A stretch of DNA of 63,542 nt, the filler included, from Atractiella rhizophila (taxonomy: Eukaryota): the NCBI GenBank assembly GCA_021432655.1. It is 7 parts of 5 records of this genome, joined end to end, with 100 filler letters (N's around TTAATTAATTAA, not from the genome) between each part and the next. Parts side by side here need not be neighbours in the genome. Positions count along the whole stretch, not along the records: positions 22,828 to 35,248 come from MU271190.1; 6 more parts are not named here. One strand, 5' to 3'. Within the stretch, counting starts at the first letter, position 1. Each line of letters opens with the position of its first letter. Of the stretch, positions 1 to 63,542 are shown piece after piece. A program made the translations under genes and the position numbers. The notes beneath the pieces are model-generated. The model worked only from the letters and a program-made list of their open reading frames with translations, was not told the DNA's origin and made no database searches.

Positions 1-211
1 CCAGGGCAGACCAAAAGATGCACGGCACACAGAGGATGTGGATTGCGATGTTGACATGGTTAGAATGGTAAGCGCCGTAGAAGGCGAACTGTTCTATAAA
101 GGCCATCTGTCTCGATCACCCTATCCCTCTTCTAAGGTGAGGAAAGAGCTTACCTTCGAGCGAGAAGACTTTCGCGAGCCCTTTTTTCGGGGTAGTGGAG
201 GTGGTGGCCAT
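1..211 (-). CDS. Mpo1/DUF962-family membrane protein, 5' part (runs off window start)
   Basis: Hand splice: exon 211-154, GT-AG intron 153-94, exon 93-1 gives MATTSTTPKKGLAKVFSLEEQFAFYGAYHSNHVNIAIHILCVPCIFWSAL, matching the YH.N.VNI.IH..CVP motif of DUF962. Not in the ORF track. Confidence 0.8.
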
Positions 212-958
212 CGTTCAAATCGATTCACACTGCAGCCAAATACTCCTATGTTAGTACGGGTGATATTCGACAATGATATTTCGTACCTCAAAACTGAAGA
301 ATCTCGTTGCGCGCGAACGATCGAAGGTGTCCTTCAAGCAAAAGATGATTCTTCGTACCCTTCAGAAAGAAGGCAAGGTCTCTCGATGCGTGATGGTCGT
401 CGTTGCGAGCTCCTTTAAAGACGTGCGCGAGCTCGTGCATGGTGTGGGGTAAGCCGGACTTGTCTTATGCCGGAGCCGGAAGCCGCGAGAGAGCGATCAG
501 AATGCCAGAACTGGGGCACGCGTTTTCTTCTCCTTCCACAGTCTTAGTTCAAGAACAAATCTCAGAGATGACGAAGTCGAGCAGCCACATTGCTCATTCA
601 TATCGGAAACGGACTGAGCGAGCGAATTCAAAGACGCTACCCAAGGGGAAAGATAACGGGACAGGTATCACCTGTTGTTTGCTGTTTGAGCTTCAGCGCT
701 TGAGCTGCAAGGCTGATGGGGATGCAGTGTGAAGCAATAAATTGTGAGGATTTATGCATCAAACGCAGTACTCAACGTACTGAGCAGCGAGCGTTTTGAC
801 CTGACCAGGCAAAGACTGCGCACATAGTTTGTGACTCCTGCGTACGTCCCTACCTTCAAGACACAATCAATGCGAATGATCTCACACATTCATGTTCCAG
901 CTTGGAGCTGGTGCTCTCAGCCTTCCACATACTGTCTCGCGTTGGGCTGTCGTCAACA

Positions 959-1724
959 ATGCCTAGCTGCAGCGATTGTTTAGGGCTCGCGGCGATGATA
1001 TGCTTCTTGCCCTTTTATCCTTTCTACATGGTGTATCGTGTCGGAAGGCGTACAGGAAGGGCAGCTTCTCAACAACATCGTCGAGAGAAATGGTCAAGTA
1101 GGTCTTCCACGCCAGTGCTTGTTTTTGAAAGCTCATTAAGCAACAGAGCAAGCCCGCTCGAGTAGGAAAGACCTCCTCAGAATCGCGCAAACAAGACATC
1201 TCCTCCTACGTAAGCTCCCCGTCGAGCTCGTAGATGAAATACGCGCCTACGATCCAGAGACGCACTATCCTTCTTTCGTCACCAGCAGTTCTATACCCCG
1301 ATGGATCCCGCGTTGTGTTTACTTTGGCGCCTCAGGTCGGGGCCCTTGCATTGTTCTCGCTCTTCGCATCAGGGGCAGCGGCTCCTCCCATCCCGTCCGA
1401 AGATTGACAATTTGCACGGAAGGCATGAATGAGATAGGTGCACCAACCATTCTCTGGTTTAGAGCATGGAAAGTGGGAAGGGAGGAAGATTGCGAATTTA
1501 ACCTCGACGGCCCTCAAATTGAGCATGGCTTCTTCTTCAGCTCTCACCAGCTCACATATGACGAGCATGTCTACAACACCGGGCGATATTTCTTTTCACA
1601 TGGGTTGTGTACAAGCAGTTCTGTCTGGGAAGCTGATCATCCAGCATTACGCTCCTTGCAGATGGGAGACAGATTGGTTATCGTGGTTAGCTGTGCGCCA
1701 TTCTTTCAACCTAAAGATAGGTGA
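959..1724 (+). CDS. hypothetical protein, spliced; 3' end uncertain
   Basis: Open frame 1143-1724 (RHLLLRKLPVELVDEIRAY...PVRRLTICTEG...LWFRA...LRSLQMGDRLVIVV) resembles a recurrent uncharacterised fungal family with an F-box-like LPxELxDxI lead; probable first exon from ATG 959. Confidence 0.45.
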
Positions 1725-2061
1725 TGAACTGATGTATGTTCCGTTGCAGCCGTACGTTACCTTTTGGAGAATGCTCGAGCCCAACTTTGGTGCATGTGAA
1801 TTGTGAGTTACTAAAACAAGGCAGTTAATTTACAAATTATCGTGTTGCGCATTGCCCCCTGTTTGATGAGTCCCAGCCTCACAGTCCTGCTTGCGAATTA
1901 GAGGTCACGCAAAGGCAATGATTTGAGCGCAGTAAACATGCACGAGTGAGTAAATAGGAATTGTGCATTTATTCAAAGCTATAATCATCAAGTCGTTCAT
2001 CGTTATACATTTTATGAAATGCGAACTTAGATACTTGCTTCGGGAAAGTCGCGTAGGGTAT

Positions 2062-3854
2062 TTAAAAAGGCCAATTCCCCATTGTTCCCTCTCCTCCATC
2101 TCCTCCTCTCTGAGCACTCTGCAAAAGGATCCTCAGCGCCTCATCCGGATTCATACCCAATCCACCTCCACCAAGCATTCCACCCATCGCTCCCATACCA
2201 CCTGCGTCTGGATACGATGACCTCCGCTCATGAACCGGATGATGTGGGTTTGCATATCCGTTCCCTCCAGCTATCGGACTGTGAATGGGCAATCCAGCGG
2301 AGACCGGAGAGAGCGAGAAAGGCGATGTCGATCCGTTGCCTGCTCGTGCAGACACGTGGTTGGAGGTCGATGGGGAGGTGACGATCGATAATCGAGGAGT
2401 GGGCTTTGCTAGTCCCCTCGAGCCGGAGGAGGATGCTTGAGGTGGTTGTGGAGCTCGATCTTCTTCGTCAGCGTCGCCGTCTGTGCTCTTTCGCTTTCTC
2501 TTCGTCGTTTTGATTGCAGGCTTCGCCCTGTACACAAGAAGTGTGGTCAATATCCTGCCTTTTTGAAGGAGGAAAGACACACTTGTCGCCTTCTCTCTGA
2601 AGGGTTGCTAATAACCTCAAAGGATGTTCCCGATGCCTCGAGTTGCATGTAGCGAGATGTTCCCTCACGACAGATGGTCTTTTGAAGACGTCCTGAGACA
2701 ATGTGCCGAGGAAGGAGAATCCACAACTGCACTTCTTAATGCCTAAAGCTTGCCCACGGATCCACTCGTTTCTGTAATTCACACATCCAACATGGCAGCA
2801 TTAGCAGAATTTTGGGAACCAAAGGATAGACGAACCCAGGTCCCTTTCCCGTAAACGGCCACACTTCCTCACCGCTCCCCTTCTCAAAAACTCTCCAGTA
2901 GCTTCCAGCACTGAGCCTAATCTCCATCAATCCCTCCCTCAGGCCTCCAGCAGTCATCAGCTCCGAAGCAGACGATCCAGCGACGGGGGCACCATTCGAG
3001 GTATCCCAATAGAAAATCAGTGGCTCAGTAGACGGGAGGACATCGAGGTGTGGGGGCGCCTTTGGGGGTGGTACTACTGGCAGTGAAGGTTTTTTCTTCT
3101 TCGATAACCCTGCCGGTCCTGCAGAGACCGGTTTGGAGCTGAGCGGCGCAGGAGCAGTGCTGGAGATGGTGCTGGACGAGGAGGAATGATGGTTAAACAT
3201 GGAGTCATTCCCTCCCATTCCTGGAGAGGGACCACCCAGTCCTCCAACCAGACCCATTAGCGAAGCGCTTCCGGCGCCAGGAGAGAGGTGTGAGGGAGAA
3301 CAAGATCGTGCCCTTTGATCCGCAGTGCTGCTTGATCGCCAAGGGGTGAGAAAGCTCGATTGAGTTGGACCGGACGGTGGAACGGAACTTGTGCCCGCCA
3401 TTGAAGAGAGAGGGGAAAGGTCTTGATACCCTGTAGATCCAGCGTAAGGAGATCCTTGTTCAAGTGGGGATTGCGCTGCTTGAGAAAATCCATTAATAAA
3501 TCTAGCTGAGGAAGGAGACAAACACGCACCTCCTGGGCTCTGGTTATGTCCTTGATTCACCATCAAGGTCCCCACTCTTCTCACGACTTCCTCACTCTGA
3601 AATAGCAACCTCACCTGCTCCCAGCTCATAAAAGCTCCAAGTTCATGGTTGGCGGGCAGGAATATGCCTTCTGCCGTTGCGCGTATTCCTTGCTCAGAAA
3701 GGACGGAAGGGAGGTCGTATGAGCTTTGCTCTGAGGGATTGAGAAGCTGGGTGGAAGAGGGAAGTGGGGGATAAGAGATGTAGGGCGAGGACAGGGGATC
3801 GAAGCTAGCATGTTGGGGTTGAGTTGGGTGTTGTTGATGCGGATCCATGTGCAA
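2062..3854 (-). CDS. hypothetical low-complexity nuclear protein with possible Zn-binding segment
   Basis: Three overlapping minus-strand ORFs (372, 104, 172 aa) linkable by short introns; CSC...H...C segment and basic KTTKRKRK NLS-like run. Confidence 0.55.
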
Positions 3855-6046
3855 AGATGCGGGAGAGGAGAGAGAAGACAGACTGCTGCTGTCAGCTGCA
3901 GGAGTGGATGCGAAGAGGGATTGGTTGAGTTGTTCCCACTGAATCTACGAGACTGCGTCAATAAACGTAGTACTGACTTCGGAAAGCAGTACTCACCTGG
4001 GAAAAGGATAGTGGGTCGACAACGAACGGATCGTTGAAAGAGTTCATTAATTCTCGATCAAGACGTTCAATGCGAAAGGTATTCAAGAATGAGTTGATGT
4101 TCAATAGTCTTGGCAATGACTTGACGCTTGATCAATTGATCAATTGAGCTTGGTGCTTGCAAAGTCGAAAGCAGCCCGTGCAGAGATGTTCAACTCACTG
4201 CCAACGTAAAAGCGCGTCAACTTCTGTCCCTCCATCAGCCTCTCCATTTTAACGTGTCCCTCGCATCCTTCGCACGGAGCGCTCCAGCGGGTGGCTTGTT
4301 ACGCCTCTGAGCGTTCCACAGCCATCTCCAGCATTCGAAGGAGCAATGAGACCATCATTTCTGAGATGCAACGCGTTAACGATCAAAGAATTCCGAGAGC
4401 TTCGCCTTGACGTGAGACAAGGTTTTAAGTTTGTCGGTCGGAATTAGGCAACCTTGCTCCTCTCCTCATCCAGAACTACCAAAACAATATCTCAAACCTC
4501 TCAAAAATGGCAGGATAGACCATCCTCGACCTGTGTTACATAGCCATGTAATTTTTGGAGCGTTATCGACCTTAGGAGAGCTGGAAGAAAGCAGGCACGT
4601 GATCCCCTTCACTCACAAAATTGCACAGCCCGATATTGTCGACGTTGTCGAAGCTGCTCAAAGGACGACAAAAGGCTGGGGCTGTGCACAGATTGTTGAC
4701 ATTTTCAGCTCCGCAAGCCTATGATCCTCGCGCTACACAGCACGGTGGACAGTCCGTTCTGTTCGGTTGCCTGTGATCCACTTCCAAGTTTCAACTGGAG
4801 GCTTTGATGTTGGTACAGCGTGTGTTGATTGGAACGGAGACCACGCCGTGTCCTTCTCCGTATGAAAGATTGCAAGCTGTACTTGCTATACGTCTACTCC
4901 AATCTCACATCCAATTCCATTCGTCACCTCCAGCTGAGTACAACAAAGTGGAGCTTAATATATATTTCTTCCCGTACTATTTAGGGGATTCTCTTCTCAA
5001 GGTTAGTTAGCTTACAACTAGCCTTGCGCGGAGTCCAACTCAGGATGTAGTAAGGGTTCTTTCTTTCCGAGTTCCGTCTATCAGCTTCTGCGTTCCTTTC
5101 CTTCACCATTCCGTAGTATTCGGCGGAGGATGTCGATCATATTATCAAAGTTACCCGCATACTGAGGTACGTTGCGGGATGAAGATTTACGGAACGGGGA
5201 ACTGTGATATTCCCAAGAATATTTCCAAAACAATATTAGTGGAAAGAACCCCGAGTGATCTCCTTGGGTGCCGTAGCCCCCGTAAGCCGCCGGAAGGGCC
5301 CAAAAAAAATCCGGAACAGGCTGAATCGCTTTCCTTTCATAATTACAATATCATCGTTCTGACAAGAGAGACAATCTGCAATGCCAGTCTTTCGATTGTG
5401 AGATAATCTGTTACATTACATGTGAGATTCAATGGTAGTACTCCTTTGCTTTGTGGTTTTCTTGATTTTTACCAAAACTCCACGTTTGATGGTAAATGTC
5501 GTTGGGGCACATGGGACGTTGTCTTTCGACTTCCTTTATGTTCTGGAGAGGCATCAGCCTGAGAGAAGCAACGCTTTGACTGTTGGTACCAAAGCCCAAA
5601 TTAGTGTAATGCCTAGCTTCTTTTCATGAATACTGAGAGATAAGTTGACTACTCGCTGGGCAGGCGGATTGGCTCGATTGTCCATGGCGCAATATTTTCC
5701 GGGTCCGCTAGAGACTTCTCCTCATTCCCCATCTGACATTTAATATTCAACTGTCTGCAAAAGCAGAAGTCGATGTCGCGATCCCTCACTTTCTAGCCAT
5801 TTCTATCTGCGGGTACCCGCTTTTGTGGGAGGGGATGGAAACCCGAGACGCGTGGGAGGACGTTCTATCAGTTCTCCCCGCTTCTTCGCAGCTTCCACAC
5901 TTGTGCCCGCCGATGCCCTCCTGACCTGCGCTTCCAGTCACGAAGCGAGCGTGCAGTGTGGCTGAAGCTGCTAAGCTCGTCACGCACTTGCTGGATATAG
6001 CTCTGCGTCGGGAAAGGTGCGGTGGGGATGGCAGGTGAGGCTTGGG

Positions 6047-6054
6047 TATAAATA
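6047..6054 (+). promoter_or_regulatory. TATA box of lipase 1
   Basis: TATAAATA about 90 nt upstream of ATG 6140; conserved at the same position in the paralog. Confidence 0.6.
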
Positions 6055-6139
6055 CGGCGTTGGTTAGAATTATTCTTCAGAGCAAAGTTTTCTCTGTTCT
6101 CTGCAGCGCGAAGTTAAGCTAACAGTAAAAATTGTAACG

Positions 6140-7369
6140 ATGCGTCCCTTCTCCGTTGCTCTTGCTGTTGTGTCTTTTCTGGTCGGAACCACCGTCGCTG
6201 CTCCAGTCTCTCACTTGGAGAAGCGAGTCACTCAATGTAAGTTTTATTTCTTACAAGAGAAAGCAGTGTTGACTCTCAACCTAGCCGTGTACGATGAGCT
6301 CGTCTATTACTTCCGTTACGCGTCCTCGGCTTATAGCGACACCTGCGCGAAGCCCAATGGGAACACCTTCGTCCTCCAGATCGATAATTCAGGCACGAAT
6401 ACGCAGGGGTTCATTGCTCGCGACGACAACAAGAAGGAAATCATAGTTGCCATGCGTGGAACGACGAACGTTGCCGATGGGTTTACGGAGTGCGTTGCAT
6501 CGTCTACTGCCTTCTTTAGCTCAGCTTCCCCGCATTTTTAGTATCAGCATCATCCAGAAGAAGTACAGTTCCGTTGGTGTCACCCCCGCCGACGATGTGT
6601 ATGTTCACAGCGGTATGTTTCCATTCGTCAATGTCAAACATGGCGGCTGAATATTCTTGTTAAGGATTCCTGAATGCCTGGAACTCTGTTGCACAGGTCG
6701 TCATCAACGCTGTTAGTGCACAACTGGCAGCTCATCCAGGCTACACGATCGTGACCACCGGGCACTCGCTTGGAGGTGCACTCAGCTCCTTGGCTGCTGT
6801 GAGCATGAAGGGGAACTTTCCCAACTCGTGCGTCTCCCTATACTTGGTGGGACGGGAGTTTCCTTCCTGACTCCATTTTCCAGACCAGTCCGAATGTACA
6901 CTTACGGCCAACCCCGAACTGGAAACAATGCCTGGGCTTTCTGGGTCAATAGTCTCTTTGGAGAGAACGCAAAACGAGCAGTGAACGCTGATGATGGAGT
7001 GCCAACACTCATCCCGACTTGGATCGGTTATCGCCATCACGTGCGTAGAACACCTTCTAATTCTCGCGGGATATTCACTGTGCCTGTCATGAAGGGCATC
7101 GAATACTGGACAGAGACCTCCCCAGCCACTCCCGCCGACACTGTCAAATGCGCTGCAGATGGAGAGGTGAGCTTTGGTCTTCAAAGTTTGTCTTTATACC
7201 TGTCGCTCATGTGCACAAAGGACCCCAACTGCTCTGCATCTAATCCAGGAGGAATAAACTCCGATCATACGACTGTGAGCTTAGATATTCGTTTTTCCCC
7301 CACTTACGACCCCTAATACTCTGAATGCAGTATTACAATACCGCCTCACTTGTGGCTTATTGCAGCTAA
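6140..7369 (+). CDS. secreted class 3 lipase (alpha/beta hydrolase), copy 1
   Basis: Signal peptide plus LEKR propeptide, IIVAMRGT, GHSLGG nucleophile elbow, YTYGQPRTGN, DGVP, C-terminal His (DHTT); multiple GT-AG introns; last exon 7331-7369. Confidence 0.92.
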
Positions 7370-7770
7370 GCCAAACGAACCAAAAATGATGATGATCTGA
7401 CGAACATCTCAACGAAATGTATTAAATGCAGCTGTACCAATGGAACAAGCATCAAAATTCGCCAGAGACTTTGCTCGTTCCTAATTTGTTGAAGTATCAC
7501 ATATCAATATTGATCTGCAGTTTGCAGAAGAGCTGAAATGGGAAGCGAGGGATCGCAACTTCGGTCTGCGGAATTCGCATTCGATGGGTGGGAGGTGGGA
7601 TCGAAAGCCGAGACGCGTGGGAGGACGGTCTATCAGTTCTCCCCGCCTCGCAGCCTCCACACTCGTGTCCTGCTGATCAGGCGCAAAGAGAGCTGCAGTG
7701 TGGCTGGAGCTGTAAGATCAGCGCGTAGCTGGATATAGCTCGACGTTGACTGTGGGTGAAGATGGGTGGG

Positions 7771-7778
7771 TATAAATA
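7771..7778 (+). promoter_or_regulatory. TATA box of lipase 2
   Basis: TATAAATA about 90 nt upstream of ATG 7863. Confidence 0.6.
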
Positions 7779-7862
7779 GGGAGTGGTGATGGCATTGCTC
7801 ATCAGAGCACAGGTTTGTCTTTCAGGCGTCGTGTGTGAGTAGCAAAGGTTGTGAGCTCGAGG

Positions 7863-9097
7863 ATGGGTCCCTTTTCCGTTGTTCTTGCTGCTCTCTCCCT
7901 TCTGGTCGGAACGACGTTGGCGGCTCCCGTCTCCCGCTTGGAGAAACGAGTGGATCAATGTACGTGCCTTACTTCCTTCTCACACAAGGAATCAACTGAC
8001 TCTCGAATAAGCCGTGTATGACGAGCTCCTCTATTACTTCCGTTACGCGTCCTCCGCCTATGGCGACTCTTGCGCCAAACCAAACGGCAATACTCTCGTC
8101 CTCCAGATCGAGGACCTGAACACGGACACTGAGGGATTCATTGCTCGTGATGATAACAGGAAAGAAATTGTTGTCGCTCTCCGTGGATCTTCGACTATTG
8201 ACGATGCGTTTACGGAGTTCGTTACGTCTTCACCTGCCTTTTTTGACTCATCTTTCGTGGACAAACAGTGTCAGCATCCTCCAAAAGCCATACAGTTCAG
8301 CTGGTGTAACTCCCGCCGACGATGTGTATGTCCACGGTGGTACGTCTGCATTGCCAGCGCCGAACTGGGACTGAAATATTAGCAGGATTCCTTGATGCCT
8401 GGAATTCGGTTGCACAAATTGTCATCGACACTGTCAAGGGACAACTCGCATCTCATTCCGATTACACGATCGTGACAAGTGGACATTCCCTCGGTGGCGC
8501 TCTCAGCTCTTTGGCCGCTGTTAGCATGAAGGGGAACTTTCCCAACTCGTTCGTCTCCTTATACTTGGTGGGAGGGGGGTTTCCTTCCTGACTCCATTTT
8601 TCCAGACCGGTACGGATGTACACTTACGGCCAACCCCGAACTGGAAACAATGCCTGGGCTTTCTGGGTTAATAGTCTCTTTGGAGAGAATGCGAAACGAG
8701 GCGTTAACGCAGACGATGGAGTGCCCACACTTATACCCGTTGAAATTGGTTATCGCCATCACGTGCGCACACCTACTTTTTCCGCTACAAGATATCGTAA
8801 TCTGTTTTACCATGAAGGGTATCGAATACTGGACGAAGGATTTCCCTGCCACTGCTAGCAACACGGTAAAATGTGCTGCAGATGGGGAGGTGAGCTTTGA
8901 GCTTTCAGTTTGCTCTTGTACCCGACGCTCACATCTAGTGAGACAGGACCCGAACTGTTCTGCATCTATCCCTTCAGGAGGAATAAACCTTGGGCATACC
9001 ACCGTGAGTGGAGACATCTCATCGTTATTCCTTCCAACGTCTAATTTGTTGAATGCAGTATTACAATACTCTCGCAATCGTCCCTTATTGTAGCTAA
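7863..9097 (+). CDS. secreted class 3 lipase, copy 2 (tandem paralog)
   Basis: MGPFSVVLAALSLLVGTTLAAPVSRLEKR start, IVVALRGS, GHSLGG, YTYGQPRTGN, GHTT; same intron positions as copy 1. Confidence 0.92.
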
Positions 9098-9888
9098 GCT
9101 GATGATGTCCTATCGAACTTGAAGCGTCGCATTGACATTTTGTACTGCTAGTGAACTGTAACTGTAGCCTAATTGAAATTGCGAAGTTATGTGAGTTGGG
9201 GTTCACCTTGACCGAGTGAAAGAATTACCATGCCTCATCAGACGGATGGTCACAATCACGGATCTCGGATGTCGGATGTCACAGTTCAAACCACTTGCAG
9301 AACAGCAAGTGCCACAACTTAGTGCCACATATCTGAACGTTTATTTTGCTAGCGTTCGAAAAAACGCGACAGTGGCGCTTTGGCGGAGTGGTTAACGCGA
9401 TGCCCTGCTAAGGCATTCCCTTCGGGGGCGTGTGTTCGAATCACACAGGCGTCGAACTTTTTCCAGCTGCGTTTCATCCTCTCACTCTCGCTGACTTTGG
9501 CATCTGCGTAACGTAATAATGATTGCTTCGGTTGCAATGGCAATTCCTTATCTAACCGTCCACCGGCTCTCACGCATGCTTTTTCATCAGTAGTCTCTTA
9601 ATATGAATCGTGCAACCACAATCTATGATACAACATGCGGCCATTGCTTGCTCCTGGATCGCCTCAAAGTCTTCTTCCAAGTTTCCATTCAAGTTACTTT
9701 CAACTTGATTGGAGCAGGAAACATGTAGATCCTAAGTTTCTTTGGTCAGGTACCTATCTACACGGGTCGTATATATACAGAACCGTTGCTGATGACTGGA
9801 AATGAACTTCCTAAGGAACATGACAAGAACAGAAAAGAAAGTGTTGAAAAAGAAACCACCTTAAGGACTACACTCGGGCAGGACTACA

Positions 9889-11436
9889 TTACCAAGCAAA
9901 GATTGGCGTAGGCACCCGCTCTATTTCCCTTCGCTGTATCAGTGATCTTTGATCCTCCACCCAGGTTTTGGTTTGCTGTAACCCTCCACCTCCGCCTCCG
10001 CTCCTCACTGGATCAACATCCTCATCGTCATCGGTATTAGCATCGTCCAGCCACCGTGCCGCTCCGCTCATCCATATGACGTCGCCTAAAGCCTTGTGAT
10101 AGAAGGCAAACATTCCGGAGATATCCTCAACTTCATGGCCATCTTTGTCTCTCACAGTCGTAGCTAGAAGCGCGCTCGACTCGTGATATGTTCTACCATA
10201 ACTTCCTGGGAGTCCCTTTTCCCGTTCCAAGTCAATCATCTCTTGCAGTAAGGCGTCATCCCTTGCAGTCCAGGTTCTCCCTCTCGGAAGGTCCTTCATG
10301 CGAGTATAGTCGGTGACTATTGCAGAATCAAACTTGTTGCCACCATTTCGTAGATGCAGAATCTTCTTCATAATCAGCAGGTTAAATGCGGAGTAAATAC
10401 TTGAATTGCTCACCAAATTATTACTTTCATCCCTCTCAAACCACACTTGGAACGACCCAACTCGTGCATGAACCGATGAGTGAATAAGGATCATATTGGC
10501 AGGGGTGTCGCATACTGCTTCATGATATTCAGCGCCGAAAATCCGCGAGATCCAAGGCCAAAACTATTTTTACAGTCAGGAATATTCAATAGAGATCTCG
10601 TCAAAGCTTACGGGTGATGGTACTTTCCATGGCAAGAGGTGGGCCACTTGACAAGGGTCGTCTGCTTTTGGAATTCCAGATACTCGGCAGCAATTGTTAT
10701 CGCGCTTGCAAACCTAGCACTCAATAAGCAAGGTAATGAGAGAACAGAGTAAGACGAGAACATTCGCAATATGGCGGCCATTTCGGGAGTTGGCACTAGA
10801 GGGAAGAGAAGGGGGAGGAGCAGCAGGAGCTGAGGTGGTTGACTTGACGGATGCGTCTGAGTAAGGCACACTTGATGCGGGAGTTGCCGGTTTGGTGGCT
10901 TTCGCTATCACTGCCATTAAACCCTTTCAACAAGAAACAAACGACATGCCTACGCAGATACACTGACTCTTCATATTGCGAATGAACGACCGTAATCGGT
11001 GTCGACACCTCAGGACGAATTCAGCAAAGCTCCGACTGAGCTTCTCAGAAGTAACGTGCTCTTCGACGGGTCTCCTTTTGTTCACCTCCTCCACGACTGC
11101 CTTTCGATCCCATCGAATGAAGCCTTTCAAAATGTCTCTGTCCTCTTTCGCATCTTTAGAGGACAAAGTTATCATCTTCTTCTCGTGATTCATCACAAGG
11201 ACCGCTTCAGGCGGTTCGAGTTTATCGATTAACCCCAAAGTAAGCTGGATTAGATCGCGGTCAGAGAGCTGTTCCACGGATTCCTTGACAGATTCCGGTA
11301 GATCGTGTCCTGGATAATCTAGCACATCGATTTCCTGTCCTAGCTGACATGGGGGAGGGGCTTCAGCTACAAGCTCGTCGAGCAGGTGCTGAAGGTGACG
11401 AGAAAGTGGAGCGGGTTCTGTTGTTGGCGCAGACAT
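9889..11436 (-). pseudogene. fungal HNH (HNH_2-type) endonuclease-domain gene, copy 1; apparent premature stop
   Basis: Spliced exons read VCKRDNNCCRVSG...CQVAHLLPW and DTPANMILIHSSVHARVGSFQVWFE (RDxxCxxTG/AH/N/H..WF pattern). In-frame TGA at 10927-10929 where the paralog has CGA. Confidence 0.65.
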
Positions 11437-11701
11437 TAAAGGAAAACTGATTCTCACTTTTATTGCCTGTTGGTCTGATTCTCACTTTTATCGCCTGTTG
11501 GTCCGGTGGTTTGGTTGTTGGTTGGTGGCGTTTGAGAATGAGGCACATTTCACGATCCCGTCCATTTACCTGGTTGTCATCAACCTTTCACCAACAACCT
11601 ATGCCCCCCGCTCATCGCTACATAGCTACTGGCTCACCTCATAGTATTCTTTTCTTCAAGTTACTTTCAACTTGATTGAAGCAGGAAACATGTAGATACT
11701 A

Positions 11702-12743
11702 GAGAGGGTTAGGAAATTCAAAATTTGACTTTTTTCAGACTCGGAAATTCAAAAATTGCAACACACAGTTTTCTATATCCTAATAGGTACAGTCATTTGC
11801 AAAATTAGTGTCGTTTCTCGCTCGTCGTCAACTTCATGCCGGCCACTCTCCGGGTGGCAAATTTACGTCATTGTCCGTGACGGCGCAGATCACGTGCATG
11901 CAGCGAATGATTTCTTGGACATTCTGTTTCGAAAGAGAGCTTAATAGGTAGGAATGTGAACACACATCCTGGGATGCACATTAGACCATAGGAATTTGCC
12001 TGAAAGACATGTCAAAAGGCGTTTGTTGGACTTGTTGAGTGTTGACGCGTGACCAAAAGCGCCAGCCTGCGCCGCTTTGCGACGCGGAAGGCGGCCGGCA
12101 TGAAGTTGACGACGAGCAACAAACGACACTAATTTTGCAAATGACTGTATTTGAGGCTCCCTGGATGTCTATAAAGTGATTCTGAGGCCGATTGAGTGGA
12201 TCTTAAGGAAGATATAGCAGCCTTGCAGCATCTGGCTGTAGTTGTGCAGTAGTTTTTCCTGTAGTGTTCACGACGTCAACCAGTGTCAACCAAAATGCCT
12301 TCACCAATGCTCTCTACCACCCTGCACGGAATACTATTTGGCTCTCAAGCCCCTGCTAGAAGCTCCATCGTCAACATACTCGAAAGTTGTACAGGAGAGG
12401 AGGATATTCTTGACATGAGAAGCTGTCAAACTTTAGTGACCATACAACGGAGAGAATAGTACTCACGAGAATAGGTATTGGGGGGCTTGCAACGCCTCCT
12501 GACCTAGTTGTAGTTGGACTTGATGGCATGTAGATGGTGAATGTCGTTCCCAGAAAGTGCCGCACGTGATGTATGTTCCCCTCAAAATTCCATGACTTCA
12601 AACAGCTCTCCCTCAGTCCACAGCAACCACAGCAAGAACAGAATTGCAGCTACAAGCTCAGTGACTGTATTTCTACATTCCTATTGCATTTTTACAATTT
12701 ATTTGAAAATTCAAGAAACTTTTTTGAATTTCCTAACCCTCTC
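11702..12743. mobile_element. non-autonomous TIR DNA transposon, 1042 bp, 22-bp TIRs, 5-bp TSD
   Basis: Left end GAGAGGGTTAGGAAATTCAAAA (11702-11723), right end its perfect complement (12722-12743). TACTA duplicated at 11697-11701 and 12744-12748. The paralogous empty site (tgtaga-tccta-agtttc) is at about 9724-9740. Confidence 0.88.
11790..12147. mobile_element. MITE, Tc1/mariner-type (CAGT...ACTG, TA TSD), 358 bp, nested in the larger element
   Basis: 55-bp TIRs with 2 mismatches (CAGTCATTTGCAAAATTAGTGTCGTTT...), TA at 11788-11789 and 12148-12149, no coding capacity. Confidence 0.9.
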
Positions 12744-12902
12744 TACTAAGTTTCATTGGTCAGGTACCTATCTACACGGGCCATTTATATACAGATCTAG
12801 AAGAGTTGCTAATGACAAGAAATGAGCTTCATAGGGAACATGATCGGAACAGAAAAACAAAATGGGAAACTACCTTCAGGACTGCACTCGGGCTGGAGTA
12901 CA

Positions 12903-14446
12903 TTACCAAGAAAAGATGGGCGTTGGCACCGGCTCCATCTCCCTTTGCTGTGTGATTGATCTCTGATCCTCCACCCAGGTTTTGGTTTGCAGTAACTCTC
13001 CACCTCTGCCTCCGCTCCTCACTGGATCAACATCCTCATCATCTTCACTATCAGCATCATCCAGCCACTGTGCCGCTCCACTCATCCATAGCGCGTCACC
13101 TAGAGCCTTATGATAGAAGGCAAACATTCCGGAGATATCCTCAACTTCATGGCCATCTTTGTCTCTCACCGTCGTAGCTAGAAGCGCGCTCGACTCGTGA
13201 TATGTTCTACCATAACTGCCTGGGAGGCCTTTTTCCCGTTCCAAGTCGATCATCTCTTGCAGTAAGGCGTCATCCCTCGCAGTCCAGCTTCTCCCTCTCG
13301 GAAGGTCCTTCATGCGACTAAATTCGGTGGGTATGTCTGAATCGAACTTTCTGGCACCATTTCTTAGGTGTAAAGTCTCGCTCATGATCAGTATGTGAAA
13401 TCAAATGAACTTTAATTGCTCACCAAATTATCGCATTCGTCTCTCTCAAACCATATTCTGAACTCCCCAAGTCGTTTCTGAATCGTTGAGCGGATCAGGA
13501 TCATGTTCGCGGGAGTATCGCATACTTCTTCATGAAATTCAGCGCCAAAAACACGAGAGATCCAAGACCAAAACTGTCTGACAGTCAGGGATATTCAATG
13601 ACCATCTGCTGTGGGAAGCTTACGGGCGAGGATGGTTTCCACGCCAGGAGGTGGGACACTTCGCAATAGAACTCTTCGCCGGTTAGCCGGCAGCAATTGT
13701 TATCGCGCTTGCGAACCTAGCTCTCGGTAAGCACAGTAACGGAGGCAACAGGACAAGGTAAGAACATTTGCGACATGGCCGTCATTTCTTCGAGAGGCAG
13801 CACCGGAGGGTTGAGAGGGGGGAGGACTGGCGAGAGCTGATGTGGTTGACCTTACGGATGGGTCTGAGTAAGGCATGCTTGACGCGGGAGTTGCCTGTTT
13901 TCCGGTTTTCACTATGACTTCCATTAAATCCTTTCGACAAGAAATAAATGACATGCCTACATCGACACACTGAGTCTTCATATTACGAATGAAGGACGGT
14001 AATAGGTGTCGATACCTCAGGACGAATTCAGCAAAGTTCCGGCTGAGCTTCTCGGAAGTAACGTGCTCTTCGACGGGTCTCCTTTTGTTCACCTCCTCCA
14101 CGACTGCCTTTCGATCCCATCGAATGAAGCCTTTCAAAATGTCTCTGTCCTGCTTAGCAGCTTTAGAGGATAAAATCATCTCGTTCTCGCGATTCAGCAC
14201 TGGGACGGCTTTACGGGATTCGAGTTTATCGATTAGCTCGAGAGTAAGCTGGATTAAATCGCTGTCAGAGAGCTGTTCCACAGACTCCTTGACGGATTCT
14301 GGTAGATCGTGTCCTGGATGCTCTTGCAGGTCGATGTCCTGTTGTGGCTGATGTGGGCGAGAGCGTTCAGCTATGAGCTCGTCGAGCAGTTGCTGAAGGT
14401 GGCGAGGCAATGGAGCGGTTTCTGTCGTTTGCCCAGCTTCAGACAT
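12903..14446 (-). CDS. fungal HNH (HNH_2-type) endonuclease-domain gene, copy 2
   Basis: Paralog of 9889-11436. Exons VRKRDNNCCRLTGEEFYCEVSHLLAW and DTPANMILIRSTIQKRLGEFRIWFE; frame open; last HNH His replaced by Gln (13478-13480). Confidence 0.7.
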
Positions 14447-14774
14447 AATCGCCTGCTGAGAAATGATCGAGCCTTTGGCCTGGTTTGAATTGGTCAGTGA
14501 AAAGTTGAGGGCTCAATGGAATGCGAATGAAATAAGGTTGCGAGAAGGCCACAGCACCAACAGCGCCAACACATCCACATTGACACATTGACCACCAGGT
14601 CTCATCATTTCTACTTGTTACTTCCTCCCCCTTATTATCCTCTTTCACTTTCACTTTCACGGCCTATTTCTCCGTCCAGCTCAGCCTCGGATTTCGGAGT
14701 CCCAACGGGCCTGACAACGCATCCACAATTTTCTTGAGGACCAATAATTTTCGACTTAAAGGGGGCTTTTCAAC

Positions 14775-17700
14775 ATGGCAGAATCACTGTTGAGCCAATA
14801 CACGAAGGGGACAAAGTGCTGGTTTCCAGATAAAGAAGAGGGATGGATCTCTGCCGACTTGTCGGAGAAGGAGGTCAAGGATGGAAAGGTCGGCTTGAAG
14901 TTCTTGTCCGACGCTGGCAAGGTGCGTCCTCGCTCTAAACAACTTTCTTGTTCGCGTATTGTACAGTGGAAGAAATGTTGAGACGTTCTGGGGTGACGTG
15001 GTTAGGAGTATACAGTGAACACGACGACCGCAGAGATAGAGAAAGCGCTCGCCGCCTCCGCCCTAGGCGATCAGTCCGCCTTACCCCCGTTACGGAATCC
15101 GCCCCTGCTCGAAGCAACGGAAGACTTGACGAACCTCTCCTACCTGAACGAACCCGCCGTCTTGCACACCATCCGCACTCGGTATGCCCAACGTCAAATC
15201 TACACTTATTCCGGCATCGTCCTCGTAGCCATGAACCCGTTCGCTGCTGTCCCGCTTTATCAGCCTGAAATTGTACAGGCTTATGCGGGACGAAAGAAGG
15301 GTGAACTCGAACCTCATCTTTTCGCTATTGCAGAAGACGCATATCGGTACATGATTAGGGATAGAAGGGATCAGACTATCATCGTTTCAGGAGAGTCGTA
15401 CGTCTACTCTCTTTCTTCTATCCACACTCGTCCTCCTTGTGTACCCAGAATTGGTATATTGAAAGTTGTCGTTGGGTAATAGGGGAGCTGGTAAAACCGT
15501 CTCCGCCAAGTACATTATGCGATACTTCGCCACAGTCGATGATCCGGAGAAACCGGGAAAGAGGAAGGTGGGTAGAGACGGACAACAAATGTCCGAAGTC
15601 GAGCAGCAGATCCTTGCGACCAATCCTATCATGGAAGCCTTTGGAAACGCGAAGACGACTAGAAACGACAACTCGTCACGATTCGGGAAGTACATAGAGG
15701 TTTGTCTTTCCACTCTTGAGGAAGACCGAGGGACTGAAGGGAATACAGATTCTTTTCGACGCGGATCAGAATATCGTCGGTGCGCGGATGCGGACTTATT
15801 TGCTGGAGAGGTCGAGGCTGGTCTACCAGCCGGAGAGTGAGAGGAACTACCATATCTTCTATCAACTTCTCTGCGGTGCTCCGTCTTCTGAACGGAAGAA
15901 TTTGGGTCTGGACGAGATCTCAAAATTCGCTTATTTGTATTCTGGCTCCGGAACGGCCAACTTCACGATTCCAGGTGTGGACGATGCAGAAGAGTTCAAG
16001 GCGACCCAGAAGGCGTTGTCGATAGTAGGAATTACGATAGAGAAACAGTGGTCCATATTCAAACTCCTCGCCGCCTTACTTCACATCGGGAACATTGAAA
16101 TCAAGCAGATGAGGAATGACGCGTCCTTGGATGACAATGATGAGTCGTTGGGGAGGGCGATGGAGTTATTGGGTATGGATAAGGCCGAGTTCAAGAAGTG
16201 GACGATCAAGAAACAGATCACGACTAGGAGCGAGAAGATCGTAACGAACCTCAATGCCGCCCAAGCCCTCGTTGTCAGGGATTCGGTCGCAAAGTTCATT
16301 TACGCATGTCTTTTCGATTGGCTCGTATCCATCATCAATGAGTCCCTCACCTCGCCGGGATTGGAGAGTAGGGTTGCCTCGTTTATTGGTGTGCTGGATA
16401 TCTATGGTGCGTTCCTTCCCATCACTTTGTGGCAATTGTTGAGAGGGAAGTGACAGGTTTCGAGCATTTTAAGAAGAACTCGTTTGAGCAGTTTTGTATC
16501 AACTACGCGAACGAGAAGCTGCAGCAAGAGTTCAACGCACACGTCTTCAAGTTGGAACAAGAAGAATATCTGGCTGAAAAAATCGAGTGGAAGTTTATAG
16601 ATTTCTCAGACAACCAACCGACCATCGATCTCATCGAAGGCAAGCTCGGCGTCCTCTCGCTCCTCGACGAAGAATCCCGTTTGCCCGCCGGTTCGGACGC
16701 ATCGTTCGCTCAGAAGCTTTATCAGACCTTGGGCAAGCCGGAGAACGCGAAGGTGTTCAAGAAGGCGAGATTTGGGAGTTCCGCGTTCACGATCGCGCAT
16801 TATGCGCTCGACGTCACGTATGAGACGGAGGGTTTCTTGGAGAAGAACAAGGATACGGTGCCGGACGAACATATGAATTTGCTCCAGAACACTTCTAACG
16901 CTTTCCTCAAAGATGTCATCGATCGTGCTATGAACATCACTAATGCCAGTAAGGAACCGCCACCAGCCACCCCCACCGTCTCAGAAGCATCGCGACCCAT
17001 GTCTCCCTCTACCAGCTCAGTCACCTCCAAACGCACGAGCATCTTCGACTCCCCCGTCCATTCAACAGCTTCGAAGAGGACGAGTTTACGAATGAGCGAG
17101 ATCGGAACGGCAGGTGGTGGAGGAGGGGTGGGAGCTCTGAAGAAGGGTGGAGCACCTGGAAGCAAGAAACCGACTCTTGGAAGCATCTTTAAAGGATCCC
17201 TTATCTCTCTCATGGACACCATCGAGTTGACAAACGTTCATTACATTCGTTGTATCAAGCCGAACGAGGCCAAGCGACAATGGGAATTCGAGCCCCAGAT
17301 GGTGCTCGGTCAGCTTAGAGCTTGCGGTGTGCTAGAAACCATTAGGATCAGTTGTGCGGGGTACCCTACTCGTTGGACTTTCGATGAGTTCGCTGAACGG
17401 TGCGCTTTCTTACTACTATCCTGGAATAGGTATGAACTGATGCCTGACGTGAAGGTACTACATGCTCGTGAACTCGAAATACTGGGGACCTGAAATTCGA
17501 AACCTTTGTTCCGAAGTCCTCAAGAACGCAATTACAGACGTCGACAAGTATCAAGTAGGCTTAACGAAGATTTTCTTCCGTGCTGGAATGTTGGCTTTCC
17601 TTGAGAACCGTCGATCAGATCGCCTTAACTATCTCGTCACTCTCATGCAGAAGAACTTCCTGCGACACATGTATATGAAGAGATGGCAGAACCTGCGCAC

Positions 17701-20288
17701 GACTGCTATCGGTTTGCAGGCTACCGGAAGAAGGATCTTGGCACAGAGGAAAGTGGAACACATGAAGAAGGAAAAGGCGGCTGTCGAGATCCAGAGAGCT
17801 GTCAGGGCTTACTTGAGCAAGCAGAGGTTTGCTACGGCGCTCAAGACTATCAAATTCGTCCAGAGCGGTTTGTCATTTTCCCCTCTACCAGTATCCCGGC
17901 TGACCTATCGTAGTCGCACGCGGTATTCATATTCGTGCCACTTTCCGCGAACGACGACGCATCAATGCTGCTATTGACCTCCAGAGCATGATCCGAGGAT
18001 TGAAAGCAAGAAAAGCGTTCCAAACTGACCGGAAACGAATCATCCTCATTCAATCTTGCGTGCGACGGCGGCAAGCGAAGAAAGAGCTTCTGGCTCTCAA
18101 GACGGAAGCCAAATCTGTCTCTCACTTCAAGGAGGTGTCATATAAACTCGAAAACAAAGTCGTCGAGCTCACCCAGATCCTGCAAAAGAGGACGAATGAG
18201 AATAAGGAGATGCAGACCAAGATTAAAAACCTTGAACAACAGCTCCAAGCTTGGATGGACAAGTTCGACGAAGCCGATTCCAAGGCGAAAGCACTCACGG
18301 AGAACCAGAAGTCGACCGTTGCATTACCGGAGTTCGAAGCGCTTCAGACCCAGAAGAGCGATTTGAATTCAAAGTTGGAGACATCGTTGAAGAAACTTCA
18401 CGATCAGGATGCGCAGATCCAGAAGTTGACGGAGGACTTCATGAAGCAGACGGAAGAGATGGAGAACCGACAGAAACTTCTAAACAGTGCTCTGAAGACG
18501 GGCACGGACGATTCGGCAACCATTTCTCAGCTGAGGCAAGAGCTCACTTCCCTTCGAGAGCAACTCCAGAAGGCAGTTTCGATCAACAACGCTACAAACA
18601 AAACGGTTCGGGAAGGACCGCCCACTTTCGATCTCAAGACTGGCAAGAGTCAAGAGAATGGAATCACGAACGGACTCAGCGCACCGAAGCAACGCAGAAC
18701 ACGCCGTCACAGCTCTGCCGGTGTCGTGTATCCATCAGACCCTGTTCCCAGCTTCACTCCCGATCGATCATACGATGACCGTTTCGATAATGTCCGTGCC
18801 GTTTCAGTTGCTTTCCCTCAAGAGAATTCAAACAAGAATCGCATGGCCGGCGGGAAGACCTACCTTTCAGAGGTTTACGACGACCCCTCAGAAGAGATTA
18901 TCAAGCTTCTCGAGGAAGAAGAGTCACTGGACGAGGATGTTCTTGGCGGCATCATTCGCCATCTGAAGATTCCTTCACCCAGTCTCCAGAACCCTCCATC
19001 TCCAAAAGAGGTTTTGTTCCCCGCACATCTCATCAGCTTGGTCACGAACGAAATGTGGAAGTATGGTTTGATGCGCGAGAGCGAGCGGTTCCTTGCGAAT
19101 GTCATGCAGACCATCCAACAACACGTCATGGCCTTCCAAGGGGAGGACGCCATTGTCCCAGGCGTCTTCTGGCTCTCTAACGTACACGAAATCCTTTCCT
19201 TCGTTTGTATCGCCGAGTCAGACATTCTTCAAGGAATCGGACCTGGAGTGGACGGTGCTGGTCGAGAGTTCGAATGGGATGATTATGAGCGACTAGTAAC
19301 AATTGTCAAGCATGATCTTGACAGTTTGGAGTATAACATCTACCATACTTGGATGCAGGAGACGAAGAAGAAGCTGCACAAAATGGTCATCCCCGCTTTG
19401 ATCGAATCTCAGTCGTTACCAGGTTTCGTCACCAGTGATGGAGGCGGACGTCTGTTTAACCGACTTCTTCAAGGCAATTCGACACCTGCATTCAACATGG
19501 ACGATATTCTTAACCTCCTCAACCGCGTATGGAAGAGTCTGAAGAGTTATTACGTCGAGCATTCAGTAGTACAGCAAGTTGTGACAGAACTGTTGAAGTT
19601 GATTGGAGTGACGAGCTTTAATGATTTGTTGATGCGACGAAATTTCAATTCTTGGAAACGGGCTATGCAAATTCAATACAATATCACTAGGTGAACATCC
19701 CTAAAGAGTTCTTTTTTCGTGTCTGACGTATATGTGAACAGGTTGGAAGAATGGTGCAAGTCCCACGACATGCCAGAAGGAACATTACAGTTGGAGTACT
19801 TAATGCAAGCTACAAAACTTCTTCAGTTGAAAAAGGTGAGGCTTCGTTTGCATTGCTGGATCACGGAACTAATTTCCTTTCCAGGCTACTTTGGCTGATA
19901 TTGAAATCATTTACGATGTCTGCTGGCTTCTTTCACCTTCTCAGATTGCCAAACTTGTTTCTGGGTACTTTGTGGCTGATTACGAGGTATGTCACTGTTG
20001 TGTGTGCTGCAAAGCTAATCTTCGAATATTAGAACCCAATATCACCAGACATGCTACGAGCGGTAGCATCGCGAGTGGTACCTAATGACAAAAACGACCA
20101 TCTTCTCCTTCCTCCAGAAGTTGAGGAGGCAGGTCCTTACGAAGTCCCATTACCACGAGAAGTTATGGGAATCGAAACCTATGTTCCAGCATGGTACGTC
20201 CATCTCACTTCGTTGTCAACTGTCATTCAGGTTATCCTATAGGTTGCAAGTTGCGCACATCCGGCGCCTAGTGCAACTTGTCTCGTAA
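14775..20288 (+). CDS. MYO2: class V myosin heavy chain
   Basis: Motor motifs GESGAGKT (split by intron), [29 protein letters not shown] repeats, coiled coil and C-terminal DIL domain ([22 protein letters not shown]). Confidence 0.96.
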
Positions 20289-20685
20289 TATGTCGCGCAT
20301 CACGCCTTTCATGACTTGAGGATGACCAGCTATTGCCGGTCAATGCAGTTCTGTACTGTACTTTAAGGGCTTAGTATAATTTTTCAACCATCGTGCTCGC
20401 ACGTTTGCCAATGCCATAATGAGTTGCATCCCGCACCGTTTTCCGCTCATCCTCTGCGGATCAGACAACTTCATGATTGAGGACTTGGCTATTTGCTGTT
20501 TGGGAACCCCACCTCAGGTAGCTCGATTTCATCTCGGCTGCAGTACCTTAAGGTGCTGTTGTAGGACAAGATGGCTAAACATTCCACAACGACTGAAAAT
20601 TTACTGAAATACGAACCGTACCTTTTACCGACAGGCAATACAAGCGCAAGCACATATCACAAAACTTTGGTATTTATCGCGATGT

Positions 20686-22727
20686 TCAAGAAGCAAGCTT
20701 AAGATTCGATAATCTAACGACGAGTGCGAGAAGCGCAAGGTTTTCTGACGACGCGAAATATGTGACCATGTCAAGATGAACCTTTGAATGACGATTGAAG
20801 TTACTTTCGAAACGATCGCTGCACCAAAATCAGACATCAGGACGACCAGCAGGAAGAGCGGCATCAGTGTCAGGGACAGACTTACAGGAAGTCTATTTCT
20901 TTCGTAATCGAGACCTTGGTGTGGTCCCCATCTGCTTGTTCCAACAAATGCATAGCTTCATCGAGCGCCTTTCGAAATTTGGCGTGGTAGGAGACGAAGA
21001 GTGCACAAGTGTGCATGATTTTGCTATGGCACTGTTATTGTCATCTTCGATCAGCTTCCTCTGTAACGCTGAAGCAGGAGAGGAAACCACAAACCTTCAA
21101 CAGCTTCGGATTTGTCAACATGCACTCCTTGAGACAAGTGTCTAAAAAGTCTACATGCGCTCTCAAAAGCTCATCGACGGTCTCCACCTTTTCGAGTTTC
21201 ATCTCCAATGCTCTCCAATTAGGTTCCAAGACCTCTCCAGCGCAGAAGGAGTACATTTGTTGGATGAAGGTGAGCATTCTTGATCTCAGCGAGAACACGC
21301 GACTCTTCCACCGCTCGAGTTGAGGATGGTTCGTCTTTCGTCGCCATACGGGGAGTTTTGCATGGTCTAGCCAGGTCAAGATGAGGGATTGCTCGAGATG
21401 CTTCAGTTGCAAGAGGTGACGGAATATCAGCTGATAGCGGAGGACGTTCTTGCGAGAGATGACGAGCGAGAGGGGGAATTTGACACTGTAATCGAGGGTA
21501 AGGGCGTCCACGCCTGATTTTCGCTCAGAAATGTTGGATCACAGGGGGCACAGAGACATACCGGTGAGTGCAGCTTTATCCGTCTCTTCTTGTTTCTTGT
21601 CCTCAAAACCTCCATCCCCAACCTCAAGTCCTCCCTCCTCTCCCATTCCACTCACGCTCACGACCTTCATCAGCCAATCGAAGAGAGTCGTTTGGCTCAT
21701 GTCCACCTTCACGTCATCCTTGTAAGGATCGCTATATGACGCGCTTGACGGATTCCGAATCGCAATGTCCAGCAGAGACTGAAGTTTCTCGATCGAGACT
21801 TGCCGAACCTTCTTCGTCAGTTCAGGTGCCGCAAGATCGAGAAAGTGATTGAAGGTGTCTCCTGGATCGAGGAAGAAGTAGTGTTTCATTGACCTGAGAA
21901 CAAGGTCAGCATTCCCAAGGCTAAAAGAATGCAGAGAAGTATACCGTAAGCGAGGCACGAGCTGTTGATCGTTTAGCAACAATTTGAGGAGCGCGCGATT
22001 GGCGTGGCTGTATGCTTGATCGATTCGCTTATAAAAGCTGCAAGCAAATGAGCGCTCGCTTCTTAAGATCCACAAGAAAAGACGCACCTCTCACTATCCA
22101 TCGCGATAAGCTCATGTCTTTCCTCTCTCTCCTTCTTGCTTTCTCTCCTCTTCTTATCCGCTGCTTCCGTCGTCACAGGCGGCGGCTGCTCTTTCTTCTG
22201 TTCCTCCTCCTCCTCCGACACAGAAACCGACATCCCACACTCTCTCACAACGTTCAGATACTTGCCAGCGAGGAGAACCTTGGTCTTCCACCCCTCCAAA
22301 AACGGTGGGATGACTGCACCACCCGAAAGTCCTTGTTCCCTCGCAGACGCCAGAGGATTCGAAGAGGCAGCAGGAGGAGCGGTTGGGGCATTCGAGACGT
22401 TTGCGTCCTTCAGAGTGTATCGACGTTCCCAATACTCATCCGTGTAATCCATCTCGAGCGTTCCCCTCGTTATATTCTTGTTCTCTCTCACCAAGAACTC
22501 GTCGTACGGATCGTCTAGGTGTCCGGTGCCGACCCACTTCAGGAGCATCCTAGCGTACGGTTGGGAGGCTTTGAGGAGGAGGTTGGAGTATATCGCCACG
22601 GCTGTCGGGTCTCCGGAATGGTATGACAATAGTTGAGAAATGACGGTGAGGACCTCTCCTCCAGTAACGGGTCCCGAACGCGCTCCGGGACCAGCTCCAT
22701 TCTTCGCCTTCTCTCCCTTCTTCGCCA
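20686..22727 (-). CDS. SPC97: gamma-tubulin complex component GCP2 (Spc97/Alp4), 5'-partial at scaffold end
   Basis: G.LDDPYDEF, DYTDEYWERRYTL, KVLLAGKYLNVVRECG, LDYSVKFPLSLVISRK..RYQLIFRHLL, HVDFLDTCLKECML; stop at 20686-20688. Confidence 0.9.
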
Positions 22728-22827
22728 NNNNNNNNNNNNNNNNNNNNNNNNNNNNNNNNNNNNNNNNNNNNTTAATTAATTAANNNNNNNNNNNNNNNNN
22801 NNNNNNNNNNNNNNNNNNNNNNNNNNN
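22728..22827. other. artificial scaffold linker
   Basis: N run + TTAATTAATTAA (stops in six frames) + N run, 100 nt in total. Confidence 0.97.
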
Positions 22828-22927
22828 TTGAGGGAATCCTTTTGGGACGCGTTGCCCGCTAACTTCGACTGTTGGTCTAGTACGTGATATCTAGGTTTTA
22901 CATTCGGCAATATTTCCTGATTGATTG

Positions 22928-23293
22928 TCAAACTCCTTTTCTTCGAAATGTGACGAGTTCACTTGCCTTGTATAACTGTTCCATAAACCCTTTCATGGAG
23001 TTTTCATTTTGCCAATGTCTTTTGTCGAACTCCACTCTTTCACACAGCTTTCTGTAAAGACGCTTCAACTTCGGGCGCAGACCAATAACGTGGATTGGAG
23101 GAGATTCGGCCGCGATGCGGCTACTGAGCTGCTGCCAGTGATGAGGTGCCACACGCTTATAGTCGTAAACTCGTTTGTTTGGGGTGAACCCTCGATAGTC
23201 TGCCTTCCTCTTGGAAGGAGCCCGGGGAGGAGCAGTGGCATCTGACGCAGGAGGCGGAGCGATAAGCCTCTCTTCCTGGGTGCCTTCTGCCAT
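22928..23293 (-). CDS. hypothetical protein (121 aa ORF)
   Basis: ATG-initiated ORF with protein-like composition; no family recognised. Confidence 0.3.
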   Translation of the reverse strand: MAEGTQEERLIAPPPASDATAPPRAPSKRKADYRGFTPNKRVYDYKRVAPHHWQQLSSRIAAESPPIHVIGLRPKLKRLYRKLCERVEFDKRHWQNENSMKGFMEQLYKASELVTFRRKGV

Positions 23294-24133
23294 GGAGGTT
23301 GTTGTCTACCCCTTCGCGCTTGTTGGTTTGATAAAGCCACCTTCCTCTAAAGATGCCGATCATTGTTGTTGTTGTGATCATATTTATATTTCAGAGCGCC
23401 CAGACTAGAATCAACGGAGCTCTGCATTTGCGGACACAATCAAAGAATTTTGATTAAAGAGGTGGCCTGAAGCAAGGAACTAAGAGTGAGAAGTCATGTG
23501 TGCATAGATTGCATAGATCAAGATGTAGGTAAAAGTGTTAAAGGCCTCCGTGTCCCCTTGGACTTGGATAGATGGAAAAGGAAGAAAGTGCTAAACGGAG
23601 GTGTGTCGTAAGTCGCGATGATAATGATAATGTTGAATGTGATTAGGGTTACCAAGGTTCGATCCTGCTCTCCTTGTCCTCCATTCCCTCTCCGCCTTCC
23701 TACTGTCTATGCGCTCTTCTGATCCATAGAGTGAATTGAATCATCACCATCATCATGCGCACACGTGACTTCGCTGAGCGCCGATGTACACCTTGAAGCT
23801 ACAAGCTGGACAATTATTGCTGGACAATTATTGTAAAAGTTATGGTCGAAGGTGAAAGCAAGGTTTTTTTGAGTTCAACCTTCCCTGGAATTGAAGTACT
23901 GTTCAGTTTGATTTAATCGATGATCATGAACATTGCTGCAGTTTGCGTGGTAAAGATTGTGACAGCGATGGAACACATGATGATTTGAAGGTGGAAAGGA
24001 CGGCACGACAGAAAAAAAGCGACAATAAGTCAGTAATAGCCAACGAAGTTGTTGATTCAGTCTTTTCGTACAGCTTTCATGTATTAAGAGATGGAGGATG
24101 CAACGCGAACATAGGCGACAAACGGTTAAGGTC

Positions 24134-25189
24134 TTACCACCGGAGAAAGCCACCACTTTGGCGATGACCAACGGGAACAGGCGGGGAACCCACGGCAGGC
24201 AGTTGAGATGGAGAAGGCATGCTCCTTCTCGAAAGATTTACATCTGGGAAAGCATTGGGCCGGAACCTCAGGAGGACCTTGCCATCAGCTTGCTGGAGAT
24301 CGAACACGCCTCCTCCATTCTCTGGTGTTCCTTCGATCTGAGTCGATTGGCAGATTTCGGCAATTGTAACTCCTTGTGCTGCAGAATCCGGAAACATTTG
24401 AAGGAACAATGGGAAGACGTCTTGAACGGAGATAAAATCGTTCGCGCTGGACCCTGGTCGATCTCTCAACGTCTGACAGACCATCCTTGTCCGATCTCGA
24501 ATGATGCTTCCTCGTGTGAACTGTGGTTGTGGAAGCGCCGAAGGGCTTGGGTCCCAGACGTTCTGGGAGAAAGTAGATGTCCCCCTGGAGCTTGAAGGAA
24601 CTATTTCGTCGTCGTCAGCTAGGGCTTTGCTGCCCAAGACTTGAGGAGGAGGGCTGTATGATCGGAGGCTTGGGGTTCGAGAGTGAGGTCCTGTAGAGGG
24701 TCCATCTTCCTCATCTTTCCCATTGGGTCGGCCAACACCGATCGAAGTGACCCGTCCACCATCATCTGCAACCGAATGACGTTTCTGTGTTCCACTTCCA
24801 ATTGGTGCAATGGGAGCAACGGGACCGATAGGACTGGGCCGGTGTTCACTGACGCGAGAAGAGGAGGGAATGACCTGCGAGTCGAGATTCAGCGAAGCAA
24901 GTGATCCTGCAAAGCCGCCGTTTGGATGCGACATCGTTGGAGACGGTTGACCGATAGGAGCCAACGGCGCTCCCGGCGCTCGAGAGGATGATCCGATCGG
25001 CGGAGGCACCATTCGTTGCAATGGAGCAACTTGGGCTGCTGGAGAGCTGAGGAATTGCTGAGGAATTGGTAAAGGACTGCTCATTCCACCGATTGCCCCA
25101 ACAGGCCCAGGATGGGGAAGATGAGGAATATGCGGAAGTGACATGCGTTGTGGCATCCCTTCCATGGGGAATGCGGCGCTGATGCCCAT
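24134..25189 (-). CDS. NST1-like stress-response protein, C-terminal part
   Basis: Pro-rich ORF with repeated PIG/PIAPIG and SPPPQVLGSKALADDDE, recalled as typical of fungal Nst1 C-termini; not joined in frame to an upstream core. Confidence 0.5.
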   Translation of the reverse strand: MGISAAFPMEGMPQRMSLPHIPHLPHPGPVGAIGGMSSPLPIPQQFLSSPAAQVAPLQRMVPPPIGSSSRAPGAPLAPIGQPSPTMSHPNGGFAGSLASLNLDSQVIPSSSRVSEHRPSPIGPVAPIAPIGSGTQKRHSVADDGGRVTSIGVGRPNGKDEEDGPSTGPHSRTPSLRSYSPPPQVLGSKALADDDEIVPSSSRGTSTFSQNVWDPSPSALPQPQFTRGSIIRDRTRMVCQTLRDRPGSSANDFISVQDVFPLFLQMFPDSAAQGVTIAEICQSTQIEGTPENGGGVFDLQQADGKVLLRFRPNAFPDVNLSRRSMPSPSQLPAVGSPPVPVGHRQSGGFLRW

Positions 25190-26822
25190 AGGAGCCGCAG
25201 ATCATACTACTTCTCCTCCTTCTCCTTCTTCTTCTTCTGCATACGGGAACAGAAGATAAGGTAACAAACGTCGATTGACAACAAGCGTCATACTACTGCT
25301 ACTTCTGGTCAACCTCCTTCTCCCCTTTTTCGCTCGGTACCCACCGTACTCCCTCTCCCTGCTCCTATACCACAAGCCCTAGTGTTATTCTCCATTCATT
25401 GGGTAGGGAGAGGGGTAAGCTTGTCAGATATCTCGAGTAGCGAGCGCGAAGGGGGGAAAGACGTGTGAGGTTTAGCCGCGATTAGAGCAAAAGGGCGGGG
25501 GAGAAAGGGAAGAGTTGGAGAGAGAAACGCTTAATGCAGTTTCCTCTGTATGAATGTCACCGTCTGCTTGAGGAAGTCTTAGTTCCGGTTTTCAAGGAGC
25601 TCTACTACCTCAGGGAACGCCTCGCTTCCTACGTCTCCCTCGCTCTCTCGCGACTCGCTATACTTCGTGTCGTCTCCGAACTCCTCCTGCTCCTACTGAT
25701 ACTACTGCTCCTACTTCTCCCCCTACTCCTAGCTCTCTCGCTGCTTCTCCTGCTACCGCTACTAAACCTACTCTATTTGCTTGCGCTAGCGCGGCTTCTA
25801 CCCTCCTCCTACAAGGTCCAGAAACGGCGGTCCTACGAACTCGTCTCCCAGGAGTTACGGATAGCACTCTTCCGCGCGTAAGGGGTTAAGTACCTTCAGG
25901 TGATAACTGCTCAATCCTGAGATCCAGCGCGTTCTTTCTGTCGTTGTCGAGGAAGCTCTAGAACTTCTTCTCCTTTCCGACAGCAACCTTGCACTTCGGT
26001 TTTTCGTCTTCCTACGGGTTTTCTTCTTTCTATTCTTTTTCAGACAGTGCAGCGAAGGATTGGGACGCATTACGACTGATGTCCCACACCGTCTGACGTT
26101 TTCGTCTTTGAGCTCCTTCTTTTCAAAGCCTTTCTGCGGCTTGCGTAGCGACTCCTTCTTCGACGATTTGAACTTCGGCTTTTGTTTCGACTTCTCCTTG
26201 CGGCAGCACGCCTTCTGGAAGCGAACTTTTCTCTCTTACTCGCTTTCGTCTTTCTTCGACTCTTCTACGCTTTCCTTCTTCTCTCCTTCTTCGCACAACT
26301 CCTTCTCCGCTTCTTCTTTGCGCTTTTCCTCCTCGCGCAATTCCAACTCTCCCTTAACTTCCGTTTCTCCCGTTTCCTCCTTCGCCTCTTCTCCCGATTC
26401 CTTCTCTTCCTCTCCTTCCTCTCCCTTCTCCTTCTTTTCTTCTAGTCCCTAGTTTTCCGATTCCTTCTTGCGCTTCGATCTCTCTTCCTTCTTTTCCTCT
26501 TTTTCCTGCGACGACTTGCGCTCGCGTAACGCTTCCTCTTTCGGCGCTTTCAACGCGTTTTCGTCGTTTTCTGGCGAGGTGGAGCTGGAGGAGATCGGTC
26601 ATTTCGACCGTCACATGGACCATACGGGTTCGGGGGACGAGGACGAGGACGAGGACGAGGATGAGGAGGATTTCCTGTTCCTGGTTAGGGTAGTAGCGGC
26701 TTGCCTCAGCGACCAGGAAGGTTTGGGGAAAGGAGGGTTCGGGAGGTGGGGAGGCTCGTCCCGGCAGCGTTGGTGCCGTCGGCGTTTGAGTCGGCGAAGG
26801 AGGACCTTAACCTGCTGGTGGC

Positions 26823-27816
26823 NNNNNNNNNNNNNNNNNNNNNNNNNNNNNNNNNNNNNNNNNNNNNNNNNNNNNNNNNNNNNNNNNNNNNNNNNNNNNN
26901 NNNNNNNNNNNNNNNNNNNNNNNNNNNNNNNNNNNNNNNNNNNNNNNNNNNNNNNNNNNNNNNNNNNNNNNNNNNNNNNNNNNNNNNNNNNNNNNNNNNN
27001 NNNNNNNNNNNNNNNNNNNNNNNNNNNNNNNNNNNNNNNNNNNNNNNNNNNNNNNNNNNNNNNNNNNNNNNNNNNNNNNNNNNNNNNNNNNNNNNNNNNN
27101 NNNNNNNNNNNNNNNNNNNNNNNNNNNNNNNNNNNNNNNNNNNNNNNNNNNNNNNNNNNNNNNNNNNNNNNNNNNNNNNNNNNNNNNNNNNNNNNNNNNN
27201 NNNNNNNNNNNNNNNNNNNNNNNNNNNNNNNNNNNNNNNNNNNNNNNNNNNNNNNNNNNNNNNNNNNNNNNNNNNNNNNNNNNNNNNNNNNNNNNNNNNN
27301 NNNNNNNNNNNNNNNNNNNNNNNNNNNNNNNNNNNNNNNNNNNNNNNNNNNNNNNNNNNNNNNNNNNNNNNNNNNNNNNNNNNNNNNNNNNNNNNNNNNN
27401 NNNNNNNNNNNNNNNNNNNNNNNNNNNNNNNNNNNNNNNNNNNNNNNNNNNNNNNNNNNNNNNNNNNNNNNNNNNNNNNNNNNNNNNNNNNNNNNNNNNN
27501 NNNNNNNNNNNNNNNNNNNNNNNNNNNNNNNNNNNNNNNNNNNNNNNNNNNNNNNNNNNNNNNNNNNNNNNNNNNNNNNNNNNNNNNNNNNNNNNNNNNN
27601 NNNNNNNNNNNNNNNNNNNNNNNNNNNNNNNNNNNNNNNNNNNNNNNNNNNNNNNNNNNNNNNNNNNNNNNNNNNNNNNNNNNNNNNNNNNNNNNNNNNN
27701 NNNNNNNNNNNNNNNNNNNNNNNNNNNNNNNNNNNNNNNNNNNNNNNNNNNNNNNNNNNNNNNNNNNNNNNNNNNNNNNNNNNNNNNNNNNNNNNNNNNN
27801 NNNNNNNNNNNNNNNN
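26823..27816. other. assembly gap
   Basis: Run of N. Confidence 0.99.
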
Positions 27817-28680
27817 AACTAGCTTTCGAGCTTGGTCTCGCTTGTCGCGTGCTTGTTGAATGGCCAGGGAGAGTGCAATTTCCTGTTCAGAGGGATTCTG
27901 GAGGGAGGAAAGAGATGACCAATTGGATTCCACCACTCTTGCGAGGGTGGCGGCAGCCACATCTACTCCTTCTGGAGGAGCTTGTCCATTTGCCGTCGCT
28001 GGATATCCGTTGATTGTCGCGGCGAGGGGCAGAGCGGACTTGATGAAACTTTTCCAGTTGGCAGGGAGGGAGGTCCAATAGCTCTCATCGTCTCCTTCCT
28101 CGCCTTCTCTCCGTGGCATCTGCACCCCCTTGGGCATGGGGATATCCCCACGCTCCTTCTCCCGCCACCCATCTCCAAGCGCTTCCTTTGCGGCGGTCTC
28201 GATTTGGCGATAAAGTTCGTCGGCGGTCTTGAGAAGTTCGAAGTTTGGAGTGCCGTCGGTGTGGAGGAGGTGAGCAGGATTAGTGTGTACGAGGGGAGAT
28301 TGAGCGAGTTTTGACATTATTGTCTCGAGAGGAAAGCGGAGGGGCGGAGAGTTCGGAGGGGGAGATGGAAGTGAATCGGGGTGGGGAGGAAAGGCGTGAG
28401 AAAGAGGCGAAGTGGGATACTTCTCGGCGCGCGTCGTACGTCATTAACACGACCACCAGACATCCCATAGACAAGAGAGACTCACGACATGATTAGGGTC
28501 TGTGTCTTCCTCCTCGTGGCCCAAAGGCGTGCCATTTGGGATGGCTGTCGCGGTTGGGGGTGAAGTCGGATTTGGAGTTACGGGGTGGGAGTCGGACGAC
28601 TCTTGAGCACTAGCCTTGCCCTTTTTCTTCTTGTTCTTCTTCTTAGAAGAGTTTGCAGCTGGATGGTTTGTCGGTTGCAT
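27817..28680 (-). CDS. NST1-like protein, N-terminal part
   Basis: MQPTNHPAANSSKKKNKKKKGK start and ADELYRQ...ESYWTSLPANWKSFIK, resembling basidiomycete Nst1 N-termini; runs into the gap. Confidence 0.5.
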
Positions 28681-29469
28681 GTTGGCCAGATCGTTAATCG
28701 TCAAATTTCGATGTTGGTTGGGAGTCTCCTTCTCTAAGCACCGCAATCAACCTTCCTCAACATTCATTGACTTTCATCATCCTAAGGAACAACCAAGCCT
28801 GGAAATGGAAAGGCACTGAAATATGAACACCTACTGCGACCGCGACTGCCCTCCCCGAGCGTCCATTAAGACGATGCAGATGTCTAGGGATCACGTTCAC
28901 TTGTAACAAGCGAGTCTCCGTGCACGCTATCGCTCCAAGGCTGAATCCCTTGAGTCTGCCCCTGAAGGTGGCCAACGGTTGTAGATATAGGAGTCTATTT
29001 GTAAAGTTTTGCGAGGAAGAGTGGGACAATGAAGAGTCAATCAAAGACTTCACGAAGCGAAGTGAGTGCAGGATGCATCTTGTTCCCGAAGGTCTGACGT
29101 TGAACTTCAGGAGATTTTGCCTACTTCGCCATCGAGATAACACGTAGTGGATGTACTACTTCAGTTATGCGGTAACCTCACACCGAACAGACGCACTCAA
29201 AATAAAACCTTTGGTGACGTCCAGCAAATTTGAAGCGATCGCCGCATATTCCAGAGCAACCTGTGTTGTGGTTGTGGAAGCCAAGACAAGGCAGGGTCAA
29301 GCCTTACATGAAAGAGGCAGCTGAGTCCGGGCATTGTCTACGCGCTCGCGGCGAGATCTCGCGACTTTCTGGAATCTCATACTCCTCAACAGGACAGCAT
29401 CGGAATCGTAAGCAACAGAGGTGCCTTTCAGCTCCACATTCAAGGGTGGTGCGATGTTTACTGAAGCAA

Positions 29470-29899
29470 AGAGATCATTGGCAGCTCCACAGACTTCGAC
29501 GACGGTACGTCACTCCCTGTAGCTGAAGACGGATATGAAACAGACATCCAACTTGCCAAATGATATGGGATCGATGGGGTGCCTCTTTTCGTCTGTTTCT
29601 CTCCGACTTCATCAACCCAAATCGTTTCCGCGTTCGCGGTACTCCTTACCTTCGCTCATACACCAGTAATTATCACTGCACTTATTCAAATCTTCATGTT
29701 CACATCCGGAAATGGATCGTCCACGAATGCTTATCAATGGGCCGTAAACAGTCCCTTCGGGGTTTTCATCTCCTTCGATTTAACTGGAGGGAACTGGGGT
29801 TATGGGACAGGCAAGTTCTGGAGTTCCCTGAACACCTGGTTCAGAAGCTGTTCTGCGTCTCCTGGTACTTTGCCAGGGGGAGGGGGTTGCACAGGGTAG
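29470..29899 (+). pseudogene. degenerate GH71 (alpha-1,3-glucanase)-like remnant
   Basis: Reads DGYETDIQLAK*YGIDG then AYQWAVNSPFGVFISFD, matching the GH71 DI..A...GIDG and K.FISFD motifs; internal TGA and early termination. Confidence 0.4.
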
Positions 29900-29990
29900 G
29901 CTGGAGTCTGCGATCGTCGTCGTGCGCGGCGGACATGCAAATTCCGCGTGTTACGCCGCCTAGAATAGACGAAAGAGGTCATGATTAATC

Positions 29991-30520
29991 AAAATCAGGC
30001 TTTGTAGGGCTCCAGAGCCAGCCTTAGTGCAGGTTGAAATTTTCCTCTTGGCTACAAGAAAGAGTGATGATAATACGGTTCACTCATGTTCACTCAAGTT
30101 CAAGTTCGCTCTTAGCTTCCCAACGTTAATTGTTCACACTGCCCCACTCATGCATGGACCAGACGACTTTCTTCTCGTGTAGAAGGCAATTTGTTGAAGA
30201 ATGAAATTCATTATTTTCAATTATCATGTCCAGAACTTCGTTAGCCCAAAGGCTGAAAATCAGGCTTTGTAGGGCTCCAGAGCCAGCCTTAGTGCAGGTT
30301 GAAATTTTCCTCTTGGCTACAAGAAAGAGTGATGATAATACGGTTCACTCATGTTCACTCAAGTTCAAGTTCGCTCTTAGCTTCCCAACGTTAATTGTTC
30401 ACACTGCCCCACTCATGCATGGACCAGACGACTTTCTTCTCGTGTAGAAGGCAATTTGTTGAAGAATGAAATTCATTATTTTCAATTATCATGTCCAGAA
30501 CTTCGTTAGCCCAAAGGCTG
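29991..30520. repeat. tandem duplication, 2 x 265 bp
   Basis: 29991-30255 and 30256-30520 appear identical by eye. Confidence 0.92.
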
Positions 30521-30590
30521 AAAGGCACTGTGCTCTTCGTCTAAATACTTTAAGTCGAACTGATCATGACATCAAGAGTCGGCCCACCGA

Positions 30591-30965
30591 TCAATCTGAG
30601 GGCTGAATCAGCATGCTCAGCCTCCCCTTTGCCTGCTCGCACTCCTGCATGACTGCATTGTACCTAACTGCCTTTGCCGGTGCTAAAGCTTCATCATTCA
30701 TGGATGCTGCCGCCGCCCCATCTCCTTGTTGCTCCAATGTTCGCGAAATTGCACAAAGACAGTCGATGAAGGATTCATAGACTTCAAGCTCCTGAGAGAT
30801 TGAAGCTGCTTCTCCGAGTTGATGGAGAGCTGATGCATATTCACCACGCGAGCAAGTGATTGTACCGAGATGAATAGTGCACATGGCTTGGTTCAGCCGG
30901 TCTTGTATCCCAACAAAAGTACGGTTCGCTTTCAAGGTCCGGCGCCGTCTGTCATCTCTTTCCAC
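30591..30965 (-). pseudogene. isolated TPR-like C-terminal fragment
   Basis: QAMCTIHLGTI...GEYASALHQLGEAASI...DCLCAISRTLEQQGDGAAA helical TPR pattern; no upstream partner domain. Confidence 0.5.
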
Positions 30966-33083
30966 GTTTTATCTTGTAAGGCCCGTTCCATTTCTCCTCG
31001 AACGTAGTCCTGAGATTGAAACAGATTCCATGCTTTCTGCTGGTCAATGAGCTTCATCTCCGCCACTTTCAACGCCCTTGCGGCTGTATCATCCAGCTCC
31101 ATCCCAGCGAACCTCTTCTGGAATTGTTTCAGCGGGTCCATCCGTTTATCATCCAACACAAACCCCGGCTCTTCATCCTCTTTGGTTTTAGTTGTATCAT
31201 CGAGCACCACTTGGAATCTGACAGCCGCAGTTAGCGTGTTGAGCAGACTGTCGAGGAGGAGTTGCAGTTGAAGAGGGATCACTTTCAAATCTTCTGCCTG
31301 CCCCGTTTATCAAACCGAACTTTGACAAGTAGGCATCTTGGTCATTTTCCTTGCAGTCGAAGGTTTTGAGGTACGACCTTCGCTCTTGTTCTGTCAATCG
31401 AAGTGAACCACGATTCAAGATTACCCAAAGGAGGACGTAAATGAAGGATTCAATGTCGTCGGCAACACAATGTTTCAGCCTAGGTTTTTATATGAGTCGA
31501 AGGGACAAGAATTGATAAGTGCCCTAATTTCCACTTAGTTGAAATTGTAGCGGATATGGGCTAATGTTCGCGCTTACAGTTCGTTCGGGCAGCTGCGCCG
31601 ACAATTTGTCGTTGTCCTTTGCTAACTCCCAGTCTATAAGCATTCCTCGCGCTTCACCATCTTCGGTTCGTAACAATAGTACGTTCCCAACAGAGACATC
31701 TCGATGTAGCAAGTTAGCGTACTGGACAGCCTGCTGATGTGCTGAAATTCATGTCCATGTCACTCATTGTGAGGAGAAGAAGGGGAAACAAACCTGTGAA
31801 AGCATCGAACAGAACCTTAACCAGTTCCCAACTCGACTTAAAGGTGGACAGTGGCTCTCCAACCTCGTTCAGGACAATCCTTTAATGTTTCATTCTGGCC
31901 CCATTCGCTCCAGTCGCTTCCTGCAAAGGATTCTTGGTCTCAACGTCCTGATCAGCGAAAACCGTGGCGATATTTTGACTTTGCTCTCGTGCAGACGGTG
32001 ATATATGGTTCCTTCCTTCTCGTACTCCATCTTGCGCCATGTATCCTTCAGCAACACAATTTCCTTGCTTCTTGGCGCATAGGCGTGGTAACATTTTGTT
32101 CCACGTCCAACCGCCCACAAACGGCTGCTGGCGAAGGGCTGAGAGATATAGAAGCTGTCCCTGTCCACTAAAACCTTGAAAAGAGGAGCGCTGCCTTCCA
32201 GCTGCAAAGGAATTTCTCGCTGCTTCTGCGAAAGGATCATCGCTGGATCGGATGAAAGTGATATCATAGCCTCGTCGTTCGGGGGGAGCGTGAGTGTAGC
32301 GGTCGATGTAATCGGACAATGAATTATCAAACCTGACATCGAACGTTTGAGACACTTTTGATCCGGCGCGAGAGTGAACGATGAGGCGTGCAAGGACGCC
32401 ATGGAGAGAAAAGGAGAAGACACGAGTACAGTGTTGCAACCCCTGGATAACGGTGTTGTAAATGGTAATTTGACCTCGAATTTCTCGTGCAACTTTAGAA
32501 TCGCGTTCGAAAGGGGAGCATTTGGAGTTGAAGGAATCCGTTACTTTCTCTGTCTTGAGCTCTGCAAACATATCCACATCGCGCATACTGTTTCCTTCCA
32601 CCGCGACCGCTTCCGCCGAATACAACACCAGGTCAGGTTTCACAGCAGTACAGTTGTAAACAGGATGTATTGTTTTGTCGGGGAGCATAGACGTGTCGAC
32701 CCAGTGCCAATCGCGAGCGAGGTAGCGGTCTAAGCCAGTGATCTACGCTGCTTCTCAACCTGGCCCAACCCCAGTTCTGAAACACTAACCACTTGAGAAC
32801 CTAGTTCGTTGTTATTGGAGACTGGTATTGAGATTTCGAGCGGGCGAGGAGCAGGCCGTGATTCTGAGTAACTCTTGGGAACAGGGAGCATGTCAAGAAT
32901 TTCCTTCACAGAAACCTCCGAGTCTTCGAACTTACGGACATCGCGCACTGCAAGTACATAGGCATGCTCAGCATTAGACGACAAGGAGAAAGGTGCGGTA
33001 GCGTTGTCTGAGTGGCTGGGCAGTGTGCTGGGAAGCTTTAGTAACCTGTTCGACGTGGACCGATTCGAGGTGGATGTGGGCAT
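30932..33083 (-). pseudogene. FunK1 (fungal-type) protein kinase pseudogene
   Basis: KPD, ELK, GQI, GRGT, LKDTW, LHRDVSVGNVLL, LIDWEL, GTYQF, DDIESF motifs. Compensating frameshifts near 32207 and 31975; TAA at 31882-31884 inside H(Y)RIVL; another TAA in LRLI*KP near 31490. Confidence 0.85.
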
Positions 33084-33650
33084 GATCGTGGGACTCTGGC
33101 TCGTTGCTCGCTGATCGAGACCATCTCAGGTTAGGGTTGAGAAGAGAAGACAATTGCACAACGAACAGCAGGAGGCAACTACCTAATGTTATGGTCCTCA
33201 TTTTCACGTAGCGGGTGAGAGTCGAGTTAATTTTGTCTTTTGCTGAAGACGTCTCTTCGTCTGTGAGATCTCGTGCCAAGTCAGTCAAGGGACCTTCAGA
33301 TGAAGTTACTTCCAGTCACGATCCATCCTCCATAGGCATTGATATTGAATATTGAATAAAGTAGTGAGAAACGCCTCTTCTTTGGCCTCATCATGATCAT
33401 GAGATACCACTGGCTTCTGTTTGCAAATTGAACAAGGCAAGACCTCCTAGCCCCCACTCTAATTTCGACAAGTGAACGTTGCCTCCACGTTCATACCGTC
33501 GAGTCAATCGTGAGTGCTTCGGCATCCTTGTCTCAAGGTGTTAGTAGTTATGGTGGCTCAGTTGGTAAGCGTCATATCAATCCTTAAGGACAGACTGTTA
33601 TTCAAAGCGAAAAAGAAAAAGATCAGTAGTCAGTTCTGCATAATCATTTC

Positions 33651-35214
33651 TCATGCCACCAACTTGAACCTGAGATCGCGTCGGATACGAGCCAACATTT
33701 CCATATCATGATCGGGAAGGATCAGCTGTCCATCGACCGCACCATCTGGTCGCCACAACCCCGGACCCCTGTTCACATTCATGGGATATCGCACTTCCCC
33801 AGTCTTCCCTGCCCAGTCAAAGTCCACTAGCATGAATTGCTTTCCATCCAGCGACACCAGGATGTTTGACTCCCGAATGTCACCATGAACATAATGTTGT
33901 TGGTGCAATTCGGTCAACTTGCTTTCGATCGTATCCATCAGCGCTGAAGTTGGCGTCACCTCAGGCTGGTAAAGCTCCATGTATTCCTCTGGCCGCAACC
34001 GATCCATGACTACCATCTTCCATCCACCTGAAAGCTCTTCGAAACCTCGAAGCTTTGGTGCAAGCCCGCGGGAAGCGCATTCCAGATGAACCTCTCTCGA
34101 ATAGTGACGAACAAACTTGACACAAAGTTCTTGTTCCAATTGGTTGCAAAAGAAGACAAGTTTTTTTGGGTGAGGCTGTAACGCGTATTCAAAGTCCAGG
34201 GGGTTCCCTCCGTTGAGGGGAGTGAAAGTTGTTGGATATGGATACAGTTGTAGCTGACGTGTCGACAATCGTGGGCCGTCGGTTTGGGAGAGGCCGCGAT
34301 AGTAGCGATCCAAGGCACTGATAGTCGTTCTGAATGCCCCGAGATGGCAAGCCAACTTCCTTCGTACATTCGTGTCCGTAAGGTGGTGGTGCAGTGGCAG
34401 AGTAAAGGATAAGCTCTGGACAATTGGACGCAAATTCCACACCGCACCAGCAAATGCGATATAAGGGCCTATGCGAACCGTGAGACTGAGTTAGCAAGGT
34501 ATCCAAACAATGAACTAATGCAACTGACCAAAGATAAAGACTAGCATGCAGGGCAAAGCCGAGTCTGGCAGTTTAACTGCATAGTCTCTCGTCGACTCGA
34601 GATAGTATAAAATGCCTTGGGCGTATGGCTCAGCGCCGCTATTTCCGATTTCATTCTTGAACTCGGCAATGGTGCAGCGCAAACCTCTCCCGGATATATC
34701 GCCATCTGTGCGGTATTGTTTTATGTCGCTCGGGATGAGATGAATACCGTGATTTGCGAAAATGTCGTGAATTGCTTCCGCACGACGGTCTTCATTCGGA
34801 TAGAAATCTGACACGGCGGAGCATAGCTCTCTCGCAAGAGCGTTGTCTTCCAGGGTCACTTCGTGACTCTCGCACTTGTCGAGAAACGTCCCGAAAACAG
34901 GATGTAGGAGTGTTGGCGGAATCGTTGCCGCGGCAGTCTCAGGGCGGTTGCAATATATCATCGTATTGGGATGACTCTGGCGATTCATGAAAGCTTCAAG
35001 CTTCCCTGCGGTGGATGGCCGTTCGCTTGGGTTGGTTTCCAGAAAAGCGCGTCTCTGCGCTCCGACATCAAGTTGCTCAAGGGAATGCTCGTTCGAAAGA
35101 GGCTCGACGCGTAATCGCACTAAATAGGTTGGTTGACGAGGGTTCAGTATCCGAAACGACGGCCAAGAGAGACAGCTCACAAGAGCGAGGAGCATCGATG
35201 AGGATATGAATATG
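33651..35214 (-). CDS. Crinkler-like REase-fold + protein kinase gene, 5'-truncated by telomere
   Basis: Spliced (introns 35120-35180 and about 34469-34527): HIHILIDAP...TDGD...IAEFKNEIG...PYAQG..YY (PD-(D/E)xK-like) ...VKFV...APKL...VHGDIRESNILV...LVDFDWAG...YP. No in-frame ATG upstream of the first exon before the telomere. Confidence 0.8.
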
Positions 35215-35215
35215 G

Positions 35216-35248
35216 TTCGGGTTAGGGTTAGGGTTAGGGTTAGGGTTA
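35216..35248 (+). repeat. telomeric repeat tract TTCGGG(TTAGGG)4TTA
   Basis: G-rich strand runs 5'-3' to the very end of the scaffold, which is the correct telomere polarity. Confidence 0.85.
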
Positions 35249-35348
35249 NNNNNNNNNNNNNNNNNNNNNNNNNNNNNNNNNNNNNNNNNNNNTTAATTAA
35301 TTAANNNNNNNNNNNNNNNNNNNNNNNNNNNNNNNNNNNNNNNNNNNN
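35249..35348. other. artificial scaffold linker
   Basis: N-TTAATTAATTAA-N, 100 nt. Confidence 0.97.
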
Positions 35349-36162
35349 CGAAGTCGATAGTGAGGATTGGGCGACCTACGACGTTTCAGCGGCGGTGATG
35401 GAAGGGGAGCTGGACGCGACGATGAGGTGGATAGGCGAGGACAGGTTTGTTTACCCGCATGAATATACATCGATGGCGCCGGTGAGCGTGAAAAGGGTTA
35501 GAGAGGGACAGGGAGTAGAGAGGGGACGCGTAGGAGTGGAGCTCACAAATCACGGAGAGGAGGAGAGGGAAGTAGTCTGGGTCGAGCAGTGGCCTTGGTG
35601 GATAGAAGCCTTCTGGCACACGAAGAAGATCAAGCTTCTGACACCGGATGGTCACGAAAGAGCCGTCAAAGAGGACGATATCGTCCCACTGCTTCCGAGG
35701 TATGTTCCTGCTCAAGCCAGGAAACGAGCGACGACAATAGAACATCCCTTCCGCCTTCCTCCATTCTCCACTCTCCGCGTAACCATAGACTTTCAACCTG
35801 CGTTCCTACGGTACACCGAATACCCCCCAGACCCTCATCGCGGGCTGGACATCCCGTCCGCACTCGTCATCGTCCTTCCCCTTCAATCAAATGTCAGCTT
35901 TTTAGCTCTCACACAAAACTGGTCCCGCATTGATGGCCAGCGTATCTACTCGTCCAATTCACTCGTTGTTGTCCCGACACCGGATTTCTCAATGCCGTAC
36001 AATGTCATTATGATGACTTGTACGGTCCTGATGTTGGGATGGGGTGGAGTATTTAATGTTTGCACGAGGCGATTAAGGTGGATTGTTGAGGAAGTGGAGG
36101 GGGAGAAGGCGGTGGTGGAGCAAAAGGGAGAAGAGAATCGGAAGACGGACCAAACTATGTAA
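35349..36162 (+). CDS. GPI16: GPI transamidase subunit PIG-T/Gpi16, 3' part
   Basis: FLRYTEYPPDPHRGLDIPSA and PTPDFSMPYNVIMMTCTV followed by a TM helix. Confidence 0.92.
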
Positions 36163-36513
36163 GCCCCTCAGTTATTGTTATTCGCATGACTCTTGGAATA
36201 TACCCTACGGTAATACTGCAGACCATGAGAACCCGCTCAAGTCTTGGCTAGTACAATTTACAATTGTTGCTATACCAGTTAAGCTCATTAGAAGGTGTAT
36301 TACGCTCTGCAGATAAAGCAGGATTGACAGAAAGGCCTGAAGGCTGTCCAACGGTCCAAGATCATCCACTTTTCCCAGCTCGCGCGCTCAGTCGAGATAA
36401 AACATTTAGAAAAGCACCACCAAACTTGATGGATGATGTTTAAGCTGTCACTGAATCAAATAAGTACAAATGCTGCGAATGGCGGGCAAGCAAGTTTACT
36501 GCCACAGTTGTCC

Positions 36514-37595
36514 CTAGTCCCCTCCTTTCTTCCTACGACTTTTCTTGGATTTTCCCTCCGCAACTCCTCCGTCGTCCTTGGAAGGCGATGCCTTTATTTC
36601 ATCGGCGTTACCACTCTCATTCTCCTCCGCAGCCTGACGCTTTCTCTTCTTCCCAACACCATCAACGACGTTCACCTGTCCCTGCGGCATCGCGCTCTTC
36701 TTCTTCTGCTTTTCCTTTTTAGATTTCAGTTGCCCAATTAAAGAAGTAGGCTCAAGTTTGCTGGTCGCGTGCTCGCCCATTGACGGTTCCTCCTTTGAAG
36801 AAGCGAGACCTTGTGCGTTCTGAATAAGGTCGCATATCGTCAACACCTCTTCTGGAGTTTCTGGAAGGACAATTCTGCGGTTAATCAAGACTTTCAGGAA
36901 GCGCTTCTTGTTTCTCGTATGCCGCTATACTCAGACAACAGTGATCAGCAACTCATCTCTTTATAATATGAAAGCAGCTCACTCCAGTTTTCAAGTGCTC
37001 TTCTGGCCCCAAACCTTCGTATATTGCAGCCTGACCATTCCTTGAACAAAGAATGCAAGAGAAATTGCCTGCATCTAAGGTCGGCGGTTTCCCTGCCCCA
37101 TTTTTGGGCCGCAATGGATTCTGAAGTGAATTCTTGAGGGCGGTAAACCGTACTTGGCGTTCCGAAGTTGTCTGGGAGGTCGAGCCGTTGATTTCAGAAA
37201 GCAGATTTTCCGGCAAGGCGCTCGAGTTGGAGGAGAGTTGCTTCTCCGTTGTATTCGATTCCTCACCAGAGGATGAATCGGAATCGTTGGCAATGACAGC
37301 TTCTCCATCATCGCCATCGAAGTTGGCTTCTGCCCGTTTCATCTGCTTGGTAACATGTTTCCACATTTGTACACTGGTAAATATGTAACAAAAGGACAAC
37401 CAAATTTTTAAGGGAGATTGAGTTTGCTGCGGGACGACTTTAGACATCAGCCTTTTCATCAAAGTTACCGTCTCGTTGGAGCAATGGTAGCTTTAACATG
37501 CTTTTGGTAGATATCAGAGGCTGCAAAATGGAAGTCAACCAATTATGGCATACAAAAGTTTCCTGACAAACTTCTCTGGGTATTGTAGATGACAT
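36514..37595 (-). CDS. hypothetical Lys-rich protein with C2H2-like Zn finger
   Basis: Spliced; FSCILC...EEHLKT|..RH..NKKRF, acidic and basic tracts; probable ATG at 37595. Confidence 0.55.
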
Positions 37596-37656
37596 GCGAC
37601 GTGGTGCGAACTATATAACCTGAAAGAATTATCTTATCCTGTAACTCAATATTCAA

Positions 37657-40600
37657 CTAGAGTCTGAGACCCAATCCAATCTCTTTCCCAATTAAGCGCA
37701 AACACTCAATGATGAGCTCCTTGGAACCTAAATTATCCAGACCGCTTCCTCCTCTGTTCCTTTCCGCTTCGAGTGGCCAAGGACGGCCAATCAGGCCAGG
37801 AGTGGTGACATCCTTCGGAAATCCTTTCGGCAAAAATCCATCAGAGACAACCAACTTTTTCGTGAGTCGATATGGCACAACGACTGCTGGCGGAGGAGCA
37901 AGGCTGAGATCCGTTTCGTGCGACTCGAGGATTTCGCAGAAATGTGGATAAAAGTAGTACATGTGCGCGCGAGTGCTTGTTGAGAGATTGGCAGCCACAT
38001 TCAGTTTGAGTCTTTGAGCAAAGGTTTCTAGTGATCATGGTTAATACTTCGGTTATCAAAACAGTGAATGAACTTACCTTTCTCCTTAACTACACCATCA
38101 GAACTATCGTCGGTGGATGCGAATGCCGTAGAGTAGGTCCCCTCTTCCAACTTCAGCGAAAGAAGGCAGCGCAACGTGTAAAGTAGTTCTTCCTCGCGCA
38201 ACCTATCGCAACAGTTAGCTATGAGGCCGTTTGAAGTCGCCAAGTTTAGAAACAAACCGGTTCATTGGCATTCTGCCCTGGAGCGCGACATCCGCAATGT
38301 AAGTCCTGATTGTTAGGGCAGCTCGACTAATGAGGGAAGGTAGGATGAGCGCAGCAGTTCGTCGAGCGAGCAGGTCGATCTCTTCACCTACTGCTCATTA
38401 ATGACTATTTTTGCAAATGATGGAATAAATGGAGACAAACCATCCTTCCGCTTCGCTGAACACATGAAGAAGAGAAGGTCGAAACACCAGTATTCAAAGC
38501 GTTCCCTAGGGCGTGGTGATACGTCACGAGTTGTGCCAAAAATGTCACCCTGGACTTGATGGTAAACATTCCTATCGAAACGACTCTCCTTCCTCGGCTC
38601 CAAATCTTCATCTGAAGAAGCTGAATCGATAGCCGTCATGGGGGACTCAAGGGTGTACAGTCGGCTGCTCTCTTGAAGGCAGTCGCCGAGACGTTGAATA
38701 ACGACTGGAGGCACAAGCGGGTTATGGATGAACGGGAAGACATCCCGCTCTAAAGAAGCAAGAAGACAGAGGTCGAAATTTTCTTCTTCTTGTTGTTGAG
38801 AAAGTGGGAGAGTGGTGACAGCATGACTGATAAAAAATCTGATTTATCAGGCAACGGAGTAAACAATAGGCGCACCAGTCAGCAAGGATCGCTCCTCTGA
38901 AAGACTCAATCAGCTGCCTCCATATCCCTTGAAATGTCTCGGTTGGCACTAGAACAATATGAGTGAACAAGCTACGATGTTCGACGAGCAAGCAATACCG
39001 TTATCAAGTCTTGCTAACGCAGGAAGGGAGACTTTGACAACTTGCAGGAAGCAAATTGTTGCGGTCTTCCACAGAGGAGGGTCATTTCCGAATTTCGAAG
39101 GCGATGGGCAGTCATATTTCAACCGGAGAGGAATTGAGAAAGCCTGTCTAAACATTTCAACGATTAATTGAGAAAAGCTTGACGGCTCACAGAATATAAG
39201 CGCTCCAATGCTCCGTCCTGAAATACGGCCAAGTCACTTCTATGCTGTTCGAACAGGTGTACTACTTTCGGCATAACTTTCTTCGAAAGGCAAACATAGG
39301 ATATGTGCATTGACGAGTTCCTTCCTTCCGCTATCGACGCATCAAATGGGGCAATGTATGCCAGTGACATGTATTCAGCAAGATCCGTTAAGACAGCAGA
39401 TGCAGCTTCCGGGACGGACAAATCGATGTGTTCCACAGACTCCAAAACCGATGATTGAACGGGAGATAGAGAATCTACATCCGGGCGGTAGTCGAGTGAT
39501 CGGGTATGAGTTAAAGTGGCTTTCAGAATGACGAGTAATCGCTTGATTCGGGATAAATCGAAAGAAAATACGACTGAGGACTGGAGAGATTGGATTGACT
39601 GAACAAAGGCTTCCAGCTGAAGCTGTGAATATCGCAATTCATCTCCTTTGTGCGCCGGAACAATCATTTCCCCAATTTCTGCAAGCGCTTCCCAGGCGGT
39701 AGTCCATGCAAGTGCAAGAACATCCTTATCAGCAGCCTCAGAGGGCTGGATTGTAAGAATTTTTCCAAAACCCTTCATTGATGCTGTTGCAACAGGAGAA
39801 CGGTCGGCGATGAAAGATTTTTTTGTCTGAGCGACAAACGAGTCCCATATCGCAGAAAATCTAGAAGAACGGATAAGCTTGCTGAGGAGGAAGTCGTCGA
39901 TCAACTGGCAGATCGAAGTCAAGGCAAGTGTCTTGGAATCGTCCCACTGTTTCGCGACGAGTGGGATGGGTCGACCACCCGCCTGTGCTACCATGGGAAG
40001 TGTAGATGGGACAACCTGGACGGCGACTTCTTCTGTAACCATTGAAACTGCCTCAGTGACCCCATCGAGGAGAGGGAAGATGATGTCAAAGAGGCACTCC
40101 TCCCAACTCTGCTCGTTCAAAGTGCCGCCGTACATGGAAACTGTGCGAAAGAGTGTTTGCATCGCTCCATCTCTAACCTCCTGTCGCGAATCTTGGCACA
40201 TCTGACCTAGTTGATGTAGGAGGAACATCCAAAGACGCTCGTATCCGTGTTTATCGTCGATCGACTTGTTCTTTTCAACTTGAAGGTGGTCGGCAACCTG
40301 CCAAAGGAGACCACCAGCCTATTTGCGATAATGTTAGTTGCGCTGTTACAAGAACGTAAACGCGTACCGTCAGAGCGACATTGACATCGTCTCCTTGTTT
40401 GCCAAAGTCGGACAATGTAGAAACACAGAGCTTAAGTTCGGAGACGGTAAGAACGCCCAGGAACTCGGTACAAATAAGCTGGAGAGAAGGAAAACTTGTT
40501 CTGACCAGGACCGAGCTTTTTGAGGAAGAAGTGCCAGAGGCAGTAGTCGACGACAAGCTAACTGTGGAGAGGGTGCGTCCTCGTATAGGGGGAGCCTCGT

Positions 40601-43600
40601 CATTTTCTGGAATATCCACCTGCTTCTCCTTTTCCCTGTGTTGTCTGAAGGAGTGGGCGGATGGCGGTGGACAAGCCATACTGAGAATGTTGAAAATCTT
40701 TTCCCATCCGGCAATAAACGACTCGCCATTCGTTTCTAAGATGTTGAACATAGTCTCAAGTGCCATTCTTCTAATCTCAAAATCTGTTGAAGTTTGCGAA
40801 AGGTGTGGTGGTTCTGCTTGATCGTGGATGGCTTGAAGGATTTGAGTCTGGATACGACGTCGGAGGTCCTCTGGCGCATTTGCAACATTCTTTGAAGCAG
40901 CAACAAGGATTTTATCTAGCACTTCTCCAGCTTGCAATCGAACATCCGACGATGCCTGAGAATAATGCTGAACTGATAGAAGATGACATGTGGCGATATC
41001 CCATCCCACGTTCGCGTCACGATAAACCATACGATGACCATTGAGCATCGAAACAGACCCTAGTTTCGAAATCGCGAAGGACCTCTCACCCGCTTTCATG
41101 GCCTTTACGGTATTAAGGCCGCTGATCCTTCGTCTCATGGAGGAAGCGCTGGTCAAAGCGGTGGAAGAGAGTTCCTCTGTTGAAGCATCTGTAGGGCTCT
41201 TCGCACCTGTTGACAAGTGGTCCTCAAGATACTGGGACCCGTCCTCATTCATCTGAAACCCTACCATCTCCCCACTCAATCGGCACAAGGCGCCTAGGAA
41301 CCACCGAAACGCAGAGTCGTCCAGATTCCTTGAAGTTTCGAAGAGCCGTGAGATAGAAGCTTGCATTGCTTGTTCTTCGACTTCAGAAGGAGTTGCATTC
41401 TTGATTGCCAGGGAGCCCGATGTTGGAGAAGCGGGCATAGTGGTCGTTTGTCTGGCGGGTACAGAAGAGCCGGTTCCCGTCCTCTTCATTGCTTTCGATC
41501 GTGCGCTGTTTGTTCTGATAACCTGATCGGCATTCTGAAGGGTCTCGAACACAGAAAACCAAGTGTTGTTCAAGCTTCCAGCTAAGTATTGAGCGACCGC
41601 CAACAGGCTTTTGAGAGTCGCAAAATTTCTCTGGCTAAGGCCAATAGGGCCAGCCGGTCCAGGTCCCAATCCTAATGCATCGACGCTGAGGACGCTGGCA
41701 GCTTTCGCAGGGGCGGATTCCAACGATGCAACGTATGACACGATCGCGTGGGGTACAGCGAATCGGCATATCGAAGTAAGGAAAGCATCTCGGGGGGTGA
41801 TGAGGTTCAAGACTCCGCAAACATTGCAAAAGTTTTGCAAGGATTGGAGGACTTCAAAGAAGAGGTGGTCGTCGAGATTCGTCGTCATGAAGAAAGATAG
41901 AGACGCCAGGATGGCTGGCCATCCCGCATTCGCCATGTTCATCACCAGCTTAAGCTCGCGCGTCCTTGGATCTTCGGGTGGCAGGGAATCAAGCTCCAGC
42001 GCTGGTGGTGCTTTATTAGATGTCGATGCTGAAACTTCGCCAGAATCCCCTGACGTTCTTCGGGCACGAGAAGCTATTATGGACGAGTACGTGGGTAACG
42101 CGAATTGTGCGAATCCCTCAGCGATAGACGTAATGCATTGCGTCGCGAGGTAAAAGACGTATGTGTCTGGCATTCCTGGTGCTTCTGCTTTATCGAGTTG
42201 ATCGATGCTATTCCCAGCTTGGTTTCAGTTGTGAGTTAATATTTTGAAGTGAGGAACGGACCATTGAACCTTCACTTGACTGTTTGACATGCTCAATCCA
42301 GGCTTTTCAGCCGCCGTTCCGGTCGTCACAGTCGTCGCTGCAGCAGTGGCTGCCTGGGTTGCAATCTCCATTACACCTCCCAATACATCCACCGCAGCTC
42401 CAGTGACACCACCAATGCTAGAACCGGCGGTACTCGCGGAATGGGCAGGTATTGGTCCATTGGAAGTTCCATACAGAACTTGGGTCCCAGTTCCAAGGAT
42501 GGCAGGACGTTCGGATGCCAACCGATGGAAACTTGTAAGAAGAGATTGAAATATTGGCGCAGGTTTCGCAGGTAAATTTTCTTCGTTGGCATTTAGAGAA
42601 TATCCTTGGGATTCGTCGTAGTCGTAGCGTTCGTAAATTTTCTTCATCAGCTCAAAATCAATACAGAGTGCTCGGAAGATTTCGAGGGTCAAGATCCTCA
42701 GCCAGGCAGGGCTACTCCCTATGCCTCCTCCCTCTGAACTGCCTATAGGATGACCTCCTGAACCGTCGACGGCGTTGTTTTCGCCAGGTTGAATGACACG
42801 GATAAACATCCTGAGGAACATCTCTGCTTCCACTTGGAGCTCTCCGGAAAACTGCTTAAGGAGGATAAATATGACACGCATCAAACGAAGCGTGAGCGCA
42901 AACGTGTAGGACTTGTCAGTTGACGAGGATGGTAGGGACAGCAGGCGAATAAGGAGGGGGCAAAGATGTGATCGGAGAAGGAACAAGAGTTCTCGATGCT
43001 ATCAAAGTACTAAGCTTTGCTTCTGTCAAGATGAACTAACAAGTACCTTCTTGAAAAGACTTCCATAGTTGGTCAAAATGCTTTCCAACAGTTCGAGTCC
43101 AAATGTCTTAGGAAGACTGGACAGTTTGATGAACTCTGCTTCTTCTCCGTCTCCATTAACGAGAGAACACAGGTCAGAGAAGACGAAATAGCCATCTCTG
43201 GCTGCAGGATACAGATCCACGTTTATAAGCTCTTCGGAAGGTGAGGACGGTGGTACCGTCACTGAAAAGCCTGTAGGAAGCGTCGTCGAGTCCACTTATC
43301 TGCCGTGTTAGATCGTGTCGAAAAGCAGCACGAGAAGGATTGCAAACCTCCACCATGTTCAAGGGCAATGTCTTCTTCTACGACGGCATCGAAAACAAAC
43401 ATAGTGAGCTGTCGGAGAGTAGCAGCAGCAGTAGAAGACACAGCTCCAATTTTCGATTCCTGAAGCCTAAAACAAAGCAACAGAGACTTTGCTCGATGGC
43501 CCAGTCTTAATTCATACCATATGTTGTGAAAAGAGCTAACGAACCTCAGCTAGCATTTCTCCGCCAACTCTGCCCCTCCTCCTTCCTCCTGCAGTTACTC

Positions 43601-44000
43601 CACCACCACCAACAAGCAGTACCAGTGTCTGCAATATCTTCAGTTGAATCTCCACACCTTGGCTAACAACGCCAGCAATTCCCTCCAGCAACGTCGGCAA
43701 CAAATCCTTAGGCCACCCTTCTCCACCACCAGAGAGCAAAACCGAACTCAAGAGCTTTTGCACAGCATTGATAGCAACGGTTATAATCTTTGGGCTCTTC
43801 GATTGAAGCCCCAGAAAAAGAGGTTGGAGTATGGCCGGGCAAAGGGGTCCACCATAGCGTAAGTCATTGATACATTGGTCTGGAGCGCTCTTGAGCTGCT
43901 GTAAAGATTTCTCAGCGGCCTCGCGAATGTCCAGGTGCTTGCGTTTAGATTCGTTGGAGAGAGATTGGAGCTCGTTTGTGAATATGGAAAGAGTGGCAGA
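37657..44000 (-). CDS. MON2: Mon2 (Sec7-related Arf-GEF-like endosomal protein), extreme 5' end missing
   Basis: ELQSLSNESKRKHLDIREAAEK, VEIQLKILQTL, VSSTAAATLRQ, KTFGLELLESIL, PRDAFLTSICRF, SLQLICTEFL, QGDDVNVALT, DSRQEVRDGAMQTLFR, C-terminal RAHMYYFYP..CEI. Confidence 0.92.
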
Positions 44001-44100
44001 NNNNNNNNNNNNNNNNNNNNNNNNNNNNNNNNNNNNNNNNNNNNTTAATTAATTAANNNNNNNNNNNNNNNNNNNNNNNNNNNNNNNNNNNNNNNNNNNN
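44001..44100. other. artificial scaffold linker
   Basis: N-TTAATTAATTAA-N, 100 nt. Confidence 0.97.
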
Positions 44101-44670
44101 GTCCCATAATTTCCTATTCGTAGGCTTTTCGGTTCGGGCAAGTCAGGGAACTGAGCTCGTATCTCGTGGGGATAAATGGATTTCTGAATATTTTGAATCC
44201 TGAGTTGGGTTGTTAGAGGGTCGCTGAGTGGCCAATAAGTGGCATCGATGTTCAACCGAAATGGCAGGTCGTTCGTGACATCGCGATAGAAGAATGAATA
44301 AGCCATCGACAGACGATCGTACGTTCCCCAGTCAATCGCAATTTTTGGGAATGGTGTCCCTTTCAAGTCTCTCAGCCTACAGAGGAGGGTCAACACGTAT
44401 AGGCGGCGGCAGTAGGTTTGAAACGACCTACTTGGTTCCAGAGATATAAAATCGGCGCGCAAGGTTCTTCAGACCAAAGTCTGACTCCCAATAACTCTCT
44501 CGGAACCATGCATCGTACTCCACAGTCAACAAATGAGGAGGAGGGACTTCCAAGTGACTGGTTGGAACCAGAATTGTCCAGTATCCTCGATTACCGCCCG
44601 AGAACTCCCGTCGATATTGAGCAGGGTCCTCTCTGATTGCACGTCGCGGTTTCAAGGTGGCCATATCAAA
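44101..44670 (-). CDS. unknown-family protein, partial; paralog of 52502-53624
   Basis: RGYWTILVPT...WF..S.W...GL and FPKIAIDWG...LRLNIDATYWPLSDPLTTQLRIQNI...QFPDLPEP align with the + strand gene at 52.5-53.6 kb. Confidence 0.7.
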
Positions 44671-45590
44671 NNNNNNNNNNNNNNNNNNNNNNNNNNNNNN
44701 NNNNNNNNNNNNNNNNNNNNNNNNNNNNNNNNNNNNNNNNNNNNNNNNNNNNNNNNNNNNNNNNNNNNNNNNNNNNNNNNNNNNNNNNNNNNNNNNNNNN
44801 NNNNNNNNNNNNNNNNNNNNNNNNNNNNNNNNNNNNNNNNNNNNNNNNNNNNNNNNNNNNNNNNNNNNNNNNNNNNNNNNNNNNNNNNNNNNNNNNNNNN
44901 NNNNNNNNNNNNNNNNNNNNNNNNNNNNNNNNNNNNNNNNNNNNNNNNNNNNNNNNNNNNNNNNNNNNNNNNNNNNNNNNNNNNNNNNNNNNNNNNNNNN
45001 NNNNNNNNNNNNNNNNNNNNNNNNNNNNNNNNNNNNNNNNNNNNNNNNNNNNNNNNNNNNNNNNNNNNNNNNNNNNNNNNNNNNNNNNNNNNNNNNNNNN
45101 NNNNNNNNNNNNNNNNNNNNNNNNNNNNNNNNNNNNNNNNNNNNNNNNNNNNNNNNNNNNNNNNNNNNNNNNNNNNNNNNNNNNNNNNNNNNNNNNNNNN
45201 NNNNNNNNNNNNNNNNNNNNNNNNNNNNNNNNNNNNNNNNNNNNNNNNNNNNNNNNNNNNNNNNNNNNNNNNNNNNNNNNNNNNNNNNNNNNNNNNNNNN
45301 NNNNNNNNNNNNNNNNNNNNNNNNNNNNNNNNNNNNNNNNNNNNNNNNNNNNNNNNNNNNNNNNNNNNNNNNNNNNNNNNNNNNNNNNNNNNNNNNNNNN
45401 NNNNNNNNNNNNNNNNNNNNNNNNNNNNNNNNNNNNNNNNNNNNNNNNNNNNNNNNNNNNNNNNNNNNNNNNNNNNNNNNNNNNNNNNNNNNNNNNNNNN
45501 NNNNNNNNNNNNNNNNNNNNNNNNNNNNNNNNNNNNNNNNNNNNNNNNNNNNNNNNNNNNNNNNNNNNNNNNNNNNNNNNNNNNNNNNNN
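44671..45590. other. assembly gap (should contain the CYP51 3' end)
   Basis: Run of N. Confidence 0.99.
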
Positions 45591-47049
45591 AGGACTTCTT
45601 TGATACATGCGTTGAGAAGTGACATTTCGGCAAGTCGCTCGTAATCCAAAGGCTCGAAAGTTCCATCCGGTCTTCCAAAGAGCTTCACTTGCTCCTCGTA
45701 CAACGCCTGTCTAATCTATCGTTCAAGCGAATGAAGGATACTGGGAGGACGTGACTCACTGGATTGCAACGTCGGCACCAAGATGAAGGATGATCCAAGA
45801 GCTCGTCGCAGCGGAGGTGTGTTGTCCTGCCATGAGTAGAGCAATCATCATATGGGCAACTTCTTTGTCGGAGATCGTCCTTCCGTCCTTGTACGTCTGA
45901 CCTTGAAGAGCCGAAATCATATCATCCGTATCCTATACAATTTACATTATTGACAATGTACGTTGGCTAGAGAAACTGGCGTACCTCCCTGCCCTCCTGT
46001 CGTCGCTTCTCCATGATGTTGAGATAAAATTTCCGCATCTTAATATGAGCCTCGTCTCTCTTCTTGTAACTTGGCAACGGCAGATTTGGAAAGACGAAAT
46101 TCTGTGTGACCCTCAATACCTGCATATGTTGTGGAAACAAAAATGGAGACGTACAAGAGGCGTAAATCCACCATCCAAATCCGAATACAAATGCGCAAAA
46201 CTCTCATCCAAGCTCTCCCTTACTTCCTTTCCTTGCAAGGTAGCAGCAGCGGTACAGATGGTGATTTCGCTGGCCATGTGATGCGCGTCCTTCATATTAG
46301 ATCCCTTCCCGAATACCTTGTTCGCGAGGTACGACGTCACCTCCTCCACGATGAGAGGTACGTATCGCTGGAAGTTCTCGGTGGAGAGACCGTATTTGAC
46401 AAACTTCTTCTGCTCCATCAACATGTGATTCGGACAGTCGTACACGACGTCTGTACCGAACACTCTGTCCTCCACCAAAGTCTTTGAGAGAGGGACTATG
46501 AGCGAGCGATGGGAACATACGGAGCTGGTTCTGAAGTCAGTTCTGTTAGATAAGCGTAAAAGGGGAGACAGACTGGTAAGATGGGTATAAGCCATTTCAG
46601 CGTTGACTTGGCTCAGTTTGCCGTTAAAGACGAGATTTGAACCTTGGGTCCCCAGAGCTGCCGTGACCTTGCGTCCAGCCAGAACGCTGCCATGATAAAT
46701 GGAAATTACATCCATCACCTTCTGACAAGAAGCGAGCAATCTCACAAAGTAAACACCGGTCCATACTACAAATTCGCTCTCAACCACACATCCCCAAGGA
46801 ATAGACAGACAATACACGTACTTTTTCTCTGCAATCAAACAAGAACTTATATGGATCGATCCCATAACCGACGGAATTCCCAATAAAAGGGAAAAGCGAG
46901 AAAACCTGAGGAGGAGCCGATTTGTTGGTTATGGGTCGGAGAAGCTGTTTCAGGACATGGACGAAGGATATTAAAGCGAGACCATAGCCGCAGAGGGCGA
47001 GAACGGCGGCTGCTGCGCTGGAAGGAAATGGGATGGAAATGGTGGCCAT
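45591..47049 (-). CDS. ERG11: sterol 14-alpha-demethylase CYP51, 3' end in gap
   Basis: [83 protein letters not shown]. Confidence 0.95.
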
Positions 47050-47958
47050 TGCGACGTTGCTCTGGGGAGAGCGACTGGATTAAGGGCTTTTATAGAGGCT
47101 GAAGGGAAAGTGTGGTTCGTGGAGAGAGAATGGCGAGTTGAAAATGGAGCGATTGGGTGGAACGCCATCGGGTCAATATGTTTTTCTTTTCCGACCGTTT
47201 CCATGAGCATGATTGGCCAGACCAAAGACGAGGTCGCCCAGTGACTGCCTGCAATTAAGAGCACTTAAGAGCTTCAAGAAGCAGCGTTGACGTTGGGTGG
47301 CATTGTCTGGGATGAAAGACACATTAGGTACCTTTTAACGTATCTGTAGGGGCGCTTTTCTCCTTGTCCGCAATTCCCCTGTCAGGGAAAAATGTGTATG
47401 GTTCTGTTGCAACATCAGCAGGTGTAACGTCACTTTTGAGAGCCTTTAGAACACCATCCAAAGTCCAAGAGGTTGGGAACTTTAGTGCTTGTCCTACGAA
47501 TTCATGAAGTACCTTGCAATGTTTTTGTGCTTCACAAAGATGAGAGAAGGAGTGGAGATTTTCGCATTGTTCCCTCTGAGACGCTGACGCGAGTACAACC
47601 TTTTGTGGTGCTGAGGAAATGGACAAGTCACGACTGCAGTAAACGAGATTGGTGTTCGGCCATTCACTCCGATAATTTTACTTCTCTGCTCGTGATATAA
47701 GTGTCCGTCATCCACATCTGAAATGGGGCATGGGCTAAAGAGAACAGAGAACAGGTTCGCAAGCGGAAAGGCCCCAGAGAACCTTAGAGGGCCTTTCACG
47801 AGTCCCAGTTGCATTGTAGAGCATATTGACGTCATTCACACGTTTTGGCTTAAAAACGACGAGGATCTTTGAGGAGCAGTCAACAATTCCAGTGTTCTCC
47901 CGCAGAATCGATCACCTTATAAAGTCATCTCGCAGTTTGCAGTACCCAGTACCTCAGA

Positions 47959-48827
47959 ATGCCAGCAGCAACTGTAAGTTTCCACTTAACAGTTTATACC
48001 ACCGTGCCTGAAAGCGATGACGCAGAAGAAACCATTTCTCCTGTTCGATTGCGATAATACCCTAGGTACATAGATGTTCCTTGTTGACTGATTAGCCAAT
48101 GTGCTGAGATCCATCGTGCTTAGTTCTTTCCGAAGAGCTCGCTTTCGAAGGCTGCGCAGACCTAATCAACCAAATCCTCGATTCAAAATCCATCACTCCA
48201 CCAGGCGGTCCCTACACCGGTCCACAACTCATCAGCGACTTTGTCGGGCAAAATTTTCGGGGTATGCTCAATTCGATGCAATCGCTACACAACTTTCAGC
48301 GCTCGGACGAAGAGATGGAGTCGTACGTCAAGCAAGAGGAGGACGTGGTGATTGCCAAGTTGGAGGCGAAGGCTCAGCCGTGTGTTGGAGTTATGGAGGT
48401 GTTGGAGAAGATCCAGAAATCGGGCAAGTTTGCAGGGTTGGCAGTTGTCTCCTCATCGGCAAAACGAAGGGTCCTCGCTTCCATCAGAAAGACCAAACAG
48501 GACATCTATTTCCCTGAAGCCCACGTCTATTCCGCCGCCTCCTCTCTCCCAAAACCGACTTCTAAGCCTGATCCCGCCATCTACAATTTTGCTTGTAAAG
48601 AGCTAGGCGTAGAGCCAAAGGACGCTATTGCAATTGAGGACAGCAAGTCGGGAACGTTGAGCGCGGTGAGAGCTGGGATTCCGACACTGGGCTATGTGGG
48701 CCCTTATGAGGACAATAAGAAGGAGGAGATGAGAACGACCCTCAGGACTGCTGGGGCGGGAGAGATTTTGGACGAATGGGATTGGGATGCATTTTTGGAC
48801 AAGATCCAGAAGCTGGAGAGAAATTAA
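47959..48827 (+). CDS. HAD-superfamily hydrolase (CbbY/phosphatase-like)
   Basis: LLFDCDNTL motif I, VVSSS motif II, KPDPAIY, IEDSKSG motif IV. Confidence 0.88.
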
Positions 48828-49043
48828 GGATTGAGACTTGTTGAAACAAAACAAATAACCTGTAGAGAATATAGATCCTGTTGTTGGTTGTTAACTTTGT
48901 ATTTGGTGACCTGACTCCAATCCCAGAAATTGTCTGTTTTGTCGTTTTCCGGAACCGGAAGGTGAAGCTGTGCGGCAGGCTCAGCATTCCACGACGACGA
49001 CGACCTTCCCTTTAGCTATCCCCTTACCTCCCCATTACTCGCC

Positions 49044-50694
49044 ATGTCCGTCGTTCTGCAGGTAGCAGACACTGTGCGCGACGCCTTCTACGCAATCTCT
49101 TCCTGCTTCTGTCCCTCCGGTATGTCCTATTCAGCTGCCATTTCCAGCCTGCCTCACAACTTGACCAGACGCTCACCTCAAGCTCAATGGCCGCACTTTC
49201 AAGATTCTAAAGCTACTTGGTGAAGGAGGTTTTTCATACGTGGGTGAAATGTTTTTGAGGAATTGAGGGAGATGTTGAGGACTGTTGTACAGGTTTACTT
49301 GGTGGAAGATACCACTTCCGGCAGACAGTTTGCTCTTAAGAAGGTGAGCAACTTTGTTAAGCATGGACATGAGTAATGGGTTTGACGGACGAGTTAGATA
49401 CGCTGTCCTCTTGGCTCGGACTCCGTAAAATCTGCTATGAAAGAGGTTGAAGCCTACCGACGCTTTCGACATCCAAACATCATCCGCTGCTTGGACAGTT
49501 GCGTTGTCCAAGACAAGGAGAATGGAGAAGGGAAGATCATTTACCTCTTCCTACCGTACTACTCAAAAGGCAACATTCAAAGCTTGATGAACGCCAACTC
49601 CGTACGCTTTCCCTTCCATATATTCCGCTTGAGCTGGAGAGCGAATGAATGGTGTTCAGGTCAATGGTACCAAATTTCCCGAATCTTCCTTGCTTTCTCT
49701 CTTCCTCGGGACGTGCCTAGCAGTTCGAGCTATGCACATGTACGAGCCAGGACCTTCCGCTTCTTACCCTCCTTCCTTCTCCATCTCTCTCGCTGAAGAC
49801 TTGGCGGACAATCCCGGTGCGACATCCACCACTCAACTTGGTCACTTCCCTACAGATATTGGTGGCCCGGATGATGATGACGAGGATGAAGAGGAGACAT
49901 CTGCCCTCACTGAAGAGAATGGACACACCGGAGGAGCCGTGGGAGGATCGACGAAATATCAGGAGGTCATGAGCGGAGATGACGCGAGTAGGAGCACGGT
50001 GAAACTGAGCGAGCTGCCGAGCAAGGCTGTAGGCATGGAGAATGATGCGCAGAATGCTGAGAATGAAGGTGTGGTTGAGGAAGAGGGGAAGCCAAAAATG
50101 CAGCCTTGGGCTCATAGGGATATCAAGTTGGTCTTTCCCCATTCATTGAGCCCTCAATGCTAAGCGGATGGGTGAATAGACCGGCCAACATCATGGTATC
50201 TGACGATGGTCGTACTCCAATCCTCATGGACTTCGGTTCAGCCCTTCCCGCTCGCATTCCCATTCCAAACCGTTCAGTAGCTCTGACACAACAAGATCTC
50301 GCGGCGGAGCACTGTTCCATGCCGTTCCGTGCTCCAGAACTCTTTGACGTCAAGACTGGCGTTCCCCTCGATGAGAAAGTCGACATCTGGTCTTTAGGAG
50401 GAACTCTCTTCGCCATGGCTTATGGATATTCGTACGACCATGCGCCTTCCCTCCGCTATGGCTTGCTAACCGATGTGTCGTAGACCTTTCGAAACACCTC
50501 AACAAGTTGAACATGGTGGCTCGATAGCTATGGCTGTATTGGGAGGCAGTTACAAGTTCCCCCCAGAAGAAACTACGTACTCGCAAGGCTTGAGGGACCT
50601 TATCTCGATGATGCTCGTTCTGGACCCACAAAAGCGTCCAGATATCCATCAGGTAATTGAAGAGACTCAGAAATGCTTGGATCGTTTGCGGTAA
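49044..50694 (+). CDS. ENV7: NAK-family Ser/Thr kinase, Env7/STK16-like
   Basis: N-terminal SSCFC, LGEGGFSYV, FALKKIRC, HRDIKPAN, LMDFGS, EHCSMPFRAPELFDVK, DIWSLG. Confidence 0.9.
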
Positions 50695-50853
50695 TGTATC
50701 TTATCTGCTTGTAATTCTTTCTTATTCGATAATGCATTGCTTGTTGACTGGATCCGTATCATATCAAGTAAACATTATAAGCTTTAGAATATTATTGTGT
50801 GCGCTGGACATGCACATCATTTTGACATCCAGAAACCCAAAAAACAAAATAAT

Positions 50854-52441
50854 TTACTCCTCTTCACTCCCACTCCATGTCTTTAAAAACTCCTCGCGAA
50901 ACTTTTCACACCTATCGATTGTGTCAGCCGCCCAATGATCGTACCACCACTTCCCTTTTTTCGTCTCTAAAGGGTCTACTCCAAGGTAAGGCCGCCCACT
51001 GATCGTCGTCCGCGCACCAAACCTGACGAGTGTTAGCTCGTCCGTTTGGACCTTTGGCTTGTCGGCGACAAAGAGGGAGAGAGAGAAGAGTGATGAAAGA
51101 GCGACGATGACAAATGATTGAGCTGCCTTTAGTGGGTTCACGCTATGATGTGGACTGCCGCACAAACGAGCCAGATAAAACGCTATCCGCATGCAGATGT
51201 CGAGCCAAAAGCCAACAATGTCGTAGAACATGTTTCTATTTCACAGTCAACCTAACAGTCACAATAAAAATACGAGGGAACATACCCAGCGATGATTCCT
51301 GGATGCACAAGAAAAGATTTTATTCGTGTGCCCCTGCGTCCGAATTCGATTGAAGGCAGATTTCCTTCATTCTCTAGTTCTATAGGGAATTCTCGACCTT
51401 CCGATGTGGACTCGTATTCTTGCTCAAGCTGAGGGAGTAGATTGTTGAAGCCTAAAGCAAGGAGCCCAACTTGAAATTTCGTTGATTGATATGAATTTCC
51501 GCCAGTCAGTGCTTGCCAATCCTTGGGGTCTGCGCGGGTGTGAGATTCGCATGAAAAGGAGACTAGAGACAAACCGTAGTATTTCTCTAGCCCATCAATT
51601 GATCCGGTAAAGACTATTCGCGGATGCTCGAATGGGGATCGCAAAAGATGAGGCGTAAGTTCTCTAGCCTAATTTCGTTCAGCCATTTACCATGTGAGGA
51701 CAGCAAACTAACTAGCAGATAGTGGCCGAAGACGTTGCATGCCCATGTCCATCCTAACCCGTCCTTGCTCTTGTCTCCCTCAGACTCAAGCATGTAGTCT
51801 GGATATGTGACCGCGTCTATAATGTTGGTAGCTATCCTTTTAATGGCATAACCCCATTTTAAGCCAATGAAAGGACCTCCGCCAGCATTCAGCATCAGGT
51901 GCGAGACGTATGGGTACCTTGTGCCATTCTCAAATCCCTATTTATTTGACAGCGCGATTACTCACCGTTGTTTGACCTCTTTGGCACAATGCAGAACGCT
52001 CCTCACGCTGCTCAAATCCAGTGCCACAAATTCAACGCTGACGCCATCCAGCCAAGCTCTCTTCCACTCCTTTGCATCCAGTTTCCGCTTTCCTTCAACC
52101 GAATTGTCACCTTGTAGAATCCTCTTCTTCCTCTCTTGCTTCCATTCCACGTCCTTGTCGTCCTTCTCTTTCTTCCCGATACTTTTCAGAAGGGCAGTCC
52201 GCACTTTGTGAGCCTTAATACTGTTTCGACATGCTAAAATTATCGTTGCTCCGCGAGAACAAGCGAACGGGGAGGAGGAGCCTTGTAGATCGGAAGGCGA
52301 GGGTGTTGAAAGCTGCTGTAGGAGGCGACGCGCGATTCCATAACCCAAACCACTTGAGAGCAGTCAAAATGCGTCACTAGACAACAAGTTTACGAACCTG
52401 TTTGCGCCGGTTATCAAGATTATTGGCTTGCTAGGTTCCAT
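50854..52441 (-). CDS. ERG27: 3-keto-sterol reductase (SDR), Erg27-like
   Basis: ILITGANSGLGYGIARRLL, ILACRN..KA, DGLGWTWACNVFGHY, SYQSTK, VHPGI, C-terminal GSPHH motif. Confidence 0.8.
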
Positions 52442-52501
52442 TTCGAAGTTTGACCCGGAAACGACTCAGGATTACCTCGGCAAGAAAGCGCGAATGAAAC
52501 A

Positions 52502-53624
52502 ATGTGGCAATTCCAGGTTTCACGTGTATCATTCAAACCTTATCGTGAAAAGGACAAGAACAGAGTTCGGGAAATTCAGAACGTGGCCAGCACAATGTCA
52601 CCACACATGCATTTACAGAGCATCCGCCTTCGGGTTATCTATCGTAATTTTTGTGCTATCAGAGCAACTCACACTTCCGCGACGACTGATTCTCCTTTGG
52701 CATCGAACGCTTCGACGTCTTCCCCAACCAAAAAATCACCATATGCAAACAAAAGTGGTATTACCAGGAGGAGAGGGTATTGGACGACTCTACTACCTAC
52801 AAAAAACTTTATCCCACCTCAGAATCAAAAGTACTACGATTGGTTTCACTCCAGTCTCTGGCAACCGAAAAACGGCCTCAACCTTTGGGCAAAGCGTTTC
52901 GTGATTCAACCATTCTTGCATGTCTTCCTCCATATTTTCTATGTCAGAATTAATGAACCTCTTTAGGGGAACTGCTGACATACCCGTGGACCTTCCTCCT
53001 GGATTTCCGAAAATCGCCATAGATTGGGGAAACTTTGAAAACCTAATAGGCGCTTATGGCTTCTTCAATATTGAAAGCTCGCCGCTCCGCTTAGTAGTCG
53101 ATGCCTCTCCATGGCCGCTAAACGATCCTTTAACCCGCCAGATACGAATACAAAACATCTCAGCTCCACTTCCTCCCGTAGCAGTTCGAAATCAGTTTCC
53201 GTATCTGTCAGAACCAGAGAAACTCATCATTGGCCAATTTAAAACCCTACCACCAAAGCTGACAGGTAGAGTGTGAGTCGGACTCCTTCTCCTTATCCAT
53301 AATCATTTTTTTGACGTTGGCTGGTGAGAGAACAGTTACGCAAGCTGGACCTGCAAGGATAATGGAGAAGTCCTTGCAGCGGTCAGACAGGGACCAGTGG
53401 GAGAGAAGCAACGAGAGGTGTGGAGAGTCCATGGAAAGGCAGAATACGACGAGGTCATGGCTGAGATATACAAAAGATTAGGATTGGAGACGGTTGATCG
53501 AGAACAAGACTTGGCCGACAAAGAGACGGTAATGAAGAGACGATACACACCGCAGTCAAAACGCGATATAAGCATGCACGACATGTTGTCAGATTTACTA
53601 GGAAATAGGACTCATAGTAAATAA
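52502..53624 (+). CDS. unknown-family protein; paralog of 44101-44670
   Basis: Three exons; first intron probably GC-AG (gcatgt near 52918 to tttag near 52966); Arg/Ser-rich N-terminus (MHLQSIRLRVIYRNFCAIR) resembles a mitochondrial presequence. Confidence 0.65.
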
Positions 53625-53925
53625 TATCTCCCTAATCACGTCACCGTACACCTGCCTTAAATTTCTGCCCACACAGGAGCAATAAGTAACGCTACCACCT
53701 TACACAAAATGTTAAAAAATTAAGTGCCACATCTCTCAGGTATTAGTTAGATCTATGCATTGCCTACCGTAAGACCACCATACCGAAAGAATGCTCCTGC
53801 TGGTTCCCCAACTGCTTCATAGTAGACCCAAAAGAGTGGGTTGCTGCGCTTTCACAAGGGCGGCCTCAAACCTTACTTGCCGATGAGAATGACTCAACAA
53901 TCAATAAACTATCAACAACGAGGAC

Positions 53926-54972
53926 ATGGTGAAATCTAAAGGGAAAGAAAAAGGCGCTGCAGACCCCAAAAATGTCATGAATAAGTACACCTTAACTTTT
54001 TTTGCTAAGGAAGCTTCTAACCCGTTCTCTTCTAGGGATGTCCTTCAACGACTCAATTTCCTCTATCAAGCTTCAGTGCTCTTTTCCTCTTTGCCTACTT
54101 CGCGAAGTGGCGAAGAGTCTGCCCAAGAGCCATCACTAGGCAAGAATCTGAAATCGAGCACTCGAAGTGGCAGAAAGGCGTCTGCTACTCCAAACAGGCT
54201 CACTAAGGAGATGAAGGAGATAGCAAAGAGGGGAACTGTCCGAATGTTTGTATTTCAATCTGTTGTCCTTTATTTTGTCTCAATCTCCATAGGGATCCAA
54301 ATGTCAAGCGTTCAATCTGCAAAAATTGCTTCGCCATCTTGATTCCCGGTAACACGTCTACGAGTCAGAGGTGTGTTCCCCCATCACTCCACCTTCTCCT
54401 AAGGCAACCCTGTTGATTCGCAAGCAGCCTCAAAGCACCACGGCCACGAAATCTTTATTACTTGTCAACAATGTGGATTCGGCCGTCGCCTTCCTGCGCC
54501 TCCGCTTCTACCCCTTCCAGAAGAACGCATGGATCGAGATTCCCTTAAGACAGTCAAGAGAAACATGCAAAAGCGAGAATTGCAAAAGGATGTAGACATG
54601 CAGGACGTCCGAGATCAGGACAGGGTACCTGTCACAGCTCCTGTTGACCCCCCTCAGCCGCCGAACCTGGCGCCACCTCCTCGGAACGATGCTATTCCTT
54701 CGACTGTTCTCCGTTCCCTCCCGTTCGAAGATACAGGTCTCCCTATAGCAGACTCCTCGACGACAACGGACAAACCGATGGCGCAGAAGGTGCGAGCTAA
54801 AGGAGACAAGCGGAAACGGAGAAGGGAGAGGGCCAACAACGCGAACGCGAAGCTGGGAGATCGAAAGAATGCAGATTTAGAGAGACGGGAGAAATTTCCC
54901 ATGTTTAGTGAGAGAGGAGAGAAATGGGGCCACGTTACGTTTCGGGGGGAAGAGAGGGTAAAGGATTCTTAA
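53926..54972 (+). CDS. RNase P subunit Rpr2/Rpp21-like
   Basis: NRDVLQRLNFLYQAS, RMDPNVKRSICKNCFAILIPG, later CxxC. Confidence 0.82.
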
Positions 54973-55466
54973 CTATGAACTTGACTGGTAGATCGTCCGG
55001 CGAAGCCGTCCAACATCCCTCGATCCGGCATTTGTTGCACACTTCATTCTGATGTCTTCCCCCCGAAGGAGGAACGCTATTTTCCCTTCATTTCGGTCAA
55101 TTGATTGTTGTAAAGATCAACGGTCTAAGAAAGTAGGTAGAAGAAAGATACAAAACGGTATGGATCAATCGATTCAAACTGACATGTAAATATGCGCGAA
55201 TGCCCGTACATTGTTCGAACCAAGGCTTTGAAAGACATATCCAGCGTGAATCCTACATCCTGCCTCAGCTAGAAGCAGCCTCAGATAATTGCGCACACGT
55301 GACGGGACTCTTTGTTTGGCTGATAATGACAAGGTTTGAGGTGATCAAAAGTGATCGAGATCACCATTTAGCGCAACGCGGGGTAACCGGTCCAGGTATA
55401 AAAGGCAGCCTTCTTTCAACCACTTTTCAACGACCTCTCCTTCTGCATTTCGCCCAAACGACAAAC

Positions 55467-56300
55467 ATGACTTCCCCAGAACCCCAGAACACGCCTGCTA
55501 ACGCTTCTTCTGCTTCTCCCGCACCAGTTCCCATCCCGCACGCTCGAAAAGAACGCTCTCAGTCGCTCTCTTCTATCTCCAGCATTGACTTTTCTCAATC
55601 AAGCATTCTCCAAAAACTCGGACTCTCTCCGCCAGTTTTCAGGCCGTCCGAATCTCCTCCTTCGTCTCCCAGCTCATCCTTGCCCCCTACCACTCCGCCA
55701 TGGAATCTTGAAGATCTTCCTCCCGTTGTTGAAGGCAAGCCAGAACATGACAACTCATGGGATACCTCCGCTGAAATTGGCTTGGGCTCCGCAGGGACCA
55801 GCCCTTCTGACATTTGGTGGAGCCGACCCATGAGGAGATCAAGCATTGGGCCCGGCTGGACGATGGGGAAGAAGGACGAATGGAACTTGAACGGAAATGG
55901 GAGTGGATCGGGTGGGAGTGGGGAAGGTGGATTTGGGTTGCTAAGGAGATTGAGCTTCACTGCTTCAGCTCCCCGTGTGAGTGTCTTTTCGTTGATGAAT
56001 TGGTTAGAGTGAATTCGTGTTTGTTCCGTCCAGCCAACTGTCACCGGTACAACTCCTCCTCGTCCCTTATCTTACCCGACTGTCCCTCCACCTACGCCGG
56101 CTGCGAACAAAGACACTCCCTTACCAGCAGTCCCACCTTCTCCTGCCAGGCTGGGTGCTACTACATCTCTCCCTACTTTAGAGGAGGAGCGGCCGTTGAC
56201 GAGAGGGAGAAGGAAACGGAACGCGAGCACGAGTGAGCACAAAAAGAGGAAGATTAGCCCTCATGGAGAAAGAATCTTGACTGGGAATCACCTCCATTGA
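55467..56300 (+). CDS. hypothetical Ser/Pro-rich protein
   Basis: TATAAAA at about 55397, ATG 55467, one intron (about 55976-56033), C-terminal KISPHGERILTGNHLH*. Confidence 0.6.
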
Positions 56301-56769
56301 TCACTCGCTCATGAATACTCTTCAGATGGACGATTTCGCGATTGGATAGGAGCGTTGTTGGTATCTGCTGCGGTGTCTGGGATACTCTGAAAAGCAACAT
56401 ATGTGACTTTTACTTTGAATGTCTTTCTTTCTGTATATCACTGCCTTGTTTGGGACCTCGGTTTTCTCTCTTTCTCCTGCTGCACATATCATCAATCATA
56501 TCGGTGCACAGCTGTGCGCAAAAGTCTTGTACTTGTTTCGTTCGTTCGACTTGGTGTGGAGTCTCATTCCGTCTCGTTCTTTGAAAACCCAACAGAATAT
56601 GTAAAATACATGCTTGAAACATTATAGCCTGGGTCCGAAATGCTAGCGTCTGACTGCTAAACCCGATAAACCATCATCTCAGCAAGCTCCCACAACGCCT
56701 TCCTCAGTCTTGCATCGTCTTCACTATCTGCTTCGACTACCATCCCTGTTGCTTCCATGGAGGGAAACA

Positions 56770-57324
56770 NNNNNNNNNNNNNNNNNNNNNNNNNNNNNNN
56801 NNNNNNNNNNNNNNNNNNNNNNNNNNNNNNNNNNNNNNNNNNNNNNNNNNNNNNNNNNNNNNNNNNNNNNNNNNNNNNNNNNNNNNNNNNNNNNNNNNNN
56901 NNNNNNNNNNNNNNNNNNNNNNNNNNNNNNNNNNNNNNNNNNNNNNNNNNNNNNNNNNNNNNNNNNNNNNNNNNNNNNNNNNNNNNNNNNNNNNNNNNNN
57001 NNNNNNNNNNNNNNNNNNNNNNNNNNNNNNNNNNNNNNNNNNNNNNNNNNNNNNNNNNNNNNNNNNNNNNNNNNNNNNNNNNNNNNNNNNNNNNNNNNNN
57101 NNNNNNNNNNNNNNNNNNNNNNNNNNNNNNNNNNNNNNNNNNNNNNNNNNNNNNNNNNNNNNNNNNNNNNNNNNNNNNNNNNNNNNNNNNNNNNNNNNNN
57201 NNNNNNNNNNNNNNNNNNNNNNNNNNNNNNNNNNNNNNNNNNNNNNNNNNNNNNNNNNNNNNNNNNNNNNNNNNNNNNNNNNNNNNNNNNNNNNNNNNNN
57301 NNNNNNNNNNNNNNNNNNNNNNNN
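56770..57324. other. assembly gap
   Basis: Run of N. Confidence 0.99.
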
Positions 57325-58043
57325 ACCGTAACTGCAGGAAAGTCAGCTGCAGGGTCAGAAAAGACTTAAAACCGACCCATTCTGAATCAAGAGCGTTGCA
57401 GATGAGTTGCCAAATACCTCCGTCATCGCTTTTCCGGAAGCAAGAGGCGTGACCGGATCGTGCGTATTGCTCAGGTATATAATTGGGAATCTAAAATCTT
57501 CAGTTAAACATAGAATAGAAGAGATACTAGAGCATACCTGGTTTGGATTCTTTCCCAGGGACCTGTGAACCGCTCATATGCTTGAAACTTCCAGTCGAGA
57601 CAGTGACCGTAATGAGACAAGCTCCAGCTCTCTCCCTCGATCGAGGAAATGTTCTTCACCTCCTGCGCAAGCTCTCTGAGCTTCCTAAGGTCTTTTCTCC
57701 CACCAATGGGATCCGCATCTCCGCACACAACTGCATAAGTCGCAGGAGAGGTTCCCCCGCCATCAATCCATCTGTGAAATCTGTTCTTATTGACCGCCTT
57801 GTTCTGATCCGAAACTAGGTCTGGAGTATGATCGTCGAAAAGAAGCAAACCGTTCCTGTCTGCGAGAAGGGCATAAAGTTTCTCAGCGAACTTCGGCCAC
57901 CCTTCTGGTCTGTAGAGAGCGCTAAAAATACTGCTCTTGACCTGGGATGCGGTGAGAAGGCCAACGTTTCCGTTTTCCGAAGCTACGGGGAGGGGCGTGT
58001 TGACAAGAGAAGCGATGAAGTTGTCGATTTCGTTTGCGAGGGA
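57325..58043 (-). CDS. hypothetical protein fragment (possibly hydrolase-like)
   Basis: Open minus frame with VCGDADPI and YGH, plus splice signals; both ends missing. Confidence 0.4.
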
Positions 58044-58143
58044 NNNNNNNNNNNNNNNNNNNNNNNNNNNNNNNNNNNNNNNNNNNNTTAATTAATTAAN
58101 NNNNNNNNNNNNNNNNNNNNNNNNNNNNNNNNNNNNNNNNNNN
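58044..58143. other. artificial scaffold linker
   Basis: N-TTAATTAATTAA-N, 100 nt. Confidence 0.97.
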
Positions 58144-58344
58144 CTTGAACCATACCGTGGAGAGGGTGAAGAGAGCGGCGACCGTAAAGGTGGTGGCCTC
58201 CAAAGAGGTGGCGAAAGAAGCCTCCCCTGAGTAGTAGGCTGCTAAGCAGGTAAACGTAAAGACAGGGGTTTGTTAGTCATAGATAGGAAGGGTGGGAGGT
58301 GTTCTTTTCTTCCCCATATCTCTCTCCCTGCTTTGCTTGGCAGT

Positions 58345-58686
58345 AGGAGTCGAAGGGAGGCAAAGATTTTCGTTGAAGGGCTGCCGAGGGAAGTGACGGA
58401 CGACATGCTTTCCGTCCTTTTCCAACAGTGCGTCCAACCCAACCCTTCCTTCCCCATCCTTCAAAAAGCAAGCTCATGCGAACATGTGAATGTGAATGTG
58501 GACAGATATCCAGGCTTCCAATCCGTCCGCCTCGTCCCCTCTCTCGCTCCGACCACGCCGAATTCTGGACTCGCTTTCGTGCAATACGATACCCCAGGAC
58601 AAGCGGAGCAGGCGAAGCTTGCGTTGGATGGGTTTCAGATCGCGAGGGGTGTGGGCATCAAAGTCGGTTGGGCAAAGAGAGGTTGA
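58345..58686 (+). CDS. U1A/U2B''-like C-terminal RRM, partial
   Basis: KIFVEGLPREVTDDMLSVLFQQ|YPGFQSVRLVP...AFVQY...AKLALDGF...KVGWAK; upstream exons unclear. Confidence 0.75.
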   Translation, partial: RSRREAKIFVEGLPREVTDDMLSVLFQQCVQPNPSFPILQKASSCEHVNVNVDRYPGFQSVRLVPSLAPTTPNSGLAFVQYDTPGQAEQAKLALDGFQIARGVGIKVGWAKRG

Positions 58687-59052
58687 TTGGTGTGGTTGGG
58701 GGGTGTGATAAAATGTAATGTGATGTGGAGTGCGGGATTGATGGGAATCATGCTCTGTTTGCTTGTGTCAAGCCTGGAACGTTGCACGGTGATTGTGGAG
58801 AGTACACAGTGGAGGTGGTTCAGGATGGGGTGGACACCCAAATTTCCTTAGTTTAGCATCTTTGTCCATTCCAGTCAGCTTGCTCAGGCTTCTCTCGGGA
58901 ATGATGGATGTGGATCGCAATTATGCAAGTGTAGAACATTATATACTTTTACTTCCTTCCTCTGATGGACGGACATCAATGTCGGTCTAGGTTTCAAGAG
59001 GGGCAAGTGACTTACCTCTGCCCTTCCATGTAGGTGATGTAGGAGGGAAATC

Positions 59053-59600
59053 TCAGCGTTTCTTCTCCATCAACTCCACGTTCGCCTCTTGGAACCGTTG
59101 GGATATCCTATCCCATTATACAAGATCAGGAATGCTCCAATCCGTAAACTTCGTCGATGAGATGGTGTGGAGTGTCGAGTCTTTCTCCTCCATGACACAT
59201 TCAATGTATGTGCATCAAAATTGTTCCATCCTCTTCCTTTTTCCACCAACCCTTCCACCAACCAACGGCCACAGAGAGAAATAAAGGGAAAACTCACCGC
59301 TGACTATGACCCATGAATTTCTCAGCACAGTTCCTCATACACCCCTCCTCCTTCGAGCTTAAGCTTTTGGAGGTGAAATCGTTCACACAGTGTGTGAAAC
59401 ACTTCTCCACAAGGCGAGAGTAGACGAGCATCATGTCCTTCATCTGTTTCCACCCAAAGACACAAAGGTATATGTAAATTAGTATATTTCTATTGTCTAG
59501 GCCAGCTGTTCCACAACGCTTATCCACAGTTTTGTATAGCTGAGTAGGAAATTTTTTAAAACCAACTATACGACCAATCTTCGCTTTCTCTTCTTCTTCG
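59053..59600 (-). CDS. TIM9: mitochondrial small Tim chaperone Tim9; first exons uncertain
   Basis: [44 protein letters not shown] (twin CX3C) spliced to [17 protein letters not shown]. Confidence 0.82.
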
Positions 59601-60711
59601 CAGGTCTTCCTTCCCGTGTGTTCGCTCAACAAATCGAGCGAATAGGAACGGTAATATAAGAAGTGTTAAACTAGGCTAGCTTACGTAGGTCGTGACCATA
59701 CTGTCAGAATTTACTTTTGTTTATCCATTCTCATTTTCGTTCTCCCATCGTGTGGTGCGCAGAGTAGTGCGTTTGCTGCTCCATGATGCTAAGGTCAGCA
59801 AACATGCCACAAAAACGAGACCGAAGTCCCACAATTGGCGTCCTGTGTTACTGTTTTATATTATGTCGTTGTCTCTGTAGGAGGTCCGGACTCAAACCTA
59901 ATAAGGGCAGGTTCGCAGCTTTCTCATATGCTTTCCCTTACAGGTGAGATCCTCTGGTTCTATGGTAACCGGATAGCGTACCTACCTCCCCGATCGCAAT
60001 ATTTAGATTTCTTGCATTCTTTCATACGAACACCTCGGCACATCCCGTCCGTAAAATTTGAAGGTAAATTTCGTCTTTCTCAAAAAGCGAGCATACGTCT
60101 ACGAGAATGACTCTGGACTGTAGGAGGGGTAGAAAGGTGGATAGCTTGTCTTGTTTGTGCTGTTCGAGTGAGTGGTGAATTGCTCACATTAGGGGAGGAA
60201 GAAGGGGGTTTAGGAGAGGTTGTCGCAGAGAGGTGGGGAGGCGGAGGGGAGACGCGGTGGCAGACGCCGAAGTAGAGAGAACTGAACGCGTCGCTCCTCA
60301 CCGTAGACAAGCTCGTCAAACCATGCCTACGGCGCGACTTGACTTCTGAACTACGACCAACTTCTCCGCTACAGAAGGAACCCGTGCTTAAAGAACTTGT
60401 ACCAGCAGACAGCGCAACGTCTCATAATATCAGCGTCTTCCGGTCCGCGTTGGGTCCGTTTCTAACTCTAGCAACAAACAAACTATTCTAGGCTCTAAGT
60501 CCTTCCGTTCAACTAACCCTTCCGAACTGTTGGAGGCAGGCCCACCTTCTTTGCTGCTGTGGACAGGGTCTGAGTCGCGAACTTGGTTATCACTGGTGTA
60601 TCGATCGTTTATTGTCATTACCTGCGGAGAAGGGAGAGAAGTCGGCTAGTCGTTCGGAAGCTCGCCATAGACGTTGTCGTCGTCCAACAGAGAGGAAGGC
60701 AGTAACACAGC

Positions 60712-60811
60712 NNNNNNNNNNNNNNNNNNNNNNNNNNNNNNNNNNNNNNNNNNNNTTAATTAATTAANNNNNNNNNNNNNNNNNNNNNNNNNNNNNNNNN
60801 NNNNNNNNNNN
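60712..60811. other. artificial scaffold linker
   Basis: N-TTAATTAATTAA-N, 100 nt. Confidence 0.97.
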
Positions 60812-61851
60812 GGGAGCTGGAGAGGAGGAGGTGCTCGCACGAAGGTTGGAGCGCAATCGAGCCAGGACGGGGGACACGTCCGAGTATGCCCATTCGCTGA
60901 ATCCCATCGCCGTCAGAGCCGCATCCACTTGGGTCGGTGTGCGTGAGAAGAGGACGGAGAGACGAGTGGATAGGTCGGGTAGTTGCAGGATGGCGGAGAA
61001 GATGAAGCGACCTATAGTGGTCTGTACAAGCAATCACGTTTTTAGTCATCTTCAAAGGGGAGAACGACACCCATACCTTGAACCGATCACTGACCTGGAT
61101 AAAAACATAGTCATTGTCGTCTCGTAGAAAGAGGATAAGCAAACCTGTGATAACGGCTCTAAGATGCCAATCAACTTCTTGAGTTCCAGCTCCACCTTCC
61201 CTTCGGAAATCTTCAGCAAATCCTCCAATTCAGCTTTCCTTCCATTCAGAAAGTCATCAACGGAGCACTCTCGAATTCGGAAGATGAGGTATCGATGGGC
61301 TTCGAAGACTGCCCGCGAAATCTGACACACCACACTTGTAGCTGGGTCCGGTCCATCACCCATCATACCTGAAGGTCGCCCTTTGCCAGCGGGTGAACCT
61401 CTCGACGGAGGGAAAGTCTGGGGAGGAAAGGAAGGAGGGGTCCCATCTGCAACAAATCAAGGTGAGTCACGCGTGATTTTAAGGAACGCGACGACAAACG
61501 CGAGAAAGGTGGATGTAGAATCGGCTTGTTAAATGGGGAAGTTGGATTGAAAGTTGGAGTTTCAGCGAGGAATGAAGGCGGTGAGGGCACGAAGTTTGAA
61601 GCGGGATTGAAGCCTCCGATGATATGCGGGAAAGGTGAAGTGGAATTGCAAGGCGGCCGCAGATCTACGGATGGAAAGGAAGGGCTCGAGTGAGGAGCAT
61701 TGTCGTGTAATGGCGACGCTGGAGCTGTCGGCATGGTCTCGCCAAATCTTGACGTGTGAAACATGTCTCTAGGAGGAGGAATACCAGCCATTCGCTCCAG
61801 TTCAAATTTGATAGGAGGAACCGTTAGAGGATGGATTGAACTGGCATTCAA
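60812..61851 (-). CDS. hypothetical spliced protein fragment
   Basis: Consecutive minus ORFs (Pro-rich, then helical) separated by GT-AG-like gaps; scaffold only about 1 kb. Confidence 0.4.
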
Positions 61852-61867
61852 GAGCTTCGATTGAGTG

Positions 61868-61967
61868 NNNNNNNNNNNNNNNNNNNNNNNNNNNNNNNNN
61901 NNNNNNNNNNNTTAATTAATTAANNNNNNNNNNNNNNNNNNNNNNNNNNNNNNNNNNNNNNNNNNNN
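61868..61967. other. artificial scaffold linker
   Basis: N-TTAATTAATTAA-N, 100 nt. Confidence 0.97.
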
Positions 61968-62346
61968 CCCAGCCTATGTCATGCATTACGCAGGCAAGGA
62001 AAATTGCCTCTCTATCCCATCCCAGCTGCTCCGCCAATGGAGGTTTGTCCCAACCTCCTTTCGATGCGATGGCGATGGCGTAACAGAACGTGCGATAACA
62101 ATGATTCACTGCCCAGGTCGGCAGAAGGTGCTCGATTAGAGTGATCGCCTTGGTGGTAAGAGGGGTAGAGGGAATCGAGAAGAAGATTTCAGGGCTCGGA
62201 ATAGGAGCTGACGGTGGAGGCAAGTTGAGTCCAACAAAGAATGCTTGTACTGGAGTTGGTAGCGACTTCATTTGAAGTTTACTAGAGTCAAAAGGATTCG
62301 AATCAGATGGGGAAGGAATACTCGAGTCTGCTTTTAATGTTCCCAA
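61968..62346 (-). CDS. HD-domain protein, cyanamide hydratase/urea hydro-lyase-like, partial
   Basis: IPSTPLT..A.....LPTWAVNHCYRTFCYAIAI...WDREAIFLACVMHDIG (NH..R / HDIG motifs). Confidence 0.75.
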
Positions 62347-63542
62347 GCCTTGCTAAGAGACGGAACATGGTGGCGACAATTGCTTGCTGTTGGCAGAACA
62401 TTACCGTGACTTGCAGCACACTAGAGGACCAAAGGATCGATTGTTTACCTTGAAGCCTGCAGTGTAAAAGTGCTAGGATGTTCATGAAGTATTCGGTACA
62501 GCAACCCACGGAAGTTCCTGCGGAATCCAACGGGCATGGTGTTGTCACCATCCAAAGCAATAGCGAGCGGTCAGACAGGGCATCGAGTTAATTGAATGTT
62601 GAATGCCGGTGAGCATCAGGCATTAATGAGAAAGCTTGAGAACATATCCCATAGAGACAGTAAGCAATATACCGTATCAAACTGAAGTAGTCACCAGCAT
62701 TCCTTTGCAGTCGGTATCAACATTGATAGCTGATGTATGTTGAGGCCATTTGCTGAACAAAGCGGATTCGGCTTCGACTCATTCTTGAAAACAACGTGTT
62801 GAATATTGCGAAGGATGAGGAGGAATATGCCGCAGTATTTACGCTGGTCTCAGCGAGATTATCCAAGAAGTCAGGATTTTCTCGCAGGAAATCTCAGGAG
62901 ATGATCTGGACTTTTACTCTGGAGATTTTGAAATCGACACAAATGGTCTCCCGGCTAATGTTAGTCGACAGAACTACGGTGGGTTGGCTTTCAGGCCATA
63001 TGTGCAACGTTCTGATGAAATGTTCAGCGACTGACGACGGTACAGTCATCACTCGCTTGGGCAATTTATTCCGGATTATAATCAGGGCAAGATTGGAAAT
63101 CAGTTCAAAATCCTTCATTCAGCAATCATACTTCGCGACTCACTTCTCAGAGGGTTCAAGGATTTTTATCGAAGCTCTGTTGAAGTTATTACGTTTTCGA
63201 CTTTTACTTTCTTTCTGCCCTTTTGAGCTGGCTATCGCATCTGGTGTCAGTTCCGCCCGCTCCCGTAGTTTAGTCTGTTTTTCAGCTATCTGAGGTTCAT
63301 CTTTTCTTCGTCCTGTCACTCTGATGAACCTCAGGTAGGTGACTCCTCACCAACGTTCATGCAATGCTGATCTTTTCTTCGTTCTGTCACTCTGATGAAC
63401 CTCAGTTTCAACAGGTTATGAGCCCAATCGTTCCCTACTGATTGAGCACTCCATTGTCCCGCTCAATTCAACACCTTTCTTCGATCAACAGTCGTAAACA
63501 CCATCAAACAAACACGACGCGCCGCGCACAACTAAATTGCAC

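Follow-up and report, generated by a model that had tools for sequence, protein, structure and literature searches.

The remnant of a three-exon gene was identified on the minus strand at positions 33651-35217 of the window (the whole stretch of DNA analysed, 63,542 nucleotides), directly abutting a TTAGGG tract. It comprises codons 97-577, or the 3' five-sixths, of an Atractiella rhizophila gene (or one of a very close relative) whose product has a Crinkler header followed by an REase-like and a kinase-like part. The explanation we favour, and consider moderately probable, is that telomerase healed a terminal deletion at a GGTT seed, leaving a promoter-less, otherwise undamaged remnant. According to this explanation, the chromosome end would have been lost through breakage or through erosion that reached into the gene, the 3' end thereby exposed (...ATGGTT(CG), resembling GGTTAG) would have served as the seed extended by telomerase, and the new telomere would have stabilised the end. 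What is left would be a promoter-less, presumably unexpressed remnant and probably a young pseudogene.

Six identical linkers (N44-TTAATTAATTAA-N44) separate the scaffolds in the window, and the sequences flanking a linker are not contiguous in the genome. The gene and the repeat are located together on the scaffold piece 22828-35248, which is 12.4 kb in length and possesses an internal gap of 994 N (Table 1). Tandem Repeats Finder reported 5.8 copies of a period of 6 at 35214-35248. Read towards the end of the piece, the order is ...ATATGGTTCGGG, then four perfect TTAGGG units (35222-35245), then TTA, with the variant unit TTCGGG at 35216-35221 ahead of the perfect ones. The perfect repeat amounts to 24 bases, far above the chance expectation for 63.5 kb, and no other run of at least two TTAGGG/CCCTAA units was found in the window. 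As the tract abuts the linker directly, it lies at the scaffold end, and its G-rich strand runs 5' to 3' in the direction of the end, as it would in a true telomere. TTAGGG is presumably the telomere unit of A. rhizophila, as taken from basidiomycetes in general, and the scaffold end is presumably a physical telomere. No more than 35 bases of the tract are assembled. An artefact of assembly or a telomeric repeat in an interstitial position, where the gene would be intact or interrupted and the scaffold merely stopped or mis-joined at a short repeat, is an unlikely source of this arrangement, albeit one to be taken seriously: the repeat units number only 5.8 and the scaffold is short, gapped and set amid a string of small scaffolds, whereas the tract is terminal and oriented as a real end would be.

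Table 1. Features of the gene remnant, the terminal tract and their surroundings (positions are those of the window)
Feature	Position	Strand	Description
Exon 1 remnant	35181..35217	-	N97-S108 and first base of L109; 12/12 residues as in P0004
HIHILIDAP motif	35188..35214	-	H-x-H-phi-phi-phi-x-x-P strand, HVLVxxP equivalent by family alignment and end of Pfam domain
Intron 1	35120..35180	-	61 nt, GTGAGC...TTTAG, phase 1; junction S/L as in P0004 model
Exon 2	34529..35119	-	196 codons; linker and REase-like domain
Exon 2 candidate catalytic residues	D138 34704-34706; ExK 34656-34664	-	P0001 numbering: E109, D138, E152-x-K154
Intron 2	34469..34528	-	60 nt, GTCAGT...CATAG, CTAAC branch-point-like site; junction FG/PY as in P0004
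Exon 3	33651..34468	-	271 codons; end of middle domain, kinase-like domain, stop 33651-33653
Kinase motifs in exon 3	HGDIRESN 33864-33887; DFD 33816-33824	-	
ATG	35193-35195	-	Start of a frame that crosses unspliced intron 1 and reaches exon 2 (ORF 34515..35300)
Junction and seed	35214..35219	+	GGTT (35214-35217) forms codons H98/N97 and is in phase with telomere repeat
Telomere-type tract	35216..35248	+	TTCGGG, 4 perfect TTAGGG, TTA; then linker N44-TTAATTAATTAA-N44
Linkers	22728-22827, 35249-35348, 44001-44100, 58044-58143, 60712-60811, 61868-61967		N44-TTAATTAATTAA-N44
Longer within-scaffold N gaps	26823-27816 (994 N), 44671-45590, 56770-57324		
FunK1-type fungal kinase gene with TPR tail	30591-33125	-	Next gene inward; several frames, introns or frameshifts
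Housekeeping-type genes on other scaffolds	15698-19691, 21542-22090, 39167-42998, 48108-48824, 6717-7313		

In the minus-strand frame, the repeat runs into the gene as NPNPNPNPNP-NHIHILIDAPRS, and the 479 codons of the remnant contain neither a stop codon nor a frameshift. An earlier note on this DNA had proposed a GT-AG intron of 61 nt behind the first exon; it is a phase-1 intron, leads to an open exon and matches the gene model of P0004, the closest relative described below. The same note had reported the lack of an in-frame upstream ATG, and none was found in the remnant: the ATG listed in Table 1 is out of frame in the spliced gene and in frame with exon 2 only if intron 1 is retained. 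It is at this ATG (with intron 1 retained) or at an internal Met that translation would start if the remnant were still at work as a header-less nuclease-kinase through cryptic telomere-proximal transcription. We judge this to be improbable; the unspliced frame from the ATG is open into exon 2, yet the ATG is separated from the repeat by only 21 unique bases, too few to hold a promoter. Many short database proteins of the family (P0047, P0051, P0053 and P0070) end or turn into nonsense after ...FG, ahead of intron 2. Such entries appear to be exon-level read-throughs, and their ending at FG suggests that the position of intron 2 is widely conserved in the family.

A homologue search with exon 2 as the query among longer proteins gave 38 matches, fungal wherever named. 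The best match was P0004 (BT69DRAFT_1355087), a hypothetical protein of 577 aa from Atractiella rhizophila encoded on a contig of 40,803 bases. P0004 consists of a Crinkler N-terminal header (residues 6-103, ubiquitin-like domain of Pfam PF20147, E 1.4e-22), an REase-like middle and a kinase-like C-terminus, which bears out the assignment of the gene to the Crinkler family and the expectation that full-length relatives carry a header upstream of HIHILIDAP. The window copy and residues 97-577 of P0004 are identical at 472 of the 479 residues compared (98.5%), by exon 12/12 (exon 1), 195/196 (exon 2) and 265/271 (exon 3). The sequence of P0004 is ...FVDPPAS-NHIHILIDAPRS-LRLRVEP...; the window copy is the same from N97 on, with repeat-encoded NPNP before it, and the splice S/L and the sequence NHIHILIDAPRS-L-RLRVEP agree exactly. 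Since residues 6-103 of P0004 form the Crinkler N domain, nearly the whole header is gone (96 residues missing): of the part ahead of intron 1, only the last 12 residues remain in the window copy, and the PF20147 domain is absent from the remnant. Going by sequence, the gene derives from a Crinkler/CR family member, now without the header domain. The repeats start where homology to P0004 stops, in agreement with the earlier claims of a TTAGGG tract that begins inside an exon and of a removed header.

A full-length copy of such identity on another contig may have confused the assembly, which would suit an artefact, but the seven residues that differ from P0004 mark the window copy as a distinct sequence rather than a collapsed duplicate; moreover, neither a second gene copy nor header-coding sequence was found elsewhere in the window by tblastn. 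Two of the seven differences occur at family-conserved positions (P0004 residues 256 and 329; window 34677-34679 and 34398-34400), where the window copy has the consensus (R in 26/37 and L in 26/35) and P0004 is unusual. Non-consensus changes are not in excess in the window copy. This would suit a gene still at work, as would the lack of a header in many database relatives, 22 of the 38 exon-2 matches having no precomputed PF20147, though such header-less entries may be partial gene models. The remnant shows no decay, which suggests that the event was recent. The earlier description of the break as recent is plausible in this light (seven amino-acid differences, no disabling changes), although the event is undated.

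P0004 leans towards being a paralog rather than an allele on the other haplotype. No near-identical twin of the neighbouring FunK1-type ORF (31885-32742) was found among proteins of 502-2000 aa, its matches being relatives of 39-72% identity on contigs other than that of P0004, and a second neighbour (24137-25201) had no matches among proteins of 623-2000 aa; both are weak tests.

At the junction, the sequence is gene-derived with certainty as far as 35217 (the N97 codon), and C35218 is the sole base departing from TTAGGG. Compared at the protein level, homology ends abruptly at N97, and S96 is replaced by a repeat-encoded P. The TTCGGG unit had been claimed to double as the PN codons of the gene. 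This holds for N97, which is gene-derived and shares GGTT with the repeat, but not for the P, which comes from the repeat, since P0004 has S at that position. C35218 would be gene-derived only if the S96 codon of the intact copy were TCG. The possibility that the repeat is intron sequence of a longer gene was rejected, as the bases before N97 are CG and not an acceptor AG. In-phase seeds of at least 4 nt occur at 27 of 1567 gene positions (1.7%), so that a random join, as in a mis-assembly, would be expected to hit one this rarely; the 4-nt in-phase seed at the junction fits seed-primed addition by telomerase.

Telomerase healing after terminal truncation is already documented in fungi. For Magnaporthe oryzae, one study reports de novo telomere addition in which 19 of 24 events took place at seeds of 1-4 nt (PMC7367193). 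As in that chromosome healing, unique sequence is here joined straight to TTAGGG through a short in-phase seed, with all distal sequence lost. Unlike in M. oryzae, the event in A. rhizophila is inferred from one assembled junction, and the sequence affected is neither rDNA nor a telomeric retrotransposon but a gene encoding a protein of an effector-type family. The M. oryzae study describes the TTCGGG unit as marking the 5' ends of MoTeR elements (PMC7367193); no MoTeR-like element is visible at the TTCGGG unit of the window.

The C-terminus encoded by exon 3 belongs, on sequence comparison, to the protein-kinase-like fold, with putative kinase activity. Exon 3 matches Pfam Pkinase with an E of 7.5e-06 and 26.0 bits, below the cut-off of 31.7, and gives weak matches to kinases in the PDB. 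A Pkinase match at E <= 0.1 was obtained for 30 of 39 family members, and a family profile searched against the PDB returned twitchin (8.3e-05) and DYRK2 (2.5e-04), with kinases in all of the 60 best rows. For exon 2, no Pfam family was found in the window copy and a sequence search against the PDB gave one chance-level match (E 0.75); Pfam HSDR_N_2 was identified in only 3 of 39 family members, with a best E of 0.035. An alignment of 150 sequences showed conservation of E109 (140/150), D138 (133/148), E152 (130/150) and K154 (132/150). With an alignment of 39 sequences, the exon 2 model was of low quality (pLDDT 60.8) and the fold search uninformative. The AlphaFold model from the 150-sequence alignment reached a pLDDT of 91.4 and a pTM of 0.85, and in it D138 immediately precedes one strand, while ExK closes the following one. 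Foldseek of this confident model against the PDB gave no matches at E <= 0.001. Among its top 14 rows, 11 were cap-snatching endonucleases of bunyaviruses or arenaviruses or the restriction enzyme OkrAI (E 0.55-2.2), all of which we take to be members of the PD-(D/E)xK superfamily. Exon 2 is thus likely to adopt a predicted nuclease fold (REase, PD-(D/E)xK-like). The REase and kinase architecture put forward in the earlier note accordingly finds agreement in the kinase-like C-terminus and the conserved E...D...ExK residues, while its REase fold has no significant structure match. The putative nuclease-type and kinase-type catalytic residues are still intact in the remnant. Together with the intactness of both downstream exons this would be expected of a gene that still works, but a young pseudogene would be intact too.

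REase and kinase domains make up about one-sixth of CR C-termini and are also the architecture of CRN8 of Phytophthora infestans (PMC5289972). Like these Crinkler/CR (Crinkler-RHS-type) proteins, P0004 has a Crinkler N header ending in an H-x-H-phi-phi-phi-x-x-P strand, followed by the E...D...ExK domain and then the kinase-like domain. It differs in its source, which is a root-associated basidiomycete (Pucciniomycotina) and not an oomycete pathogen, and in the window copy the kinase match stays below the Pfam cut-off (26.0 vs 31.7 bits) and the nuclease domain falls in no Pfam family. Unlike CR effectors, the window copy is without a header and would be no translocated effector as it stands. 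AACRNL, a Crinkler-like protein of free-living eukaryotes, is described as having a degenerate N-terminal domain and an ADP-ribosyltransferase domain (PMC12957317). Both are CR-type C-terminal enzymatic modules without a working header; in the remnant, however, the header is physically truncated rather than degenerated, and the enzymatic domains are different ones.

The break lies between codons 96 and 97, one codon before the H-x-H-I-L-I-x-x-P strand and 1-3 codons upstream of the motif, and consequently the whole motif (H98/H100 to P106) is kept. In the relatives, HIHILIDAP aligns with LHIVVEAP, VHVIVKPP and similar sequences at the last positions of the Pfam Crinkler N profile, and in the family alignment H98-x-H100-I-L-I-D-A-P106 corresponds to the HVLVxxP of oomycetes, a motif of the same type. 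The junction of header and C-terminus is located about 10 codons downstream of the break. The break had been placed exactly at the shuffling site; it lies upstream of it.

A wider proposal is that the DNA of HVLVxxP-type motifs is preferentially broken in CR genes, perhaps by a CR nuclease, and that the end seen here was trapped by telomerase instead of entering header recombination. We regard this as very improbable. The break precedes the extended motif by one codon and the motif end by 10 codons, and the motif is termed a recombination hotspot (PMC5289972). Rearrangement at the level of the header is indicated by the 1-3 tandem headers of family members, P0008 having three Crinkler N matches. 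Against these points, the event is a single one. With breaks placed at random along the roughly 1855 nt of the gene, about 3% would come to lie no more than 30 nt from the motif end, and several other landmarks would have looked just as notable. Other header-less or partial Atractiella copies begin elsewhere (P0006 in mid-header, P0005 after the linker), and the fold of the putative nuclease is without a significant structure match. A literature search retrieved no paper connecting Crinklers with telomere healing. The causal link to breakage at the motif, or to the action of the family's own nuclease, is not supported beyond one event with a chance proximity of about 2-3%. It would be a long shot that CR genes are fragile at the DNA of the header-closing motif, that such ends are usually repaired from other headers, giving rise to domain swapping, and that the locus is a telomerase-captured intermediate; were it so, such an end would keep about 30 nt of motif-coding sequence common to the paralogs and would be a ready substrate for homology-directed repair. 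The position of the break next to the header-closing motif is probably a coincidence, to which the resemblance of GGTT in the N-H codons to the telomere repeat may have contributed.

The next gene inward, of the FunK1 type, has its best relatives among Atractiella proteins (64-72% identical) on other contigs, and no 100% match, as an annotated protein of the window itself would give, was found in the range of 502-2000 aa. A unit of 265 bp is present twice in tandem with 100% identity at 29991-30523, just downstream of this gene; it may reflect a genuine, young duplication or have arisen in the assembly. An interstitial GGTTAGGGTT is located at 33129-33138, with the FunK1-type gene on one side and the Crinkler-type gene, by its 3' end, on the other; as a 10-base match it is within chance for 63 kb. 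The region 25681-26667 is CT-rich and of low complexity, with short tandem arrays of periods 6-27. It adjoins the 994-N gap and lies inside an apparent long minus-strand gene that spans this gap. Other scaffolds of the window encode a class V myosin (head, IQ, DIL), a gamma-tubulin complex component, Mon2, a HAD hydrolase and a class 3 lipase, and with such housekeeping-type genes present the string of scaffolds is not solely repeat or subtelomeric material.

The family with a Crinkler header, a nuclease-like and a kinase-like domain occurs in Atractiella and many Boletales, and comprises 647 representative clusters at E <= 0.001 and 314 at E <= 1e-10. P0008 of Scleroderma citrinum possesses three tandem Crinkler N headers on a single nuclease-like/kinase-like body. 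This triple header and the long N-terminal extensions of several relatives indicate that header duplication is common in the fungal family. Atractiella relatives are also found N-terminally incomplete, as in P0006 and P0005.

One event is insufficient to bear on Crinkler domain shuffling, for which more independent breaks at the same motif would be needed. The locus adds a documented Crinkler-header/nuclease-like/kinase-like family, with members in Atractiella and many Boletales. Provided that the junction is real, it would represent a clean natural case of a break healed by telomerase within a basidiomycete gene that codes for a protein, would identify one of the chromosome ends in the Atractiella rhizophila genome, and would show how an expanded effector-type family loses members at such ends.
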